A stretch of 64,000 bases of DNA from Candidatus Dojkabacteria bacterium (lineage in GTDB: Bacteria > Patescibacteriota > Dojkabacteria > GCA-002793355). Every line of letters begins with the position of its first letter. Position 1 is the first letter of the stretch. The notes beneath the pieces are model-generated. The model was given only the letters and a program-made list of their open reading frames with translations. It was not told where the DNA came from and ran no database searches. The stretch covers positions 622,491 to 686,490 of the forward strand of contig CP129477.1 in assembly GCA_030583825.1 (NCBI GenBank), written 5' to 3'. The position numbers and the translations under genes were made by a program. Shown here piece after piece: positions 1 to 64,000 of the stretch.

Positions 1-93
1 GTGTCCATATTTTTGTATTTTACCATTTTTTTGTTACAATTAATTACCTTCAGAAGAACTGTAAGGGATATTAAACTAAGTACGAACCATATT

Positions 94-405
94 ATGATGG
101 GATTTTTAGGAAACATGATGGGCGGCCAAATGGGCGAAGCCATGAAGCAAGCTAAAATTCAGCAAGATCGCTTAAAGAAGGTTGAAATTTTTGGTGAATC
201 AAAAGACCACCTTGTAAAAGTTCATATTAACGGATTACAGGAAGTAATTAACATCACCATTGATGATGTTTTGTTGCAACCTTCCAAAGCAAAAGATGTG
301 AAGAAAGGAATTATCGAAGCATTTAAAAATGCACAAGAAAAACTCCAAAAAGAACTTGTAAAGGGGATGGACATGGAGCAGATGAAAAAAATGCTCGGAA
401 TGTAA
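94..405 (+). CDS. ybaB: YbaB/EbfC-family nucleoid-associated protein (upstream part of the 1..405 ORF is probably non-coding)
   Basis: About 103 aa starting MMGFLGNMMGGQM...; the Gly/Met-rich N-terminus and the coiled region KQAKIQQDRLKKVEIFGESKDHLVKVHING are typical of YbaB. It lies immediately upstream of recR, the classic ybaB-recR pairing. Confidence 0.8.
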   Translation: MMGFLGNMMGGQMGEAMKQAKIQQDRLKKVEIFGESKDHLVKVHINGLQEVINITIDDVLLQPSKAKDVKKGIIEAFKNAQEKLQKELVKGMDMEQMKKMLGM

Positions 406-429
406 TTACTCTTGCTATTCTAAATCATT

Positions 430-1053
430 ATGGGAATTATCCCCAAGGCGTTAAAAGCGCTCACTCTCGATCTTCAGAGGCTTCCAGGTATTGGCCCTAA
501 ATCAGCCAGAAGGATTGCCTACTACATGTTTACCTTGCCTCAATCGCGTTTGGAATTTCTTTCGCAGACAATTAAAGAATTACAGCAATCTGTGACTGTA
601 TGCCAGTTTTGTCGCTTACTTTCAGATACAAATCCATGTGAAATTTGTGGTGATAGTGCAAGAAATCCTCTTGAAATATGTGTCGTCGAAGATAATATGG
701 ATGTTTTCGCTATTGAAAAAGCGGGAACTTACAAAGGAGTTTACTTTGTGCTTGGAGGAATTCTTTCTCCTGCCAAAGGAATCGGTATTGACGATATTGC
801 TATTTCAGCATTACAAAAGCGAGTGAATGATGTTCTCAAACAAAAAAATAATGGTACAGTTGAGATTATCCTGGCATTAAGCCCTTCAACAGAGGGGCAA
901 ACAACTTCTTTATACATTAAGGAACTCTTTGCAGAAAACGAAAAAGTTTCTGTAACTCGATTTGCTATCGGGATCTCCGTCGGTTCTGACCTCGATTATG
1001 TAGACTCTTTCACATTGCAGGAAGCAATGAAAGGAAGAATCAAAGTAGAGTAG
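430..1053 (+). CDS. recR: Recombination protein RecR
   Basis: N-terminal helix-hairpin-helix LPGIGPKSARRIA, a C4 zinc finger (CQFCRLLSDTNPCEIC) and a Toprim domain (ICVVEDNMDVFAIEKAG...); 207 aa. Confidence 0.9.
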   Translation: MGIIPKALKALTLDLQRLPGIGPKSARRIAYYMFTLPQSRLEFLSQTIKELQQSVTVCQFCRLLSDTNPCEICGDSARNPLEICVVEDNMDVFAIEKAGTYKGVYFVLGGILSPAKGIGIDDIAISALQKRVNDVLKQKNNGTVEIILALSPSTEGQTTSLYIKELFAENEKVSVTRFAIGISVGSDLDYVDSFTLQEAMKGRIKVE

Positions 1054-1159
1054 CGCATTCCCCGCAGGTTTTATTCTTTCTTAGCAGTTGCTGAGATATT
1101 TGCAAAATTTTTCACTTTCTGGATATAATGTCCGTAGTAGTTAAATCTACACGGAGAGA

Positions 1160-4100
1160 ATGTCTTTACTGCTCAAAACAATACATACGCTATATGCCCT
1201 TTTAGTGGCATTCTTTGTAGCATTTGTAGGAGGATTTATCCTCCTTTTTCCGCAGGTTCATTCTCCTGCAAAAATAACTCAAACATGTGTACTTCCTGAA
1301 ACTATTCACGGTAATGTTGAAATTGTTTCAAGTTCAATTGAAACAGCAATTGATTGTCGTCGCCAAGATGTTATTGTCGCTGAAAATGGTAAGCTCACAT
1401 TTATTGGTGCTACAGGCGAGACAGCATCGCCGGAAGTCCGTGTAAGATCATTAACAGTTGCAAATGGTGGAAAAGTAGATGTCGTGGCTATTCAGAATGC
1501 AGTCACTCCAACAATTCTCTTTGCCGGAACAGTATCAATGCAGGATCAGACTGTTAGTAATTCTGCAAAAGTATCTCAGGAAGGCAATTTAGTTGCATTT
1601 AATGCTCAAGTTTTAAGCGTGAATACAAATGAAGAACAACCTTCAGATAGCTCATATATTCAGCTTTCTAATGCATACCAATCTCCAGAAGTTCTTGGAG
1701 AGTCTGTAAATCAGGTGGTAGAGAAGGTGTTCAATGGTTTTTCACTGGAAGAGTTTGTCGCCTCAGCATTGCAGTGCTCACAAGTTTCAGCGATTGAAAG
1801 AGAAAATAATGACAATTGCTATTCTAATAATAGCCAATTGATTGCATCTACAGACAATCCAACATCTTTGACTGTTGCTGCTATTAGCCAAGAAGCACAA
1901 ACATTCTCACGTGTGGCATCAAATAGAGATATTGCGGCGGATGTGCTTGGTGCAAGTGGAAAAATAGTGAATCTGGGCGGAGTTGTAAACCAAAGCGGAC
2001 AGGTAACTCTGAGGGCTGAGGTAACACCACAATTTTATTTTGAAGCTCCAAAGCATATTCAGTTGGAGTTTGAAGTTAAGACGGTGCAAGACGCATTTGA
2101 CGGAACGACCGGAATGTTTTTGTCCGAGCCGGTATTTACAAATGGAACAGACCCCGTCAGTGTTAGTACGACAATAGATTATCTTCCGCAAAATCAGTCG
2201 TTTAAGTGGAGAGTGCGTGTTGTGGAAGTTGCCACCGGTGATAGAGGAGAATGGGTATCATTTGGAGAGAATGGTGAAGAAGAAGCAGACTTTGTTGTTT
2301 CATCTGCAAGCGCACTTAGGCTCGAAGCAGAAAGATATTCATTAGGAACAGAAGATAAAATCACCATTACGGTTACAGCTCTTAATGAAAATGGCCAGCC
2401 TGACGTAGATTACGGAGGTGTTATTCGCTTTAGAAGCGATAGTACTTCTGCAGATTTACCAAAAACATATCGCTTCACCAAAGCAGACAAAGGAACAAAG
2501 GCATTTACAGCGAGTGTGAAGTTTTATGAGCCAGGAGTTCGTTATATTACTGCATTTGACGCTGTAAATAGTTCACTAACAAGTACAGCAGCATTTACTG
2601 TAACACAAAGAGAAACTGAATATTTTGTACTGACAGCAAATAACTATTCACTTTACCGTGGAGAAAGAGCAACTATGATGTGGTCAAGTCGCGGTATGAC
2701 ACAAATTTTGTTACCAAATGGTGAATCAAGCGACCTGGCTGCGGGAACATTCGAAGTAACTCCATCAGAGGATGAGTATGTTTCAGTAAGGGCGATGACT
2801 CCAGAAGGGGTGACTGTATATGCAGGTGCAAATATTACAGTGAATAATGCAGATGTAGATCCACTTACTCGTGAAGATATTGATCCTGCACTGGAAAGAC
2901 AGCGTCGTATAAATCGAATTGCTACACCTGAAGTACAAGGAGTAAATACGGTCGGCGGAATTGCAAGTGAGCTTTTCCCAGACTATCTCCCGGAAGTTTT
3001 TAATGAAAATACAGAAATTCAGACGATTGATGAACCAAAGGTTTGCCCAACAATTGAATATTTCTCATATGACAAGCCATTTATTAAGGGTGGCACAATA
3101 GTTCACTTCTCGTGGAAAGTGAAAGATGCAGAACAGGTTGTTATTGACGCAATTCCGGGAAATCTTTCGTTACAGGGGCATGCCGCAATGTCAGCAGATG
3201 AAACATCTACAATTACCTTAAAGGCGATTGCAGGAACTTGCCATAGGACAATGAGCCTTCCAATTACTGTTGTCAGCGTGTATCCATGGGAAGCAACAGG
3301 TGCCTGGATTATCGGCATTATTTCTCTTGAAACACTTGGTCTTGTATTAGTTCCACTCGCAGCGCCAGGAGTGAAGTTTAATCTCTTCTTTGGTCTTGCA
3401 TCCGTGGTTGATCGTCTTATGAAACGCCGAAAGTGGGGAGTTATTTTCGATACAAACACAAGAAAACCAATTGCAGGAGTAAAAGTTTCAGTCTATTCGC
3501 CTGATAAGAAAATTCTTTATGATTATGCAATGTCAGATAATTACGGAGGAATCTACCTAAAGAACGTTGCTCCGGGCAAATATCGAATCGAGCTTGAAAA
3601 AGTGGGGTACACTCTCGGTTTAGGTAAAGTATCTAAAAAGAGCGGAAAATCTCGCAAAGTTACAGGAGAAAAATACTTTAATGCTATTACGTCTTCGTTA
3701 GTAACAGTGACAAAAGATGGCCTTGCGCAGCAATACAACTTCCCAATGACGGAGAATAAAAAAGAAACAAAGAAATTGATGTATCATGTCATGTTGCTCT
3801 TAGAGGAGCTTGCAACTGTCTCGTTGCCACTTTTCACAATTATAGGAGGAGCATATGCGGTTGCAATCACGCTATTATATCCGGTTACCATGAATTTGAT
3901 GCTTTTGACGATGTATCTGCTTATTGTTCTGGCAAAAATGCTTAACTATTTATTCACTCGGTATACAGTTGGACAGGTAAGAACAGTCACGGGAATCCCA
4001 GTCGCAAACGTTCAAATTGCCTTGTATGATCGCAAAAGTGAGACACTTATTGCTCGCACAACAACAGATAAGTCTGGAAGGTACGTGTTTTTTGCCGCAA

Positions 4101-4255
4101 AGGGTGACTATAATATCGCAGTTGTGGACTCAAACTATAGATTAGTAAATAAAGGCCGTTCAAAACTCGGAATTACCGTTACAAATAAAGAGCAGACTGA
4201 AGATCAAATTTCTGTAGGCAAGAATATTACAGTGTATCCTGCGATGCCTTTGTAG
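1160..4255 (+). CDS. Giant membrane-anchored surface protein (paralog 1 of 3); Ig-like repeats, conserved C-terminal module, two carboxypeptidase-regulatory-like (CarbopepD_reg) domains separated by TM helices
   Basis: 1031-aa ORF with an N-terminal TM/signal segment (LYALLVAFFVAFVGGFILLF) and a long extracellular region. The C-terminus carries the motif KRRKWGVIFDTNTRKPIAGVKVSVYS...GKYRIELEKVGYT, then hydrophobic helices, then a second similar domain GQVRTVTGIPVANVQIALYD...SGRYVFF...GDYNIAVVD. Confidence 0.75.
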   Translation: MSLLLKTIHTLYALLVAFFVAFVGGFILLFPQVHSPAKITQTCVLPETIHGNVEIVSSSIETAIDCRRQDVIVAENGKLTFIGATGETASPEVRVRSLTVANGGKVDVVAIQNAVTPTILFAGTVSMQDQTVSNSAKVSQEGNLVAFNAQVLSVNTNEEQPSDSSYIQLSNAYQSPEVLGESVNQVVEKVFNGFSLEEFVASALQCSQVSAIERENNDNCYSNNSQLIASTDNPTSLTVAAISQEAQTFSRVASNRDIAADVLGASGKIVNLGGVVNQSGQVTLRAEVTPQFYFEAPKHIQLEFEVKTVQDAFDGTTGMFLSEPVFTNGTDPVSVSTTIDYLPQNQSFKWRVRVVEVATGDRGEWVSFGENGEEEADFVVSSASALRLEAERYSLGTEDKITITVTALNENGQPDVDYGGVIRFRSDSTSADLPKTYRFTKADKGTKAFTASVKFYEPGVRYITAFDAVNSSLTSTAAFTVTQRETEYFVLTANNYSLYRGERATMMWSSRGMTQILLPNGESSDLAAGTFEVTPSEDEYVSVRAMTPEGVTVYAGANITVNNADVDPLTREDIDPALERQRRINRIATPEVQGVNTVGGIASELFPDYLPEVFNENTEIQTIDEPKVCPTIEYFSYDKPFIKGGTIVHFSWKVKDAEQVVIDAIPGNLSLQGHAAMSADETSTITLKAIAGTCHRTMSLPITVVSVYPWEATGAWIIGIISLETLGLVLVPLAAPGVKFNLFFGLASVVDRLMKRRKWGVIFDTNTRKPIAGVKVSVYSPDKKILYDYAMSDNYGGIYLKNVAPGKYRIELEKVGYTLGLGKVSKKSGKSRKVTGEKYFNAITSSLVTVTKDGLAQQYNFPMTENKKETKKLMYHVMLLLEELATVSLPLFTIIGGAYAVAITLLYPVTMNLMLLTMYLLIVLAKMLNYLFTRYTVGQVRTVTGIPVANVQIALYDRKSETLIARTTTDKSGRYVFFAAKGDYNIAVVDSNYRLVNKGRSKLGITVTNKEQTEDQISVGKNITVYPAMPL

Positions 4256-4363
4256 GCTCTATTGAGGTTTCCTTTACACTTTTTCCTGTGTCGCTTTAGT
4301 GATATAATTCGTGTATTGCAATTTCATGATGTTTTGAGCTTTGGATGCTGAATTGCATGACAT

Positions 4364-4435
4364 GGATCGTTAGCTCAGTGGTAGAGCAGTCGGCTCTTAA
4401 CCGATCGGTCGGGGGTTCGAGTCCCTCACGATCCA
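4364..4435 (+). tRNA. tRNA-Lys (anticodon CTT); CCA not encoded
   Basis: Manual cloverleaf: acceptor GGATCGT/ACGATCC, D-arm GCTC-AGTGGTA-GAGC, anticodon stem GTCGG/CCGAT with loop CTCTTAA (anticodon CTT), T-arm GGGGG-TTCGAGT-CCCTC, discriminator A. It is followed by a terminator hairpin and a T-run. Confidence 0.85.
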
Positions 4436-4790
4436 AAGGTGAATTTTCTCTATGGAATAGAGAGGGTTCACCTTTTTTGTTTAATAAAGGGACTCGAAGC
4501 TGAATGAGAAATAGCAGCTGCTCCTGCTATTTCGAGTGAAGAAGGGGTCGAGGAGTATACCTTGGTATTTCAATATAATACGAGGTGACCGAGTCCCTCA
4601 CGATCCAAAGTGGAGTTTTTCCTACGAAGTAGGAGGAGCTCCACTTTTTGTATTGTATGAGAACCCCGTAATAATTGACGGTTCGACTTGAGTGAAACGA
4701 AAGAGCCGGAGGCGGGGATCCCTCACGATCCAAAGGTGAATTTTCTCTATGGAATAGAGAGGGTTCACCTTTTTTGTTTAAATCGGGGCT
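4419..4790 (+). repeat. Three direct copies of the tRNA-Lys 3' end (approx. CGAGTCCCTCACGATCCAAAG) each followed by a terminator-like hairpin; copies at about 4419-4483, 4591-4650 and 4714-4783
   Basis: Copies 1 and 3 are nearly identical for ~90 nt, including the post-hairpin TTTTTTGTTTAA..GGGaCTCGAA. Copy 2 keeps the 18-nt tRNA 3' end but has a different hairpin (GTGGAGTTTTTCCTACGAAGTAGGAGGAGCTCCAC) that preserves pairing. Confidence 0.8.
4438..4480 (+). terminator. Intrinsic terminator after tRNA-Lys
   Basis: Hairpin GGTGAATTTTCTCTATGGAATAGAGAGGGTTCACC followed by TTTTTTGTTT. Confidence 0.7.
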
Positions 4791-4881
4791 CGAAACTCGA
4801 GCAAGATCGCATTCTCATAAAAGTTGCATTTATACATAGTTCTGGTAGGCTAATTTATATAGATAACCGAAGAATTCTGCT

Positions 4882-7800
4882 ATGTTAAGGCATCGTATGG
4901 CTAAATTATTTCCACTGCTTGCTATTTCCGGATTTATCGTATTATCTACATTCTTTTTGTACCATCTCAGCCTTTCTCTTACTGAGCGAAACTTTTTTAC
5001 TCAAGGCGAAGTTCTAGGCCTGGGAACACAGAAATCACCAATTTTACAATCTCTTCGTTCTCTTGACCCAACATCAGAATTATTTAGAACACGTCTTGCG
5101 GCTGATGATTCTTATTACACACTGACAAAAAATGAGAATGATATGGACGTGGATATGACTGCAGGCGTTGATAATATCGCGCTTATTGGAGGGGAAGATA
5201 TATACGTACTTTCTCGGTACGAAGCAAATGGCTCGTATGATTGGTCTCTTGCTTTTTCAGATGCCGGTAGCGATCGCAGGATTCGTGATATGGAAATCGC
5301 TTCGGATGGTGCAATTGTTCTCGTCGGAGATTTTAGTACTACATTCGATTTTGATCCTACGGCAGGAACTGATTCAATTGCTCCCATTAGCTTACGGGAT
5401 GCGTTTTTTACGAAAATCAATTCTGATGGTACGTACGCATGGACAAAATCAATAGGATCATCTAATCCTTCATTAAGCGTCGAAAGTGAAAATATCGCAG
5501 TTGATTCCACTGGAGGAATTTACATTTCTGGAATGCTTGGTGGAACAGTAGATTTCGATCCCGGCCCAGGGGTTGCAGATAAAGATGGCCCAGGCAATTA
5601 TCTTTTAAAGTTAGATTTGGCAGGTGATTTTGAATGGGTAAGAGTGATAGAAATGGCAATTGATTCCATTGCTGTAAACAATGCAACTGGTGCGGTATAT
5701 GTTGATGGCTCATTTTGGGGAACAGATATTGAGTTCAATGACTCAGGGGTAGGCTCAGATACTCATACAGCAACAGGTGTTAATGTAGATGATGTTTTAG
5801 TTCAATATCGAACGAATGGTGACTATGGTTGGTCGAGAGTAATTGAATCAGACGGAGGATTGTCTAACTCTGCATATGAATTTGTTAACGTTTCTCCGTT
5901 TAATGATCAGGTATATTGGGGGAACTTCTTGTCTGACTCAAGTATTGATGCTGATGGAACAGTAGGTGTAGATACAATAAACAAAGTTAACACCGATCCC
6001 GCAGATAGCGATTTTGTTCTCATTAGATATGAAGATAATGGTGATTATGTAGGAGGAAGAACAATTACTGGAGACCAGTACAGTATTGACATTGCAGATA
6101 TGGTATTTGGCCCAACAGGCGAAATATATATTGCAGGCTCTATTTATCCATACGACACATCTCCTATTGATTTAGATTATACAGAAGGTGTTTTTATGTA
6201 TACTCCAGCCTCGGATTGGGGAGGAGGGTATATTATGAAAATGGAAGAGGATACTGATTTTGTATGGATATATCCGACATATGATCCGACCGAAAATTAC
6301 GGAACATATCTATATAACATTAACCGTACAAGTGCTGGACTTCTGATGGTTTCAGGTGTGTACGGTGGGTTAATTGATATGAACCCTTCACAGCATACGG
6401 TGACTAATCTTCCATTTATTGATGGCGGTGACTACGGTGGTTTTATTGCATTCTATACAGACGGCTTCATGACTTACATTGCAAACCTCGACCCTTCATT
6501 AAGAGTGGTTGATCAGGGAACCAGTTTTGATGCAGAAATCGCTTCGGAAATATTTATGTCTGGAACGAGGACGGTAAGGCTAAGAGAAGATTCTACGAAC
6601 CTGCTCCTTGCAGATGCTTTTACTCAAATGAATGAAATTCGCGATTGGGCGACTGTCCAAGGAGAAACTGATCTTGCACTAGAAAAAACATATGTGGGAT
6701 CGCTTCAGGGAAATGACGGAGTTTCAGGCAACATTGATATTTATGTACCTATAGACGATCTGAATGATAACTCTGTTGTTGTTTGCCCACTAGCAGTGTC
6801 CATTGTTGAAGTTGCCACAAACTGTCCCTCTGCTATTATTCTTGCTGAAAATGCACCGAGTGTTTCTAAAGTGAATATTGCAAGCCAGGATTACTGGAAA
6901 GTAACAGGATTAACTAATGGTGGTGTAATCTCTCATACGGTTGTTATCACGCCAACTCCAAGCTCCTCGCCAACGGTTTCGCCAAGTCCTACCGTGACCC
7001 CAACAAGTACGCCAACTTCTACGCCCACACCGACTCCAACCGCAACAGAAACTCCAACGCCTACCATTACGCCAACTTTGACTATAACACCAACAAATAC
7101 TCTTGCGATAACTCCGTCGCCAACCCAGTCATTTACTTCGGGCGACACAAATGTGTCGTGTCCTACAATTACAACCTTTTCTGCTAACAAAACTGTTATC
7201 ACTCCAGGTACAGCAGTCTCATTTGCATGGAGTGTTTCGAATACCGACCATGTGGATATTATTCCTTACATAAATAATGCGCCATTCTCCGGTAATAGAA
7301 TAGAAACAATTTCGCTTGATCAACAAATTACTCTTGTTGCAACAAAAGGGGATTGTGTCAGAGAAAAAACAATCACTATTATGACTCAACCAGTTGCGCC
7401 GGAAACGATTACCTCAGGATTAGTACTCGGTTTTGCTGCTGTAGAAATTGCAACAGTCGCTGTTTCTTCTGTTGTCGCACCGGTTGTAAGCTCAAGTCAC
7501 AACATGTTTTCATTTGGATTCGCAATGATAGACAGACTTCGCAGACGTTACCCATGGGGAGTTGTCTACGACTCAAAAACGAAAAAACCTCTGGGTAGAG
7601 CAATTATTAGAGCAACAAATACCCAAACAAAACAAGTTATTACCAGCGTGACCGATGCCCTCGGCGTATTCCGAATTTTCTTAAAGCAGGGAACGTACAC
7701 AATTTCGGTTACAAAAACTGACTATGAATTTCCATCGAAACTGATTACAACAACAGAAGATAAAGGATATATGAATGTGTACCACGGCGAGGAATTTACT

Positions 7801-8337
7801 GTTCACACAGACGGAGAGTTAGTAATGAAAAGTTTTCCGATGGATCCTGCAGGAGAGACAAAAGTCTCATCACTTTTGAACCTCTGGATCAGTATCAGCC
7901 CGTACTTGGAATATCTTAACTCGTTTGTGCTGTTTGTTGGTATTGGGTTAAGCTTATATACCGTAGTTGTAAACCCAACATTATCAAACTTCCTACTAAT
8001 CGCATTTTACTTGGGTCTTGCTATTACAAAGCTTCTTCTGTTGCAAGTTCCAACCGCGGGAACGGTGAAAGACAGCCAAGGCAATCCTGTCAGAGGAATG
8101 GAAATTGGACTATTCGATGGTGAATTTAAAAACCTCGTTGCAACAACGTTTACTGACGATAAAGGTCAGTTCTCTTTCTACGCCAAAAATGACGACTACA
8201 CCATAAAAGTACTCGATTCCAAATATGAAATGGTAACTGAGAATATCATGGAAGGTATCAGAATACCTAAAGAAGGCGGAAACAATGGCGGAAGAGTAAT
8301 TATGACCGACTTAAAAGTGCGACAAAAAGCCTCATAA
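4882..8337 (+). CDS. Giant surface protein (paralog 2 of 3); SBBP-type beta-propeller repeats, PT-rich linker, conserved C-terminal module, two CarbopepD_reg-like domains flanking a TM hairpin
   Basis: 1151 aa with an N-terminal TM/signal segment. Repeats of the form DFDPTAGTDS...DAFFTKINSDGTYAWTKSIGSS resemble SBBP beta-propeller repeats. A TPTPTSTPTPTPT linker is followed by SFTSGDTNVSCPTITTFSANKTVITPG..., then RRRYPWGVVYDSKTKKPLGRAIIRATN, TM helices, and GTVKDSQGNPVRGMEIGLFD...GQFSFYAKNDDYTIKV. Confidence 0.75.
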   Translation: MLRHRMAKLFPLLAISGFIVLSTFFLYHLSLSLTERNFFTQGEVLGLGTQKSPILQSLRSLDPTSELFRTRLAADDSYYTLTKNENDMDVDMTAGVDNIALIGGEDIYVLSRYEANGSYDWSLAFSDAGSDRRIRDMEIASDGAIVLVGDFSTTFDFDPTAGTDSIAPISLRDAFFTKINSDGTYAWTKSIGSSNPSLSVESENIAVDSTGGIYISGMLGGTVDFDPGPGVADKDGPGNYLLKLDLAGDFEWVRVIEMAIDSIAVNNATGAVYVDGSFWGTDIEFNDSGVGSDTHTATGVNVDDVLVQYRTNGDYGWSRVIESDGGLSNSAYEFVNVSPFNDQVYWGNFLSDSSIDADGTVGVDTINKVNTDPADSDFVLIRYEDNGDYVGGRTITGDQYSIDIADMVFGPTGEIYIAGSIYPYDTSPIDLDYTEGVFMYTPASDWGGGYIMKMEEDTDFVWIYPTYDPTENYGTYLYNINRTSAGLLMVSGVYGGLIDMNPSQHTVTNLPFIDGGDYGGFIAFYTDGFMTYIANLDPSLRVVDQGTSFDAEIASEIFMSGTRTVRLREDSTNLLLADAFTQMNEIRDWATVQGETDLALEKTYVGSLQGNDGVSGNIDIYVPIDDLNDNSVVVCPLAVSIVEVATNCPSAIILAENAPSVSKVNIASQDYWKVTGLTNGGVISHTVVITPTPSSSPTVSPSPTVTPTSTPTSTPTPTPTATETPTPTITPTLTITPTNTLAITPSPTQSFTSGDTNVSCPTITTFSANKTVITPGTAVSFAWSVSNTDHVDIIPYINNAPFSGNRIETISLDQQITLVATKGDCVREKTITIMTQPVAPETITSGLVLGFAAVEIATVAVSSVVAPVVSSSHNMFSFGFAMIDRLRRRYPWGVVYDSKTKKPLGRAIIRATNTQTKQVITSVTDALGVFRIFLKQGTYTISVTKTDYEFPSKLITTTEDKGYMNVYHGEEFTVHTDGELVMKSFPMDPAGETKVSSLLNLWISISPYLEYLNSFVLFVGIGLSLYTVVVNPTLSNFLLIAFYLGLAITKLLLLQVPTAGTVKDSQGNPVRGMEIGLFDGEFKNLVATTFTDDKGQFSFYAKNDDYTIKVLDSKYEMVTENIMEGIRIPKEGGNNGGRVIMTDLKVRQKAS

Positions 8338-8444
8338 TGCTTTTGAGGAGCTTGATCACAATGTGTTGAAGTTTCCCTGAAATTTCCAAAAGAGGGGAGT
8401 GATATTCCTGTCATAAAAAATGTAGTACACTGTCAGTAAACTAT

Positions 8445-10757
8445 ATGATAGTGAATCACATCTATACTACACACTTTAGAAATATCCTTTTTGGGCTAGT
8501 TACTCTTGCACTCTTTCTAGTCATTCCACTTGCGACAGTAAAACTATGGGAAGCAACGCTTGATTATTCAGGGTCTCGGGCAGAAGTGCTTAGTGCAGAA
8601 ACTGCGTCAGTAATGTATGGGTTTGGAGATAATGGTAATGGCTCAACCGGTTTAGGTCTTGATACTGGGGATACACTTATTCCTACCCATATTGGTACAG
8701 ACGACGATTGGGTAATGATTGATATAGGAACAACTCACACAATAGCACTAAAAGAAGATGGGACAATGTGGAGCTTTGGCCCCAATACAAACGGAAAAAC
8801 TGGCCAAGGAACAGATACCGGAAGCATATTGGTACCGACTCAGATCGGTTCAGATACAGATTGGATGGCAGTTTCTGCAGGAAGCAACCATTCATTAGCA
8901 TTAAAAGAAGACGGTACGCTCTGGAGTTTTGGAACGAATGGAAGTGGAGCAACAGGATTAGGGACAGGAGTTGGAACCACATTAGTACCAACGCAAGTAG
9001 GAAGTGCCGATGACTGGGCATTTATTTCTGCGGGGAATGGATACTCTCTCGTTATTAAAGAAAATGGTACGTTGTGGGCCTTTGGTGCAAATACGAATGG
9101 AAAAACCGGACTGGGAACAGATTCTGGAAATAATACTACTCCGACACAAGTTGGTTCTGATGCAGATTGGACAGTAGTTTCCGCAGGAGTAAACGATCAC
9201 TCATTAGCTCTCAAAAGTGATGGAACGCTATGGGCTTTTGGTGGTAACAGCAATGCAAAAACAGGACTTGGAACTGCGTCAGGAAATACATTATCGCCAA
9301 CGCAGGTGGGGTCAGACGAAGACTGGACAACAATAACAACTGCTGCAAATCACTCACTTGCGCTAAAGGACGACGGCACGTTATGGAGCTTTGGATCAAA
9401 TAATAGTGGAAAAACGGGACATGGCGTAACATCTGGCGATACTCTTGTGCCGACACAAGTCGGCTCCGATACAGATTGGGCCGCCATTGCCGGAGGAAAC
9501 GGTCACTCGCTCGCAGTAAAAGAAAATGGCACATTGTGGAGTTTTGGACTTAACTCAGACGGAAGAACAGGGCAGGGAACGACAATAGGAATGTTATCGG
9601 TTCCAACCCAAGTGGGAACTGGTGAAAACTGGTTAGCGGTTGCGGCAGGCATAGGGCATTCTCTTGCGCTAAAAGCTCCTCCTGTGGAATATATTGTTCG
9701 ATATACTGCCGGAGGAAACGGCACTATCAGCGGAAGTGAACTTCAATATGTACCTCATGGATTAAATAGTACATCAGTAACAGCGGTTCCTGACGAAGGA
9801 TATCACTTCCTCAATTGGTCAGACGATAGTACAGACAACCCACGAGCCGATACAAATATCACTGATGACATGGAGGTAACGGCAAATTTCGAAGAAGATG
9901 AAGAACCGACACCAACCCCTACTCCAACACCTACCGTAAGTCCGTCTCCCACAGCTTCTCCAAGCCCAACTGCGACGCCTACCCCCACAAGTACCCCAAC
10001 ACCTACAGCTACAGTAACTCCTACTCCAACCTCCACGGTAACAGTGACTATTACACCAACTATCATTGGAACAGCTACCCCGACGCCAGTGATTTCTCCA
10101 ACTCAGTCGTTTACATCTGGAGATACAAATGTATCATGTCCGACAATTGTGGTATTTTCTGCAAATAAAACAGTAATTACCGCCGGAAGTGAAGTAACAT
10201 TCACATGGAATATTACAGGAGCCGAACATGTAGACGTTATGCCATATGTAAGTAATGCGGCACTTTCGGGCAGTAAAACAGAAATATTGACGACAGATCA
10301 GCGAGTAACCCTAGTTGCAACAAATGGAGATTGCTCTCGCGAGAAGTCACTAACAATTATGATGACCCCTATTTCTCTTGAAACTATCACTGGAGGGTTT
10401 GTTGCGGCATTTATTGCGATTGAAGCAGCTGTATTTGGCGCATCAACACTTATGCCGGGAGCGAGTATTGCTGCACAATCCAATATTTTCGGCTGGATTT
10501 TGTTAATGTTGAAGAAAAGTAAAAAGAGCTCCTCCGACCTAGAAAATGAGAAAGATTCAGTTACTATTGCTTCACCATCAGGACTTTCAAAAGCTATTCC
10601 ATATGTCGAGTACCTTAGCGCGTTCCTTCTCTTTGTCGGAATGGGATTAAGTCTTTACACTGTATTTGCTAACCCAATTTTAGGCAATTTCATTCTTGTG
10701 GGAATATATACTGCGCTTTCGGTAGGAAAAATTTTCGCAATGAGAAGCTCGGGGTAG
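8445..10757 (+). CDS. Giant surface protein (paralog 3 of 3); RCC1 (regulator of chromosome condensation) repeats, one Listeria-Bacteroides-type repeat, PT linker, conserved C-terminal module and TM hairpin
   Basis: At least seven RCC1-like repeats (GTLWSFGxNxxGxTGLGT...PTQVGSDxDW...SAGxxHSLALKEDG) and one YIVRYTAGGNGTISGSE...GYHFLNWSDD repeat. The C-terminus QSFTSGDTNVSCPTIVVFSANKTVITAGSEVTFTW...NGDCSREKSLTIMMTP and the TM hairpin IPYVEYLSAFLLFVGMGLSLYTVFANP are homologous to paralog 2. Confidence 0.75.
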   Translation: MIVNHIYTTHFRNILFGLVTLALFLVIPLATVKLWEATLDYSGSRAEVLSAETASVMYGFGDNGNGSTGLGLDTGDTLIPTHIGTDDDWVMIDIGTTHTIALKEDGTMWSFGPNTNGKTGQGTDTGSILVPTQIGSDTDWMAVSAGSNHSLALKEDGTLWSFGTNGSGATGLGTGVGTTLVPTQVGSADDWAFISAGNGYSLVIKENGTLWAFGANTNGKTGLGTDSGNNTTPTQVGSDADWTVVSAGVNDHSLALKSDGTLWAFGGNSNAKTGLGTASGNTLSPTQVGSDEDWTTITTAANHSLALKDDGTLWSFGSNNSGKTGHGVTSGDTLVPTQVGSDTDWAAIAGGNGHSLAVKENGTLWSFGLNSDGRTGQGTTIGMLSVPTQVGTGENWLAVAAGIGHSLALKAPPVEYIVRYTAGGNGTISGSELQYVPHGLNSTSVTAVPDEGYHFLNWSDDSTDNPRADTNITDDMEVTANFEEDEEPTPTPTPTPTVSPSPTASPSPTATPTPTSTPTPTATVTPTPTSTVTVTITPTIIGTATPTPVISPTQSFTSGDTNVSCPTIVVFSANKTVITAGSEVTFTWNITGAEHVDVMPYVSNAALSGSKTEILTTDQRVTLVATNGDCSREKSLTIMMTPISLETITGGFVAAFIAIEAAVFGASTLMPGASIAAQSNIFGWILLMLKKSKKSSSDLENEKDSVTIASPSGLSKAIPYVEYLSAFLLFVGMGLSLYTVFANPILGNFILVGIYTALSVGKIFAMRSSG

Positions 10758-11136
10758 CCTTGTTTTTCTAGCTTTTTATATGACTTTATTTCTTTATCTT
10801 TTCGACGTCATCTACTGTAATCCATGCTGCCATGCTCCGGCCTTGCAACTCAATAGCAAATCGTTGCTATTTTCTAACCTCCTTCACAAAAACATAACAT
10901 CGGTTATCTTTTTGTTCGGTTTCGTCAACTTATTAAATTTTCGCTGATGGGGTTTCCTCACTACGGTTCCGCCTTACGCATCAAATTACTTACTCAAAGA
11001 GTAAGGCTCACCAAATCCTGTCTTAGAAACGTAAAACGGTGCGATTTTCTGCACATTGGTCAGAAATAGTAACGAAACATATCTTCGACCTTGTACCTCT
11101 AAAAAGAAGGCATTTTGAGCCTCAGAAGGTACTCCT

Positions 11137-12231
11137 TTACTGTGCTAGATTCACAAAGTCCAAAAACGGATATCCACGTCGGGACATATTAAACCGCTGA
11201 TATAAGCAAGAAGCACGGTAAATTGCCAAGTTTACAGGCACATCAACCGGCGTAATATATTCAACCAACGTTGTTCCAAAACCCTTTTTCATAGTGTCAA
11301 TTGCAAGCCATGGGTGTGAAAGCTTTTTGTCATATACTTCCTGTGGAACAGATTCTCCCCACAAGTCGAGAGTAGCGTAGCCTTTGCCTTTTAAATATGA
11401 GATAAGTTCTGCAATCAAAAGCTCGTGGCTACCGACTTCCTGGCCTTTATCAGATGTTACTGTCCAGTAATACCACGCATTTGGCTTGTCTACAACGATA
11501 GCCGCTCCTGAAAACACAGTTCCCTGAGAGTCAGCCGCAAGTGCAATAAGCAGCTTTTTTGCTTTGAGATAAATCTCCAACTCCTGCTTCATATACTCCA
11601 ATGGAAGTTTGAATGTATCTGTTTTTGAAGTAACTTTTTTGTAAAGAACCATAAATGACTCAAATGCTGCAGGTTCCATTGAAAACGATACAGAAAGATC
11701 GTTCTCAGTTGCTTTTTGAATACGTTCTTTTGTCTGTTTTGTCATTTTTTTGTCAGAGTATGTTTCCAGCTCGACAATTCGAGTAACAGCGGCATCAACC
11801 TCTTGAACGGGAGCTTTTTTAAAGCCGGCTTTGTCGAGCATTTCGAGTATTGGCTGAGTTTCGATAATTCTTGGAGTGAAACGTGCATACACAGCATTTT
11901 CTTTTCGTCCTTGCTGATAAGCAAATGCGAAGAGTTCGTTCCAGAAAGTTTGATCTTGGGCAACTTCCGGCATTTCTAGCACTGGGCTATGCTGAAAGTA
12001 AATGAATGTTCCGCTTTTTGCTGGGACTTTTTGATATGACAATACTCCTACCTGTTTTCCATTCTTTTTAATGGAGAATGTTTTTAGGTTTCGTTTCTGT
12101 GAAGAAAGAAATTTAAGACGTTCCTCCTGGTTATAAAATGTGGCTGCGATGCCTTTCTTAATATTTGCGAGGTACGTTTTCTGGTCAGTTGGTAAAAAAG
12201 AAAAATTCTGCACTTCCATACTATTTAACAT
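11137..12231 (-). CDS. FemAB-family peptidoglycan interpeptide-bridge peptidyltransferase-like protein (aminoacyl-tRNA-dependent; GNAT-like fold)
   Basis: 364 aa. Length and overall pattern (tandem acyltransferase-like halves and a central helical region QTKERIQKATENDLSV) fit FemX/FemAB family proteins. The assignment is by resemblance only. Confidence 0.5.
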   Translation of the reverse strand: MLNSMEVQNFSFLPTDQKTYLANIKKGIAATFYNQEERLKFLSSQKRNLKTFSIKKNGKQVGVLSYQKVPAKSGTFIYFQHSPVLEMPEVAQDQTFWNELFAFAYQQGRKENAVYARFTPRIIETQPILEMLDKAGFKKAPVQEVDAAVTRIVELETYSDKKMTKQTKERIQKATENDLSVSFSMEPAAFESFMVLYKKVTSKTDTFKLPLEYMKQELEIYLKAKKLLIALAADSQGTVFSGAAIVVDKPNAWYYWTVTSDKGQEVGSHELLIAELISYLKGKGYATLDLWGESVPQEVYDKKLSHPWLAIDTMKKGFGTTLVEYITPVDVPVNLAIYRASCLYQRFNMSRRGYPFLDFVNLAQ

Positions 12232-12276
12232 TTAAGTAATCCACACACCTAATTTTAACATAATGTATAATGAAGT

Positions 12277-12954
12277 ATGAGTGAACAAAATGTCTTATTC
12301 AGTGAACAAAGAATCCCACTTGTCGGTAGTTATACTGAGGTTATGTCGCTTTTGCCGTACACAATAGAATATGCCATTGGAGCGAAGTTAACCTCGCCTT
12401 TTGAACGAATTGTTATTGCCATTGCCGGGGGTGCCGGAGCAGGGAAGTCCCACCTTGCGGATGATATTGCTGCAAAATTAAAAGAATATGAAGCGACAGT
12501 TATTTCCTTAGATAGGTTTTATAAAGACAATGTTTCGGAAGATAGCGTTCGTAACGAGCTTCCTGACGCAATTGATTTTGAATTTGCCAAAGAAGTATTG
12601 TCCCGAGTAAAAGATTATGCCGCTCAGACCGTAAGTGTTCCGGCATTTGATATGGCGAGCCGCAAGCGAATGAAAGATGAAATTATTCAATGCGGACGAG
12701 TAGTTATCCTAGAAGGAGCTTTCTTTTTGTATCCGGACTTTAACCATATCGTGAATATCAGTATTTTCATGGATGCCTTAGAGGCAGTTCGTTTCCAAAG
12801 GAGACTTGCTCGAGATGTCCAATTGAAAGGGAAGCAATATGCAATGATTCAACAGGAATGGAATACAACCACATTACCGGCATATTACAAATATATTGCT
12901 GTGCAAAGGAAGTTTGCGGATGTGATTGTTGTCAACAATGATGCGAAGCCGTAG
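12277..12954 (+). CDS. udk: Uridine kinase / phosphoribulokinase-family nucleoside kinase
   Basis: P-loop IAIAGGAGAGKSHLADDIAAKL, then VISLDRFYKD, VVILEGAFFLYPD and ...DVIVVNN, collinear with the Udk motifs (GIAGxSGSGKS..., DxYYKD, ILEG, DIIVP). Confidence 0.75.
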   Translation: MSEQNVLFSEQRIPLVGSYTEVMSLLPYTIEYAIGAKLTSPFERIVIAIAGGAGAGKSHLADDIAAKLKEYEATVISLDRFYKDNVSEDSVRNELPDAIDFEFAKEVLSRVKDYAAQTVSVPAFDMASRKRMKDEIIQCGRVVILEGAFFLYPDFNHIVNISIFMDALEAVRFQRRLARDVQLKGKQYAMIQQEWNTTTLPAYYKYIAVQRKFADVIVVNNDAKP

Positions 12955-13184
12955 CCTTTCGTTCACGGCCGGAATTTTACTCACGCTCCAGTCTATTACT
13001 GTTTTTCGTTTTCAATAATCTGAAATAGGTTACTTTTGCCACAAGCCTCTCAATAGTCCTCCCGCTATAAAATTCCGGAGATCACTCAAGACTACGGCTT
13101 CACATAGTAATCCTCTCGCTCGGAACTATGATTTTGCTCTCACATCAGTGAGTGCCCACCTGTGATTGTGAATTTGTAATCAGA

Positions 13185-13320
13185 TAACTTTTTGAGTGAA
13201 TCCTGATATTGTGGAGAGTCTCGAATTAAGATCCTAGAATCATTCGATAGAACTGAGTGAGTCCCTGATGTTTGTAGCGTGCTGGACAAGCGGATAAGTT
13301 TTTAAGTGAATCCACGATTT
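13185..13320. repeat. Three iteron-like ~35-nt direct sub-repeats (consensus approx. GATAAsTTTTTrAGTGArTCCnsGAT) in the 445-bp udk/PEGA convergent spacer
   Basis: Three copies: cagataactttttgagtgaatcctgat, gatagaactgagtgagtccctgat, gcggataagtttttaagtgaatccacgat. The third copy runs into the 90-nt element that is also present at 61053. Confidence 0.6.
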
Positions 13321-13395
13321 TTCGTAGTAAGTATTCATTATTGATAAGAAATTCAACGAATTTACGTTAAACGATAAATCGCTGCATGAACGAAA
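13307..13395. repeat. ~90-nt intergenic element, copy A (second copy at 61053-61143)
   Basis: Two conserved blocks: TGAATCCACGATTTTTCGTAGTAArTATTCATT and CGAATTTACGTTAArCGATAAATCGCTGCATGAAyGAAA, separated by a variable ~18-nt middle. Contains the palindrome AGCGATAAATCGCT. Confidence 0.75.
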
Positions 13396-13399
13396 AAAT

Positions 13400-15052
13400 T
13401 TATCTGATTATTTTGAAGTATAAGTTGGAATCGTCTCCTCGGTAAATAAAAGTCGAGTCTTCCAAGTAGAAAGATGGGTTTGCCACGCCGCTTTGCAATT
13501 GATAAAGGTTACTACCGATGTAGTCAATTGCCCACATATTGCGATCACTTGTGAAAAGCAGGTAGTGAGAATTAAAAATCCATTTTATTGATTCGATTGG
13601 AACTTCGTTATTTGTAATAAGCTCGCGCTTTCCAAGCTCAATATAATGCTCTGCGGCACGCTTGTTATACGTAAATGTGTACAGATCTTTCTTTGACTCG
13701 CTTGTATAGGAAACTAGAAATCTTTCTGTAACAAACAGAACATCATCAACAAAGTTATCGCTGATTTTTAGCATAGAAATGCCTTCTCCCTGCGAAATAA
13801 TTGGCGTTTCTCCAAGCTTTTGAGTTGCATTCGTAATTTCATACTCTCCAACTCGGTTGTCGTACATATTTCCTACTAAATAAGAACCATCTATTCCGGC
13901 CAAGACGATAATTGTTTTGTCAGACAAATTTACAGCTGAGACTTCTTTTGGAGCTGTTGGCAGAGAAACATATTTGATGTCAGACTCAATTTCGTTTCCA
14001 TTGAAAGAGATTTGCTCAACAGAGTAGTGGGTTCCTTCTGGTAATGGGGAAGGTGTTGGAAGGTTCTGATCAAGTGCATTCTTTACGATGATTACGCCGT
14101 CGTCTGTCATTGCCCAGATGAATGTGTCAAATCGTGATAACTTATCAAACAAAATAATTCGTGCTCCGGTTTTAATATTGTACGAAATAACCTGGCTTTT
14201 AGACTCGATTAACAAATAATCTGAATTTTTGGCCCATTTGAGAATGCTGTCATCTTCGTCAATGTAAATATCGAGCTGAACGTTGCTAAATGGAATAATC
14301 TTTTCAACTTTTGTTGTAGAAAATGTCACAATTGAGGCTGATTTCTGACCTCTTGCATTCGCAATAGTGACAAGAATAGATTTTCCGGTAGGGGAGAGTG
14401 TAAAGTCATCAATGCTCCATCCTTGTGGAACCTCAATGAATGCACGCTCTCTTGTTGCAGGCTTTGGAGGTTCAAAGAAACTTCGCTGCACAATATATTT
14501 TGTAATGCTATATAACTGTTGCGCCGGGCTTTGCGCTGTTGGTACTGGAGTTACGGTAGTACCGGGGGTTTGTGTCGTGATCGCAGTTGCATCTGATGAC
14601 GAAGGAGACAAAATATAAACGCCTGATTCGTTCGAAAATACTTTATCTATTGCGCCAATTGAAGTAACCGATTCTGCGCCTGTTTGCTTAATCAAAGGAG
14701 CAATAATGATTGTTGCAAGCCCATGCCTTACGTCAACTGTTCTTTTGTACGAGTAATAACCGTCTTTGGACAGGTTAATTGCGTATGTTCCAGTTGTGAG
14801 ATTTGGAATTGCGCGATTTGTCGTTCCAATATATTCATTATTTATTGTGATTGCTGCGTCAGAAGGGTTCGTTTCGAGGTTTAAAACTCCTGTTTTTATA
14901 AGCTGTTTTTGAGAAATGTCTATTGAGTAGCCATTAACAATGATGAGAATGACGATAGTCGTACCGATAAGAAATAGACCTGAAAAGATGGGAAGAGCCA
15001 CAGTTATCACCTTTTTTGCCAACTTTTTTATTGCGTCTTTGGGAAATTTCAT
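13400..15052 (-). CDS. Membrane-anchored PEGA-domain protein with a beta-propeller-like C-terminal region
   Basis: 550 aa. N-terminal TM (ALPIFSGLFLIGTTIVILIIV), then a PEGA-like stretch (NLETNPSDAAITINNEYIGTTNRAIPNLTTGTYAINLSKDGYYSYKRTVDVRHG), then repetitive beta-rich sequence. Confidence 0.6.
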   Translation of the reverse strand: MKFPKDAIKKLAKKVITVALPIFSGLFLIGTTIVILIIVNGYSIDISQKQLIKTGVLNLETNPSDAAITINNEYIGTTNRAIPNLTTGTYAINLSKDGYYSYKRTVDVRHGLATIIIAPLIKQTGAESVTSIGAIDKVFSNESGVYILSPSSSDATAITTQTPGTTVTPVPTAQSPAQQLYSITKYIVQRSFFEPPKPATRERAFIEVPQGWSIDDFTLSPTGKSILVTIANARGQKSASIVTFSTTKVEKIIPFSNVQLDIYIDEDDSILKWAKNSDYLLIESKSQVISYNIKTGARIILFDKLSRFDTFIWAMTDDGVIIVKNALDQNLPTPSPLPEGTHYSVEQISFNGNEIESDIKYVSLPTAPKEVSAVNLSDKTIIVLAGIDGSYLVGNMYDNRVGEYEITNATQKLGETPIISQGEGISMLKISDNFVDDVLFVTERFLVSYTSESKKDLYTFTYNKRAAEHYIELGKRELITNNEVPIESIKWIFNSHYLLFTSDRNMWAIDYIGSNLYQLQSGVANPSFYLEDSTFIYRGDDSNLYFKIIR

Positions 15053-15099
15053 AGCTCCTGTATTGTAACATGTTTTGCTAAGGGGAGGTATAATAGAAA

Positions 15100-16113
15100 G
15101 TGATCTCGTTTAAACAAAAAAGATTAGGCATAGATTTGGGGACAGCTAACTCTATTGTCTTTATTCAGGGGGCAGGCGTTGTCTTTGAAGAGCCTACAAT
15201 TGTAGCAATTGATGTTATTGACCTGTCTATCGTCTCAATTGGCAAGGAAGCAAAGCAAATGCTGGGAAAAACCCCAGAAAATATTATTATTAAGCGTCCA
15301 TTAAAGAGTGGCGTTATTGCAAGTGCCCGTATCACCGAAGAATTATTGAGATTCTTTATTAACAAAGCCGTTGGCAGAATTAGGTTCTTTAAACCGGAAG
15401 TTATGATTAGTGCGCCTGTTGGTATTACTTCTGTTGAAAAGCGTGCGATTGTAAAAGCCGCGTTACAGGCTGGTGCGAGCAAAGTATATTTGATCCCCGA
15501 ACCGCTAGCTGCGGCGATTGGTGCAAAATTGCCAATTCATTCATCTGCCGGAAATATGATTGTTAATATTGGCGGTGGAACGACAGAAATTGCGGTTATT
15601 TCATTAAATGGCATTGTTATTTCAAACTCAATTCGTGTTGCAGGAGATGCATTCAACGATGCAATAATTTCCTACGCAAGGAAAGAAAGAAATTTGATAA
15701 TTGGTGAGCAGATGTCGGAGAAAATTAAGATGACAATTGGCTCTGCGATGCAAATGGAGGAGCCTTTAGTGATGGAAGTGAGTGGAAGAGACTTAGGATC
15801 GGGGTTACCTCGTATCGATGAATTTAATTCAAATGAAATAGCCATCGCGTTAAAAGGCCCGATCAGTGAAATTTTAATGTCAATTAAGCGATTATTAGAG
15901 AAGACTCCTCCGGAACTTTCTGCCGATATTATTGATCGTGGCATTGTCATGAGCGGAGGAAGCTCAATGCTTCGCAATTTGGACAAACTCTTTACAAAGG
16001 CGATGGGAGTTCCGGCATTTCTTGCAGATGATCCTATCCGCTGCGTTGCAAAAGGAACAGGGATTGCTCTGGAATTTTTGCCAGTGTTGAAAAAATCTCT
16101 GACTACCTACTAA
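15100..16113 (+). CDS. mreB: Rod-shape-determining protein MreB (GTG start)
   Basis: LGIDLGTANSIVF... actin-fold phosphate-1 motif, IPEPLAAAIGA, GGGTTEIAVIS and GIVMSGGSSML; 337 aa. RBS AAGGGGAGG upstream of the GTG. Confidence 0.9.
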   Translation: MISFKQKRLGIDLGTANSIVFIQGAGVVFEEPTIVAIDVIDLSIVSIGKEAKQMLGKTPENIIIKRPLKSGVIASARITEELLRFFINKAVGRIRFFKPEVMISAPVGITSVEKRAIVKAALQAGASKVYLIPEPLAAAIGAKLPIHSSAGNMIVNIGGGTTEIAVISLNGIVISNSIRVAGDAFNDAIISYARKERNLIIGEQMSEKIKMTIGSAMQMEEPLVMEVSGRDLGSGLPRIDEFNSNEIAIALKGPISEILMSIKRLLEKTPPELSADIIDRGIVMSGGSSMLRNLDKLFTKAMGVPAFLADDPIRCVAKGTGIALEFLPVLKKSLTTY

Positions 16114-16295
16114 GGCGTCGCTCAGGTTCGTCAAAAGGAGGCATGTTTAGAGGAGATTAAATGCAGAGCGAAGGTGAGGCGAAATCCCAAAGGTTTTTAG
16201 GTATCATGCGGAGTGAGTAATGAGTGAAAGGCACGCAGGTTTCGCTAACAAATGGGTTATTTAGCGTTTAGAACCGAGTACTTCCTTTCACGAAT

Positions 16296-16321
16296 TATGA
16301 GCGACGCGGTATAATTCCAAC
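16296..16321 (+). promoter_or_regulatory. Putative promoter of mscL (GCGGTATAATTCCAAC directly abutting the ATG, probably leaderless)
   Basis: TATAAT at 16310-16315, six nt before the ATG at 16322. The same GGTATAAT(TC) form recurs at the small-paralog array, rplJ and rpsA. Confidence 0.45.
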
Positions 16322-16759
16322 ATGAAAGAAGAATCAACAAAACAAAAAAGGGGGCTTTCTGAAGCAATTGCGCAGAGGACGGCTCAAGGAACAAAGGCAG
16401 TATTTACACCAGTTAACAAGTTCTTTCTCTTTTTGCAAAATAAATCCATCATTCCGCTGGCAATTGGTGTTATTATTGCAGATACGGTTAAACAAATAGT
16501 GAACGCTCTTGTTGATGGCATTATTCGCCCGTTTCTTGGGTTGTTTTCTCCTGCGTCAAATGACTTTGCACCGTTTAATATTGAGATTAATGGTGTGCTT
16601 TTCAAATTTGGAGATTTGATCAGTGTCATATTGCAGACGTTTATTATATTTGTGATACTGTATGTAGTCCTTGTGTGGTTATTCAAAAACGAAGAGCTTC
16701 TCGGATTAGCACCAAAAGAGCCGAAAGAATCAGCAGGAACGAAAAAGAAGAAAGGTTAA
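16322..16759 (+). CDS. mscL: Large-conductance mechanosensitive channel MscL
   Basis: PLAIGVIIADTVKQIVNALVDGIIRPFLGLF aligns with MscL TM1 ([30 protein letters not shown]); a second TM helix and a charged C-terminal tail follow; 145 aa. Confidence 0.8.
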   Translation: MKEESTKQKRGLSEAIAQRTAQGTKAVFTPVNKFFLFLQNKSIIPLAIGVIIADTVKQIVNALVDGIIRPFLGLFSPASNDFAPFNIEINGVLFKFGDLISVILQTFIIFVILYVVLVWLFKNEELLGLAPKEPKESAGTKKKKG

Positions 16760-16774
16760 ATTAAGTTTCACATT

Positions 16775-17551
16775 ATGAAACAAAAACTGCCAATTTCGGT
16801 GGTCATTCCCACATATAACGAAGAGAAAATGCTTCCTCGTTTGTTAAAGTCACTTGAGTCACAAGAATTTTTACCTGAAGAAATTATTGTCGCAGATTCT
16901 CCTCGTACGACAGATAAAACAAAAGAAATTGCAAAAGCTCACAAAGTAAAACTTGTAGAGGGTGGGTTAGTTGGAGTTGGAAGAAATAATGGGGCGGCAG
17001 TTGCCACAAGTGAAATTATCATGTTTTTAGACGCAGATGCAGTATTGCCACATGAATATTTTCTTGGTGAGGTATATGTCACCTTTAAAAAGCTAAATCT
17101 GGATATTGCCTCTACATTGTTGCTGCTTGACCCAACCGAGCAGAGAGATTTTCTTAATTCTCTTGCGCCACGAGCAGCCTTTCGAACATGGAATTCTCTA
17201 AAGAAACTTCATTCCATGACAAATAGAGTATTTGCAGATTCAGGAACCGGTATTATTGTAAAAAGAGAATTGTTTAAAAAGATTGGTGGATTCCGCGAAG
17301 ATGATATGATCGGTGAAGATGCAGAATTCACTATGCGTGCCTCAAAGATGGGCTTGAAATATAAAGTCCTTCCATTAAGTATTATTTCTTCAGGGCGACG
17401 TTATGAGACTCCTCAAAAAGCGACAAAAGCAATTATGGCATCACTCTTAACGGCAGGTGTTATTGGGCTGGGATTGTACAATAGTGAGTCTATCGTCAAA
17501 TTTGTAAGAAAGTTATACGGTGATTTAGGCGGTACTGCGGATAAAAAGTAA
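16775..17551 (+). CDS. Family 2 glycosyltransferase
   Basis: ISVVIPTYNEEKMLPRLLKSLESQ, then DAD (FLDADAVLP) and an ED-containing region typical of GT-A/GT2 enzymes. Confidence 0.75.
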   Translation: MKQKLPISVVIPTYNEEKMLPRLLKSLESQEFLPEEIIVADSPRTTDKTKEIAKAHKVKLVEGGLVGVGRNNGAAVATSEIIMFLDADAVLPHEYFLGEVYVTFKKLNLDIASTLLLLDPTEQRDFLNSLAPRAAFRTWNSLKKLHSMTNRVFADSGTGIIVKRELFKKIGGFREDDMIGEDAEFTMRASKMGLKYKVLPLSIISSGRRYETPQKATKAIMASLLTAGVIGLGLYNSESIVKFVRKLYGDLGGTADKK

Positions 17552-17666
17552 AGCTTTTCCTGTAAAAAGTTAAATTCATCAAGCTTGGTTTGTTTTTCTC
17601 TGGCGATTATATGCAAATTACCATAACTCTGATACTATACAGGTAATTAAGTTTATCGCTGAGTTT

Positions 17667-18521
17667 ATGAAAACTACAAGCAAGATCGGTGGATTTATCG
17701 GCCTTGTAATGGCAGTCTTCGTTCTCGTGGTGGTTGTGGCACTTATGAGCACAACACAAATCCAATTCGGAACAACAGGAGTCATTACACGTTTTGGTGC
17801 ATTAACTGACAGGACTTTACAGCCGGGATTACACTTTAAAATTCCGTTTGTTGATGATGTCGTTGTGTACCGTACACAGAAAATCATTTACGAAACAAGC
17901 GATAATCCAAGAACATCAGAAGCAGATTACACAGATTTTCCGGTTGAAACAACATCAAAAGATGGTCAGGCAGTCAGCATTCGATACTCAGTTCGTTTTT
18001 CAATTGATCCAACAAAAGTTCAGACAGTCGCATCAACGCTCGGTCGTGAAAATGAGGTAATTGAGAAAGTTGTAAAAACAGACTCTCGAATCTTTGCTAG
18101 AAATGTTCCTCGTGGATTTACTGCAGAAGAACTCTATAGCGGAAATGTCCAGGATGTTGAGCAGGAAATTGTAGAACTTCTTCGTCCTTCATTTGAGAAA
18201 AATGGCTTAATTCTCGACGAATTTGGAATCCGTGGTATTACTTTCTCTCAGGATTACCAGGCAACTATTGAGTCAAAGCAAATCGAAAAGGAAAAGATTA
18301 ATATCGAAGAATATAAAGCACAGCAAGAAGAATTTAGAAAACAGCAAAAAATTACTCAAGCCCAGGCAGATGCTGAAGCACAGCGATTGCAGCAGCAGAC
18401 ACTTTCTAAAGAGCTTATTCAGAAGCTGTATATTGAAAAGTGGAATGGAACACTTCCACAGGTTGTGAACGGCGGTCAGTCGCCATTATTAATTGATCTT
18501 GGATCAGGACTGTTTAAATAA
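17667..18521 (+). CDS. SPFH/band-7 (prohibitin/HflC-like) membrane protein
   Basis: N-terminal TM, then GVITRFGALTDRTLQPGLHFKIPFVDDVVVYRTQ (SPFH core) and a C-terminal coiled coil rich in Q/E/K. Confidence 0.75.
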   Translation: MKTTSKIGGFIGLVMAVFVLVVVVALMSTTQIQFGTTGVITRFGALTDRTLQPGLHFKIPFVDDVVVYRTQKIIYETSDNPRTSEADYTDFPVETTSKDGQAVSIRYSVRFSIDPTKVQTVASTLGRENEVIEKVVKTDSRIFARNVPRGFTAEELYSGNVQDVEQEIVELLRPSFEKNGLILDEFGIRGITFSQDYQATIESKQIEKEKINIEEYKAQQEEFRKQQKITQAQADAEAQRLQQQTLSKELIQKLYIEKWNGTLPQVVNGGQSPLLIDLGSGLFK

Positions 18522-18588
18522 GATTTACAGTTCCTAAGAGTTTTTCGCGCGGGGGTCTTTCCCCCGCGCAAAATATTCCGTTACGTGC

Positions 18589-19614
18589 TTAGCTTGCATT
18601 CAGTGAAGGAAATTTTTCTAATATTGTGTTTAATAAATCCTGTTTTGCTTCTGCAAGTGGTTTATTTATTGTTGTTCCAGCAGCACCTTTATGACCGCCA
18701 CCATCTACGCCTACAGATTTTGCAATAAGACTCATATCATACTTTTCTTCATTACGAGTTCGTAAGCTCACCATAACAGTATGAGGCTCATATTCAACAA
18801 GGCTTGCCACTACATTCCAACCAACCACAGAGCGAAGTGTATCACCAACCAAACCCTTTGTTGCTTTTTCTTTTGGCACATTTCTTTTTGAGAATTCTTC
18901 AAAAGATATTGAAGAAAATACAATAGAATCATTCATATATTTATCGAGAGAGGATAGTGCCACTCCCATTAATTCAATGTCTTCTGCTGATTTATTATTC
19001 TCTAAGCTAAATGCAAGCTTGTGATATTGAGGATTTATCGCTGTAAGCTTCGCAGCAGCTTCAAATGTGTGTGGAGAGGTATTTAAATACTTAAACCCTC
19101 CGGTATCTCCAAATATTCCTATAAATAGACAAAGAGCAGTGTCACTATCAATACTCCAATTCCATAATGTAAACAAATCATACAAAATTTCTGCCGTTGA
19201 TGAATAAGCTTTTTCAACAAGGTTAATATTTCCAAATTTTGTATTAGTCGCATGATGATCAATAACGATAGTAGCCATTGTCTCAGGAAAAGTTACTTCA
19301 TTAATCTGTGATATTTGAGTAAGTGAAGAACTATCGAGAATGATAAATAAATCAAAATCTGATGAATTTACCTCAGAGTAGTTTTTTTGCACAAGTGCCT
19401 GAATATTAGGAATTTCAGATAACTTTACAGGAATCTTAGAATCACCGGTAATTGTCGTAACTCGCTTTCCAAGCTGCTGCAACATTTTCTGCATTGCTAA
19501 AGCTGAACTGACACTATCTGGATCAGGATGTGGATGACAATGGAGCAAAATATTTGAGGAATTTTGTATAGCATTAAGAATTTGTGGAGCAATATTTTTT
19601 ATCTCTTCAGACAT
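18589..19614 (-). CDS. nrnA: DHH-family phosphoesterase, NrnA-like (oligoribonuclease/pAp phosphatase)
   Basis: Motifs LLHCHPHPDPDSVSSALAM, a DHH motif (IVIDHHATN) and a GGGH motif (GVDGGGHKGAAG) of DHH/DHHA1 proteins. Confidence 0.75.
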   Translation of the reverse strand: MSEEIKNIAPQILNAIQNSSNILLHCHPHPDPDSVSSALAMQKMLQQLGKRVTTITGDSKIPVKLSEIPNIQALVQKNYSEVNSSDFDLFIILDSSSLTQISQINEVTFPETMATIVIDHHATNTKFGNINLVEKAYSSTAEILYDLFTLWNWSIDSDTALCLFIGIFGDTGGFKYLNTSPHTFEAAAKLTAINPQYHKLAFSLENNKSAEDIELMGVALSSLDKYMNDSIVFSSISFEEFSKRNVPKEKATKGLVGDTLRSVVGWNVVASLVEYEPHTVMVSLRTRNEEKYDMSLIAKSVGVDGGGHKGAAGTTINKPLAEAKQDLLNTILEKFPSLNAS

Positions 19615-19766
19615 AACTAATTGATAGAATAATAGGTATGGAATATTATTCTATACTAGAGAGAAAAATAGTACAAATAAATTAAAATTGCGGAAAATAA
19701 TCTACCCAGACCCTCTACTATAAGATATAATATAGTGTTCGTTCGCTACGTAGATAGGAGCTCAAA

Positions 19767-20036
19767 ATGATTAACTTTATCGGCGAGTTGGTACAAGGCG
19801 ACCAAGTGACTTTGATTGCAGGGATTGGGATGCCTGAAACACAGGAAGAGATCACCGAAGTCATTGTCCGAGTCTCTGGGGGTAGCGCGTTGACCAATTC
19901 GGGTCGTCGTCTCGCGCAGTGCGCGGATGACAACTGGGGAATTACCCTCACTGGGCGCAATTTGACGGAGAAAGAATACGCACTCTCTGAAGAGGCACGT
20001 CAAATCATCGCAGAAGTCGAAGGCGAACACGAATAA
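19767..20036 (+). CDS. Small hypothetical protein in a segment with anomalously high GC
   Basis: 89-aa ORF with RBS AGGAG 8 nt upstream and a terminator-like hairpin downstream (GAAGCGGGA...TCCCGCTTC). Its GC-rich codons (GCG, CGC, CTC) differ from the surrounding genes. Confidence 0.5.
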   Translation: MINFIGELVQGDQVTLIAGIGMPETQEEITEVIVRVSGGSALTNSGRRLAQCADDNWGITLTGRNLTEKEYALSEEARQIIAEVEGEHE

Positions 20037-20111
20037 AAATCTGTCCTGAAGCGGGAAATTGTATACAACATCGAAACACTCCCGCTTCTCCAGATCCTTT
20101 TCATAAAAAAC

Positions 20112-20528
20112 TCATGACAGTAAAACTTCACATTGGCTTACAAAGCGCTTCAACTTTGACGCTTTTATCACAATGAGCTCCGGGTTTAACGCACTTTCAT
20201 ACATTTTTAATATTTTTATCGTAGTAAATAAATCGCGACAGCCGGAAATATCAATGTAGACTTTGTTAAACGAGTAGGGAAGCGCCAGCACCTGCGAAAT
20301 GGAAAACCCGTCAATTTGGTGAAACTCTAATTCGGGGTATGTTTTTACCGCAGTAAAGAATGATTTACCCTTATCAATGCCAACGACCTTTTTGCAATAG
20401 TGACTGAGTATCTTTGTTGTTGTTCCCCATGCAAATCCTATTTCTAAGACTGTGTCGGAAGGACGAACGCAAGAGGGAATTGTTGCTCTATATTCGGATA
20501 CTCCCTTTGTGATAATAAATTTTGTCAT
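20112..20528 (-). CDS. Small class I SAM-dependent methyltransferase-like protein
   Basis: Motif I-like VLEIGFAWGTTT followed by VVGIDKGK; only 138 aa, so it may be truncated or a minimal methyltransferase. Confidence 0.45.
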   Translation of the reverse strand: MTKFIITKGVSEYRATIPSCVRPSDTVLEIGFAWGTTTKILSHYCKKVVGIDKGKSFFTAVKTYPELEFHQIDGFSISQVLALPYSFNKVYIDISGCRDLFTTIKILKMYESALNPELIVIKASKLKRFVSQCEVLLS

Positions 20529-20790
20529 GACCCTTTGTAAACAATTTAATTCTGTTTACTTCGGGTGTTTAATAAAAAAAGCGCCCAAAGCTGCAAATCC
20601 AAATAAATGGATTCACAACTCAAGGCGCTCTTCATGTAGGAATCTTCTGAGCTAGTGTCTTCACAAAGTGAAAACTCACCTCCTTAAGAAACTAACGTAT
20701 TATACCATATTTCTGATACTTTTTCTATCGGTTTGCTATAAGTAAAAAATTTTTTTTAAATATAATTACTAAAATAACTGCTCCTGTCTC

Positions 20791-21732
20791 ATGGATACAC
20801 CAACTATTCCTCAGGATTCTTCCTCTGTTTCTCCGGTTGCACCTGCTGCGCCATCACAAACACCAACTTCTCTAAAAACTAACCAAGACAAAACCAAGCT
20901 TTATTTGTTGATTTTTGGGTGTGTCGCTCTTTTATCAATTGCGATTGTTACGGCGGCAGTTATTCTCAGGCCACAGGGTGATAATGGAAACTCAGGATCA
21001 AACACTTCAAGTGAGAACAATACAAATCAAGCAGGAGAAAGTGGTCAGCAGGGAAATTCTGGAAACTCAGCTGAAGTAACTCCACGTCCAACACTCCCCG
21101 CAGGATGGTCTTTTACACAGCCACAAGGCTCACAATTGCATATTGCAACTCCTGTTTTATCAACTGATATCAAAAGAGTTGATGAATCTACCGGATACTA
21201 CAAATGGCAGGCACTTTTTGTTGAGAAATGGTGGATAAACCCAATTGACGTATTTTCTAAAAACACCGCAACGTATGTTATTGCATACCATAATTCAGCA
21301 AATGGGGAGGAAAATAGGTGGGAACCAAATGAACTTGGATCGGGAGCTATGTACCACGATGGAGAAGGCTACTATATTTATTATACAAAAGATCCTGTTC
21401 CTGGACACACGCTTGATTCAATCTACGAAAAAATTAAAGCAGAATTTAGAACAAGTGGTGCACAGTATGAATTTACCAATAAAGGGAAAGAAACTATCTT
21501 TAATCGTGAAGGATTACGCATTCAAATCCGTGATACTGCTATTGAGCCTGAACCAACCGCTCACACTGTTTATTACTCTCTGGATGCTATTGTGTTGTAT
21601 TATCAAGATAGAATCTTCTTGGTCGAACCTAAAAGTGCAGATGTAGCAAAAAATTATCCTGGATTAACAATTATCCCTTCGGCGATATTTGAGCAAGTGA
21701 GGCAAATTAAAGAAGTTTCTTATTTTGAGTAA
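20791..21732 (+). CDS. Membrane-anchored hypothetical protein (low-complexity N-terminus, single TM, extracytoplasmic domain)
   Basis: 313-aa ORF with TM LYLLIFGCVALLSIAIVTAAVIL and an S/N/G-rich linker. Confidence 0.55.
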   Translation: MDTPTIPQDSSSVSPVAPAAPSQTPTSLKTNQDKTKLYLLIFGCVALLSIAIVTAAVILRPQGDNGNSGSNTSSENNTNQAGESGQQGNSGNSAEVTPRPTLPAGWSFTQPQGSQLHIATPVLSTDIKRVDESTGYYKWQALFVEKWWINPIDVFSKNTATYVIAYHNSANGEENRWEPNELGSGAMYHDGEGYYIYYTKDPVPGHTLDSIYEKIKAEFRTSGAQYEFTNKGKETIFNREGLRIQIRDTAIEPEPTAHTVYYSLDAIVLYYQDRIFLVEPKSADVAKNYPGLTIIPSAIFEQVRQIKEVSYFE

Positions 21733-21794
21733 GAGTAATTCATAAACAAATTATGTTCAGGTGAGGAGATTTTTGCTACCTGCCTGAGCATCTT

Positions 21795-21821
21795 TTGGAT
21801 TTTTTGGCGACATGGTATAAT
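21795..21821 (+). promoter_or_regulatory. Putative promoter of the rplJ-rplL operon (TTGGAT...TGGTATAAT); the region down to 21928 is probably the L10 leader
   Basis: Extended -10 TGGTATAAT at 21813-21821, then a ~105-nt leader before rplJ. Confidence 0.45.
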
Positions 21822-21928
21822 AACCCAGGTCTAAGACAGTTGGGGGTAATACCTTAAAGATCCAACCGAGACAAATTTTTTCCTTTCATCTGTCTTTTTC
21901 CACATATATAAACTTGACCGTGTGTGCT

Positions 21929-22504
21929 ATGCCGAAAACCAAAGGGCAAAAAGAGGCACTCTTCGAAAAGTACAAAGAGATCGTTGATAAAAGCAACTTT
22001 CTCGTTGTCGAGATCAACAACGTTCCTGCAAACGCGTTGATGGAACTTCGTAAGAAGCTTGCCGCTCATGACGCCCAATTCGTCGTCGTCAAGAACACCG
22101 TGTTCCAGAAGGCAGCTGCAAGTGAAGAATCATTTGCCGACGTTACAATGGAAGGTCCGCTCGCAATTCTCGAAGGAGGAGAAGATATCGTCAGTTCGAT
22201 CAAACTCTTCGATGAGGCGACAAAATATGCAAAACAATCTATGTCATTGGCAGGAGCTGATGATGAAGTTGTTTCAAAATATGTGCCTTTCACAGTACGA
22301 GTAGGGATGATCAATCATCGTTTGCTTACTGCATCTGATGCACAGCGTCTTGCAACGCTCCCGGACAAGAACACTATACTTGCTCAGTTCGTTGGAACGC
22401 TTGCAGCACCAATCAGTGGCGTTATGAACGTTATGAATGGTGTGTCACGCAACCTTGTCTATGCGCTTACTGATCTCAAAGAAAAGAAAGCTCAGACGAC
22501 ATAA
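21929..22504 (+). CDS. rplJ: 50S ribosomal protein L10
   Basis: MPKTKGQKEALFEKYKEIVDKSNFLVVEINNVPANALMELRKKL... is the typical L10 N-terminus, and rplL follows immediately. The ORF-track start at 21914 is a TTG; the ATG at 21929 is preferred. Confidence 0.85.
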   Translation: MPKTKGQKEALFEKYKEIVDKSNFLVVEINNVPANALMELRKKLAAHDAQFVVVKNTVFQKAAASEESFADVTMEGPLAILEGGEDIVSSIKLFDEATKYAKQSMSLAGADDEVVSKYVPFTVRVGMINHRLLTASDAQRLATLPDKNTILAQFVGTLAAPISGVMNVMNGVSRNLVYALTDLKEKKAQTT

Positions 22505-22536
22505 TTATTTAGATTTAATTTAATTTTTTCTCCATC

Positions 22537-22935
22537 ATGTCAGAAGAAATAAAGCTCAACGCAAACCAGGAGAAAGTTCTCGAGCTCGTTAGCTCAATGA
22601 CTGTTCTCGAACTTGCAGACCTCGTGAAAGCAATGGAAGAAAAGTTTGGCGTCAGCGCAGCAGCTCCAGCAGTTGCAGTAGCGGCAGCACCAGCAGCAGG
22701 CGGTGCAGATGCAGCAGAAGAGAAAACATCGTTTGATGTTATGCTCGACGATGCAGGTACAAACAAAATTGCAGTCATTAAGGTAGTCAAGGATGTTCTT
22801 GGACTCGGACTTACCGAAGCAAAGGACTTCGTTGAAAAAGCACCTCAGAAACTTAAGGAAGGTGTTGCAAAAGCAGAAGCAGACGATATCGTCGCAAAGC
22901 TTGTTGAAGCAGGTGCAAAAGCATCAGCCAAGTAA
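22537..22935 (+). CDS. rplL: 50S ribosomal protein L7/L12
   Basis: N-terminal dimerisation domain, Ala/Pro hinge ([22 protein letters not shown]) and C-terminal domain [27 protein letters not shown]. Confidence 0.95.
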
Positions 22936-22995
22936 TTTCGTCGCGAGATTTTCGCAATGCCACGCGCATTGCTCTAACTCGCTCCGAATTTAAAA

Positions 22996-23025
22996 AGAGG
23001 GATCGAAAGATCCCTCTTTTTATTT
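22996..23025 (+). terminator. Intrinsic terminator after rplL
   Basis: AGAGGGATC-GAAA-GATCCCTCT hairpin followed by TTTTTATTT. Confidence 0.75.
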
Positions 23026-23156
23026 AGTGTCATTACTATCGTATTTATAAGTATCAGCATTGAATTCACAAATTTTGTAATGATTCGGTAATGATATTTC
23101 ACGACGCATTCAGTGAAACAGTTGTAAATTCTTCGTAAGGAGTTTACACTTACTCC

Positions 23157-24905
23157 ATGCCCTCGCTATACACTCAATTCAGACCTAAAACATTTGGCGC
23201 ACTGTTAGGACAGCATCATATTGTGTCGCTGTTGCAGGCCGAACTTGCCGCAGGAAAAACCTCCCATTCGTATATCTTTATAGGCCCACGCGGAACAGGA
23301 AAAACAACAACAGCGAGAATCCTTGCGAAAGCACTGAATTGCGAAAGCCTCCAGGACGACGGATCTCCATGTGATAAGTGTCCGAGTTGTGTCGCGTTTT
23401 CTTCAGGCAAATTTCTGGATCTTATCGAAATTGATGCAGCATCAAACCGCGGCATTGATGAAATTCGCGAAATGAAAGAAAAAATAGAATTTCGCCCATC
23501 TCAAGGAAGACAAAAAGTCTACATTATTGACGAGGTACACATGCTCACAAAAGAAGCCTTTAACGCGCTTCTTAAGACACTTGAAGAGCCACCCACCCAC
23601 GTTACCTTTATTCTTGCAACAACAGAGCCTCATAAAATTCCGCTCACGATTCTTTCCAGGTGTGAAAAATGCGAATTTAGACTTGGTGGAGAATCAGATA
23701 TAACGGCTGTTCTTGAACGAGTTCTTGCAGAGCAGGGAATTACAGCAACTCCAGAAGCATTAAATTTGCTTGTATCGTTTGCAGGTGGAAGTTATCGCGA
23801 TGCCTTATCTCTGTTGGATACGGTGATTGCTGCTGCAGAAAAAAATCAGATTGCCGAAACTACTGTCCGCGAAATGCTTGGACTTCCAAGTGATGCTCTT
23901 GTTGCTTCATACCTTACTGCCCTGGCGTCTGGCCAAACGGATACTGCCCTCCAGACGCTTCAATCGGTATTTAGCGCAGGAGTGTATATTCCGCAATTTA
24001 CCAAAGCAATTATCACAGTCTTAAAAAACTGGCTGGTAAAAAAGCATTCTCCAATTGCGGGTTCGGTGGAATTTACCCAAGCACAACTTATCAAATTAAT
24101 TGGCATTTTTCTCGAAGCATATACACAGCAGAGAAATGCTTTTGATCCTGAATTGCCTTTGCAACTTGCGACACTTCAAGCAGTGAATGTTGTCAGTCCA
24201 GATGCGCTTGCTGTGGAAGCAATTCGAAGTACTCAACCACAAATTGCTTCAGGCCCAAGCACAACAATTAAAGAAAAGACTGAATCGGCACCAGCTATGG
24301 TAACTGTAGCCCCAATGCCAAATATTCAACCAAAAAAGCAGGAAGAACCTCTTCAGGTTGTAGAAAAGGTAGAGACAAAAGAAGAAGAGCCAAAAGAAGA
24401 AGAGCCAGTAAAGTCTGAAATAAAAGCAAAGAAAAAACTCAAAAAGAAGTCTAAAAAGGTAGAAGCAGAGCAAAGTGCTGAGCCAGAAAAACTACTCACA
24501 TTGGAAGAAGTTAAAATGTTATGGGGTACTTTCTTGAGGTCAGTACAGTCACAAAATAATCTTCTTTACGCTATGCTCGTAAGTTCTGTGCCTTTGTCGC
24601 TCGTAAGAGATGAAATGCTTAGCGTTTTTAAAATAGAAATTGGCGTAAGATTTGATGCCCACAAGAAAAAAGTTGAGAGCGCAACCGTCAAACCATTGCT
24701 TCAAACTGTGGGCAAAAGCGTGTACGGAACAAGCCTACAATTCGTCTGTACCGTTACAAAAGACCTGAACACCAATGCCTCCTTACCTGTGGAAACTTCG
24801 TCTGCTACAATGACACAATCTCATGTTCCGGCAGTCGAACAGGTAGAAGATCTAGGATCTGTTTTTGACGATGTTATGGGAGCTGAGATTGAAAACCTCG
24901 CATAA
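23157..24905 (+). CDS. dnaX: DNA polymerase III subunit gamma/tau
   Basis: Walker A GPRGTGKTTTARILAKAL, Zn module CESLQDDGSPCDKCPSC, DEVHML box, SRC motif (TILSRCEKCEF), then a K/E-rich tau-like C-terminal region. Confidence 0.9.
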   Translation: MPSLYTQFRPKTFGALLGQHHIVSLLQAELAAGKTSHSYIFIGPRGTGKTTTARILAKALNCESLQDDGSPCDKCPSCVAFSSGKFLDLIEIDAASNRGIDEIREMKEKIEFRPSQGRQKVYIIDEVHMLTKEAFNALLKTLEEPPTHVTFILATTEPHKIPLTILSRCEKCEFRLGGESDITAVLERVLAEQGITATPEALNLLVSFAGGSYRDALSLLDTVIAAAEKNQIAETTVREMLGLPSDALVASYLTALASGQTDTALQTLQSVFSAGVYIPQFTKAIITVLKNWLVKKHSPIAGSVEFTQAQLIKLIGIFLEAYTQQRNAFDPELPLQLATLQAVNVVSPDALAVEAIRSTQPQIASGPSTTIKEKTESAPAMVTVAPMPNIQPKKQEEPLQVVEKVETKEEEPKEEEPVKSEIKAKKKLKKKSKKVEAEQSAEPEKLLTLEEVKMLWGTFLRSVQSQNNLLYAMLVSSVPLSLVRDEMLSVFKIEIGVRFDAHKKKVESATVKPLLQTVGKSVYGTSLQFVCTVTKDLNTNASLPVETSSATMTQSHVPAVEQVEDLGSVFDDVMGAEIENLA

Positions 24906-24928
24906 TTCAGTAAAACAGGGGAAATTTC

Positions 24929-27900
24929 ATGGAAAATAAAGGTTTTACTCATCTGCATCTACATACAGAGTATTCGATGCTCGATGGGCTTATAAAAATC
25001 AAAGAGTTAATGTCTCAGGTAAAAGAGTTGGGTATGGACGCTGTTGGCATTACCGACCATGGTGTTATGCACGGCGTTGTAGATTTTTATAAAGCGGCAA
25101 AAGATGCCGAAATCAAACCGATTATTGGAGTTGAAGCATATATCACAAAAGATCACCTCAAAAAAGAAGGGCGCCCTGCTAAGGGGGATGACGAAAAAGC
25201 CTACTTTCACCTCACACTTCTCGCTAAAAATTTACAAGGATACAAAAATCTTCTCAAGCTTGTTTCTATCGCAAATACAAGTGGTTATTACTACAAACCG
25301 AGAATTGATAGAGAATTATTAACGCAATACAAAGAAGGACTTATCGTGTTAAGTGGATGCTACGGGAGTGAATTTGTTCATACGCTGCGTCTCAATAAAA
25401 CTGATCCTGCACTCGCAGTAAAGCGTGGACTTGAACATGTCGCAGAATATACTGACCTTTTTGGAGATGATTACTACATCGAAATTCAGCGAGGTACAGC
25501 AGGCGAAGAAGAAAAAGTCCTTGAGCCATTGCTTCGTGAGGTTGCAAAACAGGCAAATAAAAAGCTTATTGCCACTGGCGATGTCCACTACATGTACAAA
25601 GAAGATGCGAAAATTCAGGATATTTATTGGGCAATCAACGAAGGACTGACTATTACTGACCCCAAACATAAGCCAATGTATACAGAAGAGCTGTATTTAA
25701 AAAGTCCTGATGAATTTTACAAACTGTTTAACGATATTCCAGAAGCGGTATTCAATACGAATGAAATAAAAGAAAAAGTCGAAAAATACAATATTTTCTT
25801 TGATCGAGTACAGCCCCATTATTTAGATGTTCCAGAAGGAATGACTGCCGGAGACCATATTCGTGATCTTGCGTTTGCTGGAGCAATGAAGCGTTACGGT
25901 GATATTACAGAAAAAACAAAAGAACGACTTAATTACGAACTGAGTGTTATCCACGACAAAGGCTATGATGATTATTTCCTTATTGTCGCGGACTATATTC
26001 GCTGGGCAAAAGAGCAGGGCATTATTGTTGGGCCAGGCCGTGGTTCAGGCGCAGGAAGTGTTGTTGCGTATGTACTTGGAATTACAGACATTGATCCATT
26101 TTGGTGGGGATTACAATTTGAGCGATTCTTAAACCCATACCGACCATCTCCTCCTGACTTCGATATTGACTTTCAAGATGATCGTCGCGACGAAGTTATT
26201 AGCTACATTGAGCAAAAATACGGGAAAGAAAATGTGACAGCAATTTGTGCAATTGGACGTTTGGAAGCAAAAGCTGCTATTCGAGATGTCTCGCGTGCAT
26301 TAGGAATTCCTCTTGATCTTGTTGATAAATTCGCAAAGATGATTCCGGTAAAGCGTGGAAAGCCTATGGATTTAGGAGAAGCTGTTGAAACCATTTCGGA
26401 AGTGTCAGACTTTGTGAATACTCATCCAGAATTTCAGAATGTTATTAAAGCAGTCTCTCGTATTAAAAAAGGGGCAAGGCATGTGTCGGTTCACGCATGT
26501 GGATACATTATTACACCGACCCCAGTGAGTGATTATGTTCCGCTACGAAGAGCCCCACAGGATGAAGACCTTGTTATTACGCAAATCCCAGGCTCAAAGA
26601 TTGAAGACGTTGGGTTAATGAAATACGACTTTCTTGGCTTGAGAACACTGACAATTTTGAAAAATGCAGAAAACGCAATTAAAGAGCAGCACGGCATTGA
26701 AACTGACTGGAATGAAATCGGTTTGGACGATGCAAAAACATATAAAATTTTCCAGAAAGGACTGACTGACAGTGTATTCCAGTTTGAATCTGGTGGAATG
26801 AAGAAATTCCTTATTGACTTGCATCCAGAGCGAATTGAAGACATCAACTTCATGGCCGCAGCATATCGTCCTGGGCCAATGGGCTATATTCCAAGCTATA
26901 TTGACCGAAAGTTTGGCCGTGAAAAAGTAAAATACCTCCACGAAGATCTAAAACCGATTCTTGAAGAAACAATGGGCTATGCCGTGTATCAAGAGCAAGT
27001 CATGCAGATTGCGGTAGATTTAGGAGGATATACAGTTGGACAAGCAGATCTCCTTCGTCGCGCAATGGGTAAAAAAGACAAACAGATTCTTGAAGGTGAA
27101 AAAGAAAAGCTGATTGAAGGTATGCTCGCTAGGGGATATAACCGTGAGCTGGGAGAAGAAGTATTCTCGTACATGCTTCCATTTGCTGACTATGGATTTA
27201 ATAAAGCTCACTCAGCTTGTTATGCCGTTATTGCGTATCGAACTGCATATTTGAAAGCACATCACCCTGTAGAATTTGTACTTGGAGTCATGCAGTCAGA
27301 CCTCGAGCGTATTCCAAAACTCGAAAAAGACCTCCAAATGGCACTTTCTATGCATATCAAAGTACTTCCTCCGTCAATTAACAAAAGTAATATGAAGTTT
27401 ACAATCGAAAAGCACGACGACTTCATGGAAGAGCACTGGTTAGATGACGATTTTGATAAAATTCTGGCGGAGAAAGAAGAAAAAGGTGAGTATCACCATC
27501 TTGGAACAATTTTATACGGTCTTGGTGGAATCAAAGGAACAAGCAAGAAGTCTCTGGAAGCAATTTTAGAAGAGCGCAATAAAAACGGAGCATTTAAACA
27601 TTTAGACGACTTACTTTCGCGTGTGAATATCGAGCAGGTGGATAAAAAGACACTCTTGCTTTTGGCACAATCTGGAGCATTCGAAGAGTTTGGAGAAAGA
27701 AACTCATTAATAGCTCTGATTCCGGTGCTATACGACCGCTATAAATCAGATAAAAAGAAAGAATCCGCTGAGCAAATTTCATTATTTGCCGCAACAACCA
27801 GTTCTCAGCAATTTGTACAGCAGACTCCACTTCCTCAAGTTGAGCCTGCTACTGTCCTGCAAATTCTGAACTGGGAGAAAGAAATGTTTGGAGTGTATCT

Positions 27901-28495
27901 TACAGACCATCCTCTTGCCCAAATTGGTGACTACTTTATGAACCAAGGCGCACTAAGCATTAAGCAGGCAAAAGAAGAGCTTCCAACTGAACAAATTCTT
28001 GTTGGTGCGCAAATTCAGCGAATGAAAAAGCTTAATACGAAAAATGGCGATCTTATGGCATTTGTAGACTTAGAAGATTCAACCGACACCGTCAGCGGTG
28101 TGCTGTTTCCAAAAGTGTATGAAGCATTTGCCAAATTACTGAATGAGTCTAATGCAACGGTTGGGATGCCATTTCTTTTTAAGGGCAAAATTGACCATAA
28201 ATTAGACAAATTCAGCTTCATAATCAATGACTTTGAGGTTATAGACTTTGAACGTGCAAAAAGTGGAAATAACGCAATTGAACATGTTGTACTCAAGCTA
28301 AAGAAAACACTTAAGAAAGAAGATCTTGATTCACTAAAAGTATTTCTGAAAGCTCATGAAGGTAAAACGAAACTCTCGTTTGATGTGCCAACTGGAAACA
28401 ATTACCGACGTGTTGCATATAGATCAGGACTGTTTTACACATTTGACTCGAAGAAGACGTTGTCGAAGTACGGTGAGGTTTTGGAAGGAAAGTAA
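24929..28495 (+). CDS. dnaE: DNA polymerase III alpha subunit
   Basis: PHP domain ([15 protein letters not shown]), polymerase core ([39 protein letters not shown]) and an OB-fold region; 1188 aa. Confidence 0.9.
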   Translation: [1188 protein letters not shown]

Positions 28496-28616
28496 CCTTT
28501 CATTGCGAGGGATTAACTATTTTGAGCAATAAGTGAGATTCTGCAATTACAGAGAGGGAAGCGAACGTTGTAAATTGGCAGTCATCGAAAGAAGAGTGAA
28601 AAATAGTGTGGACAGC

Positions 28617-28625
28617 TTATCCACA
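28617..28625 (+). promoter_or_regulatory. Consensus DnaA box TTATCCACA, with an adjacent imperfect inverted partner TGTGGACAG at 28607-28615, in the dnaE-dnaA spacer
   Basis: Perfect 9/9 match to the bacterial DnaA-box consensus 18 nt upstream of the dnaA start. Confidence 0.6.
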
Positions 28626-28642
28626 ATGTCTTACAATAGCTC

Positions 28643-30067
28643 ATGGCGGCGATTCAAACCATGTCAGATTCTGACTTACAAAGAATGTGGGAGCTTGCAA
28701 AAGTTTCTCTCGCGAAAAAGATTTCTCCAACTCATTTTAAAGCATGGATTGAACATAGTGCACGCCTTGCCGAAATTGACGAAATTAACAAAAAAGTTGT
28801 CATTGATGTAAAAAGCTCTGTCGCGCTTAATGCGATAGAGAAGTATGTAAAAGCATCACTTTCCGATATCTTTACTGACTTTTTGGGAGAGTCTCACGAG
28901 GCACTCTTTAGAGTGAAAGCAGCAAGTTTTCAGAATGCTCACTCTATGACAGCAGTTAAAAAAGTTCAGACTATGCCGGAAACTACGGGTTCACTTTTAG
29001 ATCCTGAAAATGCATATAACACACGTCTCAAGAAGGCAATTGATAATGCAGGTCTTAACGATAAGTACACATTTGAAACATTTGTTATTGGCGCAAATAA
29101 TCAGCTTGCACATGCCGCAGCAACAGCAGTGGCAGGAAGTTTGGGAACAGCGTACAACCCGCTGTTCATTTATGGAACGGTTGGTGTTGGTAAAACTCAC
29201 TTAATGCAGGCAGTTGCCCGACGAGCATTGGAAAAAGATCCAGACAGAAAAATCTTGTATGTCTCAAGCGAAACATTTTTAAATGCGATGGTTGACTCTA
29301 TTCGATCAAAGAAAACAGCAGAATTCCGTAACCAATATCGTAAGCTTGACTTGCTCATGATTGATGACATTCAGTTTATTTCGGACTGGGAAGCTGCCCA
29401 AAATGAACTTTTTCACACATTTAACGTGCTGTACGAAGCGGGAAAACAGATAATTCTTGCATCAGATAAACCTCCATCAGAAATTCGAAATCTGGCAGAT
29501 AGACTTCGTTCACGTTTTGAGGGAGGAATGGTCGCAGATGTAACAGCTCCTGACTACGAAACTCGTGTTGCAATTCTCACAAAGCATAATGAAGAGCAGC
29601 TTGATACTCGCCTTCCACAGGAAGCATTGGAAGTTATTGCGTCGTATGTTGAAAGCAATATTCGTCAGCTATTTGGGGCATATAATAAAGTTCACACATA
29701 TGCAAAAGTTACTAAAGCGCCAGTTGATCGTCTTATTGTTGAGAAGATTCTGGGCCATGAGCGGGAGCTTGCACGCAAAAAAGTAAAGGTTGAAGACATT
29801 CTCGACAAAGTGGGTGAAGAATTTGGAATCACAATCGGTCAATTAAAGTCTTCGACAAGGGCCGCATCTGTGGTACTTCCAAGACAAGTATGTATGTACC
29901 TTATTCGTGATATACTTCATTATCCACTTGAACGGGTTGCACGAAGCCTCAAGCGATCCGACCATACGACGGTACTTCATGCCGTAGATAAGGTCATCAA
30001 ATTGATGGAAAATGACCATCATTTGCGGGCGCAAGTCGTTGCAATCAAGCAGCAATTGCTTAAGTAA
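28643..30067 (+). CDS. dnaA: Chromosomal replication initiator DnaA
   Basis: AAA+ Walker A GTVGVGKTHLMQAVA, Walker B LLMIDDIQF, sensor/arginine-finger region, and the C-terminal DNA-binding helix-turn-helix (VCMYLIRDILHYPLERVARSLKRSDHTTVLHAVDKV). Confidence 0.9.
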   Translation: MAAIQTMSDSDLQRMWELAKVSLAKKISPTHFKAWIEHSARLAEIDEINKKVVIDVKSSVALNAIEKYVKASLSDIFTDFLGESHEALFRVKAASFQNAHSMTAVKKVQTMPETTGSLLDPENAYNTRLKKAIDNAGLNDKYTFETFVIGANNQLAHAAATAVAGSLGTAYNPLFIYGTVGVGKTHLMQAVARRALEKDPDRKILYVSSETFLNAMVDSIRSKKTAEFRNQYRKLDLLMIDDIQFISDWEAAQNELFHTFNVLYEAGKQIILASDKPPSEIRNLADRLRSRFEGGMVADVTAPDYETRVAILTKHNEEQLDTRLPQEALEVIASYVESNIRQLFGAYNKVHTYAKVTKAPVDRLIVEKILGHERELARKKVKVEDILDKVGEEFGITIGQLKSSTRAASVVLPRQVCMYLIRDILHYPLERVARSLKRSDHTTVLHAVDKVIKLMENDHHLRAQVVAIKQQLLK

Positions 30068-30115
30068 AGAGTTTCCAGTTCAAGGTTTCCGTTTCAGAGT
30101 GCATGTTTTGATAAG

Positions 30116-32044
30116 TTGACTCAAATGTGGGTGAGAAATACATTTTTTACACGATTTCTGTCAATATCTATTTTTTTTGTAGCACTCTTTGTATCTATCC
30201 CTTCGACCTTAGCCGCTGACTTTACAAAAACTGTAACTAAAGATATTGCAATTAATTCGGCAGAGCAGGTATCTGTGTCTGAGGTACATTCAATCACCTG
30301 GAATGGGACAGCAACGTATTTTCCTGCCAGTAAAAATACAAATATTTTTACAATCTATCCACCTCTTGTTTCGCCTGGCCTGGATATCGAAAAGATGGTA
30401 ACCAATATTCGTGTTGTTGATGAATTTGGCAAACCACTGACAATCCAAACAAAGAAAAATGGAGATGCTTTGGAAATTTCTGTTCCGTATTATGAGGATC
30501 TTACAGCAGGGAATAAAGTAAGTTTTACACTACGCTACGATACAACACTGTTAACAAAAAAAGACGGTGGGATCATTGAAATAATGCATAATGCGATAAG
30601 CAAAGATTTTCAGGAACGACGAAAAAGTGCCTCAGGAACATACGATGAGGTCTTCAAAATGGAATATAACTTTCTTATTAATAAATCACTCGGGACACCG
30701 GACATGGTTTTGCCTACTTCTGGAAGAGTGCGGGACTCAAGTACAACAACAACGGTCACATTCACAGCAAATGATCTTATTCAGCAACCAGTCAGAATTA
30801 CGGTCGGTTCAAAACGCTATGTGAAATTTACACTTCAGACGACGATAGATAAAACAAATGGAGATGTTCATCCACTATTTAAATCTCTGGTAAACAACCA
30901 AATTGAATTAGCTTTACCTACTGACTTTCCTGGAGTAGGGCAGAAGGTCTATTTTAGTAATATTTCTCCACGCCCAACTAAGTTGGAGACAGATGAAAAT
31001 GGCAATTTAATTGCGCAAATTCCGGTAAATGCAGCAGATGGGGGAGAAATAATTATTGAAGGGTATGCTGAAATATCGCGTGTTTCTTTTTCAAAAGAAG
31101 ATGCCCGCAAGTGGAAGTTTAGCGATATTCCCGATGATATGAAACAATACACTGCTGGTGCACTGCCTGAATGGCCGGTAGATGACCCTGAAATTGGAAC
31201 AATTGTGCAAAAGCTCAAAGATTCTAATGGATCAGTTCTTACAACAGTAGAAAATGCGCTGAATTTTGTGACTGACACTCTTGAGTATAAAGATTTTTCA
31301 TCGGCATCTGAATTACGGCGGCTCGGCGCAAAAGGCGCTCTCGCCGCAAAACAGGGAGTCTGTATGGAGTACTCTGACTTACTGCTGACCCTCCTTCGCC
31401 GACTGGGAATTCCTTCCCGCAATGTGTATGGTGACGGTGTTGGCTCGTTTGTTGACCAGTCAATTTCGGGAATCGGCCATCAGTGGATAGAAGTCTGGTT
31501 TCCAGAGCAGGGATGGGTATCTATTGACCCAACATGGAGTGAAAACTCTTACAAAATTATTGGCCCGGATTTAGATCATTTTTCGTGGTACAAGACTTCT
31601 GAATCACCGAATAAGCCATCAGGCTTTAGCTGTGTGACATGGGATAATGGCTCACCATGTAATCAGGCAGTCACAATTGAAACAGTCTCTGTTGACGAAT
31701 TGCCGGAGCGCGAAACGGTTGAATCTGTGCATGACTTAAAAGCCGCAATTGATGCTAATGCTCGAGAAGAGATTTTTCCGGGAGCCGGAAAAATCGCGGA
31801 AACTTTAGGTAATTCATATTTAGGGCGATTGCTGCTCAACAATCTTTCGCTCAATATAATGCTCGCAATCGCCATATATATCGTCCTTTATCTACTTGTG
31901 AGAAACATTGCCAAAATCATGAAGAGAAATCGAGAAAAACGCTCATCTATGCCATTGTCAGTGAATAATTCTTCTCAGGCGCAACCTGTACAACCGGAGC
32001 AGAATCCTCCTTTGCCGCCATTGCCTCCTACTTTTCCTGCTTAG
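30116..32044 (+). CDS. Transglutaminase-like cysteine protease superfamily protein, membrane-anchored
   Basis: N-terminal signal/TM, then a transglutaminase core (GVCMEYSDLLLTLLRRLGIPSR...GHQWIEVWFPEQGWVSIDPTW, Cys-His-Asp spacing), a C-terminal TM and a proline-rich tail (PPLPPLPPTFPA). Confidence 0.65.
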   Translation: MTQMWVRNTFFTRFLSISIFFVALFVSIPSTLAADFTKTVTKDIAINSAEQVSVSEVHSITWNGTATYFPASKNTNIFTIYPPLVSPGLDIEKMVTNIRVVDEFGKPLTIQTKKNGDALEISVPYYEDLTAGNKVSFTLRYDTTLLTKKDGGIIEIMHNAISKDFQERRKSASGTYDEVFKMEYNFLINKSLGTPDMVLPTSGRVRDSSTTTTVTFTANDLIQQPVRITVGSKRYVKFTLQTTIDKTNGDVHPLFKSLVNNQIELALPTDFPGVGQKVYFSNISPRPTKLETDENGNLIAQIPVNAADGGEIIIEGYAEISRVSFSKEDARKWKFSDIPDDMKQYTAGALPEWPVDDPEIGTIVQKLKDSNGSVLTTVENALNFVTDTLEYKDFSSASELRRLGAKGALAAKQGVCMEYSDLLLTLLRRLGIPSRNVYGDGVGSFVDQSISGIGHQWIEVWFPEQGWVSIDPTWSENSYKIIGPDLDHFSWYKTSESPNKPSGFSCVTWDNGSPCNQAVTIETVSVDELPERETVESVHDLKAAIDANAREEIFPGAGKIAETLGNSYLGRLLLNNLSLNIMLAIAIYIVLYLLVRNIAKIMKRNREKRSSMPLSVNNSSQAQPVQPEQNPPLPPLPPTFPA

Positions 32045-33545
32045 AAAGGAATTCTTCGGCTGCTTCTAAAAGCTTTTCTTTGTTATTGAGGTTTGGATTG
32101 TCCAATACCACTTCCAATAGGTAGTTAAGTGTAGTACCAACGATTTTTCCAGGTTTTAAGTCAAACTTTTTCATGAGTTGGTTACCATTTATCGCAAGAT
32201 CGCTCACTTTAAATGCGGTATCCTCGGCCAAAACTTGTGAAATACGCTGCTGAAGCTCTACAATTTCCTGTGGATCCCACATGCTTACCGGTTCGCTTGT
32301 ACCGTCAGCAATTCTCAATGCAAAAAGGTCATCTAGATTTTCCAATCCTACACGTTTAATGAATCGTCGGACGGCGGAATCACTCCATCCTTTGAATTCT
32401 TTTGACGATCCCTCGCTTTGGTTTTCTGTACTTATACGTATGTCTTTTTTATCGCTGTTATCGGTAGTATCTTCAACTTTTTCAAAAGGATACATAAACA
32501 TATGCCATCGAACCAACTCTGAGACTTTTTTAATTTCTTTTGAGGAAAATCTCATCCTGCGCATGACTTTCTTAGTAATTTCGGCTCCAATTTGGTCGTG
32601 GCCATAAAAATGTCCATCCGGTGTACCTGTATCTGCTTTTCCAATGTCATGAAATAGTGCGGCCAGCCTGATATTGTCAGAGGCAAGATCAACTGTACGA
32701 AGGGTATGGTCATAAACATCAAATGCGTGGCCAATCGGCTGATCAACACCAATACATTTAATTAGTTCCGGCAAAAATATTTCCAAAAGCCCGGTTTGAC
32801 GCATCAAATCAATACCTACAGAGGGTTTTGGTGCTTTCAGTAAAAGCTTCATAAATTCATCGCGAATTCGCTCGGAAGAGATCATTCGCGCAACGGTTAA
32901 GCATTCCGTGATTGCAGAAAATGTTTCTTTTTCAATCTCAAACCCTAACTGTGCGGCAAGTCTACAGGCTTTGTAGGTACGCAATCCATCTTCTGTAAAG
33001 CGTTCTACGGGATTTCCTACTGTGCGAAGGACTTTTCTTTCAATATCGTCGCGGCCACCGAATGGGTCTACAATATCAAATTCATATTCTTTTAGATTTG
33101 AAAGCTCTACTTCATCGGATGCGATTGGTGCAATTAAATACTCAACGCCTTTTTGGCCCATATCTACCGCCATCGCGTTGATTGTAAAGTCGCGGCGCTT
33201 TAAATCTTCGTTGATATTGCGGACAAATGTCACTTTTGTAGGCCAACGTCCTTTTATATATTCTTCTTCGCTTCGGAGGGTAGTCACTTCTGTGCTGAAG
33301 TTTTCGCCGTTAATATCTCGCTGGACAACTAGAATTGTGCCGAATTTTGCTCCGACGGCAATTGCTTTTGGAAAAATCTTGATTAAGTCCTCTGGAAGGG
33401 CATCTGTTGCAATATCATAATCTGCTGGAACGGCTCCTAAAAAGGCATCTCGTACAGCTCCACCCACAAGGTAGGCTTTGAAACCTTCTTTTAAGAGAAT
33501 TCGCGCAGTGGTAACAACGTATGTTGGAAGTTTTACGACCATCAA
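32028..33545 (-). CDS. cca: CCA-adding tRNA nucleotidyltransferase with HD domain
   Basis: Pol-beta nucleotidyltransferase head (YLVGGAVRDAFLG...DYDIATD), an HD motif (LFHDIGK) and a C-terminal tRNA-binding region; 505 aa. This fits the tRNA-Lys above, which does not encode CCA. Confidence 0.8.
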   Translation of the reverse strand: MMVVKLPTYVVTTARILLKEGFKAYLVGGAVRDAFLGAVPADYDIATDALPEDLIKIFPKAIAVGAKFGTILVVQRDINGENFSTEVTTLRSEEEYIKGRWPTKVTFVRNINEDLKRRDFTINAMAVDMGQKGVEYLIAPIASDEVELSNLKEYEFDIVDPFGGRDDIERKVLRTVGNPVERFTEDGLRTYKACRLAAQLGFEIEKETFSAITECLTVARMISSERIRDEFMKLLLKAPKPSVGIDLMRQTGLLEIFLPELIKCIGVDQPIGHAFDVYDHTLRTVDLASDNIRLAALFHDIGKADTGTPDGHFYGHDQIGAEITKKVMRRMRFSSKEIKKVSELVRWHMFMYPFEKVEDTTDNSDKKDIRISTENQSEGSSKEFKGWSDSAVRRFIKRVGLENLDDLFALRIADGTSEPVSMWDPQEIVELQQRISQVLAEDTAFKVSDLAINGNQLMKKFDLKPGKIVGTTLNYLLEVVLDNPNLNNKEKLLEAAEEFLSKQEK

Positions 33546-33648
33546 GCATTATACCCTGAAGTTGGAAAATAATGAACAAAACAGATAAAGAGTGAAATTC
33601 TCTCAGAAAGCTTGCGCAGTTCCCACTTCGATGATACAATCGTCACGT

Positions 33649-33909
33649 ATGCCAAATCTACGTAATGCAAAAAAGGCTGTGAGACAGTCAGAAGCGCGCT
33701 ATGCAGCAAACAGAACCGCTAAAGACAGAATCCACCGCTGGGAATTAAAAACAAAAGCTCTCATTGTTGAGAAAAATAAAGAAGAAGCAACCAAAGCAGT
33801 TTCATTTTTGACGAAGCTTCTCGACAAAGCGGCACGACGAAATGTTGTATCCGGCAACCGAGCAGAGAGAGTAAAGTCTCGTATGCAAAAATTGTTGAAT
33901 ACGCTATAA
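33649..33909 (+). CDS. rpsT: 30S ribosomal protein S20
   Basis: MPNLRNAKKAVRQSEARYAANRTAKDRIHR...VKSRMQKLL matches S20 throughout; the longer ORF-track N-terminal extension is unlikely to be translated. Confidence 0.85.
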   Translation: MPNLRNAKKAVRQSEARYAANRTAKDRIHRWELKTKALIVEKNKEEATKAVSFLTKLLDKAARRNVVSGNRAERVKSRMQKLLNTL

Positions 33910-33916
33910 TTATTCA

Positions 33917-35725
33917 ATGAGACAGACTAAAAGAGCATTCGATAGGATATTTTCGTTTATTGTCTTTATTCTTATCGGAGTTTCAGCAATTGCAGTATTC
34001 CGTAATCAGATTGGCACTGGTATTCAGTCTCTTTTTCCACAAAAACAAACGGCTCAGTCATTCGCACAAGAGCACACTCAAGTAGAAGAAAAGGTCGAGG
34101 TTATGGCACAAGCTCAACAACGCCCTTTAGTGACGGGATCAGTCTTACAGGCAACGAGTTCAAGTGGTTTTGTTAATGACTATCTTGTCAATCCAGCAGT
34201 AACAGTTAAATACGAAGATATTGGGTACCAAGTAGAAGTTCCGGAATTATCCTCAGGCGATGTAAAAATTGGTGAAGAATCCGAAGGTGGAGGAACATCG
34301 TTTTGTAGCCTTGGAGATAACGGACGAAGTGGCATAGGTATTGGAATGCAATTACGTGAAGCTCCTATTATTCCTGGTTTTTATTATAAAGGTGTCACAG
34401 AAGGTCTTCCAAAGCGTGAGGCTCCTGGAGTAACACTGGATAAATATATGGTTGCATCGGAAAGTGCTCAAAAATTAACACCAGAGCAAATGCTTCAGTT
34501 TTGCGAAGACGGCAATGACCAATTTAGGACATTAGCAACTTTTGGGTTGGAGGCGTCACTTGAAAGACAGGCTCCTTGGTTTTGGAAAGTCTGTGCAACT
34601 CAAGCGCGAACTAGACCTCCAGGAACAGATCCTCAGAAGTTTTCTGAAACATGGAGAGAAACTGATCAAGGCAAGCAGATAGTTGCGTATAGAATTGGTG
34701 GGTGGAGCTCCCGTTTGGGATTATCAGCTCCTTCTGGGAATGGTATTGTCGCTGCTTCTAATGCATGGGCATTTGATCCTCCAGGTAAAAAAGCTGTTGC
34801 AGCGGATGCAACCGCCACTGCGATGTTTAACCACTTATATCCTCCAACTTCCGATGTTGAAACTGAAGAATCGTTAAAAGAAAAAATCCTTGCGCGAAAT
34901 GACGAACTTATTGTCAACTTTACAGATATTCCCGTTCTTAAAGCTATTCTTGCAGGAAACGGATTTGTACTAAACGATAAAGATACAAAGAATGTTCGTC
35001 TTTCGTATCGCCCGGATAGACAAGAAAATAACCTTTGCGATATTGACGAGGGAGAATGTCCTTTAATAGAAGCCAAAGCAGAGTGTACGGGTCTTCTTGG
35101 AGCATACTTGAAAGTAACGGCAATGCCAGGTCTTGTAGGATTCTTTCCTCAGCCTGACTGGGCAAATAACGCGTCGGCAGATAAGTCCATGCAAAGAGCG
35201 ATGCTTGCAGCATTTGCGTCGGTGAAAGCTCCAAATGCAGTCGAGAAGAAAGCATCAAAAGTAGACATTCTTCGTGCTTCTAAATCTCCTAATATTGATT
35301 CTTCCTGTAACTCAATTATGACTTCTGCACCAACACAATTAACTCCATCAGAAGTGAAATTCTTAGAAAAACAGTTTACTCCAGGGTTGAAAGGAGAAGA
35401 CCCTCCAGCAAAACGTGAGTCTCCAGCTGTTATCTTTTATAACCTAAGAGCAAAGTTCAAAGGAGATGTTCCTACGGGCACTATATTCGGAAATAAAGGC
35501 ATAGAATTTGATGGAGACGTTACGGTATTTACTGCAATTCCACTTATTAACCTTGATTCATACGCATATTACAGTGCACCAACAGATCCTTTGCAGGATG
35601 AAGCAGAGATTTTTAAAGAAAGAGTCATTAAAGAAAGCGGTATGGAAGAGTTGCAATATAGAGTGAAATGTTCAGGCACTCCAACTAGCCCGGAAGTCAA
35701 AATAGAGTTTAGAAACGTTCGTTAA
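33917..35725 (+). CDS. Membrane-anchored hypothetical protein with a large extracytoplasmic domain
   Basis: 602-aa ORF with an N-terminal TM (IFSFIVFILIGVSAIAVF); no recognisable domains. Confidence 0.55.
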   Translation: MRQTKRAFDRIFSFIVFILIGVSAIAVFRNQIGTGIQSLFPQKQTAQSFAQEHTQVEEKVEVMAQAQQRPLVTGSVLQATSSSGFVNDYLVNPAVTVKYEDIGYQVEVPELSSGDVKIGEESEGGGTSFCSLGDNGRSGIGIGMQLREAPIIPGFYYKGVTEGLPKREAPGVTLDKYMVASESAQKLTPEQMLQFCEDGNDQFRTLATFGLEASLERQAPWFWKVCATQARTRPPGTDPQKFSETWRETDQGKQIVAYRIGGWSSRLGLSAPSGNGIVAASNAWAFDPPGKKAVAADATATAMFNHLYPPTSDVETEESLKEKILARNDELIVNFTDIPVLKAILAGNGFVLNDKDTKNVRLSYRPDRQENNLCDIDEGECPLIEAKAECTGLLGAYLKVTAMPGLVGFFPQPDWANNASADKSMQRAMLAAFASVKAPNAVEKKASKVDILRASKSPNIDSSCNSIMTSAPTQLTPSEVKFLEKQFTPGLKGEDPPAKRESPAVIFYNLRAKFKGDVPTGTIFGNKGIEFDGDVTVFTAIPLINLDSYAYYSAPTDPLQDEAEIFKERVIKESGMEELQYRVKCSGTPTSPEVKIEFRNVR

Positions 35726-35786
35726 TCTCCACAAATCTTTGAATTTTGCTATACTACGTTCATATAATTTAATTTCTGTTCTTCGT

Positions 35787-36463
35787 ATGGATATCGGGAA
35801 AGCGTTGACTTACTATACGAAAGATGAAAAATTCGTCAATGTTCTCGCGATTTTTTCACTTTTGCTCATCTCGTGTATTTTCTTACTTCCAATTTTCTTT
35901 GTTGGCCCATTGGTTGTTGGATATACCGTCGAGTTAGTAAGAAGGATTCAAAATGGTGATTATTCACTTCCTGAAATCCAGTATGGCGATCAAGGAAAAG
36001 AGGATTGCTTCTCGTAATTGTTCAATTCGCTCTTGGAATGGTGTTTGGAATTGTACAGTTCATTATTCTTATCCCTCTTGCCATTATTTTCGGTGTAGGT
36101 CGTGAAGTAATGGATGATTCTGCAACTGCATCCGCAGGCGGCAGTATTGTTTATACACTTTCGTCAAACGTAGTCTCTTATGGTTTTAGCTTCTTAAGCG
36201 CAATCATCGGATTCACAATGACAGCAATCTATGCAAAAACAGACAGTGTTAATTCTCTTTTGAAGATTGATAACTATAAGAGAATGTGGGCAAATAATGG
36301 AGCGAATGTTATTATCCTTCCGATTATTTCCAGCATTGTTGGCGGATTTGTCGCTATTCTTGGATTCTTTGCATTGTGTATTGGTATCATTCCGGCATCA
36401 GTTATTTCTATGCTCATTGGAGCAGGATTTAACGGACAGTTGGATGTAAAGGAAGTCGAATAA
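35787..36463 (+). pseudogene. DUF4013-like polytopic membrane protein split by a frameshift in an A-run near 35995-36000
   Basis: The N-terminal part (MDIGKALTYY...VVGYTVELVRRIQNGDYSLPEIQYGDQGK) and the ORF beginning LLLVIVQFALGMVFGIVQF... overlap in different frames. Adding one A to the run GGAAAAG joins them into a single ~225-aa reading frame. Confidence 0.5.
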
Positions 36464-36616
36464 TCTCAACAAGAGAAGTACTCGGTTGTTTGACGCTCTC
36501 AAGTTCGCTACAACCTGCGTGCTCTTGTTTCAATTATTCTCCTTCAAAGCTGCGCTTGGGGTACAAAATACTCCAGCGCAGTTTTTTTACATCTTCGTAC
36601 TTATTCTTGCCTCCTC

Positions 36617-36656
36617 GTCCTAATTAACAGCGCTCGCGCTTAAAAACGCGAGCGCT
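36617..36656. terminator. Bidirectional intrinsic terminator between convergent genes
   Basis: Perfect 12-bp stem ACAGCGCTCGCG-CTTAAAAA-CGCGAGCGCTGT, flanked by A-rich sequence on one side and T9 on the other. Confidence 0.8.
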
Positions 36657-36686
36657 GTTTTTTTTAATGAAAACTTCCTTTTTTTG

Positions 36687-38039
36687 TTAATAGATCAAAA
36701 AGTGGTCGAATGTTCCAAAGAGGAGAAATATTCCTAAAAGTACTGCTAAGAAAAGCGTGAGGTTTTTATTTTCTGCATGCTCGGCAAAATTGCGAGAAAA
36801 CCATCGTGCGATGAGGATAAAAATACTAGTACAGCCAATTATTCCTAGCTCATTGTGTAAAAGTGTCCCAAAGTGGTGTGGTACATCAAACAAAAATGAA
36901 TTTTCAAGCAGAAGCGAGAACGGTAAAGTGTCATACTGCTGGAAAAGTAATGGAATAGAGCCTAAAAACCCCGTTCCAAATACCCAAATGTGAGGAAACT
37001 GAACCATAAATCGAACATAGGCATCCTGAAGCATTGCTCTTGACTCAAGAAAGTAGGGGAGTGGTACTGCTTCGTGGGGCAAAAAGGCAATCATAATTCC
37101 GGAGAGAACATAGAAAAGCAATAGTGCGACAGTAAGAATAAGAGGTTTTTTTAGCCAATTTGCCTTTTGCAAGTATCTAAAAGAGAGCTTCTGCAGCAAA
37201 AAGATAGCAATAACTATTAAAAAAGCCATAATTCCCGTTCGAGAAAGTGTTCCAACAACAATAAACCCGCTCAATAAGGTAATTACGATCTTTTGTAACC
37301 GTGACGTACTTAAAAATAGTCCTATACCTGCAAAAAAGGTCATAATCGCGGCAAGAATATTTGGGTGAGGAGTAGTGCCGTATACGCGAGGGAAAATATG
37401 AATTCCAACATAAGTGAAGCTTTCAAATCGGGGAGGCTGTCCAAATGCTGTAAGAAACGACGAAAAAGCTGGCCCTTGCTCAATAAGTTGTGCCGATGCA
37501 ACTGCTACTTGAAAGAGTAGGCTACTCACTATTATCGGAATAAGGATTCTTTGTGTGCTTTTTTCTTGTAGAATATGTGTTAGCGCAATGCCCATTGCTG
37601 CCCAAAAAACCAAGAATTCAAATAAGTTCCATGTGCTTGCGAGGTGTAACTTTGCAGAAAGGATTCCCTGTGACTGAGCAATAAGCATATTGTAAATAAG
37701 CAATGCGACGATAATCCCAAAGCCAACAATGGGTGCTTTTAAATTCTTTTCACTAACCTTTTTATATGCCCACAACCCAATAACAATACAAGCAACAATA
37801 AAATGGAGAGTCAGCCTAATCTGGAAGTAGTTAATATATCTGCCCTGATACCAACTTTGTTCATCAAAGAGTATATTTCCTGTAAAAATTGGCAATATAC
37901 CAATAAAGAGAGCACAGGTAATTTGAAAAACCTTGTTCAAACGAGAGAGAGAAAGAGTATTCGAGAGAAAATGTTTAGCTTTGTGCATTGTTTGGGTGAA
38001 TGACAACTCGGCGGTCTTCACCTTCGCCAATGCTTTCAC
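36687..38039 (-). CDS. Polytopic membrane protein, O-antigen ligase/polymerase-like (Wzy_C-type); 5' end overlaps khpB, so the true start may be the internal Met near 37988
   Basis: About 12 predicted TM helices with a large loop; the family call is tentative. Confidence 0.45.
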   Translation of the reverse strand: MKALAKVKTAELSFTQTMHKAKHFLSNTLSLSRLNKVFQITCALFIGILPIFTGNILFDEQSWYQGRYINYFQIRLTLHFIVACIVIGLWAYKKVSEKNLKAPIVGFGIIVALLIYNMLIAQSQGILSAKLHLASTWNLFEFLVFWAAMGIALTHILQEKSTQRILIPIIVSSLLFQVAVASAQLIEQGPAFSSFLTAFGQPPRFESFTYVGIHIFPRVYGTTPHPNILAAIMTFFAGIGLFLSTSRLQKIVITLLSGFIVVGTLSRTGIMAFLIVIAIFLLQKLSFRYLQKANWLKKPLILTVALLLFYVLSGIMIAFLPHEAVPLPYFLESRAMLQDAYVRFMVQFPHIWVFGTGFLGSIPLLFQQYDTLPFSLLLENSFLFDVPHHFGTLLHNELGIIGCTSIFILIARWFSRNFAEHAENKNLTLFLAVLLGIFLLFGTFDHFLIY

Positions 38040-38466
38040 TCCTCACATCTGTGTGCTTTGAAATTTCCATGTGAACCAGTCGTCGCATTCGTGGTGACAT
38101 TGGACGAAATTCGTATGGTTCCTGCAATAATCGCACATCTGAAATTGCTTCTTCTACCTGGCGGAGAACTTTGTCATTCTGTCGTGAGTAATAATCTCCA
38201 ACATCCAGTGAGAGCATAATTTTCTTTCCTGAGTCTTTTCCAAGAAGCTTTTTTGCATGAAGCAAGACAATATGATGCAATGCTGAGATATTTCTTCCAT
38301 GGTAACCAATGAGAAGATCGGCATTCTCTCCTGAAATCGCGACATCAATATCAAGTGTTTCTTCATCATTGACAGTCACTTTTGCTGTTGAGTCGGCACT
38401 TCCGATATGTGAGAGCAATGTTGTTAAGAACTCGCTCATATTTTTTTCTAATGCTTCTGGTGTCAT
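37975..38466 (-). CDS. khpB: Jag/KhpB-type RNA-binding protein (KH + R3H domains)
   Basis: KH-like LLIGYHGRNISALHHIV and R3H-like YEFRPMSPRMRRLVHMEISKHTDVRSESIGEGEDRRVVIH. Confidence 0.7.
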   Translation of the reverse strand: MTPEALEKNMSEFLTTLLSHIGSADSTAKVTVNDEETLDIDVAISGENADLLIGYHGRNISALHHIVLLHAKKLLGKDSGKKIMLSLDVGDYYSRQNDKVLRQVEEAISDVRLLQEPYEFRPMSPRMRRLVHMEISKHTDVRSESIGEGEDRRVVIHPNNAQS

Positions 38467-38596
38467 ACTGCCCGTATTATAAGCTCAGAATTGTGACTTG
38501 TAAAGAATTCCCGTATTAAGGGCATAAAGCTCTTTATAATTACACATGAGTAGTGAAGGGTTTTTAGAAACTCGAACGAGATAGTATAATCCCTGT

Positions 38597-39388
38597 ATGA
38601 ACAAATATATTTTTATTCTCATTGGTGTTGTTGCTATTGGTGCAACGGCATTACTCGTATGGCGCAGTATGACTGCAAGCATTCCAGAAGGTCAGATTGA
38701 AATAACTCCTACTCCAACAGTTACCCCAACTCCTCAAGTAAGCATTTCAGCAACTCCATCAGGCTCGGTAACCCCATCAGTTACCTCAACGCCAACTCCT
38801 ACGCCGACGGTAACAAGTAGCTCGTCTACAAACTTTGAAGATAATTTGAACGCAAGCTGGGTATATGGACAGAGTCAGCAAACAGTATCGGGAAAAGTGT
38901 ATTTTATTGATAATGCAAACAAAAAGCTCTTAAAACGTGGTGATGCAGCAAACGCAGTGAATGCGGAAACAGTCTTCACCAGTGATTCCGGAAATGTCGG
39001 ATCCTTTAATGTGATTGGCTCATCAATCATTATTGCAGTACTTCGTGACGCTTCAACAAACGAATCAAAGCTTGTTCGTCACTATCCATCAAGTGGTCAA
39101 ACATCCTTATTGTATAAATATTCTTCAAATAAGGTCGAAATTGCCAACTTTCTGATTCAGAAAGATACTACTGCAGAGTTTTATCTTGGACTTACCGGGG
39201 TTGATAAAAAGTTCCAACCAATGGCGATGTATGTAAAACAGTATAGCCAAGTATGGGTTCAGACACTCGAAGGATCAAAGAAAGAAGACTCAATTACTGC
39301 AATGGGAAGAACTCAGGACGGAAAAACTCTTCGTTTAAAGTTAGTGTCCACATCTGAGAACATTATTAACTTCACCATTCCTGAATAA
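38597..39388 (+). CDS. Secreted or anchored hypothetical protein with a PT-rich linker
   Basis: N-terminal TM/signal (YIFILIGVVAIGATALLVW), then TPTPTVTPTPQ...TSTPTPTPTV, then a globular domain. Confidence 0.6.
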   Translation: MNKYIFILIGVVAIGATALLVWRSMTASIPEGQIEITPTPTVTPTPQVSISATPSGSVTPSVTSTPTPTPTVTSSSSTNFEDNLNASWVYGQSQQTVSGKVYFIDNANKKLLKRGDAANAVNAETVFTSDSGNVGSFNVIGSSIIIAVLRDASTNESKLVRHYPSSGQTSLLYKYSSNKVEIANFLIQKDTTAEFYLGLTGVDKKFQPMAMYVKQYSQVWVQTLEGSKKEDSITAMGRTQDGKTLRLKLVSTSENIINFTIPE

Positions 39389-40854
39389 TGATAAAAGAAC
39401 TGTCTCTTTTTAATACTCTCGGCAAAAAGAAAATGCCGTTTGTTCCAATAAATAAAGAGAAAGTAACCTTTTATTCATGTGGGCCAACAGTGTATGACTA
39501 CGCGCATATCGGTAACTTACGATATTTCACATTTGTAGATACATTGCGCCGTACTTTAGAATTCCTGGGCTACAATGTCGAGCATGTCATGAATATTACC
39601 GATGTAGGCCACCTTTCCGATGATGGAGACCTCGGCGAAGACAAAATGCTCCGCGGAGTTGAGCGTGAAAAAAAGAAACAGGGGAAAGAATTCACAGTAT
39701 GGGATCTCGCCCAATTTTACACAGATGCATTTATCGCAGATTCGCAAAAAATGAACTTTCTGCCGCCGCATCAACTAACGAAAGCAACACAGCATATTCA
39801 AGGAATGATTGACCTTATCCAGTCGCTTGTTGATCAAGGATATGCGTATAAAACGTCTAAAGCAGTATATTTTGATGTGACAAAGTTTGCTGATTACACG
39901 AAATTATCCGGCCAAAAGCTTGATGAAAAGCATGTCGGTGTCCGCGATGAAGTCGTTGTTGATGAAGAAAAGCACCATCCGGCAGACTTTCGCTTGTGGC
40001 AGCTTGATCAGCCTGACCATGCAATGCAGTGGGATTCACCGTGGGGAAAAGGGTTTCCGGGTTGGCACATTGAATGTTCTGCAATGGCGATGGAGTATCT
40101 TGGCGAAACATTAGATATTCATACTGGTGGAATTGATCATATTCCAGTGCACCACACAAATGAAATTGCCCAAAGTGAGGCCTCAACCGGCAAACAATTC
40201 GCAAACTACTGGCTTCACTCAGATTTTTTGCGTGTTGACGACGAAAAAATGGCAAAAAGTAAAGGAAATGCCTACAATTTATCTGATATTATGGCAAAAG
40301 GCTTTTCTGCGCTTGCATTACGCTTCTTTTATTTGAGTGCGCATTATAGAACTACGCTCAACTTTACCTGGGAAGCACTTGAAGGAGCACAATCTGCATA
40401 TGAAAATCTCTGGACGCAAGTAATGACGGCGCGAACACTTGTTGCGAAGACCAGTTATTCAGGGCAGAAAGCAGAAATAATAGACGAGGCTCGCCTTACT
40501 GAATACGTTCACAAATTTACAGACGCAATGCTTGACGATCTCAATACACCGCTTGCAATAGCGGTATTATGGGAAGTTATTAAGTCAGAGAGCACCCCAG
40601 CAACAAAGATAGCTTTTTTTGAAAAAGTTGAGTCTGTTATGGGATTATCGTTATTGTCAGCACCTACCCTGTATGATGATTCGTTTTTAGACAAAGCAAC
40701 GCAAACCGAAGTAATTGAAATGGTCATACAGCGCGATGAAGCAAAGGCCCAAAAAGACTATGAACTTTCGGATACTTTGAGAGAAAGTATCACAAAAAAG
40801 GGATTTATTGCGATTGATACTGTTGCCGGCACAATTGCCATTCCTTCTTTTTAG
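39388..40854 (+). CDS. cysS: Cysteine--tRNA ligase
   Basis: FYSCGPTVYDYAHIGNLRYF (HIGH region) and KMAKSKGN (KMSKS), with Cys-binding residues; its ATG overlaps the stop of the upstream gene. Confidence 0.9.
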   Translation: MIKELSLFNTLGKKKMPFVPINKEKVTFYSCGPTVYDYAHIGNLRYFTFVDTLRRTLEFLGYNVEHVMNITDVGHLSDDGDLGEDKMLRGVEREKKKQGKEFTVWDLAQFYTDAFIADSQKMNFLPPHQLTKATQHIQGMIDLIQSLVDQGYAYKTSKAVYFDVTKFADYTKLSGQKLDEKHVGVRDEVVVDEEKHHPADFRLWQLDQPDHAMQWDSPWGKGFPGWHIECSAMAMEYLGETLDIHTGGIDHIPVHHTNEIAQSEASTGKQFANYWLHSDFLRVDDEKMAKSKGNAYNLSDIMAKGFSALALRFFYLSAHYRTTLNFTWEALEGAQSAYENLWTQVMTARTLVAKTSYSGQKAEIIDEARLTEYVHKFTDAMLDDLNTPLAIAVLWEVIKSESTPATKIAFFEKVESVMGLSLLSAPTLYDDSFLDKATQTEVIEMVIQRDEAKAQKDYELSDTLRESITKKGFIAIDTVAGTIAIPSF

Positions 40855-40977
40855 TAGTGCTTATAGTAATTGAAAACTAAAGAGTGCCCCCAATTTGTGG
40901 GACATCCTATAGATATTGCGTGAGCTTGGTTCAGATGGTATAATCCATTTAAAAAACCAAACAAGGAGATTTTTTCC

Positions 40978-42168
40978 ATGGCAAAAGTAAGTACGGCGAA
41001 AGCTAAGAAAGCCGTGAAAGCGGACGTTCCAGCTATGTCGCCATTTGAGTCACAGATCGAACAGTCTTTGAGGACTTATAACCCATTAAAAGCAGGGGGA
41101 ATTGTTGAAGGAACAGTTATCAACAAAGAACCAGGTCTTTTGGTGGTTGACGTCGGAGGACGAAGCGAAGGTGTCATTAACGGTCGTGAACTTAAGAGCA
41201 AGGTCATTAACATCGAGGAAATTAAAATCGGTGACAAGATTCTTGTCTATGTTGTTTACCCGGAAAGTAAAGACGGTAGTCTTGTACTGTCACTTAAGCG
41301 AACCGAAGAAGTCAAAATCTGGCTTGATCTCGAAAAAGCATCCCGTAACGGTGATGTGCTTGATGCAACTGTTGTTGAAGTCAACACCGGTGGTGTCATT
41401 TGTGAACTTTTTGAAGGAGTTCGCGGTTTCATTCCAACCTCACAGCTTGATCCAAATCGAATCTTCGAAAGCGGAAAAAAGATGTATGGAAAGGATGTCA
41501 CTTCTGTTATTCAGCAGCGTTTGACTCAGCTTCTTGGCGAGCAAATTAAAGTCAAGATTATTGAGTTGGAGCGTGAAAGAAGCAGAATTATTCTTTCAGA
41601 AAAGTCTGTCACATTTGATACAGAGTCAGCAAGCAAAGAGAAGCTTCTCAAGAAGATAAAGGAAGGCGATATTCTCGATGGTAAAGTTACAGCAGTCACA
41701 CCATTCGGTATTTTCGTTAATACTCAAGGTCTTGAAGGTCTTGTTCACTTGTCTGAACTTTCATGGGACAAAGTTACTGACGTTGGTAAGCTTTACCAGG
41801 TTGGTGATGATGTTCAGGTTATGGTGCTCGAAATTAAGGAAGGGGGACGACGTATTGCATACAGCATTAAGCGACTTGTTAATGATCCGTGGCGTTCACG
41901 AATCAAGAAATATCAGGTTGGTGATGTTGTTGACGGCGTTGTTGAAGGTGTTGTTGAATATGGTGCATTCGTTAGAATTGACGAAGGTATCAACGGTTTA
42001 ATCCACATTTCAGAACTTTCTGATAAACTCGTGCGCAATCCTGCAGATATTGTGTCAGCAGGACAGAAGGTAAGCGTGATGATTCTCTCGATTTCCGAGA
42101 CAGAGCGTCACTTAAGCCTCAGCCTCAAGAGAGTGAAAGGCAACAAAAAATCTGACGATGAAGAATAA
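40978..42168 (+). CDS. rpsA: 30S ribosomal protein S1 (four S1 domains)
   Basis: Repeated S1 OB-folds (GTVINKEPGLLVVDVGG..., GKVTAVTPFGIFVNTQGLEGLVHLSEL..., GVVEGVVEYGAFVRIDEGINGLIHISEL...). The upstream promoter carries TGGTATAAT. Confidence 0.85.
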   Translation: MAKVSTAKAKKAVKADVPAMSPFESQIEQSLRTYNPLKAGGIVEGTVINKEPGLLVVDVGGRSEGVINGRELKSKVINIEEIKIGDKILVYVVYPESKDGSLVLSLKRTEEVKIWLDLEKASRNGDVLDATVVEVNTGGVICELFEGVRGFIPTSQLDPNRIFESGKKMYGKDVTSVIQQRLTQLLGEQIKVKIIELERERSRIILSEKSVTFDTESASKEKLLKKIKEGDILDGKVTAVTPFGIFVNTQGLEGLVHLSELSWDKVTDVGKLYQVGDDVQVMVLEIKEGGRRIAYSIKRLVNDPWRSRIKKYQVGDVVDGVVEGVVEYGAFVRIDEGINGLIHISELSDKLVRNPADIVSAGQKVSVMILSISETERHLSLSLKRVKGNKKSDDEE

Positions 42169-42192
42169 TTAACCATTCTTTTTCTGATGAAG

Positions 42193-42226
42193 AACACCCC
42201 GGGTAATACCGGGGTGTTTTGTTTTT
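42193..42226 (+). terminator. Intrinsic terminator after rpsA
   Basis: AACACCCCGG-GTAATA-CCGGGGTGTT hairpin followed by TTGTTTTTT. Confidence 0.75.
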
Positions 42227-42293
42227 TACGGCATAATGGCTGTTTTTATATTGCAATATAGACATTTAGCAATCAGATGCTATAATTGCTACT

Positions 42294-44864
42294 ATGAAAA
42301 GACAAGCACGCAAAGAATTTCTTGATATGCCTGTTTCCAGGTTCTCAGATCCTCTCTATTTTGCTCTGAAGAATGCCGAAAAAGCAGCAAAAATCTCGGG
42401 TGAAATAGAAATTACTCCGAAATTATTATTCGTAGGATTACTTCTTGATAAAGACTCACTCGCATTTTTCCTTTTAGACAAATTGAATATTGACTCGTCT
42501 GATGCAATTAAAAAGTTAACTGGCTATTCTGAGCAGAGAATTCTTGCAATCTCTGAGCGAAGCAAAAAAGCAAAAGTAACACTTTCAGTAGATGCAAAGC
42601 GACTCATTCTTGATGCAATGCGAATTGCACGCGAAGGAAAAGGATATTACGTTGGTACAGAGCATATTTTGCTTGCACTCCTTAAAAATCCTGAAAAAGA
42701 CCTCGCATTTCTTGCGGATATATCAGGTGTAGTTCAAGGAATGCCTAACTTTACGGGAGAAGTCCTGCGTGCAACTGTTTCTCCATTTGAAATGCTAAAG
42801 CAGGTTGAGACTGTGTTGCAGTCGCCGGCAAAGCCATTACCTCAGGCAGCACAGGAAGGCGTTGAAGGAGTATTGGCAATGTTTACTGAAATAATGACAG
42901 CAAAAAATCGCAGATTCCGCAGTACAGTGACCAAAAACGCAAGAAAAGATTACACAGATAAAATTTTTGGAAGCTTTTTACGTCAGACATATAAGAATGT
43001 ATTGCTTGTTGGCGCAAGCGGTATTGGAAAGTCTGCAGTTGTCGAAGAGCTCGCTCATCGCCTTATTACTGGTGATGCTCCATTGTCACTTCGTGAAAAA
43101 CAGCTACTAAAGATCAATATTCCAGCAATGATTGCAATGGCAAAGTTCCCCAATGAGCTCGATAAACAAGTATTAAACATTCTTAACGAGGCATATGGAG
43201 ATGATAGTGCGGTATTGTTCTTTGACGATATTCACACACTTATTGGAAGCCAAATGCGTGGTGGAATGAACATGGCAATGAGTATGAAACCGTTCTTAGA
43301 ATCAGGAGAAGTTAACATTATTGCAACGATGCCTGACGACGAATATCGTGCTCTTTCAGACTCTCAGCGAGGGTTTTTCCGTTATTTTACAGTAATCGAA
43401 ATGACTGAACCTTCTGAAGATGAGGCAGTTGCGATGATCAAAGATGAAGTAAAAGAACTCGAAAAGAAACATAAAGTAAAAATTGACGAAAACGCAGTTA
43501 AAGCAGCAGTATCTCTTGCAGATAGCTACTTGAACGAAAGAGTATTGCCCGATAAAGCTGTTGAATTACTCGACATTGCCGCAAGTAAGTATCACTTTGG
43601 TCATGAATACTCGTTAAAAAGTCTTGGAAAACTCATCGCAGAAGAAAACGAAATGAGAGAAACCAAAGAGCGTCTTATTGGAATGGGTGACTACGATGCA
43701 GCAGATGCCCTCCGCAAACGCGAGAAATTAATCCAAAAACGAATAAAAGAAGAGAGAAAGGCTATTGGGGTGAAAAAGACTCTTCCGCGCGTAAAAGAGC
43801 AGGATATTAAGAATCTGATTGCAGAGCTAACCAAATTGCCTGTTGCAACAATTACAAACAACGAAATGTCGGCGCTTGTAACACTTGAGGCATCTATTCG
43901 TTCAAAGATTATTTCCCAGGAAGACGCAATTAAGCGCGTTGTCAGTGCAGTAAAGCGTGGAAGAATTGGAATTTCAGATAAAAATCGTCCATGGGCAAGC
44001 TTGTTATTCTTAGGCCCGACCGGCGTAGGAAAAACAGAGTTAGCAAAAGTGTTGTCTCGATTGCTATTTGGTGATAACGAAGAACGCTTGATTCAGATTG
44101 ACATGAGTGAATTCATGGAACAGCACAGTGTTTCTAAGCTTATCGGCTCCCCTCCGGGGTATGTTGGTTTTGAACAGGGTGGCATGCTTAGCGAAAAGAT
44201 TATGGATAATCCGTATAGCGTGGTACTTTTCGATGAAATCGAAAAAGCTCATCCAGAAGTATTAAACATTCTTCTTCAGATTCTTGAAGATGGCCATTTG
44301 ACCGATTCACGAGGAAACAGAGTGAGTTTTCAGAACACAATCGTTATTTTGACCTCAAATATTGGTGCAGAAAAGATTGCAGAAGACAAAGTTCTCGGTT
44401 TTTATCGCGAAAGAACTAATGAAACCATGCCAACTCAGGATTATGAAGCAGTGAAAGACAGGCTTATGAAGGAGTTAAAGAAGCGATTGCGTCCGGAATT
44501 GATTAATCGTCTCGACGATGTTGTTATCTTTAAGTCGCTTACCAAAGATGATGCCTCTAAAGTGCTTGAAATTCTTGTTGCAGACCTCGCAAAGCGTATT
44601 GAACATTTGAAACTCTCTCTTCAGCTTGGTGAAAAGGCAAAGAAACAGCTTTTGCACGACGGATTCAGCAATGAATACGGTGCACGTCAGTTGCGAAGAA
44701 TGCTTCAACACGAAATTGAAGACTTAATTGCTGACCATGTGCTTGAAAAAGGCCTTCTTGATGCGCAGGAAGATACAAAGAAGCAAGAGGCGTTAGCGAT
44801 TGACTATGATAGCAGGAAAAAGCTGTACCAGATTATGGAAAGAGCTGCTGCAAAGAAAAAGTAG
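42294..44864 (+). CDS. Clp/Hsp100-family AAA+ ATPase (ClpC/ClpB-like) with two nucleotide-binding domains
   Basis: N-terminal Clp_N repeats; D1 Walker A GASGIGKSAVVEELAHRL; D2 Walker A FLGPTGVGKTELAKVLS; sensor-2 GARQLRR; 856 aa. The putative -10 GCTATAAT lies 7 nt before the ATG, suggesting a leaderless transcript. Confidence 0.8.
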   Translation: MKRQARKEFLDMPVSRFSDPLYFALKNAEKAAKISGEIEITPKLLFVGLLLDKDSLAFFLLDKLNIDSSDAIKKLTGYSEQRILAISERSKKAKVTLSVDAKRLILDAMRIAREGKGYYVGTEHILLALLKNPEKDLAFLADISGVVQGMPNFTGEVLRATVSPFEMLKQVETVLQSPAKPLPQAAQEGVEGVLAMFTEIMTAKNRRFRSTVTKNARKDYTDKIFGSFLRQTYKNVLLVGASGIGKSAVVEELAHRLITGDAPLSLREKQLLKINIPAMIAMAKFPNELDKQVLNILNEAYGDDSAVLFFDDIHTLIGSQMRGGMNMAMSMKPFLESGEVNIIATMPDDEYRALSDSQRGFFRYFTVIEMTEPSEDEAVAMIKDEVKELEKKHKVKIDENAVKAAVSLADSYLNERVLPDKAVELLDIAASKYHFGHEYSLKSLGKLIAEENEMRETKERLIGMGDYDAADALRKREKLIQKRIKEERKAIGVKKTLPRVKEQDIKNLIAELTKLPVATITNNEMSALVTLEASIRSKIISQEDAIKRVVSAVKRGRIGISDKNRPWASLLFLGPTGVGKTELAKVLSRLLFGDNEERLIQIDMSEFMEQHSVSKLIGSPPGYVGFEQGGMLSEKIMDNPYSVVLFDEIEKAHPEVLNILLQILEDGHLTDSRGNRVSFQNTIVILTSNIGAEKIAEDKVLGFYRERTNETMPTQDYEAVKDRLMKELKKRLRPELINRLDDVVIFKSLTKDDASKVLEILVADLAKRIEHLKLSLQLGEKAKKQLLHDGFSNEYGARQLRRMLQHEIEDLIADHVLEKGLLDAQEDTKKQEALAIDYDSRKKLYQIMERAAAKKK

Positions 44865-44926
44865 CATGATAACTCCCAATATATTGGATCTATCGTAAAA
44901 TCATATTTCTCGCGATATAATTGTGT

Positions 44927-46240
44927 ATGTACGTATGCCGAAACTGCGGATATGCCGCAGCAAAATGGAGTGGAAAATGTCCAAACTGTGGAGAGTGGGG
45001 AACACTTGACGAGTCAAATATGCCTGTAAAAAAGAAAGCAGGGAAAGTATTACAGCCGGTATATGGCGCGGATCTCGTAAAAGCAGCAACGATTCCTGAA
45101 TCAAAGCTGGAAAAACTCTCAACTGGTTTTACTGAAATAGACCGAATTTTAGGTGGTGGAATTGCACGAGGAGCTGTTACTCTTGTTGGTGGTGATCCTG
45201 GTATTGGGAAATCCACGTTATTATTACAGGTTCTCGCGTATATTGCATCGGAAGGGCATACTGTAGCGTATATCTCTGGTGAAGAATCACTTGCACAGCT
45301 TTCCTCACGACTAAAGCGATTACTCTCTAAAATCCCTGATACTTTGCTTATGGGAACAGATACCGATCTTGAATCAGTGGTAGGAAGCCTTTCTCGTCAA
45401 AAGCTCGACTTTGTTGTTATTGACTCAATCCATTCTCTCACAGATGCAAATACAGAAGGAACATATGGAGGAATTAGCCAATTGAAAATGGTTACAAGTT
45501 CTCTTACGCAATGGGCAAAAAAGAACGATACAGGTATGTTTCTCGTTGGCCAAGTAACAAAAGAAGGGTATGTCGCCGGCCCAAAGAATGTAGAGCATAT
45601 TGTTGATACCGTTATGTATATTGAGCGCCTTGGCGACGAAAATATTCGTTTAGTCCGCACAGTAAAAAACAGGTTTGGGGAAGTCGGGGAGGTCGGATTT
45701 TTGAAAATGGCAGGCAAGGGATTGGAAGATAAAACTGATTTCAGTCGAATGCTTGTGGAAGAAAGCGCTGTGTCGCTTCCTGGTGGAGCTTTGGGGATTA
45801 CATTACAAGGAAGTCGTCCAATTATGGTGCATTTACAAGTCCTTACTAATGACACAATGTTTGCAGTTCCACGACGGGTTGTAGACGGAATCTCGAAAAA
45901 TAAAGTTGAAGTACTTGCTGCTGTGATTGCAAAAAAGCTTCCAAAGCTTTATTTAGACAAAAAAGATATATTTATTAAGGCAAATGGAGGAATTTCACTG
46001 AAAGATCCTGGCATTGACCTAGCAATCATCGGTGCAATTCTTTCGTCTGTGTTGAATGTATCATTTGAAACAACAGTTTTTATTGGGGAAGTAGGTCTTC
46101 AAGGTGAAATTAAGGCATGCGCGGGATTCGATGCTCGCCTAAAAGAAGCAAAGAAGCTTGGATTTACAAATATCGTTACTTATAAAACCGTTTCTCATAT
46201 CTCAGAGATTCTGGAATTCTTAAAGAAGAAAGTTTCATAG
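44927..46240 (+). CDS. radA: DNA repair protein RadA/Sms
   Basis: Zn finger CRNCGYAAAKWSGKCPNCGEWG, RecA-like Walker A GGDPGIGKSTLLLQV, KNRFG motif and a C-terminal Lon-protease-like domain. Confidence 0.9.
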   Translation: MYVCRNCGYAAAKWSGKCPNCGEWGTLDESNMPVKKKAGKVLQPVYGADLVKAATIPESKLEKLSTGFTEIDRILGGGIARGAVTLVGGDPGIGKSTLLLQVLAYIASEGHTVAYISGEESLAQLSSRLKRLLSKIPDTLLMGTDTDLESVVGSLSRQKLDFVVIDSIHSLTDANTEGTYGGISQLKMVTSSLTQWAKKNDTGMFLVGQVTKEGYVAGPKNVEHIVDTVMYIERLGDENIRLVRTVKNRFGEVGEVGFLKMAGKGLEDKTDFSRMLVEESAVSLPGGALGITLQGSRPIMVHLQVLTNDTMFAVPRRVVDGISKNKVEVLAAVIAKKLPKLYLDKKDIFIKANGGISLKDPGIDLAIIGAILSSVLNVSFETTVFIGEVGLQGEIKACAGFDARLKEAKKLGFTNIVTYKTVSHISEILEFLKKKVS

Positions 46241-46385
46241 CGGAACCATTCTGTCGCATACCGTATTATCGCTGTTTTAATGCTATGTTCCACGAATCGT
46301 GTCCTTCTGGTGGTTTCGACTCACAAATATTTCTCATAGACCACAAGGTTACGTTAAAGGTCTTTTTCCCGATAGATACAGGCAG

Positions 46386-46415
46386 TTGACATTATTCTGA
46401 ATATTTAGTTATAAT
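46386..46415 (+). promoter_or_regulatory. Consensus sigma-70-type promoter P1 (TTGACA, 18-nt spacer, TATAAT)
   Basis: TTGACA at 46386-46391 and TATAAT at 46410-46415. Confidence 0.6.
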
Positions 46416-46457
46416 ACTACAGGTTTGATAGAAAGAAACTATAAACCAAAGCAACTA

Positions 46458-46486
46458 TTGACAATCATAGTCTGAGTAGGTATAAT
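46458..46486 (+). promoter_or_regulatory. Consensus sigma-70-type promoter P2 (TTGACA, 17-nt spacer, TATAAT)
   Basis: TTGACA at 46458-46463 and TATAAT at 46481-46486; both hexamers perfect with optimal spacing. Confidence 0.65.
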
Positions 46487-46632
46487 ACTCTTACAATCGC
46501 AGACTTTTCCCTGGGTTTGGAACTATCTGAGCCCAAGGAAAAGCTCTGTGAGAGATTTAGAAAGACATTAGAAACCTGATGTTTTACTAAAGGGATCGGT
46601 CTGGGGCAGTGCCGATCCCCTCTCCGTTTTTT
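46487..46632 (+). ncRNA. Putative ~140-nt small RNA (or structured rho leader segment) bounded by P2 and a terminator-like hairpin plus T-run
   Basis: No ORF. The segment ends with GGGATCGG...CCGATCCC...TTTTTT at 46592-46632 and is followed by a separate rho promoter-like TTGCAT-16-TACAAT. Confidence 0.35.
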
Positions 46633-46826
46633 AAACAAAAACAATCACACTTTAATAACAATCAAACGTTGGAAACTTCATACTTGCATTTTTCCTCAAA
46701 ATATTTACAATGAAATAACTATCCCCGTCGTGGATATATTCAACCTCACAAATTCACATTTAATTATGTCGAAACCAAATCAACCGCAATGCGCGGAAGA
46801 GAAATTAAGTTAATGTCCTTTTATTC

Positions 46827-48092
46827 ATGTTTACTGCACAAAAATTAGCCGAAGATACGGTTGCAAACTTACTGAAAGTTGCTGTCGAAATTGGCGGCAA
46901 AGAGAAAGCAAAAGAGCTTGAAAAATTTCAAAAACCAGAACTAATCAAATTTATTCTCGAAGAGTCAGCAAAGAAAGATGGCTATGAATATGCCGGTGGA
47001 ACTCTCGAAATTATGAATGGCGGTGCACACGGCTTTTTACGAGTTGATGGAGTACTTCCAAGCCAAGGAGATGTTTATGTTTCTGGCACTCAAATTCAAA
47101 AATTCCATTTACGAACAGGTGATGTCGTTGAAGGTGTTGTCCGCAAGTCAAAAGAAAGCGAAAAATATCGAAACATGCTTAAAGTTGATTTCGTTGGTGG
47201 GCATCCTGCAGCAGACGTATTAAAGCGACAGCCATTTGAAAAGAAAACTCCAATTTTCCCAAATAGACAAATAAAGCTTGAGACTACCTCAGATATTCTC
47301 TCGACACGTATGATTGATATGCTTTCTCCAATTGGATTTGGACAGCGTGGTATGATCGTTGCTCCTCCAAAAGCGGGTAAAACCTGGCTTTTGAAGGATA
47401 TTGCAAACGGTATCACTGCAAACAATCCAAATGCAAAGCTTATGATCATTCTTGTTGGTGAGCGTCCTGAAGAAGTCACAGACATTCGTCGCTCGGTAAA
47501 TGGAGAAGTGATTGCATCGAACTTCGATGAAACTCCAGAAAATAACACAAAAGTCGCAGAAATGGGACTTGAAAAAGCAAAACGAATGGTAGAGTGGGGT
47601 GAAGATGTCATTATCCTTATGGATAGCATCACACGTCTTGCACGATCATATAACCTTGTGGTTCCAAGCTCAGGCCGAACACTTTCAGGTGGTTTTGACC
47701 CAGTTGCATTGTATCCTCCAAAGAAATTCTTTGGTGCTGCACGTAACTGCGAAGAGGGTGGAAGCTTAACAATCCTCGCAACTGCATTGATTAACACAGG
47801 TAGCCGTATGGATGACCTCATTTATGAGGAATTCAAAGGTACCGGTAACATGGAGCTTCATCTTGACAGAAGTCTTGCAGAGCGACGTGTCTATCCATCT
47901 ATTGATGTTACAAAATCAGGTACTCGACGTGAAGACTTGCTTCTTGATCCTTCTATGCTTCAGATGTCATGGTTACTCCGAAAGATGCTTGATACTCTTG
48001 AAAAGAACAACGAAAATCCAGCAGAAGTGCTTGTTGAAAGAATGAAAACTTCAAAGAGCAATATGGATTTCTTGAAGAACTTGAGAGCGTAG
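46827..48092 (+). CDS. rho: Transcription termination factor Rho
   Basis: N-terminal RNA-binding/CSD region, Walker A (GQRGMIVAPPKAGKTWLLKDIA), Q-loop and R-loop, catalytic C-terminus; 421 aa. Confidence 0.9.
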   Translation: MFTAQKLAEDTVANLLKVAVEIGGKEKAKELEKFQKPELIKFILEESAKKDGYEYAGGTLEIMNGGAHGFLRVDGVLPSQGDVYVSGTQIQKFHLRTGDVVEGVVRKSKESEKYRNMLKVDFVGGHPAADVLKRQPFEKKTPIFPNRQIKLETTSDILSTRMIDMLSPIGFGQRGMIVAPPKAGKTWLLKDIANGITANNPNAKLMIILVGERPEEVTDIRRSVNGEVIASNFDETPENNTKVAEMGLEKAKRMVEWGEDVIILMDSITRLARSYNLVVPSSGRTLSGGFDPVALYPPKKFFGAARNCEEGGSLTILATALINTGSRMDDLIYEEFKGTGNMELHLDRSLAERRVYPSIDVTKSGTRREDLLLDPSMLQMSWLLRKMLDTLEKNNENPAEVLVERMKTSKSNMDFLKNLRA

Positions 48093-48132
48093 CTTTTATT
48101 CCCCTCATAGGGCAATTGTCCAAGCGAGTTTA

Positions 48133-48163
48133 TTGAATACTATCCTATAATGCGGTATAATTC
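48133..48163 (+). promoter_or_regulatory. Promoter of small paralog A (TTGAAT, 17-nt spacer, TATAAT within GGTATAATTC)
   Basis: TTGAAT at 48133-48138 and TATAAT at 48156-48161. The same GGTATAATTC -10 form lies upstream of paralogs B (48656-48665) and C (49135-49144). Confidence 0.55.
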
Positions 48164-48210
48164 ACTATCAACAATTATGTTGAATCGCTCATATTCATAG
48201 GAGTTTTCTC

Positions 48211-48543
48211 ATGGGAAAGAAAGTTACCGTTAAACAGGGTGAACAGCTTGTCTTGTTAATGACGTGCCAGAATTTAGAAGTAACATTAGCAGGTGACCAT
48301 CAAAGCGATGTTTCCCAGTTTGGTGAAGTCAGCTATGATGTTGATGAATGGAATGATTGGACTTATCTTTCTCCCTTTGAAGGGAAAGAACTACATATTT
48401 CTGATTTGCCAACTATCCCGTTTGGAATTTATTTCCACGATGTTGGGGAAGAATTCACTATACGGTTTACTCCGACTAAAGAAATGACTGTTCTAGTAGA
48501 AAGTATTGATGTTGGAACTATTCCACTTTCTACGCTAGATTAG
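48211..48543 (+). CDS. Small hypothetical protein, paralog A of a four-gene tandem family
   Basis: 110 aa with RBS AGGAG. Shares the N-terminal pattern KKVTVKQGEQ...LEVTLAG and the C-terminal motif (TIPLSTLD) with the three downstream genes. Confidence 0.6.
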   Translation: MGKKVTVKQGEQLVLLMTCQNLEVTLAGDHQSDVSQFGEVSYDVDEWNDWTYLSPFEGKELHISDLPTIPFGIYFHDVGEEFTIRFTPTKEMTVLVESIDVGTIPLSTLD

Positions 48544-48697
48544 TCTATATGAGTTACGCTGGGGAGAAAACAGTTGCATCTTCGAATACAGAAGTTTTTT
48601 CCCTTGCCTAACACCTTTTTTCAATTAAAACTCTCTCTTTATATCTTATAGTTGTGGTATAATTCTTGGACGTTCGATCATCTAGGAGCACGTGTAT

Positions 48698-49015
48698 ATG
48701 CTGAAGATTCAGGTGGGAAAGAATACGCCAAGTTTCGCACGGACTGTCGTTGTTAAAGCTACCAGCGCTGGGAAGCTTGTTATCCTGGCGGATGAAGAGG
48801 AGGTATCAATATCAGACGCGTCATCTAACATTGAAACAGTCATTACTGGCACGAATCCCACAGGAGTTTTGGTAAACGGAGTGAAGTATGACTCTGTTAT
48901 TGTTGTCACTAATACAGGGATGACAGAATTCTCTTGGTCGGTAAATTTTGGGCAACGGTACTATAACGAAAAGCTTCCAATCACCATAACACCTATGGCT
49001 ATGTCCAATGATTGA
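48698..49015 (+). CDS. Small hypothetical protein, paralog B
   Basis: MLKIQVGKNTPSFARTVVVKA... and C-terminal KLPITITPMAM. RBS AGGAG 9 nt upstream, own promoter TGGTATAATTC, own terminator downstream. Confidence 0.6.
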   Translation: MLKIQVGKNTPSFARTVVVKATSAGKLVILADEEEVSISDASSNIETVITGTNPTGVLVNGVKYDSVIVVTNTGMTEFSWSVNFGQRYYNEKLPITITPMAMSND

Positions 49016-49176
49016 AGAACGCCGGCAGGGCAGAGTATATAACACAATACATCCCTGCAGGCTTTTTTCCTTTTCGAATGTTAACTTTATGTAGTCAGTT
49101 CTCCCCATATTTCTTTACTTTGTACGTATTATAGGGTATAATTCGAGAGTGTTTTTTAGCGAAAGGAACGTAGAAA

Positions 49177-49473
49177 GTGGTACTTGAAGTGCAAATTGGC
49201 GAAGGTAACCCCTTCACGGTAGAAACAGTCTTTGTTGAGGGTGAAGACGATGTAGTTACGCGCCTCTTCATTGATGATGAAGAACTTGTTCCTGAGTTTC
49301 CAGTTCGTGTTCATGTTCGAGCTTTTGGCGGAATCCAAACCTCCAATGCGGGCAATCATGACGAAATGACTGTGTACTTAGGTATCCACCAAATGCCCGA
49401 TGCGGCGTATTTCAAGGATGGGATAGCCAGCCAGAAAGTTCGCAATTTCCCCGTTGAAATCACCGCGCTATGA
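49177..49473 (+). CDS. Small hypothetical protein, paralog C (GTG start)
   Basis: VLEVQIGEGNPFTVETVFVEG... clearly aligns with paralog B's LKIQVGKNTPSFARTVVVKA; C-terminal NFPVEITAL. Confidence 0.6.
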   Translation: MVLEVQIGEGNPFTVETVFVEGEDDVVTRLFIDDEELVPEFPVRVHVRAFGGIQTSNAGNHDEMTVYLGIHQMPDAAYFKDGIASQKVRNFPVEITAL

Positions 49474-49648
49474 CCGACCCTAAAAACTAAAAAACTTTTT
49501 ATGAACCAGCCGGGATATCCCAAATGAAAATATATCCCCGCTGGTTTTTCCTTTTATTTTCCTCTAGAAATTCGCAAACACCTTTATTTATTCCGCATTA
49601 TAGGATACAATACTATATCGCACATTGTATAGCTTGGAGTTCATTATC

Positions 49649-49978
49649 ATGTTAGTGAAGTTGGTAGTAAAGAACGGTGACAGCACCAAAGTAATCTTGA
49701 CCCCCAAAGTTGAGATTGATGCAGAGTGGAATATTCTCGCACACGTCCCTGTAGAAATAGAAGGGTATACAAGCATAGAAATTCATAATGCTTCGGGTAA
49801 CCTTAGAGAAGTGAGACTCTCTTTTGGTGAACGTTCTGTGTCCTGCATCTGGGCAACTATCTATCTCAATAAGCCCGGAAACTATATATTCTTTTTTCCA
49901 CCGAGAGATAGTGGCATCCCGACCCCAGAGTGGTTTATTTACACAAAAGAACTTCCTCTCACTATCACCGCGTCCTAA
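49649..49978 (+). CDS. Small hypothetical protein, paralog D
   Basis: MLVKLVVKNGDSTKVILTPKVE... with C-terminal ELPLTITAS. Preceded by a terminator (CCAGCCGGGATAT...ATATCCCCGCTGGTTTTT) and a -10 TACAAT. Confidence 0.55.
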   Translation: MLVKLVVKNGDSTKVILTPKVEIDAEWNILAHVPVEIEGYTSIEIHNASGNLREVRLSFGERSVSCIWATIYLNKPGNYIFFFPPRDSGIPTPEWFIYTKELPLTITAS

Positions 49979-50254
49979 ACATCCATTAATCCCCAGCAGG
50001 GAAAAATTTCTCATAATTTGCAACCTCCCTGCCGGTATACCCCTTAGACTTTCAGAAACTTCTCCCTCAATATCCTTTCCAATTTTGTCTCGATCAAACA
50101 AAACTCACGACAAAACTCTCTTTACACTTCACCTGTTCGCTCTCCAACTCATAAAATAGATATATCCTAGAGGAAAATATCTTGTTCACACTACAATACT
50201 CAATTTCAACATACAAAATTTGCGGGGGAATGCTCATGCTGTTATACTGTCTCC

Positions 50255-51760
50255 ATGATGTATCTACGCCCCAAGAAGTTAGATATCTTTGGTGACAAAA
50301 CGTCCCTAGAAATCTATATCAATAAAGAAACTGCCGATCAATCCGGTATTAAAGAGGGAGACCTCATTGATTTATCCTTTGCAACACTTGAAACAGGCGC
50401 AATTGCCGTTCTTACTGACACTCTTGTAGACGTCAGCGAAGTCGGTCTACCTGCCAGCTTGTGGACAGTTCATCCTGTTTCTTCGGAAGAATTAGTCGCA
50501 CTCGATGTTCAGGGTCAGGCAAAATCTATTCACTATATTCGAAAAAAGATTCTCGGTCAGCCATTAAACTACGAAGAAATTCGTGAAATTATGTACGACA
50601 TTGCAAAGCGACGTCTTTCACCTGTTGAAATGACATATTTCGCGTCAGCATCGTATAGTCCTGGGTTTTCAGAAGAAGAAATGCATTTTCTTACTAAAGG
50701 AATGGCAGAAACCGGAACAATCATGGACTTCAAAAAGATGGGTGAGTTTGTCGTTGATAAGCACTCGATTGGAGGATTGCCATCAAAAGGTGTGACTCCT
50801 GTATTAGTATCGCTTATGGCGTCACTCGGATTCATTATTCCTAACACAAGCACTCGAGCAATTACGTCTCCAGCGGGAACGTCTGACGTTCTTGAAACGA
50901 TGATGCCGGTTGATCTTACAGAACATGAAATCTACGATGTCGTAGGCAAAACAAACGGATGTTTAGTATGGGGTGGAGGTCTTGATCTTGCTCCTGCAGA
51001 CGACATTCTTATTCAGATTGAACGGCCATTGCATGTGGAATCGTATGACAAATTCATTGTTAGTATTATTGCCAAAAAGATAGCAACAGGAATTACACAT
51101 TTGATTCTTGATATCCCGTATGGAACAGGTACAAAAGTCCCTGATGCAGATGTTCCAGTTGTTGCTGGCGCATTTGAAAAGCTCTGTGCAAAGTTTGGTA
51201 TTAAAGTATTTGTATACAAGCGAACTTCTCGAGGAGTAGATGGAAACGGTATTGGGCCAGTATTGGAAGCACGAGATGTTTTATGGGTTCTGGAAAGAGA
51301 TAGTCGCCGACCAGTTGGTCTTGAAAATATCACACTTGATATGGCTGCACGCCTTATCGAAATTACCGGAAAACATACATACGAAGAAGCATTTAAACTC
51401 CTGCGTGAGCAGCTTGAGTCAAAGAAAGCATTGAAAAAGTTCTGGGAAATGGCCCGTGCACAGGGGGCGCAAGTAGAAATGAAAGGTGACGATATGATCC
51501 CAGGAAGCTATACATTTGACGTTGTAGCGCCAAAGTCAGGCACAATTGATCGCTATGATCCTCATGCAATCGTTGTTCTTACTAAAGCATTGGGAGCACC
51601 ATATGTTAAAAAAGCAGGAATTTATATTCGTCATCAACCGGGAGATTCTGTTAAAGAGGGCGATATTATCGCAACATTACACGCCGAAAGCGCAAATCGT
51701 TTGGCACTTGCAAAGCGAGTATTAGAAGAACAGAAAGAGAAGTTAGTGAGCTTTTCCTGA
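50255..51760 (+). CDS. AMP phosphorylase / thymidine-phosphorylase-family nucleoside phosphorylase (archaeal-type DeoA, ~500 aa with an extra N-terminal domain)
   Basis: DKHSIGGLPSKGVTPVLVSLMASLG...TSTRAITSPAGTSDVLE corresponds to the TP-family phosphate/glycosyl-binding core. The N-terminal LRPKKLDIFGDKTSLEIYINKETADQSGIKEGDLIDL and the 501-aa length resemble AMP phosphorylases rather than ~440-aa thymidine phosphorylases. Confidence 0.65.
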   Translation: MMYLRPKKLDIFGDKTSLEIYINKETADQSGIKEGDLIDLSFATLETGAIAVLTDTLVDVSEVGLPASLWTVHPVSSEELVALDVQGQAKSIHYIRKKILGQPLNYEEIREIMYDIAKRRLSPVEMTYFASASYSPGFSEEEMHFLTKGMAETGTIMDFKKMGEFVVDKHSIGGLPSKGVTPVLVSLMASLGFIIPNTSTRAITSPAGTSDVLETMMPVDLTEHEIYDVVGKTNGCLVWGGGLDLAPADDILIQIERPLHVESYDKFIVSIIAKKIATGITHLILDIPYGTGTKVPDADVPVVAGAFEKLCAKFGIKVFVYKRTSRGVDGNGIGPVLEARDVLWVLERDSRRPVGLENITLDMAARLIEITGKHTYEEAFKLLREQLESKKALKKFWEMARAQGAQVEMKGDDMIPGSYTFDVVAPKSGTIDRYDPHAIVVLTKALGAPYVKKAGIYIRHQPGDSVKEGDIIATLHAESANRLALAKRVLEEQKEKLVSFS

Positions 51761-51920
51761 TAGTAAGGACTTTGAAGAAAAAGCGGAACCGAGCAAAAAG
51801 ATAACTGACGTTATGTTTTGCGAAGGAGGTTAGAAGGCAATACAAAATCGTATGAAAGTGTAAGTGTAAAAAATAGAGAATAAGTACTAAAAAAAATTTA
51901 ATTTTGATCGGTAAAGGGAA

Positions 51921-53312
51921 ATGAAAGTGTCCTTTTTTGGAGCGAGTGGTGGCATTGTCACAGGCTCTTGCTATCTGATGGAAGTAGGCGATTTAAAAGT
52001 AGTTCTGGATTGTGGAATGTTCCAGGGTGAAGAAAAAATCGAAGAGTTAAACTATCGTGAGTGGCCATTTAATCCGGAAGAAGTTAATTTCCTTATTCTT
52101 ACACACGCTCATCTCGATCATACAGGACTTATCCCAAAATTTGTAAAAGATGGGTTTAAGGGCCGTATTATCAGTACCGATGCAACAAAACAACTTGCTG
52201 AAATCATTATGCTTGATGCAGCAAAGCTTCAGGAAGAGGCTGAGAAGCGTAACGAGAGTTCAGAGGCATTAACTCGACACACTGGGCCTTTATACACAAA
52301 AGAAGATGTCGAAAACACTATGGATCTTTTTGAAGTACATCCATACCATGAAATTGTCCGCCTTCGAGATAATTTTTCCTTTAGAATGCGTGAAGCAGGG
52401 CATATCTTGGGTTCTGCAACTGTCGAAATTTGGTTTAAAAACTCACAAGGACGAGAAAGGAAAATGGTATTTTCCGGTGACATTGGTCAAACTGGTGCAC
52501 GTATCATTCGTGATCCTGATTTTGTCCGCGAAGCCGATTATGTTGTTGTTGAAAGTACCTATGGTTCACGTAACCACAAAGATAAGAGTGCAACACTTTT
52601 GGAAATGCTTGCAATTCTTAATGAAGCATCAAGAACAGGCGGAAATGTCATTATTCCAACATTTGCAGTAGAGCGAGCACAGGAAATTTTGTATGAAATT
52701 AACCTTTTTGTAGAAAGAGGCGTATTACAGGGCTTAAAGTTCTATTTAGACAGCCCGCTTGCCATTCGAGCAACCGAAATTTTTAGACAATATAGAAAAT
52801 ATTACGACGAAGATGCAATTGCATTACTTCGCGCTGGAGATGATCCATTTTCATTTAGAGGATTGTTCTACACCCAAGGATCAAAAGAATCTATGAAACT
52901 TGCAACCGAAACATCGGCTGTTATTATGGCAGGAAGCGGAATGTGTAATGGAGGACGTGTTGTTCATCATTTGAAGAATCATTTGCCAAATGCTAATAAC
53001 CATGTGCTTTTTGTAGGATTCCAGGTTCCAGGTACATTGGGTCGCCGACTTGTTGATGGTGAACCAACAGTAAGAATCCATGGTCAGGAAGTGGAAGTAA
53101 AGGCAAAAATCCACACTCTTGGTGGTTTTTCGGCACATGCTGATCAAACAGACTTGTTGTATTGGTTGAGAAGCTTTGGACATAGTCCAAAGGAAGTGTT
53201 TATAACCCACGGAGATTCCGTGAATCGAGAAGGACTCGCAAAGAAAGTCGTTGAGGAGCTACAATTGAATACACATCTTCCCAATATTGGGGACAGTTTC
53301 GACCTTGAATAG
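51921..53312 (+). CDS. Beta-CASP family metallo-beta-lactamase ribonuclease (RNase J / CPSF-like)
   Basis: MBL motif LILTHAHLDHTG, beta-CASP motifs and C-terminal GGFSAHAD, HGDS; 463 aa. Confidence 0.75.
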   Translation: MKVSFFGASGGIVTGSCYLMEVGDLKVVLDCGMFQGEEKIEELNYREWPFNPEEVNFLILTHAHLDHTGLIPKFVKDGFKGRIISTDATKQLAEIIMLDAAKLQEEAEKRNESSEALTRHTGPLYTKEDVENTMDLFEVHPYHEIVRLRDNFSFRMREAGHILGSATVEIWFKNSQGRERKMVFSGDIGQTGARIIRDPDFVREADYVVVESTYGSRNHKDKSATLLEMLAILNEASRTGGNVIIPTFAVERAQEILYEINLFVERGVLQGLKFYLDSPLAIRATEIFRQYRKYYDEDAIALLRAGDDPFSFRGLFYTQGSKESMKLATETSAVIMAGSGMCNGGRVVHHLKNHLPNANNHVLFVGFQVPGTLGRRLVDGEPTVRIHGQEVEVKAKIHTLGGFSAHADQTDLLYWLRSFGHSPKEVFITHGDSVNREGLAKKVVEELQLNTHLPNIGDSFDLE

Positions 53313-53542
53313 GTAGGTAGGGTGGTGTATAATACTATGCATGTCGTTATTTCAGACAGTGTAGTACATGCAATCCTCGGAGCGGTGTCACATAGTGATG
53401 CCAGGGGGAGTTGCTTCGAGTTTTCTCGGGCAGCCAAGCTCCAGCGCATACAATCTAAAAACTAAGACCGTTATGTATGTGTCACTTTCTTACTAACTCG
53501 TCAGATTCTACAGTAGGGGAGCGCTAAAATTATAGTTTAGTC

Positions 53543-54814
53543 ATGTCAGAAGAACAGCCTCTTATAGGTACGGACTTTTCGGGATATATTGAACTAAAGA
53601 GAAAAAACCAACTGTTGTCGCTCGAGAACGACGACGCGAATCCATTATTGTTTGTAAAAAATATTGCAGGGTGGATCGTGTGGCGATCATTGCGAATTGT
53701 ATCTGGAATGCTTTCGTTTATCATTTTCTTACAGCGTGCAGTTATCAATCTTAAAACAGACATGCTTCAGATGTTCTATTGGGGAAGAAGCGCATCATTT
53801 GGCGTATTCTTACAGTCAGTCGCAGTATTTATTCTTGTAATTCTTGGATTCACATTCTTTGTAGGTGGTAGTACGGCGCTTTTAGATAGTCCAGCAAGTG
53901 CAGGACAGGAAGTTTCTGTAGAAAACTATGCTGCCTCATCACAATCGGACATTCTTATTCAAACCGGATCTCTTGAAACACAGCTTCCACAGGAACTTCA
54001 GCGTATCGAAATGGTTATTTATACCGTAAAGCCAGGTGATTCTATTGAGACAATTGCTGAACGATTTGAGCTTAACTTGGACAGCATCCGCTGGGCAAAC
54101 GATATTAAAGCAGGCGACACTATTAAATCGGGTCAACAGCTTCGTATTCCTCCGGGAGAAGGAGTCATGTATAAGGTACAGGATGGTGATAACCTCGAAA
54201 TTATTGCAGCAAAAACAAATTCGTCGCAGCAGGCAATTGCAGATGTAAACTTGCTCGATAAAACTGGAAATGTCGCTACGGGTTCAGAATTATTTATTCC
54301 AAATGGAACATTGCCCCAACCGACAAAGGCTCCAACAGTTGCACGTCCGGCAGTTGTACGACGCACAAACCCAGTACCAGCACCTCCAGCGGCAACACGA
54401 TTTTTAAGCTGGCCAGTGCAAAGCGGTGGTGGTTATATTTCACAATGTCCTAACGCATACCATGTTGCAATAGATATTGCTTCAGGTGGTGGAGGAACTC
54501 CAAATCTTGTTGCTGCAGCTCCAGGATTGGTTACATATGCAGGCTATCATAATAGTGGATACGCATGGGTTGTAGAAATTGACCACGGAAACGGATATTC
54601 TTCGCTATACGCTCATATGGTTCCTCAATCTATTACGGTTAGTGGCGGTCAATATGTTGATAGAGGTCAAGTTATTGGACGAATGGGACAATCGGGTCTT
54701 GCAACAGGTATTCACGTTCACTTTGAGCTTTCTCAGGGTGGAGGATTGAAGCGAAGTAAGCGTAAGCTTGTACCTCCTGCAGCGTATATGATTAATAGTT
54801 ATTGTGGATATTAA
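53543..54814 (+). CDS. Membrane-anchored LysM-LysM-M23 peptidase (peptidoglycan endopeptidase)
   Basis: TM helices, two LysM domains (YTVKPGDSIETIAERFELNLDSIRWAND...; YKVQDGDNLEIIAAKTNSSQQAIADVN), and M23 motifs HVAIDIA...GYAWVVEIDHGNGYSSLYAHM...TGIHVHFEL. Confidence 0.8.
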   Translation: MSEEQPLIGTDFSGYIELKRKNQLLSLENDDANPLLFVKNIAGWIVWRSLRIVSGMLSFIIFLQRAVINLKTDMLQMFYWGRSASFGVFLQSVAVFILVILGFTFFVGGSTALLDSPASAGQEVSVENYAASSQSDILIQTGSLETQLPQELQRIEMVIYTVKPGDSIETIAERFELNLDSIRWANDIKAGDTIKSGQQLRIPPGEGVMYKVQDGDNLEIIAAKTNSSQQAIADVNLLDKTGNVATGSELFIPNGTLPQPTKAPTVARPAVVRRTNPVPAPPAATRFLSWPVQSGGGYISQCPNAYHVAIDIASGGGGTPNLVAAAPGLVTYAGYHNSGYAWVVEIDHGNGYSSLYAHMVPQSITVSGGQYVDRGQVIGRMGQSGLATGIHVHFELSQGGGLKRSKRKLVPPAAYMINSYCGY

Positions 54815-55502
54815 ACCTGCATCACGTTCATAAAAAGAATGCTCAGCTTTTAACGCGTAACAAGTACGCTAAGCTTGCGCGCTTTTTACTCGCGCTCTTC
54901 GGTTTTTCAAGTGCTACGGCTTGCGGGATATTTTCAAATTCTCCTCATGCTATCATTGGCCCTGTGCGTGCTTTTTACTCATACTCTTCGGATTACTGAG
55001 TCTTATCAATCGTGGGACGTTTTCACTCGCTCCTCAGTGCATCGTTCGAATTCGTCTCAATGCCCAAAGGTTTGATAGCCACGTATATCCTACAAACACT
55101 TTGGGATTTCGACTCACCTTCGCTCTGCATGAGTACATGTTCTTTGTAACCTGACTTATTTCCCTTAGAAACCTTAAAATATGCGAATTTTGTGGGTGGC
55201 TTCTAATATTGCTAAGGCAGCTTATATGCTTGTAGAAGTATATAGATAATGCCCGGAGAGTCTTTACTTTCTACAAGGCGCTAGCAGTTATTTCATTCTC
55301 TGCTAGTAGGTTCTTGGGGTTAAAATATAGGGCTAAATGTCGTGATAGTATCGGTAACCCCGTATAAAAACGAATATAAATACTTTTGGTATACTGTTTT
55401 CAGAGAATATAACTCTCAGGTATTGGCATTTTTATAATCTTCTGTTAGGATGTATGCAAGTACTTGTGACACAAGAAAAATTTTAGTAGCATATTACTAA
55501 TT

Positions 55503-58500
55503 ATGAATCAGGGAAATGCCCCGCTGATCGCTGATCGAGCAAAATCAGTCTTCAGCTTTCTCATGAAACTATTGCTCATCGTTGTGATTATCTTTTTAAT
55601 TCTATGGTTTACAGGCCAGGGATCTGGACGTGAACAGCAGACTACGGGAGATAATGGCTCAGGCGATGGACAATCATTTACCTCAGGAGAAGTTAACAAC
55701 AATAACAACCAAGGATTAATTCCGGGTTTGAACGTTATTCGTGAAATTATCGCTCCTGATTTGCAATTCGCAAACCAAAACCAACTTTTCTGTTCAACAA
55801 ACAATATTACCAATACAACAATTGGTGGGCCAAATAACTACTTTAACGATGCGTATATTACAAATGTAAATGCAGATTCGCTCAATATTGATCCATACAC
55901 AATTAACAGTAATGGAATCACCAATACCAACGGTGGAGATATTAGACTTAATAACAATACAGTTATTTCAGGTGGATTATCAGTAACAAGTGGAAATATA
56001 AGTATCACGGGCAATCTTGTGAATTTTCCTGTTAACCCAGCCCATTTTGCAATTAGCACAGGTGTTCTTAACCTTGCAGATCCATACGCAACAGGTGCTG
56101 CATACGATTATCGTTTCTTCCCGCTAAATGGAACTTTAGACGATATTTCAAACGTTAATGCCCCTTCGCCAACAAGCGGTCAGGCATTGGTATGGAATGG
56201 AAGCGCATGGGTAGCACAAAATGTTGCTGCAGCAATCACAGGCTCAAACGGTATTACAGTATCGGGTGGAACAGACGTTCGACTTGGTGGAGCATTAAAT
56301 ACACCAACAACTGTTACTCAAGCTGGAAATACAATGACATTCAGCGGTGGAGCATTTGTCGTATCATCAGGCTCAAATGCAATCACCTTTAACACAGGTG
56401 TTGGACATCAGGTTAACCTTAATGGTTACTTCTCAGTTCGGAATAATTCTGGTGCAGATTCTATTGTTATTAATGGTGTTGAGTATTTCTTTCCTAATGC
56501 TGACGGAGCTTCCGGAGACTCTCTTATTACAGACGGCTCAGGAAACTTAGCATGGGGCCCTGCAAGTGCAGACGCAACAAACGGTTTACATGTTGATACC
56601 GGAGAAGTCAGACTCGGAGGATCACTTATCGAAAACACATATATTGATCAAGATGGATACGGCTTAGAGCTTTCAAATGGTTACTTCAGAGTTGATGCAG
56701 CATACGACAACCAGAATATTGACCTCTTTGGCTATGAAACTCTTGCAAGAGGAGAAAACTACCTTCGCTTGTACAGTAATAACGTACTTGAAATGACATC
56801 TGTAGGCTCAATGTATGTTGATGCTTTCAACCTTGAAATGACCACGGATGATTATTTAAATATTCGTTCTGATAACGCTTCGATAAATATCGAGGCGCCA
56901 AACGGAAACGTAGATGTGTATTCATGGGATTCAATCAACCTTGAAGCAGGGTATTACATCAACTCATACTCTGAGTACACTGACCTTTATACAGTTTACG
57001 ATTTTAATGTTACTGCCGGGTCTGGAAATCTTTACCTCCGCTCAAACAACTATGACGTAGAAATTAATGCGTTTAATGGTGGCTTTTATGGAAATTCTCA
57101 GTATATGGGGCTGTATGCAGATACAGGCTATATGATTAACTCAAATAACGGTTCCGGTCAGATTCAAGGATTCTGGGGCGTTGAGATGTATTCCGACAAT
57201 GGAGAAGTGAATATTGAAAACTATGTTCAGATCGAAGATTATTACATCACCATTTCGGGTGTTACGTACTACTGGCCATTCAGCGATGGATCATCAGGAC
57301 AACAGCTTACAACTGACGGTGCTGGTGGCTTATCATGGGAAAATGCCGGAGGCGGTGGTGGCGGCGGAGGCGGTGTCGGCGGAGCTGACAACGGTCTTCA
57401 TATGGATGGCGACCTTGTATATCTTGGAGGTTACCTTGTTGAGCACACAGATGTAAACCTCGACTTTGACTATCGTCTGAACTTTGTAAACGGAAATGTT
57501 GGTTTCGGAAACGATCTTCCAGTCGATCCAGATGAGCGTGACAGAATTACTGTCGCAGAAGGTGGTATCAATGTTATTAACCCAACAGAATTCCGACATC
57601 TTGGAGACTGGGGTAATGGCGGTGACTTCCAGGGGATCGAATATAAAGACAAATACGTTTATATTCGTGCACCAAACTATCGAGAAATCTTTATCGTTGA
57701 CGTGAGCAACAAAACAAATCCACAGCATATTGCAACGTGGACATTGCCTGATTGGGAAGATAACTATGAGCCTATGGGTTTGAAAGTTCGCGGAGACTAC
57801 ATGTACGTTTTGGCAATTAACTGGACAGATGAAGACTTACTTTACATTGTTGATATCAGAAGTCCAAGTAATCCAGCACTTATGACAACTCTGACATTAA
57901 ACACTTTCTCGGATGCTGGCCCAGGAATGAAGTTTGGAGAAATGGAAATTTCAGGAGATAGAATTTATGTTCCTTCGTATGTAAGTTCTGGATCACAAAT
58001 TGACGTATGGAACATTGTAAATCCAAGTCAGCCAAGATTTTGTACAACAATCGGTGTAAATAATCGAGTAGATATTGCAGCAATTAAAGTCCTTGGAGAA
58101 AAAGTATATTGGTCAACAAGTGATTGGGGAGATGGTGAAGTTGGTATTGCACAAGTAAGTTCATGTGGTGTTGGTGCATCAAGCTATACAAGCGGCCCAG
58201 GTAACAGAATGTATCGAGGTATTGATGTTACTGGACGATTCCTCTATGCCACTCGTGAAGATGGAAACTTAGATGTGTTCGAAGTTGATGACTTGAATAA
58301 CATTAACTATTACTCATCAGTATTTATTGGAGATTTACCTCGTCAGATTAAAATTGTCGGACGATATGCATACATTTCAACGACTGACGGCGGAACAATG
58401 AAAATTGTCGATATTCGTGATCCTGCAAACCCATCATGGATAGATAATGTCAATATTGATGATAACTGGACAGATTGGGTTATTGATTTTGAAATTGTTG

Positions 58501-60053
58501 GAGACTACATGTACGCAGTGCGAGGATTACAAGCTCTTTGGATTTGGGATCTTCGTGGTGGTAAATTTAACACGATGTCTGCAGGCGATCTTGCAACAGA
58601 CTATCTCCGGGTTGAAAACTACTTTAGCGTGACAAACGATGGACGATTCGGAGGAAACGTTAGCGTTGACCAAGACCTATCAATCACGGGAGAAGCACGA
58701 TTTAATACGCGACTTGTGTCTGGAAACTGTACAACAGCATCACTCGGTATTGTACTCTGTGATACTTTTGGAACACTTCGAAGTCACTTGAACACAATTT
58801 CAGGTGGAAACAGCTTTATGCTCGACAATGTCGTTGTCGGTGACTTTAGCCCGCTTGGAAGCGCACGATTAACAGCAGTTCACACAACAGGATTACCAAT
58901 GGCAGTCGCACGAGCAACAAATGGTACCTTAATGGGATTCTACCTTGGTGTCTCTCAGGAAGGCTCTATTACAGTATCAGGAACAACAGTATCGTATAAC
59001 GCATTCACTGGTTCGCACTACGCATATATTGATACAGACCCTGCAGAAACAATGGAAGTAGGAGAAGTTGTTCGATTAACTGGAAACAATAAGAATTTAC
59101 ACAACAATGCTGCTTCGGAAATCCTTTATGGAGTAGAGTCAAGCAAATATGAAAACGATCCACGAGTGCTTGGAGCATACCTCGCATTGCAGGATCCAAT
59201 TGAAGTTGAATCAGAAAGCAATCCTCATCTCGTAATGGCAACCGGTAACGGTGTCATGTGGGTTGAAGAAGGCGATGGAACAAATCTCCAGCCAGGAGAT
59301 TACTTGATCTCTTCACAGATTTCAGGTCATGCAAAGCTGGATCCACGAAGTCATTCAGTCAGCTACGTTATTGCAAGAGTTGCAGAGCCAGTTGATTGGA
59401 GCTCGGTAACACAAACAGTTACAGAAGGTTTGGAAACAAAGAAAAGAAAGTTAGTTTCAGTCTTTTACGAAAGCTTTGCTCGCGATAACGGAATTATGAT
59501 TGCATTGTCAGCAAGCGGATGGGCAGTAACCGGCGAAGATAAAATCCAAACTGGATATAGCGTTATTGCACCGAAAATTGTAAGCACAGTTGGTGAATTC
59601 AGCTTGCTCTCTGCAAAAGCATTTACAATTAACGAAGGAAACCTCGTTATTGACCAGGATGGAAACCTTACAACCGTTGGATCACTTACCGCACCGAAAG
59701 GCTCTATTCAGGAACTTGCAGTCAACAGTTTGAAAGCACTTGGTGGAGGAATCACAGTCTCACTTGGCAACGGAGAATCATTTGCAATCGTAAATAACTC
59801 TAACGAAGTAGTGCTTGGAGTTTCAAGCTCAGGAGAACTTCGTGCAGACAAAGCTGCCGGTACAGGAACAATTGCAGCAGGTCAAACAGAAGTAACAATT
59901 GCAAACTCAGTTGCAAAGAGTGGCTCACGAATCATCGTAACGCCGCAGGGTAACGCTCGAGTGTATGTAAAACAGAAAGCTAATGGCTCATTTGTGGTTG
60001 CGGTAGATAGTGCAGGCGCAGCAGTGGACTTTGACTATCTAATAGTAAACTAA
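55503..60053 (+). CDS. Giant (1516 aa) membrane-anchored surface protein with an LVIVD-type beta-propeller region, a duplicated tail-fibre-like motif and a poly-Gly tract
   Basis: N-terminal TM LMKLLLIVVIIFLILWFTG. At least seven LVIVD-like repeats, for example KYVYIRAPNYREIFIVDVSNKTNPQHI, GDYMYVLAINWTDEDLLYIVDIRSPSNP and GRYAYISTTDGGTMKIVDIRDPANP. Two copies of Y(F/Y)(F/W)P..DG.SG..L.TDG.G.L.W, and G9VGG. Confidence 0.75.
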   Translation: MNQGNAPLIADRAKSVFSFLMKLLLIVVIIFLILWFTGQGSGREQQTTGDNGSGDGQSFTSGEVNNNNNQGLIPGLNVIREIIAPDLQFANQNQLFCSTNNITNTTIGGPNNYFNDAYITNVNADSLNIDPYTINSNGITNTNGGDIRLNNNTVISGGLSVTSGNISITGNLVNFPVNPAHFAISTGVLNLADPYATGAAYDYRFFPLNGTLDDISNVNAPSPTSGQALVWNGSAWVAQNVAAAITGSNGITVSGGTDVRLGGALNTPTTVTQAGNTMTFSGGAFVVSSGSNAITFNTGVGHQVNLNGYFSVRNNSGADSIVINGVEYFFPNADGASGDSLITDGSGNLAWGPASADATNGLHVDTGEVRLGGSLIENTYIDQDGYGLELSNGYFRVDAAYDNQNIDLFGYETLARGENYLRLYSNNVLEMTSVGSMYVDAFNLEMTTDDYLNIRSDNASINIEAPNGNVDVYSWDSINLEAGYYINSYSEYTDLYTVYDFNVTAGSGNLYLRSNNYDVEINAFNGGFYGNSQYMGLYADTGYMINSNNGSGQIQGFWGVEMYSDNGEVNIENYVQIEDYYITISGVTYYWPFSDGSSGQQLTTDGAGGLSWENAGGGGGGGGGVGGADNGLHMDGDLVYLGGYLVEHTDVNLDFDYRLNFVNGNVGFGNDLPVDPDERDRITVAEGGINVINPTEFRHLGDWGNGGDFQGIEYKDKYVYIRAPNYREIFIVDVSNKTNPQHIATWTLPDWEDNYEPMGLKVRGDYMYVLAINWTDEDLLYIVDIRSPSNPALMTTLTLNTFSDAGPGMKFGEMEISGDRIYVPSYVSSGSQIDVWNIVNPSQPRFCTTIGVNNRVDIAAIKVLGEKVYWSTSDWGDGEVGIAQVSSCGVGASSYTSGPGNRMYRGIDVTGRFLYATREDGNLDVFEVDDLNNINYYSSVFIGDLPRQIKIVGRYAYISTTDGGTMKIVDIRDPANPSWIDNVNIDDNWTDWVIDFEIVGDYMYAVRGLQALWIWDLRGGKFNTMSAGDLATDYLRVENYFSVTNDGRFGGNVSVDQDLSITGEARFNTRLVSGNCTTASLGIVLCDTFGTLRSHLNTISGGNSFMLDNVVVGDFSPLGSARLTAVHTTGLPMAVARATNGTLMGFYLGVSQEGSITVSGTTVSYNAFTGSHYAYIDTDPAETMEVGEVVRLTGNNKNLHNNAASEILYGVESSKYENDPRVLGAYLALQDPIEVESESNPHLVMATGNGVMWVEEGDGTNLQPGDYLISSQISGHAKLDPRSHSVSYVIARVAEPVDWSSVTQTVTEGLETKKRKLVSVFYESFARDNGIMIALSASGWAVTGEDKIQTGYSVIAPKIVSTVGEFSLLSAKAFTINEGNLVIDQDGNLTTVGSLTAPKGSIQELAVNSLKALGGGITVSLGNGESFAIVNNSNEVVLGVSSSGELRADKAAGTGTIAAGQTEVTIANSVAKSGSRIIVTPQGNARVYVKQKANGSFVVAVDSAGAAVDFDYLIVN

Positions 60054-60096
60054 CTGCAGGCGAGTTTCACAAAAATTATTTGTTACAGAAAATCCT

Positions 60097-61041
60097 ATGG
60101 ATCAGAAAATTCCTGATGTAATTCAGCAGACTATTGATGATATTGCAGCAATTAAAGTACAGGGAGCAACAAATGTCGCGTTAGCTACATTTGCAGCAAT
60201 CGAAGAATGGGCAAAAAAGACAGATATTACAGAGTGGGAAGTCTTTAAAGATAGAGCAGCGACATATGCAAATATGCTTGCAAATGCCCGTCCAAACGAA
60301 CCTCTTGCAAAGAATGGTGTCCGATATATGATGACCAACCTTACCGTTAAGTACCCAGGAATCAAAGATGTAAAAGCAGGTGCAGACGCGTTTATTGAGC
60401 TTGCTTCTTCGTATAATAAGCTTCTTCGTGAGTCAAAAATCAAAATTGCTGGTTACGGACTCGAAGTCGGAAAAGACACAAATACCGTATTTACTCACTG
60501 TCACTCAAGCACAGCAGAAGCAATTATTGTTGGTTTAAACCAGCAGAGAAAGAGAGTTGCAATTGCAACAGAAACACGTCCGTTATATCAGGGGAGAATC
60601 ACCGCAAAGAACCTTGTTACTCACGGAGTAAAGACAATTATGATTGTTGATTCAGCAGCATCATACTTCATTAAAGATGACGAAAATCTTCCTGTTGATA
60701 TGGTATTTCTTGGCGCTGACCAGGTAAATGTCTATGGAGATGCAGTAAACAAAGTTGGAAGCTTTAGCATGGGACTTGCATCATATTTTGCAAGCAAGCC
60801 ATTGTATATTGTGACTCCAAGCTTGAAATTGGATCTGACAACAATCTACCAGCCTATTAAAATTGAGCTTCGCAAGGGCAACGAAATTTGGCCAGAAGCA
60901 CCAGAAGGTTTAGAAATTATCAATCCGGCATTCGACATTGTTCCTCACCAGTTTATCACTGGATACATTACGGAGCTAGGAGTTATTAAGCCTGGAGAAT
61001 TAGAGGACAAAGTTCGTAGAGCCTATGAATGGGTTTCGTAG
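60097..61041 (+). CDS. eIF-2B alpha/beta/delta-family isomerase, most consistent with ribose-1,5-bisphosphate isomerase (e2b2); alternatively MtnA-like
   Basis: 314 aa with the eIF-2B-family fold motifs VFTHCHSSTAEAII, ATETRPLYQGRITAK..., GADQVNVYGDAVNKVGSFSMGLASY. Sits 8 kb downstream of an AMP-phosphorylase-like gene. Confidence 0.55.
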   Translation: MDQKIPDVIQQTIDDIAAIKVQGATNVALATFAAIEEWAKKTDITEWEVFKDRAATYANMLANARPNEPLAKNGVRYMMTNLTVKYPGIKDVKAGADAFIELASSYNKLLRESKIKIAGYGLEVGKDTNTVFTHCHSSTAEAIIVGLNQQRKRVAIATETRPLYQGRITAKNLVTHGVKTIMIVDSAASYFIKDDENLPVDMVFLGADQVNVYGDAVNKVGSFSMGLASYFASKPLYIVTPSLKLDLTTIYQPIKIELRKGNEIWPEAPEGLEIINPAFDIVPHQFITGYITELGVIKPGELEDKVRRAYEWVS

Positions 61042-61052
61042 CATTTTTTGAA

Positions 61053-61143
61053 TGAATCCACGATTTTTCGTAGTAAATATTCATTGGGATTATTACAAAT
61101 ACCGCGAATTTACGTTAAGCGATAAATCGCTGCATGAATGAAA
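61053..61143. repeat. ~90-nt intergenic element, copy B (see 13307-13395)
   Basis: TGAATCCACGATTTTTCGTAGTAAATATTCATT ... CGAATTTACGTTAAGCGATAAATCGCTGCATGAATGAAAG; about 90% identical to copy A outside a variable middle. Located between the e2b2-like gene and ychF. Confidence 0.75.
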
Positions 61144-61177
61144 GAAATGTTATGAAATTTTATGATAAAATACGTCT

Positions 61178-62320
61178 ATGAAATCAATCGGAATTGTTGG
61201 ACTTCCAAACGTCGGTAAATCCACGCTTTTTAACGTTATTACGAATCTTTCAGTACCTGCAGAGAACTTTCCTTTCACGACGATAGACAAAAATAGCGGA
61301 ATTATTGACTATAAAGATCCTCGTATGGAAGCATTAGCAAAAAATGTAAATGCTGCTGCAACATACCCTGCAGTCATTCAGTTTACCGATATTGCCGGTC
61401 TTATCAAAGGAGCATCAAAAGGTGAAGGGCTGGGAAATCAGTTTCTTTCTCATATTCGAGAAGTTGACCTTATCATGTATGTTTTGCGTGGTTTTAATGA
61501 CCAGAAAGTGACTCATGTATATAACCGTGTTAATCCTCGCGAAGATATGGCAGATGTCGTAACAGAGCTTATTCTGCGCGATATTGAGAGTATCAATAAA
61601 AAAATTACAACAATCGAGGCACAGAGCAAGAAAGGGAAGTCGGAAGCAACACAAAAAGATATTGCTGCACTGCAAGACCTTATCGCATACTTTGATGAAG
61701 GGAAATCTGCGTATTTATATGTCCACGAAAAGCTCCAGGGCAAAGAAAAAGAACCTCAGCGGCAGCTTATTAATGAGCTATTTTTACTCACAAATAAGCC
61801 TATTCTCTGTGTGCTAAACGTCTCTTACATTGATATGAATACAAAGGCATATGCAGAACAAGTTGAGAAATGGACGAAAGAAGTTCGTGAGTATGCAGAG
61901 TCAGTGTATGGCAATGGAGAAGCAGCGGAAATTGCATGGATAGATTCACGTTTTCTGGCCGATTTACAATCACTCACCAGTGAGGAAGTAGAAGAGTTTA
62001 AAGCAGAATTATCGTATTTTTGTGATGTTCAGACTCTCGTAGAGATGGCAAAACGAAAGTTAAAGCTATTAAACTTCTTTGTTGGTAACGAAAAAGATGC
62101 GCGAAGCTGGTTCATCGAAGAAGGTGGCGATATTTTGAAAGCTGCATCCCTGATTCATACAAGCCTTGCGCAGACATTTGTTCGCGCTCAGGTTATCAAA
62201 GTTGAAGATCTTATTGAGATGGGGACATGGAATAAAGTAAAAGAAGCCGGAAAGCTTAAAACTGTGGGTAAAGACTATGTCGTTGAAGACGGAGATTATG
62301 TTGTCATTTTGGCCTCGTAA
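61178..62320 (+). CDS. ychF: Ribosome-binding ATPase YchF/Ola1 (with an inserted helical domain and a C-terminal TGS domain)
   Basis: G1 GIVGLPNVGKSTLFN, G3 DIAGL, NxxD-like region, and the C-terminal TGS segment KDYVVEDGDYVVILA. Confidence 0.85.
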   Translation: MKSIGIVGLPNVGKSTLFNVITNLSVPAENFPFTTIDKNSGIIDYKDPRMEALAKNVNAAATYPAVIQFTDIAGLIKGASKGEGLGNQFLSHIREVDLIMYVLRGFNDQKVTHVYNRVNPREDMADVVTELILRDIESINKKITTIEAQSKKGKSEATQKDIAALQDLIAYFDEGKSAYLYVHEKLQGKEKEPQRQLINELFLLTNKPILCVLNVSYIDMNTKAYAEQVEKWTKEVREYAESVYGNGEAAEIAWIDSRFLADLQSLTSEEVEEFKAELSYFCDVQTLVEMAKRKLKLLNFFVGNEKDARSWFIEEGGDILKAASLIHTSLAQTFVRAQVIKVEDLIEMGTWNKVKEAGKLKTVGKDYVVEDGDYVVILAS

Positions 62321-63075
62321 TGTTTGTAGAAAAAATCAAAAATAATAAATTTCTTTTCTTCCTTCTTTTTACAGACTTACTATTAATAGTTATTCACATT
62401 ATTTGGGGAAATGCATATCGTTCGTTCAATTTGGATGTTGAGCAAAATATTCCAACCCTCTATCAGGGATTAAAACTTCTTTTTGCTGGCCATGTAAGTT
62501 TGCTGGTTACGTATTTATTAGTTCGTATGAAATCAGAAAACCGTTCATCTCTCGTATATTTTATATATGCAACCCTAGGTCTTATTTACTTAGGTATAGA
62601 TGAAATTGGCCAAATACATGAAACTATTGGCGATAGAATCGCGGAATTCTTTCCGGAGTTAGTTATTAATGTCCGACAGATGGTATATGACGCAGGATAT
62701 CTGTCCAGTGATTGGCTTATTTTTATGGTACCCATTGCCCTTGTTGCAAGCGTATTTGTTCCATACACATTTAAATATATTGTGTCATTTTCCTTGAAAG
62801 AGAAGCTACTTTTGGCCCTGGGAGCTCTATGTATTGTTCTTGTTATTCCTGTAGAGTTTATTGGCTCATACAACTATTACGAATATAGTACAGGAGAATT
62901 GTCATACAATATTTCAATCATTATTGAAGAGTCGCTTGAGCTTATAGGTATTAGCATCCTTTCATATTTGCAGTTAAGCTTGCTAAAGCAACATGCAGAA
63001 GCATTTCTTGCCAATGAAGCAAGAAAATCGCGCGAGAAAGACACTCGTAAAAAGAAAGTGCTACAATCAACATAA
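62320..63075 (+). CDS. Hypothetical polytopic membrane protein
   Basis: 251-aa ORF with about six hydrophobic helices, start overlapping the ychF stop, and a basic C-terminus. Confidence 0.5.
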   Translation: MFVEKIKNNKFLFFLLFTDLLLIVIHIIWGNAYRSFNLDVEQNIPTLYQGLKLLFAGHVSLLVTYLLVRMKSENRSSLVYFIYATLGLIYLGIDEIGQIHETIGDRIAEFFPELVINVRQMVYDAGYLSSDWLIFMVPIALVASVFVPYTFKYIVSFSLKEKLLLALGALCIVLVIPVEFIGSYNYYEYSTGELSYNISIIIEESLELIGISILSYLQLSLLKQHAEAFLANEARKSREKDTRKKKVLQST

Positions 63076-63080
63076 TAATT

Positions 63081-63350
63081 TTGCAATTTTGCCCTATGAA
63101 AGTTACTCCATCGGATCTTATTCTCTCGCTGAAACGGTTATTAATGCTTTCTGCGGTTGTGCAAATTATAATTCTTGTTGTATATGCAGCACGTACAGGT
63201 GAATTCAGTGTATTAAATATCTTTAGAATTTTACAAGTAAACCGAATTTTCCCTCAGATTCTTGAAATCCCAAGCATTGATATTATCGCATTTCTATTTA
63301 CGATTATTGTGTTTTTGGTAATTCTCTTTATCACGGTGCGGAAAAAATAG
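63081..63350 (+). CDS. Small hypothetical membrane protein
   Basis: 89-aa ORF with two hydrophobic helices; weak support. Confidence 0.35.
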   Translation: MQFCPMKVTPSDLILSLKRLLMLSAVVQIIILVVYAARTGEFSVLNIFRILQVNRIFPQILEIPSIDIIAFLFTIIVFLVILFITVRKK

Positions 63351-63463
63351 TTTCTTTGGACAAAGATTCAGAGAGTGTTGTCTTGATGGATTGAATTCCC
63401 TTCACAATATGGTAAAATAGCACCAGCAACCGACAATATATTACATCTGCTATAATTATTGAA

Positions 63464-63871
63464 ATGGCAAAAAAGCAAACAGAAGTACTGTTATTAACAA
63501 CAAAGCCAGAGCCTAGCTCATACGAGATGGTCGTGGTTTTTAAACCTTTCTTACCAGATAAGGTACGAAACGAAGCTGATGATCGCGTAGGTGCAATTGT
63601 TGGTGAATCAGGTGGAAAAGTTTCTTCAAAAGATATTTGGGGAAAGCGATATCTCGCATATCCAATTCAGAGCCATGTTGAAGGTTACTATATTATGTAT
63701 CAGTTCGAAACTCTTGGAGAAGGTGTTGAATATGTCAAAAAGCATATGAATCGCCACCAGGAAGTTCTTCGCTACCTTATTATTAAAAAAGACGGTAAAG
63801 ATACAGGTACACCAAAAATTAAAGTAAAGAAGAGTATTATTACCGAAGATACCGCACCTGCAGAAGAATAA
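63464..63871 (+). CDS. rpsF: 30S ribosomal protein S6
   Basis: YEMVVVFKPFLPD...IWGKRYLAYPIQSHVEGYYIMYQFE matches the S6 core (YE.vfi..P...e......DWG.R.LAYPI.K...G.Y); ssb follows as expected. Confidence 0.85.
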   Translation: MAKKQTEVLLLTTKPEPSSYEMVVVFKPFLPDKVRNEADDRVGAIVGESGGKVSSKDIWGKRYLAYPIQSHVEGYYIMYQFETLGEGVEYVKKHMNRHQEVLRYLIIKKDGKDTGTPKIKVKKSIITEDTAPAEE

Positions 63872-63948
63872 AATGAATAATACCCGATTGACTTTAGCAG
63901 TCATCACCCTTATAGTTTATAGAGATAACATAAAATAACCAAAGAGAT

Positions 63949-64000
63949 ATGCCAGCACTACGATCAGTGAACAAAGTGATTCTTGTGGGAAACCTTACAA
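63949..64000 (+). CDS. ssb: Single-stranded DNA-binding protein, 5' fragment (runs off the window)
   Basis: MPALRSVNKVILVGNLT is the canonical SSB N-terminus (..RGVNKVILVGNLG..); the rpsF-ssb linkage is conserved. Confidence 0.6.
   Translation, partial: MPALRSVNKVILVGNLT

Follow-up and report, generated by a model that had tools for sequence, protein, structure and literature searches.

Three neighbouring Dojkabacteria genes join different heads to the C-terminal module of a widespread, unnamed family of probable membrane anchors

Three neighbouring plus-strand genes in the window, the 64,000-nucleotide stretch of DNA analysed here, probably encode paralogous membrane-anchored surface proteins in which a polytopic anchor of the Patescibacteria type carries variable heads that are likely to bind a host or a substrate. 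The host of the window is Candidatus Dojkabacteria (WS6), a CPR bacterium with a tiny, reduced genome, in agreement with the reduced-genome organism assumed in the initial annotation; the MreB encoded in the window is 100% identical to a protein from a Candidatus Dojkabacteria MAG, where it lies on a 1.09-Mb contig. The open reading frames P1 (1160-4255), P2 (4882-8337) and P3 (8445-10757) encode 1031, 1151 and 770 aa, respectively, all as annotated. Their C-terminal module also occurs well beyond this locus and represents a large, widespread and unnamed membrane anchor family, and the two conserved CarboxypepD_reg domains within it may have a role beyond anchoring.

The shared C-terminal module

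The module consists, in order, of an Ig-like Cys domain, a hydrophobic region with an RKKR cluster, and two CarboxypepD_reg domains with a two-helix hairpin between them. A common module beneath different heads had been proposed at the outset, and it survived formal alignment statistics: in BLASTP comparisons, P2 and P3 were 52% identical over 139 aa (E 3e-43), P1 and P2 31% over 381 aa (E 7e-36), and P1 and P3 31% over 118 aa (E 3e-10), and the TM hairpins of P2 and P3 were 53% identical over 49 aa (E 9e-15). The linker, Cys domain and TM anchor of the initial annotation are all present, but the module is larger than described, as the two Pfam CarboxypepD_reg domains in each of P1 and P2 (PF13620, 50 and 66 bits, gathering cut-off 32.3) had been missed. 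In addition, the TM region of P1, which had been left unaligned, is part of an alignment with P2 that spans the entire module, through the TM regions to the C-terminus. The Pro/Thr linker is found in P2 and P3, as annotated (76% P+T+S in both), and is absent from P1.

All features given here lie on the plus strand. P1, with a promoter-like site upstream (1100-1129), begins with a hydrophobic segment identified by a hydropathy scan (1187-1252; signal anchor or long signal peptide), followed by a head of about 585 aa and the full module. Its Ig-like Cys domain (3023-3298; aa 622-713, HMM match E 5e-42) contains Cys629 and Cys694. Alignment with P2 and hydropathy placed the first hydrophobic region, followed by an MKRRKW basic cluster, at 3293-3397 and the two-helix TM hairpin at 3788-3958; CarboxypepD_reg-like domain 1 (3416-3754; Pfam CarbopepD_reg_2 and SpaA at aa 760-835, aligned with P2) and CarboxypepD_reg domain 2 (3965-4252; PF13620 at aa 938-1009) follow the two, respectively.

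P2 has an N-terminal anchor, an SBBP-like propeller head, a Pro/Thr/Ser linker (6937-7134) and the full module. The first hydrophobic region, a TM segment plus a short helix ending in DRLRRRYPWG, was placed at 7405-7533 by hydropathy and AF2, and the TM hairpin at 7912-8052 by alignment with P3, hydropathy and AF2. CarboxypepD_reg domain 1 (7537-7881) has its PF13620 match at aa 893-952 and is a beta domain in AF2, and domain 2 (8053-8334) holds a second PF13620 stretch together with DUF1416, Big_1 and SpaA matches at aa 1059-1115. In the AF2 model of aa 746-1151, an Ig-like sandwich is joined by a pair of beta domains and a helical hairpin; its pTM of 0.35 is too low to place the domains relative to one another. 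The sandwich corresponds to the Ig-like Cys domain (7138-7413; aa 753-844, Cys760 and Cys825), which reached a pLDDT of ~95 in this model and 87 when modelled on its own. Six strand elements were listed for it, and the conserved Cys domain singled out earlier has a generic Ig/PKD-like fold that matched no Pfam family. All Cys residues of P1-P3 fall in the predicted outer part and occur in even numbers; this Cys pairing, the kinds of domain present and topology rules together suggest surface display.

Heads, gene order and the origin of P3

The heads differ, though not entirely as annotated. P3 indeed carries an RCC1-like seven-repeat propeller (8607-9674; PF25390 E 2e-70, PF00415 in seven stretches) and a divergent InlB B-repeat (Flg_new_2, 9690-9899; PF18998 E 3.4e-14). 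The SBBP propeller of P2 is sub-threshold in Pfam (14.4 bits against 20.5), with an NCBIfam LipL53 match at E 2.8e-15. The Ig-like repeats assigned to P1 found no support in Pfam, where a search with the head gave zero matches; the sole Ig-like signal in this head is a weak match resembling the Cys domain (aa 491-545).

Behind an N-terminal anchor and these two head domains, P3 continues with a Pro/Thr/Ser linker (9903-10112), an Ig-like Cys domain (10116-10391; Cys565 and Cys630, from alignment with P2 and HMM) and a reduced anchor (10377-10739) made of the hydrophobic region, a 29-aa Lys-rich linker in the place of CarboxypepD_reg domain 1, and the TM hairpin. Both CarboxypepD_reg domains are missing, and the reading frame stops just past the hairpin, with no remnant downstream. 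The DNA identity of P2 and P3 in the module, previously estimated at about 70%, is 68% in the Cys domain only, 63% when the TM region is included and 59% in the hairpin. The two have no 12-mer in common, and their differences by codon position are 29:22:66, a pattern that indicates old duplicates, as had been suggested, under purifying selection.

P1 orthologs (67% identity) occupy the same position in three relatives, L006, L007 and L008, and P2 is ~51% identical over its full length both to P0026, a second P2-like paralog, and to a 1133-aa gene of L006. A tRNA-Lys(CTT) gene (4363-4436; ARAGORN and Rfam) lies between P1 and P2, within the gene row as annotated; it is a conserved neighbour outside the protein-coding parts, its position being kept in the same three relatives, and its 3' end with a terminator hairpin is present in three copies (4422-4484, 4594-4656 and 4719-4781; overall 4422-4781), whereas the 3' end repeat has two copies in L007. 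The gene order in L007 is YbaB, RecR, the P1 ortholog, tRNA-Lys, a P2-like gene, a GNAT-family gene, PRK, PEGA and MreB, and P3 is missing. The N-terminal anchor of P3, a cut-down copy, is 64% identical over 33 aa to that of P0026, which bears a different head, and because of this common anchor the head of P3 was probably replaced. P3 is probably a lineage-specific derivative that combines the frame of a P2-like paralog with an RCC1/InlB-repeat head and has kept, of the anchor, just the parts that span the membrane. Together with a 578-bp tract shared at 95% DNA identity by two paralogs in relatives, this agrees with the head exchange envisaged earlier, and the family has probably diversified through gene duplication, the replacement of heads and gene conversion.

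The family beyond the locus and its closest known systems

When 1.84 billion representative proteins were searched with a profile of the module, 8,481 matches reached E<=1e-10, and the number at E<=1e-30 was 2,998 (protein clusters); as 55 of 168 examined sequences were multi-repeat CarboxypepD_reg proteins without the TM architecture, the real family is smaller than the raw ~3,000. Our full-module set comprised 113 proteins (111 from the database plus P1 and P2), with the module at the extreme C-terminus (a tail of at most 30 aa) in 104; the longest head measures 4,268 aa, and the shortest, in fragments, are a few aa. The domains in these heads are typical of extracellular binding or stalk regions and include fn3, Laminin_G_3 (lectin), NHL, SBBP and other propellers, Big_1, PEGA, GLUG, cohesin and DUF4215. 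In 30 proteins, among them giants of 3.1-4.6 kaa, the Cys domain immediately precedes the anchor; the second Cys of this domain is invariant, and 22 of 26 also have the first. The very few named members all belong to Patescibacteria (Dojkabacteria/WS6 and Nomurabacteria), Pfam and NCBIfam hold no specific name for the anchor, and our literature search found no paper on the family. The modular display system of the initial annotation is borne out in its varied heads, across ~110 representative proteins, and probable as regards display, but it is not special to this locus.

As outlined by Monzon et al. (2021; PMC8286594), fibrillar adhesins combine adhesive heads, repeated stalk domains and an anchor, with the head differing between members, and the P1-P3 family follows the same concept. 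P1 and P2, by comparison, have a predicted polytopic TM anchor that includes two CarboxypepD_reg domains, and no anchor family in Pfam or NCBIfam matched it. LPXTG, lipobox, SLH and autotransporter barrels are the anchors generally considered for adhesins of the fibrillar kind. LPXTG proteins (MSCRAMMs, SdrD) resemble P1-P3 in their export signal, variable head, beta-sandwich stalk, low-complexity wall-spanning linker, and hydrophobic segment with a basic cluster; in Foldseek, the module model matched the SdrD structure best (E 2.2e-6), and Pfam SdrD_B gave weak matches. In contrast, P1-P3 have no LPXTG motif, the hydrophobic segment and basic cluster of P1 and P2 are internal and followed by two domains and a TM hairpin, and the anchoring is predicted to occur by polytopic membrane insertion instead of the covalent wall linkage of sortase-anchored proteins. 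The PF13620 copies of P1 and P2 match the transthyretin-like domains of carboxypeptidase D in fold (1qmu, 5aq0) but are interleaved with TM helices at the C-terminal end of probable surface proteins, are predicted to be cytoplasmic and are absent from P3; the name CarboxypepD_reg is uninformative about the module architecture. NikL, an ECF transporter auxiliary subunit, is anchored in the membrane and contains a transthyretin-like domain, and its model (NCBIfam NF058648) matched the CarboxypepD_reg regions weakly (E 8.6e-5 and 6.6e-4); we rejected this identity, as the scores were 20-23 bits against a cut-off of 100, the transporter gene context was absent and only the fold was in common.

Predicted topology and alternative explanations

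Among the 113 full-module proteins, the mean number of K+R per sequence is 4.3 just past the first hydrophobic region and 4.4 before the hairpin, compared with 0.2 in the hairpin loop and 0.1 inside the first hydrophobic region, and the sequence upstream of this region is net negative. By the positive-inside rule, both transthyretin-like CarboxypepD_reg domains, which are beta sandwiches, are predicted to lie on the cytoplasmic side. We propose that the N-terminal hydrophobic segment, which could be a cleaved signal peptide instead of an anchor, serves as the Sec export signal for a variable binding head, and that a Pro/Thr-rich or charged spacer and the membrane-proximal Ig-like domain, probably disulfide-bonded, keep this head off the membrane. 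The hydrophobic region and the conserved RKKR cluster would then stop transfer across the membrane, and the CarboxypepD_reg domain, two-helix hairpin and second CarboxypepD_reg domain would lock the protein in place as a polytopic anchor.

The opposite topology, which we regard as unlikely, would leave family and surface role the same. The first hydrophobic region (~40 aa, AF2 pLDDT <50) would itself be a two-helix hairpin, and by crossing the membrane twice it would place both CarboxypepD_reg domains outside, the usual side of this fold, as wall-, S-layer- or glycan-binding pedestals. Consistent with this, an extracytoplasmic location is typical of CarboxypepD_reg, SdrD-B and SpaA-like folds, the top structural matches were to SdrD, the B. 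anthracis TIE protein, pilins and carboxypeptidase D, and many members have two hydrophobic sub-segments in the first region (AF2 helices H95-119 and H126-142), although the second one in P2 amounts to only ~9 hydrophobic residues. However, the conserved basic cluster (80-99% basic per column) would then be outside and both cytoplasmic loops would be nearly uncharged, contrary to the positive-inside rule, and P3 keeps all hydrophobic segments without either domain. Cytoplasmic relatives of the fold may also exist: DUF1416 proteins are small and have no signal peptides, and the second domain of P2 matched DUF1416 at E 5e-7.

A cytoplasmic position of the two domains is preferred, and it is very improbable that the module is a three-part sorting or processing signal of the sortase or exosortase kind, from which the head is cleaved and then wall-attached or released. 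Sortases are often encoded by CPR genomes, and a conserved P-W-E or P-E-T motif ('YPWE' or 'APETITSG') stands just before the hydrophobic region and RKKR; nevertheless, LPXTG is lacking, and no C-terminal sorting family matched P1, P2 or P3 in NCBIfam, which includes models of such domains. Moreover, P1 and P2 have the signal-like element in an internal position, with ~270 conserved residues after it, an arrangement that we know from no sorting signal, and the region downstream of RKKR is the best-conserved part of the family. It is likewise improbable, if less so, that P3 is a decaying remnant of a duplicated P2-like gene in a locus without functional modularity, as might be read from the loss of both CarboxypepD_reg domains and from the absence of an ortholog in the syntenic relative and in a metagenome scan. 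The 770-aa frame is intact and matches RCC1 strongly, the deletions coincide with domain borders exactly and leave every hydrophobic segment in register, the predominance of third-position differences from P2 argues that P3 is under selection, and a terminator-like site (10750-10762) follows its stop codon.

Three paralogs with a common C-terminal module

The three + strand open reading frames P1 (1160-4255, 1031 aa), P2 (4882-8337, 1151 aa) and P3 (8445-10757, 770 aa), with a tRNA-Lys(CTT) gene (4363-4436) lying between P1 and P2, agree exactly in coordinates and length with the initial annotation, and their C-terminal relationship holds under formal alignment. BLASTP aligned the shared block of P2 and P3 at 52% identity over 139 aa (E 3e-43) and their last two hydrophobic helices at 53% over 49 aa (E 9e-15). 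The transmembrane (TM) region of P1 had previously been left unaligned, but P1 and P2 are 31% identical over 381 aa (E 7e-36), in an alignment that extends from the Cys domain almost to the C-terminus, and P1 and P3 are 31% identical over 118 aa (E 3e-10). A tblastn search of the whole 64-kb window yielded no fourth copy of the module. At the DNA level, identity between P2 and P3 is 68% for the Cys domain, 63% when the TM region is added to it and 59% for the hairpin; the two genes have no 12-mer in common, and their differences are distributed 29:22:66 by codon position. Judged from these values, P2 and P3 are therefore old duplicates, as had been proposed, both under purifying selection, and the low identity together with the absence of common 12-mers rules out an assembly artefact or a recent duplication.

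The module had been described as a Cys domain followed by a TM anchor. Both parts stand, but two CarboxypepD_reg domains of P1 and P2 had been overlooked. Pfam recognized PF13620 in two stretches of each protein (50.0 bits in P1 and 66.3 bits in P2; gathering cut-off 32.3), at about aa 760-835 and 938-1009 of P1 and at aa 893-952 and about 1059-1115 of P2, and gave no PF13620 match in P3. Thus, the full module consists of the Ig-like Cys domain, a hydrophobic region of ~40 aa closed by a basic cluster (DRLRRRYPWG in P2), CarboxypepD_reg 1, a two-helix hairpin and CarboxypepD_reg 2, which forms the C-terminus of the protein. P1 aa 697-1029 and P2 aa 828-1150 match A1, our profile of the anchor part, from end to end and leave C-terminal tails of 2 and 1 aa, respectively; this match is partly circular, as both sequences went into the profile, and independent support comes from BLASTP of P1 against P2 and of P2 against database matches. 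P3 matches A1 in its hydrophobic parts only. The shared block does not correspond to a well-characterized anchoring domain, and the generic CarboxypepD_reg fold alone was recognized in it. Among solved structures, the sole sequence match, NOMO2 (E 0.043), was rejected as a structure for the module.

An AlphaFold2 model of P2 aa 746-1151, built on an alignment of 17 sequences (mean pLDDT 78.7, pTM only 0.35), shows the Cys domain as a beta sandwich with six strand elements listed (pLDDT about 95), followed by two beta domains and a helical hairpin, with the first hydrophobic region at low confidence. A profile HMM of the Cys domain matches P1, P2 and P3 at E 5e-42 to 4e-44, with these three sequences included in the HMM itself, and 27 further proteins at E<=2e-7. 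The domain lies directly upstream of the anchor in 30 proteins, P1-P3 counted, and occurs as tandem copies in 1. The first Cys is present in 22 of 26 homologous copies and the second in all 26; the alignment column of P2 Cys825 is thus invariant, including in the four sequences that do not have the first Cys, and the second Cys may have a role beyond an intradomain disulfide. All Cys residues of P1-P3 are located upstream of the first hydrophobic region and are even in number, which fits disulfide bonds in an exported part. In addition, family alignments revealed a short conserved motif, YPWE or PWE, directly before the first hydrophobic region in most members (window 3280-3300 in P1 and 7390-7413 in P2, where it reads APET), which may be an interface or processing motif.

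Divergent heads and the reduced paralog P3

The N-terminal heads fared differently when the earlier assignments were compared with domain models. The RCC1 and Listeria-Bacteroides repeats proposed for P3 were both confirmed above Pfam cut-offs, by PF25390 (RCC1-like, 238 bits, cut-off 150, E 2e-70), with PF00415 in seven stretches, and by a divergent InlB B-repeat (PF18998, 53 bits, cut-off 23.6, E 3e-14); PF09479 scored 18.6 bits, under its cut-off of 27. The SBBP propeller proposed for P2 retains an SBBP-like signal, but below the cut-offs, with 14.4 bits against 20.5 for PF06739 and, at aa 91-278, 55.9 bits against 400 for NF047494 (LipL53 family; E 2.8e-15); SBBP is found at E 3e-11 in one related family member. 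The Ig-like repeats proposed for P1 found no Pfam match in its head, where one weak Cys-domain-like match (aa 491-545) was the sole signal. The start of the P1 head (aa 36-110, window 1265-1500), with the pattern C.LP..I..IE...IDC..QD..I...GKL, resembles the N-termini of P0054 and P0064, family giants of 4.3-4.6 kaa carrying this motif, and P1 may be a short relative of these giants. The proposed Pro/Thr linker holds for P2 and P3, in which Pro/Thr/Ser linkers consist of 76% P+T+S, and is missing from P1.

P3 represents a reduced version of the module. A 29-aa Lys-rich linker stands in for CarboxypepD_reg 1, and the reading frame ends just past the hairpin, with a terminator-like hairpin overlapping the stop codon. 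A frameshifted leftover of a CarboxypepD_reg domain 3' of P3 was ruled out, as tblastn across the whole window detected no remnant downstream in any frame. Its framework is shared by P0026, a second P2-like paralog from a relative (1152 aa, 51% identical to P2), which is encoded at another locus, L005, beside PfkB. The N-terminal anchors of P3 and P0026 are 64% identical over 33 aa, and both proteins have the PT linker, the Cys domain and the TM frame, with the SBBP-like head of the P0026 type swapped in P3 for the RCC1 and InlB repeats. A metagenome scan with P3 recovered only RCC1 heads, at <=41% identity, in proteins in which the module and the Cys domain are absent. P3 is thus best read as a lineage-specific head replacement plus loss of the CarboxypepD_reg domains.

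A large family and signs of recombination between its members

The locus leads to a very large family in which diverse heads are carried on one conserved, uncharacterized C-terminal membrane module. A search of 1.84 billion representative proteins with profile A1 gave 29,068 matches at E<=1e-3, 8,481 at E<=1e-10 and 2,998 at E<=1e-30, part of which come from proteins with multiple CarboxypepD_reg repeats in which the TM architecture is missing; a k-mer-limited homolog search with the same profile returned three proteins, and an exact-sequence look-up of the P2 protein had no match. We inspected 168 sequences, comprising the 150 best representative matches, matches from earlier searches and P1-P3, and found the whole module in 113 (111 database proteins, P1 and P2). 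The tail past the module is <=30 aa in 104 of these 113 proteins, and their heads range from a few residues (in fragments) to 4,268 aa; the largest members reach 4.6 kaa. Head types include fn3, Laminin_G_3, NHL, SBBP and other propellers, and Big_1, as well as PEGA, GLUG, cohesin, DUF4215 and DUF2341. The few named members come from Dojkabacteria/WS6 and Nomurabacteria, and their annotations read only 'hypothetical protein' or 'carboxypeptidase regulatory-like domain-containing protein' or take the name of a head domain. Several paralogs may occur on one contig (at least three genes on one of 163 kb), and our literature searches found no paper that describes the module. Judging from these matches, the architecture is widespread and no peculiarity of this locus. 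The assignment to a reduced-genome organism of the Patescibacteria/CPR agrees with MreB (15100-16113), which is 100% identical to a Candidatus Dojkabacteria MAG protein encoded on a contig of 1,090,595 bp and whose next-best matches are also from Dojkabacteria/WS6.

Two members have unusual N-termini. P0016 (519 aa, ENA metagenome) has a type IV pilin-like methylation motif at its N-terminus (PF07963, E 1.3e-5) and the full module at its C-terminus, an odd pairing of a pilin-like head with a polytopic anchor. In P0071 (1954 aa), a response-regulator receiver domain comes first (PF00072, E 2.4e-8), and TM segments, a long head and finally the module come after it; this order hints that some members are tied to signalling.

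The locus was compared with L007 (JGI 3300037311), from a relative at about 70% DNA identity. Its gene order (YbaB, RecR, a P1 ortholog with 67% identity, tRNA-Lys(CTT), a P2-like gene of 1183 aa, a GNAT-family gene, PRK, PEGA and MreB) is collinear with the window apart from the missing P3. A scan of genome contigs with RecR gave only two distant loci, with the module in neither. Between the two P2-like paralogs of relatives, a 578-bp tract at the head-linker junction (L005 11591-12168, gene 1591-2168; L007 15118-15689, gene 1582-2153) shows 95% DNA identity. As the remainder is <=68% identical, we interpret this near-identical tract as a signature of gene conversion. In L006 (13585-16986), from another sample, one paralog gives way to the other precisely inside this tract, and the junction reflects either true recombination or a chimeric assembly.

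The intergenic region between P1 and P2 contains the 3' end of tRNA-Lys(CTT) with a 19-bp-stem terminator three times (4422-4484, 4594-4656 and 4719-4781, within 4363-4781). The middle copy is 68% identical, with compensatory changes that preserve the stem, and L007 carries two such copies with a conserved spacer (13142-13420). These repeats may be what is left of an integration (att) site, or else they may form a structured RNA element.

Predicted membrane topology and possible function

The earlier proposal of a modular, exchangeable surface display system is borne out in its modular architecture with a C-terminal module, in the extreme variability of the heads, in the occurrence of several copies in a genome and in evidence of paralog recombination; a surface role and a topology are inferred in addition. 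An N-terminal segment of 20-22 hydrophobic residues, detected by a hydropathy scan, would direct the head to export, with the linker and the Ig-like domain serving as spacers, and the remainder of the module would anchor the protein in the cytoplasmic membrane. The topology was assessed by hydropathy and by positive-inside statistics, the latter for the 113 full-module proteins. The mean number of K+R per sequence is 0.1 within the first hydrophobic region and 4.3 just past it, and 4.4 before the hairpin, 0.2 in the hairpin loop and about 1.9 after the hairpin; the stretch upstream of the first hydrophobic region is net acidic. On the basis of this distribution, the positive-inside rule predicts a single membrane crossing for the first hydrophobic region and a cytoplasmic location for both CarboxypepD_reg domains. 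P3, which has neither domain, indicates that the predicted membrane insertion can do without them; they therefore probably add a further function, such as localization, oligomerization or coupling.

The main rival to this topology places both CarboxypepD_reg domains outside, where they would bind the envelope; such a placement agrees with the usual location of the fold, but it conflicts with the charge distribution. If the domains are truly cytoplasmic, these would be unusual surface proteins with conserved intracellular beta-sandwich domains, suggesting signalling or cytoskeletal coupling. The nearest known kind of protein is the modular surface adhesin of Gram-positive bacteria, with its head, stalk, low-complexity linker and hydrophobic segment with a basic cluster. 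A role of the module as a sorting signal is unlikely. P1-P3 lack an LPXTG motif (regex search) and match no NCBIfam anchor model, and no PEP-CTERM-type, SLH or other sorting or anchoring family was detected in them at E<=0.01 with Pfam and NCBIfam. In P1 and P2, unlike in sortase substrates, the hydrophobic segment and RKKR are not C-terminal but are followed by ~270 conserved residues. The anchor differs from that of the Gram-positive adhesins in being internal and, as predicted, polytopic, and in carrying two transthyretin-like domains. A more far-reaching reading of the predicted cytoplasmic placement, to which we assign a low probability, is that the module is a coupling device specific to Patescibacteria, in which variable outer heads, a three-pass membrane segment and the two cytoplasmic transthyretin-like domains would relay or mechanically couple host or substrate contact inward, in a receptor- or integrin-like manner, and paralog recombination would re-assort the heads and change binding specificity.

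A life attached to other microbes is assumed for Patescibacteria (CPR), and to our knowledge little is known about their host binding besides type IV pili. The module offers a simple sequence handle with which candidates for host or substrate binding could be listed from any CPR genome, and it allows comparison of head repertoires from strain to strain and the design of topology and localization experiments.

Two further genes of the window are of related interest. A 1516-aa LVIVD-repeat protein (55503-60053, + strand; PF08309, E 3e-13) is a large putative surface protein; considered as a further copy of the module, it was rejected, as the module is absent from it (tblastn, whole window). A 550-aa protein (13400-15052, - strand) combines a PEGA domain (E 4e-12) with a TM segment at its N-terminus, and the PEGA protein adjoins MreB also in the relatives' loci L001 and L007.

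Follow-up and report, generated by a model that had tools for sequence, protein, structure and literature searches.

A conserved C-terminal membrane cassette with two transthyretin-like domains in adhesin-like proteins of Patescibacteria

Comparison with described folds and anchors

The lifestyle of Patescibacteria (CPR) is one of attachment to other cells, and surface proteins play a central part in it, yet most of these are annotated as hypothetical. Domains of the CarboxypepD_reg, CnaB and SdrD-B types are typically extracytoplasmic. The nearest described fold to the two beta-sandwich domains of the cassette reported here is the transthyretin-like domain of carboxypeptidase D (PF13620, PDB code: 5aq0). 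In comparison to that domain, the cassette carries two copies, with a membrane hairpin between them and a stop-transfer helix ahead of both, and their predicted location is the cytoplasm. Domain 1 is further elaborated with an extension, GY.FPS..V.G...Y.N.Y.G...SIPLDP, that is specific to the cassette family, and neither an associated peptidase nor a TonB-dependent receptor accompanies the cassette.

A same-clan small beta-sandwich is likewise found beside transmembrane helices in the NikL-family ECF transporter subunit (NF058648). This model matches domain 2 weakly (E 7e-4 and 9e-5; 19.7 and 22.6 bits versus a cut-off of 100) and over just ~47–52 of its 180 positions, and no ECF transporter genes lie nearby. 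Membership was ruled out, the scores being far below the NCBIfam cut-off and the coverage partial. The cassette also differs on each count from NOMO of the BOS complex (PDB code: 9c7v), which is eukaryotic and has lumenal domains, one C-terminal transmembrane helix and no hairpin between domains.

The substrates of Gram-positive sortases, with their LPXTG sorting signal, resemble the cassette proteins in that a hydrophobic segment and then a basic cluster come after an adhesin-like ectodomain, and in that the cells have no outer membrane. The sequences before the anchor are, however, YPWEATGA, APETITSG and SLETITGG in paralogs 1, 2 and 3 (hereafter, p1, p2 and p3), and the family alignment reveals only a loose P-W-E preference at this place. 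Moreover, the basic cluster is not C-terminal, as ~270 conserved residues come after it. A sortase-type signal was therefore rejected, because LPXTG is absent and a long conserved region extends beyond the basic cluster.

Three tandem proteins and the cassette family

The window, a stretch of 64,000 nucleotides, contains the three tandem open reading frames on the plus strand as first described, and all coordinates below refer to that strand. The protein p1 (1160–4255, 1031 aa) is 100% identical to the 'hypothetical protein' QY314_02890 of an NCBI metagenome-assembled genome of Candidatus Dojkabacteria. It comprises an N-terminal signal or anchor (aa 11–30), an acidic ectodomain and a complete C-terminal cassette. 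A Cys-flanked Ig-like domain (3044–3271, aa 629–704) lies directly outside the membrane and is followed by anchor helix A (3293–3373, aa 712–738, ATGAWIIGIISLETLGLVLVPLAAPGV), which has a Glu at its centre and is predicted to cross the membrane from outside to inside as a stop-transfer span. The next segment (3374–3436, KFNLFFGLASVVDRLMKRRKW) combines a short juxtamembrane hydrophobic helix, B, with a basic cluster; with ~11 hydrophobic residues, helix B is too short for a membrane span. Beta-sandwich domain 1 (3437–3757, aa 760–866) is CarboxypepD_reg-like and ends in the family-specific C-terminal extension. The two-helix membrane hairpin (3770–3964, aa 871–935) is composed of an amphipathic pre-helix, TM2, a YPVTMN turn and TM3, the last with an intramembrane Lys. 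Beta-sandwich domain 2 (3965–4252, aa 936–1031) contains the best PF13620 stretch of p1 (938–1009).

The same architecture is seen in p2 (4882–8337, 1151 aa), where a signal or anchor, an SBBP-type propeller region, a PT-rich linker (6949–7125) and an Ig-like domain (7159–7383) precede a complete cassette. This consists of helix A, again with a central Glu (7402–7488), helix B with an RRR cluster (7498–7557), domain 1 (7558–7848, aa 893–989, AF2 pLDDT mostly >90), the hairpin with an NPT turn (7867–8058, aa 996–1059; residues 163–196 and 200–220 of the AF2 model are its helices) and domain 2 (8059–8334, aa 1060–1151). The two domains of p2 are 32% identical across 63 aa (E 2e-5). The ranges given in an earlier note on this DNA for the two C-termini, 3300–4255 and 7440–8337, stand except for their starts, which fall 7 nt within the anchor helix of p1 and within the anchor of p2.

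The protein p3 (8445–10757, 770 aa) contains an RCC1 propeller, a Flg_new_2 domain, a PT linker, an Ig-like domain and a reduced cassette. Anchor A (10380–10463) and helix B with KKSKK (10479–10526) are followed by a 23-aa linker in place of domain 1 (10527–10595) and by the hairpin (10596–10754), and domain 2 is absent. Against the family HMM, p3 matches only at positions 1–118 (Ig-like domain and anchor) and 236–287 (hairpin), in agreement with the earlier observation that it retains the hairpin without either sandwich. Neither domain was found as a remnant downstream of the p3 stop codon.

The proposal that both domains of p1 and p2 have a CarbopepD_reg-like fold is borne out by HMM search. 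PF13620 (CarboxypepD_reg) matches p1 with 50.0 bits (E 3.9e-13) and p2 with 66.3 bits (E 3.1e-18), each time over two stretches and above the Pfam gathering cut-off of 32.3 bits, and a Pfam profile search returned no such stretch in p3. Domain 1 (p1 aa 760–835, p2 893–961) and domain 2 (p1 938–1009, p2 1059–1115) are in addition each matched on their own by related families from that clan, namely CarbopepD_reg_2, SpaA, SdrD_B and DUF1416. The fold is a seven-stranded transthyretin-like beta-sandwich.

The order of anchor helix, sandwich, hairpin and sandwich that had been read from p1 and p2 was confirmed. Across the family the order is anchor helix, K/R cluster, [WY]G, domain 1 ending in S/N-IP-L-D-P, hairpin (G..S...P...N...Y), G.V, domain 2 and C-terminus, and the family HMM aligns end to end with p1 (positions 2–379, E 9e-98) and with p2 (positions 1–380, E 3e-132). 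The arrangement is widespread: it recurs in 110 of the best 150 matches among 1.84 billion cluster representatives, ending within 30 aa of the C-terminus in 89 of these 110 carriers, and 110 of 112 loci in GTDB species genomes, located by a hand-made degenerate DNA motif of which one variant was sampled, encode it. Nearly all of the latter belong to Patescibacteria, including Saccharibacteria, lineages of Paceibacterota, WWE3, Doudnabacteria and others. The ectodomains ahead of the cassette are diverse and adhesin-like (fn3, Big_5, PKD, NHL, He_PIG, RCC1, SBBP), and a Cys-flanked Ig-like domain precedes the anchor in 36/110 members. The cassette also exists as a stand-alone protein of ~300 aa; the 369-aa P0001 was rejected as an example of this form, its gene call being truncated at a contig end.

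The cassette was apparently undescribed before. No model for it was found in Pfam or NCBIfam, and literature searches returned no description. Word-indexed protein searches, whose sensitivity is too low to reveal the family, returned only P0001 and four other proteins, and a single-protein search of genome contigs yielded no relatives. A preprint on the CPR Pam pilus is about other proteins; a 'tail fibre-like' neighbour in it could be a carrier of the cassette.

Membrane helices and topology

In the hydropathy profiles of p1 and p2, domain 1 is preceded by an anchor helix, and a hydrophobic stretch of ~45–58 aa separates it from domain 2. In the AF2 model and the family alignment this stretch corresponds to two helices (pLDDT 81–97) joined by a turn of 3–5 residues, which reads YPVTMN in p1, VNPTLSN in p2 and ANPILGN in p3. 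The hairpin is conserved at G253, S257, P265, N269 and Y276. Because AF2 models the stretches as high-confidence helices, buried beta-strands were ruled out and the earlier assignment as transmembrane helices holds. Helix A is modelled with low confidence (pLDDT 43–52). An acidic residue in A co-occurs with a basic residue in TM3 (28/29 versus 14/31, Fisher p 1e-5, kinship ignored), and it is probable that the three spans are packed against one another with these two residues paired.

The first reading of the locus had offered opposite faces of the membrane, or a re-entrant topology, for the two sandwiches; opposite faces would require an odd number of spans between them. The hydrophobic stretch of p1 is indeed ~58 aa long, and a crude hydropathy count returns three segments between the domains in 11/110 members. 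The extra length in p1 and p2 is, however, an amphipathic pre-helix that contains E/K residues and is continuous with TM2, two inter-domain helices are counted in 95/110 members, and the hairpin is K/R-rich on both flanks with an uncharged, NP-type turn. Since two helices with such a turn bring the chain back to the same side, the opposite-faces reading fails and is very improbable. Domains 1 and 2 lie on one and the same membrane face.

The side was assigned from the positive-inside rule and from composition. Among the 110 members, the segment after the anchor contains 3.9 K/R residues per 15 aa and the two flanks of the hairpin 3.1 (before) and 3.3 (after), and the turn has 0.66 charged residues; the same four values for 100 GTDB loci taken as an independent set are 3.8, 3.5, 4.1 and 0.31. 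In the window, membrane-flanking K/R residues on the domain side number 11 in p1, 7 in p2 and 7 in p3, with 0 on the opposite side in all three. As all membrane-flanking K/R clusters are on the domain side, the shared face is most likely the cytoplasmic one. Ectodomains longer than 200 aa are net acidic in 86/86 cases (mean −6.0 per 100 aa for 78 of these). Tandem repeats that share this fold and are extracellular (n = 258, from 13 taxonomically unassigned giant proteins) average −7.6 per 100 aa, and 3% are positive. Against these repeats, cassette domains 1 and 2 have mean charges of +0.4 and +0.9 (p 2e-37 and 6e-32). From the K/R pattern and this charge contrast we infer a cytoplasmic location, at variance with the usual placement of CarboxypepD_reg domains.

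That usual placement speaks for a different topology, in which both sandwiches lie outside the cytoplasm, helices A and B enter the membrane from outside as a re-entrant loop, the hairpin also dips in from outside with its NP turn in the cytoplasm, and the two hairpins hold a protein that is displayed as a whole on the surface. The best structural matches of the domains are all surface or secreted proteins, and in short forms adjacent to FolD the N-terminal helix with its basic N-tail could be an N-in signal anchor that exports domain 1. This arrangement would nevertheless place every K/R cluster outside and hardly any charge in the cytoplasm, and would thereby invert the positive-inside rule in both sequence sets, and the charge of the cassette domains is sharply unlike that of the extracellular repeats. 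Furthermore, helix B of the long forms offers just ~11 hydrophobic residues, and the length of the A–B spacer ranges from 4 to ~20 aa across the family. The N-tail charge also shifts with the presence of helix A as the cytoplasmic model predicts, from +3 to +6 in short forms without A (6 cases) to −2 to +1 in those with A plus B (3 cases). Taken together, these points make an extracytoplasmic location of the sandwiches decidedly unlikely.

Possible roles and neighbouring two-component genes

In the cytoplasmic model, the polypeptide would enter the cell through the stop-transfer helix A that follows the acidic ectodomain, and the short interfacial helix B and the K/R cluster would fix it at the inner leaflet. 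Domain 1 would follow in the cytoplasm, the hairpin would insert from the cytoplasmic side (in-out-in, with the uncharged turn outside), and the second, paralogous sandwich would end the protein in the cytoplasm. The cassette may serve varied adhesin-like ectodomains as a stable anchor and cytoplasmic docking platform, for which single-domain response regulators (RR) and sensor-less histidine kinases (HK) would be the most likely partners. We lean towards this reading of the p1 and p2 C-termini, as a conserved Patescibacteria-wide cassette with both sandwiches in the cytoplasm. It predicts an unusual cytoplasmic use of the transthyretin-like fold. Being common to very different ectodomains and to deep CPR lineages, the cassette is also a handle for finding membrane-anchored surface proteins.

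The candidate partners come from gene order. Other CPR lineages (Saccharibacteria, Doudnabacteria, Paceibacterota, Staskawiczbacteria and Kaiserbacteria) contain at least 17 loci in which a cassette gene is followed co-directionally by a single-domain RR gene, with or without an intervening HK gene, at gaps of 0–180 nt and mostly <100 nt (kinship among loci ignored). The kinases have two transmembrane helices or none and carry no sensor domain, and the regulators have no output domain and therefore need a protein target. The presence of HK and/or RR directly downstream is suggestive of a role in docking or signalling in the cytoplasm. Within the window no HK or RR homologues were found, so that a signalling link for p1, p2 and p3 is suggested solely by homology.

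It is possible, though rather unlikely, that a cassette of the same topology is a passive, robust anchor or oligomerisation base in cells without an outer membrane, that it has no signalling partner, and that the HK/RR synteny is lineage-specific. The lack of HK and RR beside the three paralogs would fit, as would the loss of both sandwiches from p3 with anchor and hairpin retained, which suggests that the membrane part is what cannot be dispensed with, and the fact that gene neighbourhoods differ among cassette loci; Pfam returned nothing for the commonest neighbour cluster (30 loci). Against this, two folded domains of ~100 aa have been conserved between deep CPR lineages, including invariant Gly, Pro and aromatic positions, stand-alone forms without an ectodomain have nothing to anchor, and the gene order recurs in the CPR lineages named above with regulators that need a target.

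The docking platform that we favour would offer a candidate link to minimal two-component systems of sensor-less kinases and output-less regulators and, if that link is true, would show how reduced cells couple surface contact to internal response. An extension of it, which we put forward as speculative and on the whole improbable, is that the cassette is the transmembrane and cytoplasmic signalling base of Patescibacteria-wide adhesin-receptors. Host contact would then be passed through the three-helix bundle to cytoplasmic domains that dock RR and/or HK, or alternatively the RR would act on the domains and switch adhesin activity. If true, this would amount to an integrin-like system, working outside-in or inside-out, in ultra-small episymbionts. 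The cassette has no sequence or fold relation to BceAB or LiaF, the regulators beside it lack an output domain, the window does not contain the gene arrangement and the interaction is putative. The cassette loci nonetheless share the layout of the intramembrane-sensing kinases BceS and LiaS, which receive their input from an accessory membrane partner (BceAB and LiaF, respectively).

The C-terminal cassette in three tandem paralogs

Three tandem surface-protein ORFs lie near the start of the window on the forward strand: paralogs 1 (p1, 1160–4255, 1031 aa), 2 (p2, 4882–8337, 1151 aa) and 3 (p3, 8445–10757, 770 aa). Behind an N-terminal hydrophobic signal or anchor, each has an ectodomain that is long and acidic (K+R to D+E counts: p1 49/87, main part of p2 29/97, p3 21/61). 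The p1 protein was found in two independent read-set assemblies and is 100% identical to QY314_02890, a 'hypothetical protein' of an NCBI Candidatus Dojkabacteria MAG, which makes the window CPR/Patescibacteria chromosome. Pfam and NCBIfam searches identify SBBP-type propeller repeats in p2, and seven RCC1 repeats (a propeller) with an InlB-type Flg_new_2 domain in p3. Two ORFs of 87–89 aa with GVGV repeats, antisense to the Pro/Thr-rich linkers of p2 and p3 (6933–7202 and 9803–10066, reverse strand), can almost certainly be dismissed as spurious mirror ORFs.

A Cys-flanked Ig-like domain (CPTI…C.R; p1 3044–3271, p2 7159–7383, p3 10137–10361) immediately precedes the C-terminal cassette. The cassette, encoded on the forward strand throughout, starts with anchor helix A (p1 3293–3373, p2 7402–7488, p3 10380–10463) and helix B with a basic cluster (p1 3374–3436, p2 7498–7557, p3 10479–10526). 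Domain 1 (p1 3437–3757, p2 7558–7848), the two-helix membrane hairpin (p1 3770–3964, p2 7867–8058, p3 10596–10754) and domain 2 (p1 3965–4252, p2 8059–8334) follow. The order of helix, domain, hairpin and domain given for p1 and p2 in the earlier note is thus accurate, as these coordinates and two PF13620 (CarboxypepD_reg) stretches in each protein attest. Its fold assignment was also right: p1 and p2 reach 50.0 and 66.3 bits with PF13620 (Pfam cut-off 32.3), and same-clan sister families in Pfam separately mark both domain positions.

The observation that p3 keeps the hairpin and lacks both beta-sandwiches holds as well. A 23-aa linker (10527–10595) replaces domain 1, the stop codon falls seven residues past the last hairpin helix, the Pfam search returned no CarboxypepD_reg or sister-family match in p3, and no remnant of either domain was found downstream. 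The p3 ORF thus places an RCC1 propeller and a Flg_new_2 domain atop a reduced cassette. At the DNA level it still resembles p2 in just two places, the PT-linker/Ig region and the first hairpin helix. In the related contig L001 the p2 orthologue directly precedes a FemAB-like gene, so p3 is an additional copy here.

Placement of the domains relative to the membrane

The earlier note read the arrangement as two domains on opposite faces of the membrane, or a re-entrant topology; the predicted structure does not support opposite faces. AlphaFold2 performed poorly with four sequences (pLDDT 54); with a 40-sequence family alignment it gave a pLDDT of 83.6 and a pTM of 0.60. Most residues of domain 1, of the hairpin helices (163–196 and 200–220 of the model) and of domain 2 exceeded 90, and anchor helix A fell below 50. 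Since the chain joining domain 1 to domain 2 consists only of a helix, a turn of 3–5 residues and a helix, both domains must lie on the same face. Helix B has only ~11 hydrophobic residues and its spacer from helix A ranges from 4 to ~20 aa, so that helix A appears to span the membrane and helix B does not.

The distribution of charge bears on which face this is. In p1, p2 and p3 there are 11, 7 and 7 K/R residues on the domain side, no more than ~15 aa from the membrane, and none on the other side, counted from the sequences over the hairpin turn and the residues ahead of helix A. Across 110 family members (protein cluster representatives) the mean K/R number is 3.9 behind the anchor, and 3.1 and 3.3 ahead of and behind the hairpin, with 0.66 charged residues in the turn; 100 GTDB loci, an independent set, have 3.8, 3.5 and 4.1 at these positions and 0.31 in the turn. 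All 86 ectodomains longer than 200 aa are net acidic (mean −6.0 per 100 aa in 78 of them). The hit list behind the family also includes 13 giant proteins, whose 258 extracellular tandem repeats of the module-domain fold have a mean net charge of −7.6 per 100 aa (3% positive), versus +0.4 and +0.9 for the module domains (p 2e-37 and 6e-32, statistics that ignore kinship). Short members with a single amphipathic helix only have basic N-tails (+3 to +6, n = 6), and those with a ~40-aa double hydrophobic stretch have N-tails of −2 to +1 (n = 3). From these charge and sequence patterns, the cytoplasm is the most likely location of both transthyretin-like domains. In the family, acidic residues in helix A go together with basic residues in hairpin helix TM3 (28/29 versus 14/31, Fisher p 1e-5, kinship ignored), and p1, p2 and p3 each have the two; this fits helix A packed against the hairpin.

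Distribution and conservation

The frequency of this architecture in databases, a check proposed at the outset, was obtained in two ways. A module profile searched against 1.84 billion cluster representatives returned 6475 matches at E ≤ 1e-3 and 167 at E ≤ 1e-30, and 110 of the best 150 representatives match from anchor to domain 2 in one stretch. GTDB species genomes, scanned with a degenerate DNA pattern for W-G-[VI]-V-Y-[DN]-S-V-T-K, yielded 112 stretches, 110 of which encode the full module; the other two are the only Kiritimatiellae and Lentisphaerae contigs. Carriers comprise ~50 Saccharibacteria, many Paceibacterota/Parcubacteria lineages, WWE3, Doudnabacteria, Magasanikbacteria, Falkowbacteria and unclassified Patescibacteria, with fn3, Big_5, PKD, NHL/SGL propellers and He_PIG among their ectodomains. 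One contig labelled 'uncultured Gammaproteobacteria' (L063, CAZPBK010000006.1) has an ORF of at least 1803 aa, truncated by the edge of the locus, with the full cassette; mis-binning or mislabelling of a Patescibacteria contig is the probable cause.

The 110 family members range from 275 to 6305 aa, and in 89 no more than 30 aa separate the end of the match from the C-terminus. An N-terminal hydrophobic segment is present in 71 of 78 Met-starting proteins with >150 aa ahead of the module. The Ig-like domain recurs in 36/110, and a loose P-W-E motif is found ahead of the anchor helix. The consensus runs from a K/R cluster and P-W-G (Gly in 107/110) through vVYDSvTKePi…SIPLDP in domain 1 and G253 (101/110), S257, P265, N269 (84/110), Y276 (89/110) and K283 in the hairpin to G293 (107/110) and V295 (99/110) at the start of domain 2. 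Source names for members are 'hypothetical protein', 'transthyretin family', 'YvrE' and 'glycine-rich'. Neither Pfam nor NCBIfam has a hairpin or composite model, and a literature search found no description of the cassette. It is a conserved, Patescibacteria-wide C-terminal cassette, a variant architecture assembled from known parts that appears so far undescribed.

Genomic neighbourhood

Stand-alone forms of ~300 aa exist with neither ectodomain nor signal peptide, so the role of the cassette goes beyond tethering. When the genes around the 110 GTDB loci were clustered, a recurrent gene order emerged: in at least 17 loci the module gene is followed directly by a response regulator (L012, L031, L049, L052, L059, L064, L028, L037 and L069) or by a histidine kinase with a receiver behind it (L047, L060, L061, L070, L074, L076, L080 and L081). 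These genes are co-directional with gaps of 0–180 nt, most <100 nt, and occur in Saccharibacteria, Doudnabacteria, Paceibacterota, Staskawiczbacteria, Kaiserbacteria and Parcubacteria; five of the loci encode stand-alone forms (L012, L031, L049, L059 and L064). The receivers are single-domain Response_reg proteins devoid of an output domain. The kinases are sensor-less HisKA + HATPase_c proteins whose N-termini have two TM helices with almost no external loop, one TM helix and a PAS domain, or no TM helix. Single-domain regulators work via protein–protein contacts and sensor-less kinases rely on accessory proteins, which makes the predicted cytoplasmic domains of the module plausible partners for a subset of the family. 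No homologue of these kinases or receivers is present in the 64-kb window.

The commonest neighbour, seen at 30 GTDB loci (e.g. L085, L021, L112 and L050), always on the module-gene strand and ~670 nt off, comprises a protein that has a signal peptide and a C-terminal TM helix, and also a pilin-like protein in which S-x-N-Y-R/K-x-Q/E-x-D/T motifs recur. The cluster has no Pfam match. This neighbour may have a link to the CPR Pam pilus operon; a preprint describes a conserved 'tail fibre-like protein' close to that operon.

Elsewhere in the window, dnaX, dnaE and dnaA lie in series (23157–30067, forward strand); cumulative GC skew climbs through nearly all of the window and does not clearly switch, and no origin signal is visible. 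A 1516-aa ORF (55503–60053), anchored at its N-terminus and containing a Gly run and repeat regions, encodes another large putative surface protein with no match to the cassette HMM. A 550-aa membrane-anchored protein (13400–15052, reverse strand), whose L001 orthologue has a PEGA-domain match, stands head to head with MreB (15100–16113, forward strand). The FemAB-like, PRK, PEGA and MreB block is syntenic in L001, and 11 of the 110 module loci have MreB within their 8-kb block.

Follow-up and report, generated by a model that had tools for sequence, protein, structure and literature searches.

[quoted passage not shown] The locus comprises the following features:

4300-4308, + strand: extended -10 promoter-like box TGATATAAT upstream of tRNA-Lys, a putative promoter element on sequence grounds
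4364-4435, + strand: tRNA-Lys(CTT) gene (Infernal tRNA model, 71.7 bits, E = 3e-15)
4418-4438, + strand: copy 1, the master copy within the gene, tRNA C56-A73 plus AAG
4435-4481, + strand: hp1, terminator-like hairpin (4435-4475) with a 19-bp stem including three U.G pairs, then a T run
4488-4598, + strand: element A, a conserved structured spacer with four helices, P1-P4 (RNAalifold on a MAFFT alignment; covariance model R1)
4590-4610, + strand: copy 2, the exact 21-nt tRNA 3′ end plus AAG, which is also the 3′ end of element A
4607-4652, + strand: hp2, terminator-like hairpin (4607-4647), different from hp1 in sequence with the pairing kept
4653-4718, + strand: element B, a degenerate A-like spacer that starts with GAGAACCCCG.AA and contains GGTTCGACTTGAGTGAA
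4719-4781, + strand: copy 3, the last 14 nt of the tRNA (4719-4732), hp1′ and a T run
4732-4772, + strand: hp1′, the terminator-like hairpin of copy 3
4782-4815, + strand: A′, the putative truncated start of a further A-like unit (GGGGCTCGAAACTCGAGCAAG)
4824-4852, + strand: putative promoter of surface paralog 2 (TTGCAT-17 nt-TAGGCT)

ARAGORN sets the boundaries of the tRNA gene at 4363-4436. The gene does not encode CCA, and the gene of a CCA-adding enzyme lies at 32028-33545 on the minus strand. A G/TGATATAAT or GGTATAAT box occupies the equivalent position before tRNA-Lys in five related lineages (L027, L031, L032, L036 and L042). The triple occurrence of the tRNA-Lys 3′ end with its hairpins, reported in an earlier note on this DNA, is real. 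The 18-mer CGAGTCCCTCACGATCCA is found at 4418-4435 and 4590-4607, starting one base to the left of where that note had placed it, and the identity extends via AAG to 21 nt. Copy 3 retains just the final 14 nt, preceded by GGGGA in place of TTCGAG. The 14-mer has three sites in the 64 kb, even when two mismatches are allowed, against 0.19 expected by chance. All three copies lie within 370 nt, separated by 125-172 nt by one count and by 151 and 108 nt by another. Copies 1 and 3, described earlier as nearly identical over about 90 nt, share a block of 63 nt at 100% identity (4422-4484 and 4719-4781); the longer figure was an overstatement, because the similarity falls directly after the block, with matches at 13 of the next 18 aligned positions and then at about half, and no match to its left. 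Across this 63-nt block, copy 2 has 68% identity to copy 1. Tandem Repeats Finder detected no regular tandem repeat in the array, and tRNA-Met in L027, inspected for similar tail copies, has none.

One hairpin accompanies each tail copy, and hp1, hp2 and hp1′ all consist of a 19-bp stem followed by a T run. As the earlier note had seen, the hairpin of copy 2 differs in sequence with its base-pairing preserved. With a G+C-containing stem-loop and a following T run at three sites of the + strand, the locus presents three predicted intrinsic terminators; the U.G pairs of hp1 can form on the + strand only. The region holds four terminator-like sites against 1.2 expected, and the hp1 core occurs twice against 0 expected. 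L031 is without hp1. Placed on the + strand within 340 nt, the three units of hairpin plus T run recall tandem intrinsic terminators, from which the locus differs in having a tRNA tail copy before each unit and a conserved non-terminator structure between two of them.

The perfect identity of copies 1 and 3 over 63 nt is also what a duplication made during assembly would produce. Logan contigs from independent samples end at 4451 (L001, L004) or start at 4752 (L026, three samples), and assuming a 31-mer graph, we read these ends as assembly-graph breakpoints at the edges of the 63-nt repeat. Since contigs in at least five independent samples break at both repeat edges, with two different flanks, and since the two-copy form is present in independently assembled relatives, we regard an assembly artefact, which the earlier note had kept in view, as having a vanishingly small chance of being correct.

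Five lineages of Candidatus Dojkabacteria, whose RecR proteins are 68-93% identical, have kept copy 2 together with the preceding spacer of about 110 nt (element A), and the two are collinear in the window, L027/28/29, L031, L032 and L041 (RecR 93, 70 and 69% identical). A single 74%-identical alignment between the window and L032 spans the tRNA, hp1, element A and copy 2, while recR is 67% identical and the adjacent surface gene can no longer be aligned. Element A is 75% identical to that of the window in L027 and 55-65% identical in deeper lineages, with invariant junction motifs. In L032 and L041 it is collinear at about 80% identity and was thus already present in their common ancestor. 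Three lineages have a duplicated stretch of 21 nt and L031 one of 23 nt, trailer bases included. Copy number ranges from 1 to 3 across lineages, and copy 3 is specific to this one, being missing from L027-29. Element A is decayed or missing in L030, L036, L042 and partly in L041, where copy 2 is decayed as well; any function must therefore be dispensable.

Further pieces of the same kind appear to follow downstream. Element B matches the spacer directly after the tRNA in L030 at 64% (58/91 positions), and model R1 gives it a weak match (4688-4737, 15.5 bits); by eye, we judge it to be homologous to element A. A′ resembles the 5′-terminal segment m1 of element A plus the first junction and has more in common with the L032 version than with element A of the window itself. 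The L027 counterpart of the promoter-like motif of paralog 2 reads TTGCAT-17 nt-TACGCT.

The identity of the copies begins at C56 inside the T loop and stops just beyond the gene end. Integrase att cores in tRNA genes have this geometry, and the tRNA 3′ segment is directly repeated downstream of an intact gene, as at an att repeat. Integrases that target tRNA genes follow a rule of restored gene plus displaced fragment (PMC4383910), and displaced tRNA-gene fragments end integrase-mediated genomic islands (Islander database, PMC4383910; fragments reviewed in PMC9897764). The copies share with such fragments the repeat from T loop to gene end, the downstream position and the variable DNA beside them. 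Accretion arrays, cis-mobilizable elements and tycheposon islands with scattered partial tRNAs (PMC5704250; bioRxiv 10.1101/2020.12.28.424599) offer a second likeness, with att-like partial tRNAs stacked at one hot spot, some of them element-free, and cargo displaced downstream. The copies might accordingly be stacked att scars, as the earlier note had proposed. In the form considered here, one or more tyrosine-integrase elements would have inserted into the tRNA-Lys T loop, each bringing a new 3′ end and terminator, and either the interiors were deleted later or tiny integrase-less elements were mobilised in trans, leaving attL/attR-like fragments in tandem. The block from T loop to gene end, its sharp left edge unchanged across all lineages, a terminator for each fragment and variable cargo just downstream all speak for such scars, and stacked partial tRNAs without a resident element are found in tycheposon islands of Prochlorococcus (bioRxiv 10.1101/2020.12.28.424599).

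The cargo is indeed variable. Surface paralog 2 is present in the window and L027-29, and absent from L031, L032, L036, L041 and L042; an RCC1 gene occurs in the window alone and is likewise absent from these five lineages; and L030 has an unrelated gene in place of the downstream cargo. The DNA directly downstream of the tRNA is thus present in some relatives and absent from others, as in an island, and the tRNA-Lys(CTT) locus is the edge of a variable region with large surface-protein genes. An exact look-up of the paralog 2 sequence found it nowhere on record. The earlier suggestion that paralogs 2 and 3 arrived as an island holds as far as this variation goes but finds no repeat on the far side: the best distal tRNA fragment in 4800-12300 scored 18, against 16-22 in shuffled sequence, and none was found within 10 kb at the related loci.

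Searches for the element itself were negative. No recombinase Pfam domain was found among the 41 window ORFs tested, and no integrase at the locus in eight related lineages (L027-L032, L036, L041 and L042 examined), which bears out the earlier note on this point; a XerC/D-like gene in L027 lies about 6.6 kb downstream of the tRNA. Scans of IMG/VR returned no match to the window's core, two chance-level matches to the core of the relatives (a phage tRNA-Tyr and a GC-rich coding region), no match to the element-A pattern, and 16 matches to a looser scaffold pattern, none of them confirmed by the covariance model. By blastn, phage and plasmid records contained no match to the core or to element A. 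The search for an attP, which the earlier note had suggested, thus gave no element bearing the core in viral contigs or in phage and plasmid records, in which Patescibacteria phages are poorly sampled. In a genome collection, the 18-mer matched 20 times, always in unrelated phyla and about as often as chance predicts, with no match in a relative, and a metagenome scan had no match to the 21-mer. Element DNA between the repeats should be absent from relatives, yet the first spacer is present in five lineages, no empty site was seen in close relatives, and copy 3 alone is lineage-specific. The distance between copies is also short for att scars. Islander-type islands have an integrase, island-sized DNA between the copies and a distal fragment, all of which are lacking here, and accretion and tycheposon arrays extend over kilobases with integrase remnants, whereas our array occupies 370 nt and includes a conserved folded spacer.

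A displaced att fragment should drift, yet copy 2 follows the tRNA. In four genomes (window, L027, L031 and L032), copies 1 and 2 agree with each other at all 21 positions, even though the tails differ between these genomes at G59A, T64G, G68A, G69A and +3. All five lineage-specific changes are mirrored in copy 2 and none is unmirrored; by our combinatorial calculation, independent changes would hit these sites and bases with a probability of about 3e-8. The partial copy of L036 carries that lineage's own T59 variant. The sisters L032 and L041 differ at tRNA position 69, and their third fragments differ likewise there. Sequence that comes after fragment 3 in L032 is attached to the tRNA in L041, a recombination between fragments that would suit att scars too. 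Copy 3 of the window looks like a product of recombination or conversion. Compared with Islander-type fragments, then, fragment and spacer are conserved in deep lineages and co-evolve with the tRNA instead of drifting. With the spacer conserved through compensatory changes across deep divergence, we consider stacked att scars unlikely. The core of the earlier reading, true duplicates of a tRNA end with att-like geometry, stands, but copy 2 and its spacer are conserved and collinear down to 68-69% RecR identity, and scars of repeated integration and excision do not account for a copy 2 that tracks the tRNA beside a covarying spacer, with no core-bearing element found. A repeat conserved in relatives with no element to carry it, which the note had named as weakening the scar explanation, is largely what we found. 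Its other suggestion, a recruited unit under structural selection, lies nearer to the evidence.

The spacer that separates copies 1 and 2 is predicted to fold into four helices, with the 3′ strand of P1 inside copy 2:

4488-4498, + strand: m1 (AGGGACTCGAA), the 5′ strand of P1
4490-4496 with 4591-4597: P1
4509-4532: P2 hairpin
4546-4550 with 4586-4590: P3
4555-4558 with 4578-4581: P4

RNAalifold recovers P1-P4 from the plain MAFFT alignment with 9-11 doubly changed pairs. Compensatory substitutions, the mark of a structured RNA, are found at 10 of the 24 pairs, and 94% of the cells are paired, compared with 37-46% with slid partners, a level reached in 0 of 500 shuffles; with only five element A copies in the set, of which one is decaying, the statistics are thin, and one count comes from a model-fitted alignment. 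The stems vary around an AGGA/GAGG internal loop after P3, which is invariant. Covariance model R1 scores 124-144 bits in the window, L027-29, L031 and L032 and 88 bits in L041, and it has no match in 290 kb besides the element A copies. The folding z-scores are -2.6 to -4.2 in four intact copies and -1.6 in L041. The conserved G.U pair in P3 and the three U.G pairs of hp1 favour the + strand, but the predicted minus-strand fold of element A is nearly as stable, only 2.5 kcal/mol worse (-18.2 vs -20.7 kcal/mol). In Rfam 15 (E <= 1), the stretch 3500-5500 gave the tRNA only, plus sub-threshold noise, and element A corresponds to no described family; the literature offered precedents for partial-tRNA arrays and nothing resembling element A. 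We rejected several candidate features: a hammerhead-like core (CUGA is not conserved in L031), a small ORF (frames not conserved), a separate promoter for element A (the spacing does not fit), a T-stem-like pairing of m2 with copy 2 (good in L031 only) and a pairing of the 3′ tail with the junctions (not conserved).

The 5′ strand of P1 is itself related to the tRNA: m1 is reverse-complementary to tRNA T54-T64 and to C56′-T64′ in copy 2, and its predicted duplex energy is -22.2 kcal/mol when it pairs with the real T arm, compared with -17.8 kcal/mol for copy 2. In L031, the m1 counterpart GGATTCGAA matches that lineage's own TTCGAATCC. The lowest-energy predicted fold of the whole transcript in the window, L027 and L031 chooses the pairing with the tRNA body. 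The single covariation of P1 could stem from conversion between inverted copies.

All this might be explained without any function, as a slippage copy of the tRNA 3′ end and trailer that was later homogenised, its structure being that of hairpin-rich, AT-rich DNA. The perfect 63-nt tract shows homogenisation at work here, copy number varies, decayed units are present in L030, L036, L041 and L042, and a lack of regular repeats in Tandem Repeats Finder is expected of old, diverged units. The intergenic DNA upstream of the tRNA, however, cannot be aligned between the window and L027 except for the promoter box, and element A is still 75% identical there with its junction motifs unchanged. The ten compensatory pairs, the collapse of pairing with slid partners, and L041, which retains compensatory P3 pairs despite its decaying fragment, likewise argue against a functionless duplication, and we find it quite improbable.

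The unit of hp1 and element A (about 150 nt) might also be a selfish, non-autonomous mini-element that homes into the tRNA-Lys T loop, directed by m1 as a guide or by an integrase in trans, and regenerates a host duplication of 21-23 nt at each insertion. Such an element would explain why the exact boundaries of the duplication, trailer bases included, are the same in every lineage, why m1 has 11 nt of complementarity to the target and, in L031, has changed along with it, and why element A occurs at this single site. Each genome, however, has a single copy, which never changes its site, diverges in step with the host and was already there before the split of L032 and L041. With no reverse transcriptase, transposase or integrase partner found and no empty site in close relatives, the selfish mini-element appears very improbable.

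The present locus is not a neutral scar, and the three copies resemble part of an old array more than recent traces of a mobile element that has since gone. At a probability of roughly 0.5, the reading we prefer is that of an ancient array, prone to recombination, whose evolution is concerted with that of the tRNA and which holds a structured trailer RNA that is probably functional. The array would have been vertically inherited in a clade of Candidatus Dojkabacteria, each unit consisting of the last 14-21 nt of the tRNA, usually a terminator-like hairpin, and then a spacer of about 110 nt. Unit 1 would hold the intact spacer, the candidate functional RNA element A, whose P1 pairs the anti-T-arm m1 with the T-arm part of copy 2. 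The repeat, its conservation, the covarying spacer pairs, the agreement of the copies with the tRNA and the lack of an integrase are observed; transcription, its strand, the processing steps and any function of element A are inferred. Element A would be read from the tRNA promoter as a 3′ trailer, tRNA 3′ processing would free it at its 5′ side, and hp2 would end its 3′ side. Element A has no visible promoter of its own and is separated from the tRNA by hp1, which resembles a strong terminator; its transcription would therefore depend on read-through. Concerted evolution would hold the tail copies identical to the working tRNA, the likely mechanism being that these short direct repeats undergo slippage, unequal exchange or gene conversion. 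The 63-nt tract of copies 1 and 3 would be the visible product of this homogenisation, and copy 3 a partial re-duplication peculiar to this lineage. An integrase acting in the T loop may well have produced the first duplication. It also counts against this array reading that recombination between 21-nt repeats is inefficient and that exact identity with a sharp C56 edge everywhere would be expected from repeated site-specific events as well.

Functional RNAs next to tRNAs have precedents. The 3′ external transcribed spacers of tRNA transcripts yield small RNAs, e.g., 3′ETS-leuZ of E. coli. In principle, element A would resemble it as a functional trailer RNA that is predicted to be freed by tRNA processing, but the two have no similarity in sequence or structure, and element A contains both sense and antisense copies of part of the tRNA. 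In the tRNA-like domain of tmRNA and in mascRNA we see a structural parallel: the 7-bp closing helix of element A runs into a 5-bp helix, giving a 12-bp stack like that of acceptor and T stem, and it has a single-stranded, tRNA-derived 3′ tail. Unlike these RNAs, element A is without a T loop, D arm and CCA context, and neither ARAGORN nor Rfam recognises it. It would be a long shot to regard element A as a new class of tRNA-linked RNA, in which a T-arm antisense and an exact decoy of the last 18 nt form a switch between self-pairing and pairing with the tRNA; on that view, it might act in cis as a sensor or control of tRNA-Lys maturation or as a guide RNA for homing into the T loop.

Partial tRNA copies beside tRNA genes are routinely taken as integrase footprints and used for mapping islands. 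The copies described here are conserved, track the tRNA and close a covarying fold, which suggests that a duplicate of a tRNA tail can be kept and perhaps used. Were the locus only a homogenised remnant, it would nonetheless illustrate how concerted evolution can reach repeats down to 21 nt. The non-coding RNA repertoire of Patescibacteria is, to our knowledge, little explored, and element A is a candidate for a new structured RNA in this group.

The sole tRNA gene of the window encodes tRNA-Lys(CTT), whose ends are placed one base apart on each side by Infernal (4364-4435) and ARAGORN (4363-4436). We adopted the Infernal register because it results in the standard U8 and a 7-bp acceptor stem; CCA is not encoded in the gene. 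The tRNA tail recurs downstream in an array located between two giant surface-protein genes (paralogs 1 and 2).

Features of the tRNA-Lys(CTT) array (window coordinates)
4364-4435, tRNA-Lys(CTT) gene (Infernal, 71.7 bits)
4418-4435, copy 1, the last 18 nt of the tRNA, CGAGTCCCTCACGATCCA
4435-4475, terminator-like hairpin after copy 1 (hp1), 19-bp stem-loop and T run
4488-4598, element A, the ~110-nt spacer ahead of copy 2
4590-4607, copy 2, exact repeat of CGAGTCCCTCACGATCCA, with identity extending through AAG to 21 nt
4607-4647, terminator-like hairpin after copy 2 (hp2), 19-bp stem-loop and T run
4719-4732, copy 3, the last 14 nt of the tRNA only, inside a 63-nt block (4719-4781)
4732-4772, terminator-like hairpin after copy 3, 19-bp stem-loop and T run

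The repeat matches of 21, 14, and 63 nt bear out the earlier note's description of a tail and hairpin in three copies, with its coordinates shifted by one base, and the copy 2 hairpin indeed keeps its base-pairing although its sequence differs. Copies 1 and 3, proposed to be nearly identical over ~90 nt, instead share a perfect 63-nt tract (4422-4484 and 4719-4781, 100% identical), after which the likeness falls sharply to 13 of the next 18 positions and then to about half. The hp1 core occurs just twice, and scanning the array region for terminator-like sites gave four, against 1.2 expected. Further core copies, which the note had suggested looking for, are absent from the 64-kb window: the tail 14-mer is confined to the three array sites, even with 2 mismatches allowed (0.19 expected).

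An assembly artefact was rejected as the source of the repeat because contigs from independent samples break at its edges. Two Logan contigs (L001 and L004), encoding the same RecR as the window, stop at window 4451, and a third (L026), present in 3 samples, begins at 4752. Assuming 31-mer assembly, we read these ends as graph breakpoints at both edges of the 63-nt repeat, which would have two different left and right contexts. The window RecR is 100% identical to WKZ29730.1 from a Candidatus Dojkabacteria MAG, where it is listed for a contig of 1.09 Mb.

Related loci were located via RecR homologues and the contigs bearing these, and the tree of this single gene has the topology ((window, L027), ((L032, L041), (L031, L030))), (L036, L042).

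The array on related-lineage contigs (RecR match to the window in brackets)
L027, L028, and L029 (93%), hairpin, ~110-nt spacer, second tail copy, and second hairpin, without a third copy
L030 (73%), degenerate array
L031 (70%), spacer and second copy, without hairpins
L032 (69%), spacer, second copy, and a third fragment of 13 nt
L041, sister of L032 (69%), spacer still recognisable, fragments decayed
L042 (69%), degenerate array
L036 (65%), degenerate array keeping AGGTGAC and then its own T-loop variant, GATTCCCTCA

The comparison with related genomes that had been called for thus recovered element A and copy 2 in L027-L029, L031, and L032, and a recognisable spacer in L041. Between the window and L032, the tRNA, hp1, element A, and copy 2 form a single alignment with 74% identity, next to an unalignable surface-protein gene; recR is 67% identical.

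Copies 1 and 2 are identical at 21/21 positions within each of four genomes. The tails differ between genomes (A69 in the window; A59, G64, A68, and T at +3 in L031), and all five substitutions are mirrored in copy 2, with none unmirrored; by our simple combinatorics, the same sites and bases would coincide by independent chance with a probability of about 3e-8. Judged from these alignments, the tail copy is kept in step with the gene. The 5' strand of the first helix of element A, termed m1, covaries with the tRNA in L031 (GGATTCGAA vs TTCGAATCC) and is complementary both to the real T arm over 11 nt (-22 kcal/mol) and to copy 2 over 9 nt (-18 kcal/mol). When the whole transcripts from tRNA to copy 2 are folded (window 4364-4610, L027 13864-14104, and L031 5962-6172), the predicted minimum-energy structure has m1 paired to the real T arm and copy 2 paired to the 5' acceptor strand of the tRNA, and lies 5-11 kcal/mol below tRNA and trailer folded apart; this nearest-neighbour prediction leaves out tRNA tertiary structure.

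Element A folds into four helices, as predicted by RNAalifold on a plain MAFFT alignment. In P1, m1 (GGGACTC) binds GAGTCCC in copy 2, P2 is a hairpin with a stem that varies in sequence by lineage, P3 pairs GGTCG with TGACC, including a conserved G.U pair and showing two double compensations in L032, and P4 is a variable hairpin. Between P3 and P4 lies a symmetric 4x4 purine internal loop, AGGA/GAGG (4551-4554 and 4582-4585), which is invariant in 5/5 copies, with varying stems on either side, and might serve as a motif for protein binding or tertiary contacts. In the alignment, which comprises only five sequences, 94% of the cells are paired, compared with 37-46% for slid partners, and 10 of the 24 pairs are changed on both sides, values matched by 0/500 shuffles; one pair count comes from a model-fitted alignment. 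Folded singly, the four intact copies exceed shuffles in stability by 2.6-4.2 SD and the decaying L041 copy by 1.6 SD; the minus strand folds just 2.5 kcal/mol worse. A four-sequence covariance model scored the intact copies at 124-144 bits and L041 at 88 bits, with no other match in the 290 kb of sequence searched. Rfam returned no family for element A.

The spot downstream of the array is variable, since L031, L032, L036, L041, and L042 lack both paralog 2 and the RCC1 gene, L028 has paralog 2 without the RCC1 gene, and L030 carries an unrelated large gene in its place. In the five lineages missing both genes, the array is followed by FemAB-like, PRK, and PEGA genes (11.1-15 kb in the window). 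Such variability fits the suggestion that paralogs 2-3 arrived as an island, but no distal tRNA fragment bracketing the downstream cargo was found, and a conserved promoter-like site of its own precedes paralog 2. Similarity between paralogs 1 and 2 is confined to the C-terminal 380 aa (31% identity). L027 and L028 come from one species and match at 99.8% over 16.4 kb, then split from about 16416, within the C-terminal part of paralog 2 (68% identity); the genes beyond differ, L027 carrying PfkB, tRNA-Met, and an XerC/D-like integrase.

The FemAB-like/GNAT gene (11137-12231, minus strand) is a conserved neighbour of tRNA-Lys(CTT), with equivalents in L031, L032, L036, L041, and L042. Some transferases of this family are aminoacyl-tRNA-dependent; the association could be plain synteny. 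Elsewhere, dnaE, dnaA, and the CCA-adding enzyme gene cluster at 24929-33545, in a dnaE-dnaA region probably near the replication origin, and L001 carries rnpA, yidC, ybaB, and recR directly upstream of the window start. Five sizeable ORFs (20791-21732, 33917-35725, 36687-38039, 38597-39388, and 62320-63075) had no Pfam match at E <= 1e-6.

The earlier note interpreted the array as stacked att-site-like scars of integrase elements. By analogy, an integrase event is a reasonable origin because the identity block begins at C56 in the T loop, the footprint expected of T-loop-targeting integrases, and stacked partial tRNAs are known at island tRNAs (PMC4383910; bioRxiv 10.1101/2020.12.28.424599). 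As the note stated, no integrase is present: none of the 41 window ORFs tested contains a recombinase domain, and no relative has an integrase at the tRNA-Lys locus. Housekeeping genes are present in the window instead (dnaA, dnaE, rho, cysS, the CCA-adding enzyme gene, and ribosomal protein genes). The proposed search for a core-bearing element found none, the core and element A giving chance matches only in IMG/VR and no match in phage or plasmid records; a genome-collection scan for the core also stayed at chance level.

The array is best viewed as a series of units, each made up of tRNA tail, hairpin, and A-like spacer. Unit 1 holds the intact element A, unit 2 comprises hp2 and a degenerate spacer B (64% identical to the L030 spacer), and unit 3 is a perfect copy of tail and hp1 followed by the truncated start of a further A-like unit. 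In L041, the tRNA abuts GAGTTTTTTC..., homologous to the L032 sequence after fragment 3 (L041 11512-11602 vs L032 14224-14270), and the acceptor part of the second L041 fragment carries 6 changes within 7 nt, well in excess of the 20% background divergence. Recombination among the fragments is ongoing, as shown by the perfect 63-nt tract between diverged flanks, by copy numbers that vary, and by the rearrangement in L041, and it can account for the concerted evolution.

The att-scar reading keeps partial support as an origin and is weakened as an account of the present array, whose structure is not a neutral scar. Conservation and covariation suggest that element A is functional, the simplest possibility being a structured RNA transcribed as the trailer of the tRNA. 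Element A, between copies 1 and 2, is a new candidate structured element linked to the tRNA-Lys(CTT) gene.

Follow-up and report, generated by a model that had tools for sequence, protein, structure and literature searches.

A long-hairpin element with covarying arms in intergenic spacers of Candidatus Dojkabacteria and a close relative

The analyzed stretch of DNA, referred to below as the window, comprises 64 kb (64,000 nucleotides) of the 1.09-Mb genome of Candidatus Dojkabacteria (Patescibacteria/CPR), a candidate-phylum bacterium; the non-coding elements of such bacteria are almost uncharted. Two intergenic spacers of the window are the subject of this analysis.

Copy A spacer, 445 nt: between a PRK/uridine-kinase-family gene (12277-12954, plus strand) and a PEGA-domain gene (13400-15052, minus strand)
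Copy B spacer, 136 nt: between an IF-2B-family gene (60097-61041, plus strand) and ychF (from 61178, plus strand)
61163-61171, plus strand: extended -10 box of ychF, TGATAAAAT; the copy B hairpin ends 9 nt before it

The IF-2B-family gene is ribose-1,5-bisphosphate-isomerase-like. The 47.7 kb between copies A and B are occupied by core genes (rplJ, rplL, dnaX, dnaE, dnaA, cysS, rpsA, radA, and rho), and for this reason the two direct copies were ruled out as attachment sites of a prophage or island. A survey of 38 gene starts revealed that the house promoters are strong TATAAT boxes (often TGnTATAAT) located 5-8 nt before the start codon, a distance implying that mRNAs of this host are probably leaderless. 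The house terminators consist of a short GC-rich stem followed by a U-tract, for example, at 18538-18578, 22990-23024, and 36624-36662.

A preliminary description of this DNA had noted two conserved blocks in the same orientation around a variable centre, and all of these observations hold. Block 1 (TGAATCCACGATTTTTCGTAGTAA, 24 nt) has exact matches at 13307-13330 and 61053-61076, and block 2 (CGAATTTACGTTAARCGATAAATCGCTGCATGAA, 34 nt with one R position) matches at 13357-13390 and 61105-61138; each occurs exactly twice in the window, and all four matches are on the plus strand. With up to three mismatches allowed, no further match to either block was found in the window or in 100 shuffles, and neither blastn nor a filter-free covariance-model scan detected a third copy in the window. 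The centre cannot be aligned between copies A and B and corresponds to the apical loop of the fold. The flanks had been called unrelated, which is correct in that they share no sequence similarity between the copies; within each copy, however, they are mutually complementary. Block 1 is complementary to block 2 within each copy as well; the first reading overlooked both points. The element forms a single unit, an imperfect palindrome of ~118 nt whose fold is a long hairpin with a variable apical loop, and we regard this structure as firm. Its parts are as follows.

13291-13406, plus strand: copy A, a complete imperfect hairpin of ~116 nt (covariance-model score 142 bits), in which the left arm consists of the outer stem and block 1, the apical loop spans ~13333-13359, and the right arm consists of block 2 and the outer stem
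13307-13339, plus strand: block 1, inner left arm of copy A, including a G·A half-loop (13308-13309) and the invariant GUAAGU.AUUCAU
13357-13395, plus strand: block 2, inner right arm of copy A, with a G·A half-loop (13388-13389)
61037-61154, plus strand: copy B, a complete hairpin of ~118 nt with the copy A architecture (145.6 bits)

Block 2 pairs with block 1 through AUUUAC-GUAAGU, ACGA-UCGU, and AAAUCG-CGAUUU. RNAalifold, applied to 13288-13408 and 61034-61156, kept 35 pairs between the two copies, of which none is broken and five are changed on both sides; all three internal differences between A and B (13331 G/A, 13371 A/G, and 13391 C/T, the last with 13306 G/A) stay paired. The minimum free energy is -28.5 kcal/mol for copy A (z = -3.4 on the plus strand and -2.0 on the minus strand) and -29.3 kcal/mol for copy B (z = -3.0 and -1.5, respectively). 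The weaker scores on the minus strand are explained by the distribution of non-canonical pairs in the window copies, seven G·U and no A·C falling on the plus strand. The folds are significant with RNA parameters and not with DNA parameters (z about -1.0). The resulting stem is ~45 bp long, AU-rich, and interrupted by internal loops, and it lacks a consistent U-tract.

The preliminary description had proposed covariation analysis as a check, and with the homologue from a related species added, pairing proved to be kept through changes on both sides. The YchF protein of this relative is 88% identical to that of the window, and the covariance model built from copies A and B matches its contig L021 at 8891-8775 over the full length (46 bits, E about 7e-9). 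In the three-sequence alignment, which was fitted to the covariance model, 96% of cells are paired, and double-sided changes affect 15 of the 35 pairs; none of 500 shuffles equalled the observed paired fraction, the number of doubly changed pairs, or the covariation score, and controls with slid partners pair at only 28-50%. The unit of the relative was also folded independently, and its minimum-free-energy structure has the same architecture as copies A and B (z = -6.7). In all three sequences, the tandem G·A forms an invariant 2x2 internal loop (13308-09 with 13388-89), bordered by pairs that change from UGAA/UGAA to CGAG/CGAG; the helix GUAAAU/AUUUAC is likewise constant, as is the apical AUUCAU. 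The mini-palindromes ACGATTTTTCGT and GCGATAAATCGC of the window copies are replaced by CGGCATTTTTTACAG and GGTAACAAATGCTG in the complete unit of the relative. This structural comparison, which rests on three or four instances, shows that the pairing of the hairpin is maintained through sequence change. No unit was found in a more distant relative with 72% YchF identity.

Open reading frames of 29-38 codons occur in some copies and could encode a small protein, beginning MNPRFFVV... on the plus strand or MN(I/T)YYEKSWIH... on the minus strand. The plus frame, however, stops at codon 13 in copy A, the minus frames share only 11-12 residues and then diverge, and in the relative the frame lacks a start and is interrupted by a stop. 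A 49-aa frame of a further copy, carried by a contig from another strain (L003), had no match in a database of 5.8 billion proteins. We consider this highly improbable coding role already refuted, because no frame is conserved.

The outermost 11-15 pairs of the hairpin differ between the copies and derive from local flank sequence: the end of the neighboring gene, its final codons together with the stop codon, forms one side of the outer stem, and an inverted copy of this end forms the other. In copy B, the stop codon of the IF-2B-family gene (61039-61041) falls within the left outer arm, and in copy A, the right outer arm overlaps the stop codon (13400-13402) with which the minus-strand PEGA gene ends. 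In the relative, the IF-2B stop region again supplies one arm, matched by its inverted copy in the opposite arm (86% complementary over 21 nt). A separate hairpin engages the end of the PRK-family gene.

12941-13105, no strand assigned: H1, a separate long hairpin of 165 nt; z = -3.6 on the plus strand and -4.6 on the minus strand

The left arm of H1 is formed by the last 14 nt of the PRK-family gene, including its stop codon (12952-12954), and the right arm (13088-13105) repeats this gene end in inverted form (18 nt, 89% complementary); a homologue of the H1 right-arm sequence also adjoins the copy on contig L003. Hairpins pairing with stop codons were considered as a genome-wide habit and were not seen at the other genes of the window.

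Arms of this kind could be made, extended, and "compensatorily" repaired by template switching during replication at quasi-palindromes, involving neither selection nor mobility. A published account reports that template switching creates and maintains hairpins (PMC8794818). In agreement with such a process, native gene ends recur in inverted form in the outer arms, as is evident from the H1 right arm (89% over 18 nt against the PRK end), from the arms of the relative (86% over 21 nt), and from a repeat in the copy A spacer, R1, which contains a perfect 11-nt complement to the PEGA end (TAATCAGATAA/TTATCTGATTA) inside 34-nt arms that are 74% complementary. However, template switching leaves unexplained the presence of one ~90-nt core at three unlinked loci, and copying from arm to arm should erase mismatches, but the G·A loop, bulges, and G·U pairs have been retained across species. 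Thus, it can explain the flank-derived outer stems but not the shared core or the persisting mismatches, and as an account of the element we find it improbable.

Alternatively, and as the main rival of the reading preferred below, the unit may be a functional structured RNA, namely, a cis-acting 3'-UTR hairpin beginning at the upstream gene's stop codon. Its role would be to protect or delimit the 3' end of the mRNA, or to offer a site where a double-strand-specific RNase or other protein binds or processes the RNA, with the tandem G·A loop and the apical AUUCAU as recognition features. We regard this role as a tentative possibility, in favor of which stand the 15 covarying pairs around the invariant GA/GA loop with unvarying GUAAAU/AUUUAC and AUUCAU, the seven G·U and no A·C pairs of the window copies, which favor the plus strand, and the z scores of -3.0 to -3.4 on that strand with RNA parameters vs. 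-1.0 with DNA parameters. Furthermore, all hairpins examined overlap a stop codon (that of the IF-2B-family gene in two species, of the PEGA gene, and, for H1, of the PRK gene), the unit at the IF-2B stop codon is kept in two species, and the genes concerned lack a house-type GC-rich terminator. On the other hand, the favored strand is antisense to the stop-codon gene in two of three cases (copy A and the relative), no conserved promoter drives the unit, copy A is missing from the orthologous site of the relative, and both the orphan arms and the recombinant strain contig resemble repeat dynamics. The predicted RNA, moreover, has no Rfam match: a search of Rfam 15 returned nothing at the gathering threshold and only noise-level microRNA/snoRNA matches (E > 0.4). 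It is rather doubtful that the element represents a previously undescribed Dojkabacteria RNA, that is, a stop-codon-anchored 3'-UTR element whose G·A loop and AUUCAU are bound by a protein or RNase and which controls how the upstream mRNA ends, how stable it is, or how its translation terminates. The putative target mRNAs would then be those of nucleoside-salvage genes, namely, the IF-2B-family gene in two species and the nearby PRK/uridine-kinase-family gene.

The copy A spacer additionally contains two incomplete relatives of the left arm.

13177-13222, plus strand: R1, an orphan, decayed left-arm copy, whose first 17 nt (TAATCAGATAACTTTTT) equal the inverted PEGA 3' end
13246-13287, plus strand: R2, another orphaned remnant of a left arm, GAGTCC subtype (CGATAGAACTGAGTGAGTCCCTGATGTTTGTAGCG), which strain contig L003 carries too

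The preliminary description had treated these sequences and the beginning of copy A (R3) as an array of direct sub-repeats. R1 (13178-13203) and R3 (13288-13313) are indeed 85% identical over 26 nt, whereas R2 (~13246-13275) shares little with them beyond AGTGAGTCC. R1 is 74% complementary over 34 nt to the sole right arm (13377-13410), and R1, R2, and R3 constitute three left-arm versions against one right arm. As hairpins of their own, R1 and R2 are unstructured (z at or above -0.4). The complete unit of the relative is likewise accompanied by orphan copies of block 1 (about 8950-8908) and block 2 (9033-8995), giving one complete unit and two orphan arms in 42 kb. We read the orphan arms as decayed remnants of earlier units or of local duplications.

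In the relative, the PEGA and PRK genes are separated by only 54 nt, compared with 445 nt in the window; therefore, copy A, R1, R2, and H1 are specific to the lineage of the window. Homology of this 54-nt spacer to R1 was not significant (score 25 vs. 22.9 ± 3.5 for shuffles). The unit at the IF-2B stop codon is common to both species and is inverted in the relative. From block 1 rightwards, strain contig L003 matches the window with full identity over 1,693 nt; its left 117 nt are a different paralog of the region left of copy A (77-89% identity), in which the R1 unit is missing, and its outer stem has three mismatches. L003 could have arisen by recombination or be a chimera of the assembly; whichever holds, the species has a third copy, and at least three copies are shown for it.

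Wider searches for the element returned little. An exact-pattern search with a 20-mer of block 1 gave only chance matches in a genome contig collection (a Prevotella repeat), and a 19-mer of block 2 matched by chance only unrelated GC-rich contigs in a metagenome contig collection. No matches were obtained in two scans of viral collections or by blastn against phage and plasmid collections, and an nhmmer profile of block 1 revealed no extra copies in the loci studied.

The direct repeats R1 and R3, the confinement of CGAWWWWTCG to the element (4 observed vs. 1.4 expected), and the 6/9 match of GAATCCACG to a DnaA box would be compatible with an array of DNA protein-binding sites, whether iterons, DnaA boxes, a partition site, or an operator used at two promoters, as the preliminary description had partly suggested. 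This interpretation is not supported. Plasmid-type iterons are several near-identical direct repeats of 17-22 bp in helical phase, beside a rep gene, an AT-rich unwinding region, and DnaA boxes. Such an array is not formed here, since R1 and R3, together with the weak R2, lie 50-110 nt apart and out of helical phase, and there is no rep gene; neither a rep nor a par gene was found in the 64-kb window, where the context is core chromosome. No TTWTNCACA box occurs in either spacer, the sole perfect TTATCCACA being located at 28617, just before dnaA. A GC-skew switch at 12955-13400, for which the preliminary description had proposed a test, does not exist: there is none at 13 kb, and cumulative skew rises monotonically across the window. 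A chromosomal origin is not indicated, as there is neither a cluster of DnaA boxes nor a skew switch. The palindrome AGCGATAAATCGCT, proposed as a protein-binding site or RNA hairpin, is not conserved as an operator or local hairpin: it is imperfect in copy A and absent from the homologue of the relative, and its halves pair with block 1 instead. Use of the element as an operator at two promoters does not agree with the gene context, in which ychF is served by a -10 box of its own beyond the element and copy A is followed by no gene on the same strand. Finally, the 445-nt spacer is absent from the close relative, the palindromes are not kept in its unit, and the element itself lacks a house TATAAT box. 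A binding array is thus very unlikely, and the iteron, DnaA, and operator readings are effectively excluded; under either of the two readings that stay viable, the iteron/origin idea can go. Block 1 was also considered as a promoter (TTGAAT-17-TAGTAA) and rejected, because it offers only TAGTAA in place of the strong TATAAT of real promoters.

The viable readings, a REP/MITE-like repeat and a small structured RNA, were both among the four candidate identities listed in the preliminary description, the iteron/partition/DnaA and operator candidates being unsupported. By analogy with known families, we interpret the element as a member of a small dispersed hairpin-repeat family, most like the REPIN/MITE type, that is seen in this species and its close relative, and assign this interpretation a probability of about 0.5. 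Whereas the structure is firm, the REPIN/MITE-like reading is a preference, the best available one, and is based on the dispersal of copies, on the occurrence of orphan arms and clusters, and on polymorphism in presence and orientation.

REPINs consist of two conserved inverted regions and a spacer that form a hairpin, in which compensatory changes are common; decayed singlets also occur, and clusters arise by insertion beside existing units (PMC3116915). Like REPINs (Bertels and Rainey, 2011; PMC3116915), the element has inverted conserved regions around a less conserved spacer and forms a ~100-nt hairpin that is kept by compensatory change in its arms, and it is dispersed and strictly extragenic, with decayed orphan arms and clusters beside complete units. 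Unlike REPINs, it has a short spacer (about 27 nt) and an AT-rich rather than GC-rich composition, and its copy number is apparently low to moderate; it has no sequence similarity to REPINs, its outer stem is borrowed from the stop-codon region of the neighbor, and the mini-palindromes of its arms are not kept in the relative. Each arm of a REPIN is itself a REP, a short palindrome recognized individually, and the loss of these mini-palindromes may speak against recognition of a REP-type mini-hairpin. REPINs have a cognate RAYT (Y1 transposase) gene that the repeats flank; no RAYT gene accompanies the element in the 64 kb searched of the 1.09-Mb genome, and the ORFs of this window include no transposase gene either. 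REPINs and MITEs number tens to hundreds of dispersed copies per genome; here, two complete copies lie in 64 kb, besides the third one on L003.

MITEs and the ERIC/IRU, Correia/NEMIS, RUP, and BOX families are small non-coding units whose inverted arms fold when transcribed. MITE-type repeats show polymorphism in presence/absence and orientation at orthologous sites, and they can be modular and are often co-transcribed in 3' UTRs. The element resembles MITE/ERIC/BOX-type repeats in being non-coding, in forming a long hairpin, and in its presence and orientation polymorphism. It differs from MITEs in lacking a terminal inverted repeat of a known IS, a target-site duplication, and any sequence relationship to them; MITE copies share terminal inverted repeats flanked by a direct target-site duplication, whereas here the arms are inverted repeats but their outermost 11-15 nt differ between copies and are derived from the flanks. 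By inspection, no target-site duplication was found outside the hairpins of A or B, and GAATGAA, which occurs at the two inner junctions of copy B, belongs to its paired arms. Copy-specific outer stems are not known as a feature of the MITE, ERIC, Correia, RUP, or BOX families.

Two further types of hairpin were compared with the element. Terminators and REP-type stabilizers of mRNA 3' ends place a hairpin right after a coding region, and the hairpin of the element also lies directly 3' of a coding region. In contrast to the house terminators, its stem of ~45 bp is AU-rich, contains internal loops, and has no consistent U-tract, and scans of both spacers found no intrinsic terminator, defined as a GC-rich stem of 5-14 bp with a U-tract after it. 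Integron attC sites are imperfect palindromes with a variable terminal loop and strand-specific folding, in which structure rather than sequence is conserved. The element shares all these traits with attC and is also similar to it in its length and in its position directly after a stop codon; however, it has no RYYYAAC/GTTRRRY paired ends (GTTAAAC/GTTAAGC occurring mid-arm only), no integrase, and no cassette array. In addition, 47 kb of housekeeping genes lie between its two copies, and convergent genes flank copy A. The hammerhead, C/D-box, sigma-28/ECF promoter, parS, DGR, and retron candidates were dropped by eye, since core motifs or partner genes are missing.

Under the REPIN/MITE-like interpretation, the family may spread via duplication or recombination, or by means of a hairpin-recognizing ssDNA transposase. 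Recombination between the inverted outer arms could have flipped the unit in the relative, and local duplications could have left the orphan arms that resemble iterons. Each unit begins at a stop codon, and for that reason it would presumably be transcribed as a 3'-UTR hairpin; an effect on the host, if any, would most likely concern the 3' end or stability of the upstream mRNA.

What had been two conserved blocks is now a defined unit with covariation support and a covariance model that can be used on any Dojkabacteria genome. If the element is mobile, it represents a REPIN-like element in a reduced genome of ~1 Mb, where such passengers are unexpected; if it is a functional RNA, it provides a new motif of 3' UTRs in which the stop codon is drawn into the stem. 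Block 1 is where several short-read contigs break off, and a mobile family would explain the assembly breaks and strain-level rearrangements at the copy loci.

As a separate observation on the shape of the hairpin, the conserved G·A loop and bulges, the G·U bias, and the significance obtained with RNA parameters only fit selection for an RNA shape better than a merely selfish palindrome.

Genes are gained and lost in the neighbourhood of the element, the ~118-nt imperfect hairpin repeat, as can be seen from the relative, a species with 88% YchF identity, which carries genes there that are absent from the window. In its DNA (L021), a 274-aa gene of unknown family (9130-9954) separates the hairpin from ychF, and four extra genes, PadR and others, lie past ychF (11256-14360). 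The separate 165-nt hairpin H1 (12941-13105) is characterized by a strong structure on both strands, with z = -3.6 (+) and z = -4.6 (-). The PRK-family gene supplies the left arm of H1 with its final codons and its stop codon, and an inverted copy of the same sequence makes up the right arm; the third copy of the element, found in the strain contig L003, is also flanked by sequence homologous to the H1 right arm. The CPR-type nucleoside-salvage route is represented in the window by three genes:

12277-12954, PRK/uridine-kinase family gene
50255-51760, AMP/pyrimidine-nucleoside-phosphorylase-like gene
60097-61041, IF-2B-family isomerase-like gene

The hairpins sit directly downstream of two of these three genes, an adjacency that may be a coincidence.

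Another set of repeats was observed downstream of the tRNA-Lys gene, where the 3' end of the tRNA (TCCCTCACGATCCA) and its terminator hairpin occur together three times:

4364-4435, tRNA-Lys gene
4422-4484, tRNA-Lys 3' end and terminator hairpin, first copy
4594-4656, the same, second copy
4719-4781, the same, third copy

The third copy is identical to the first, and the array looks like either a local triplication or the scars that integration or excision would leave at this tRNA. The relative has a comparable series of tRNA-end fragments (GGACCGTGAGGG; L028, 13720-14110).

A perfect DnaA box (TTATCCACA, 28617) precedes dnaA (site and gene together, 28617-30067); however, the cumulative GC skew continues to rise across the entire window. 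Either the origin here carries no skew mark or it is located elsewhere. The 1,559-nt gap from rho to the next gene (48093-49651), an unusual length for a ~1-Mb genome, contains neither an ORF of more than 110 codons nor an Rfam match. Directly upstream of rplJ (21914), a match to the ribosomal protein L10 leader (RF00557, 21812-21891) scores 42 bits, just below the gathering score of 44, and this leader is probably real.

Throughout the window, most genes have a near-consensus TATAAT box, often TGnTATAAT or GGTATAAT, located 5-8 nt before the start codon, for example:

15084-15099, region of a TATAAT box
16306-16321, the same
33903-33916, the same
42280-42293, the same
61163-61177, the same

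In most genes of the window no Shine-Dalgarno sequence intervenes between the box and the start codon, which, together with this short spacing, implies that the mRNAs of this organism are largely leaderless.
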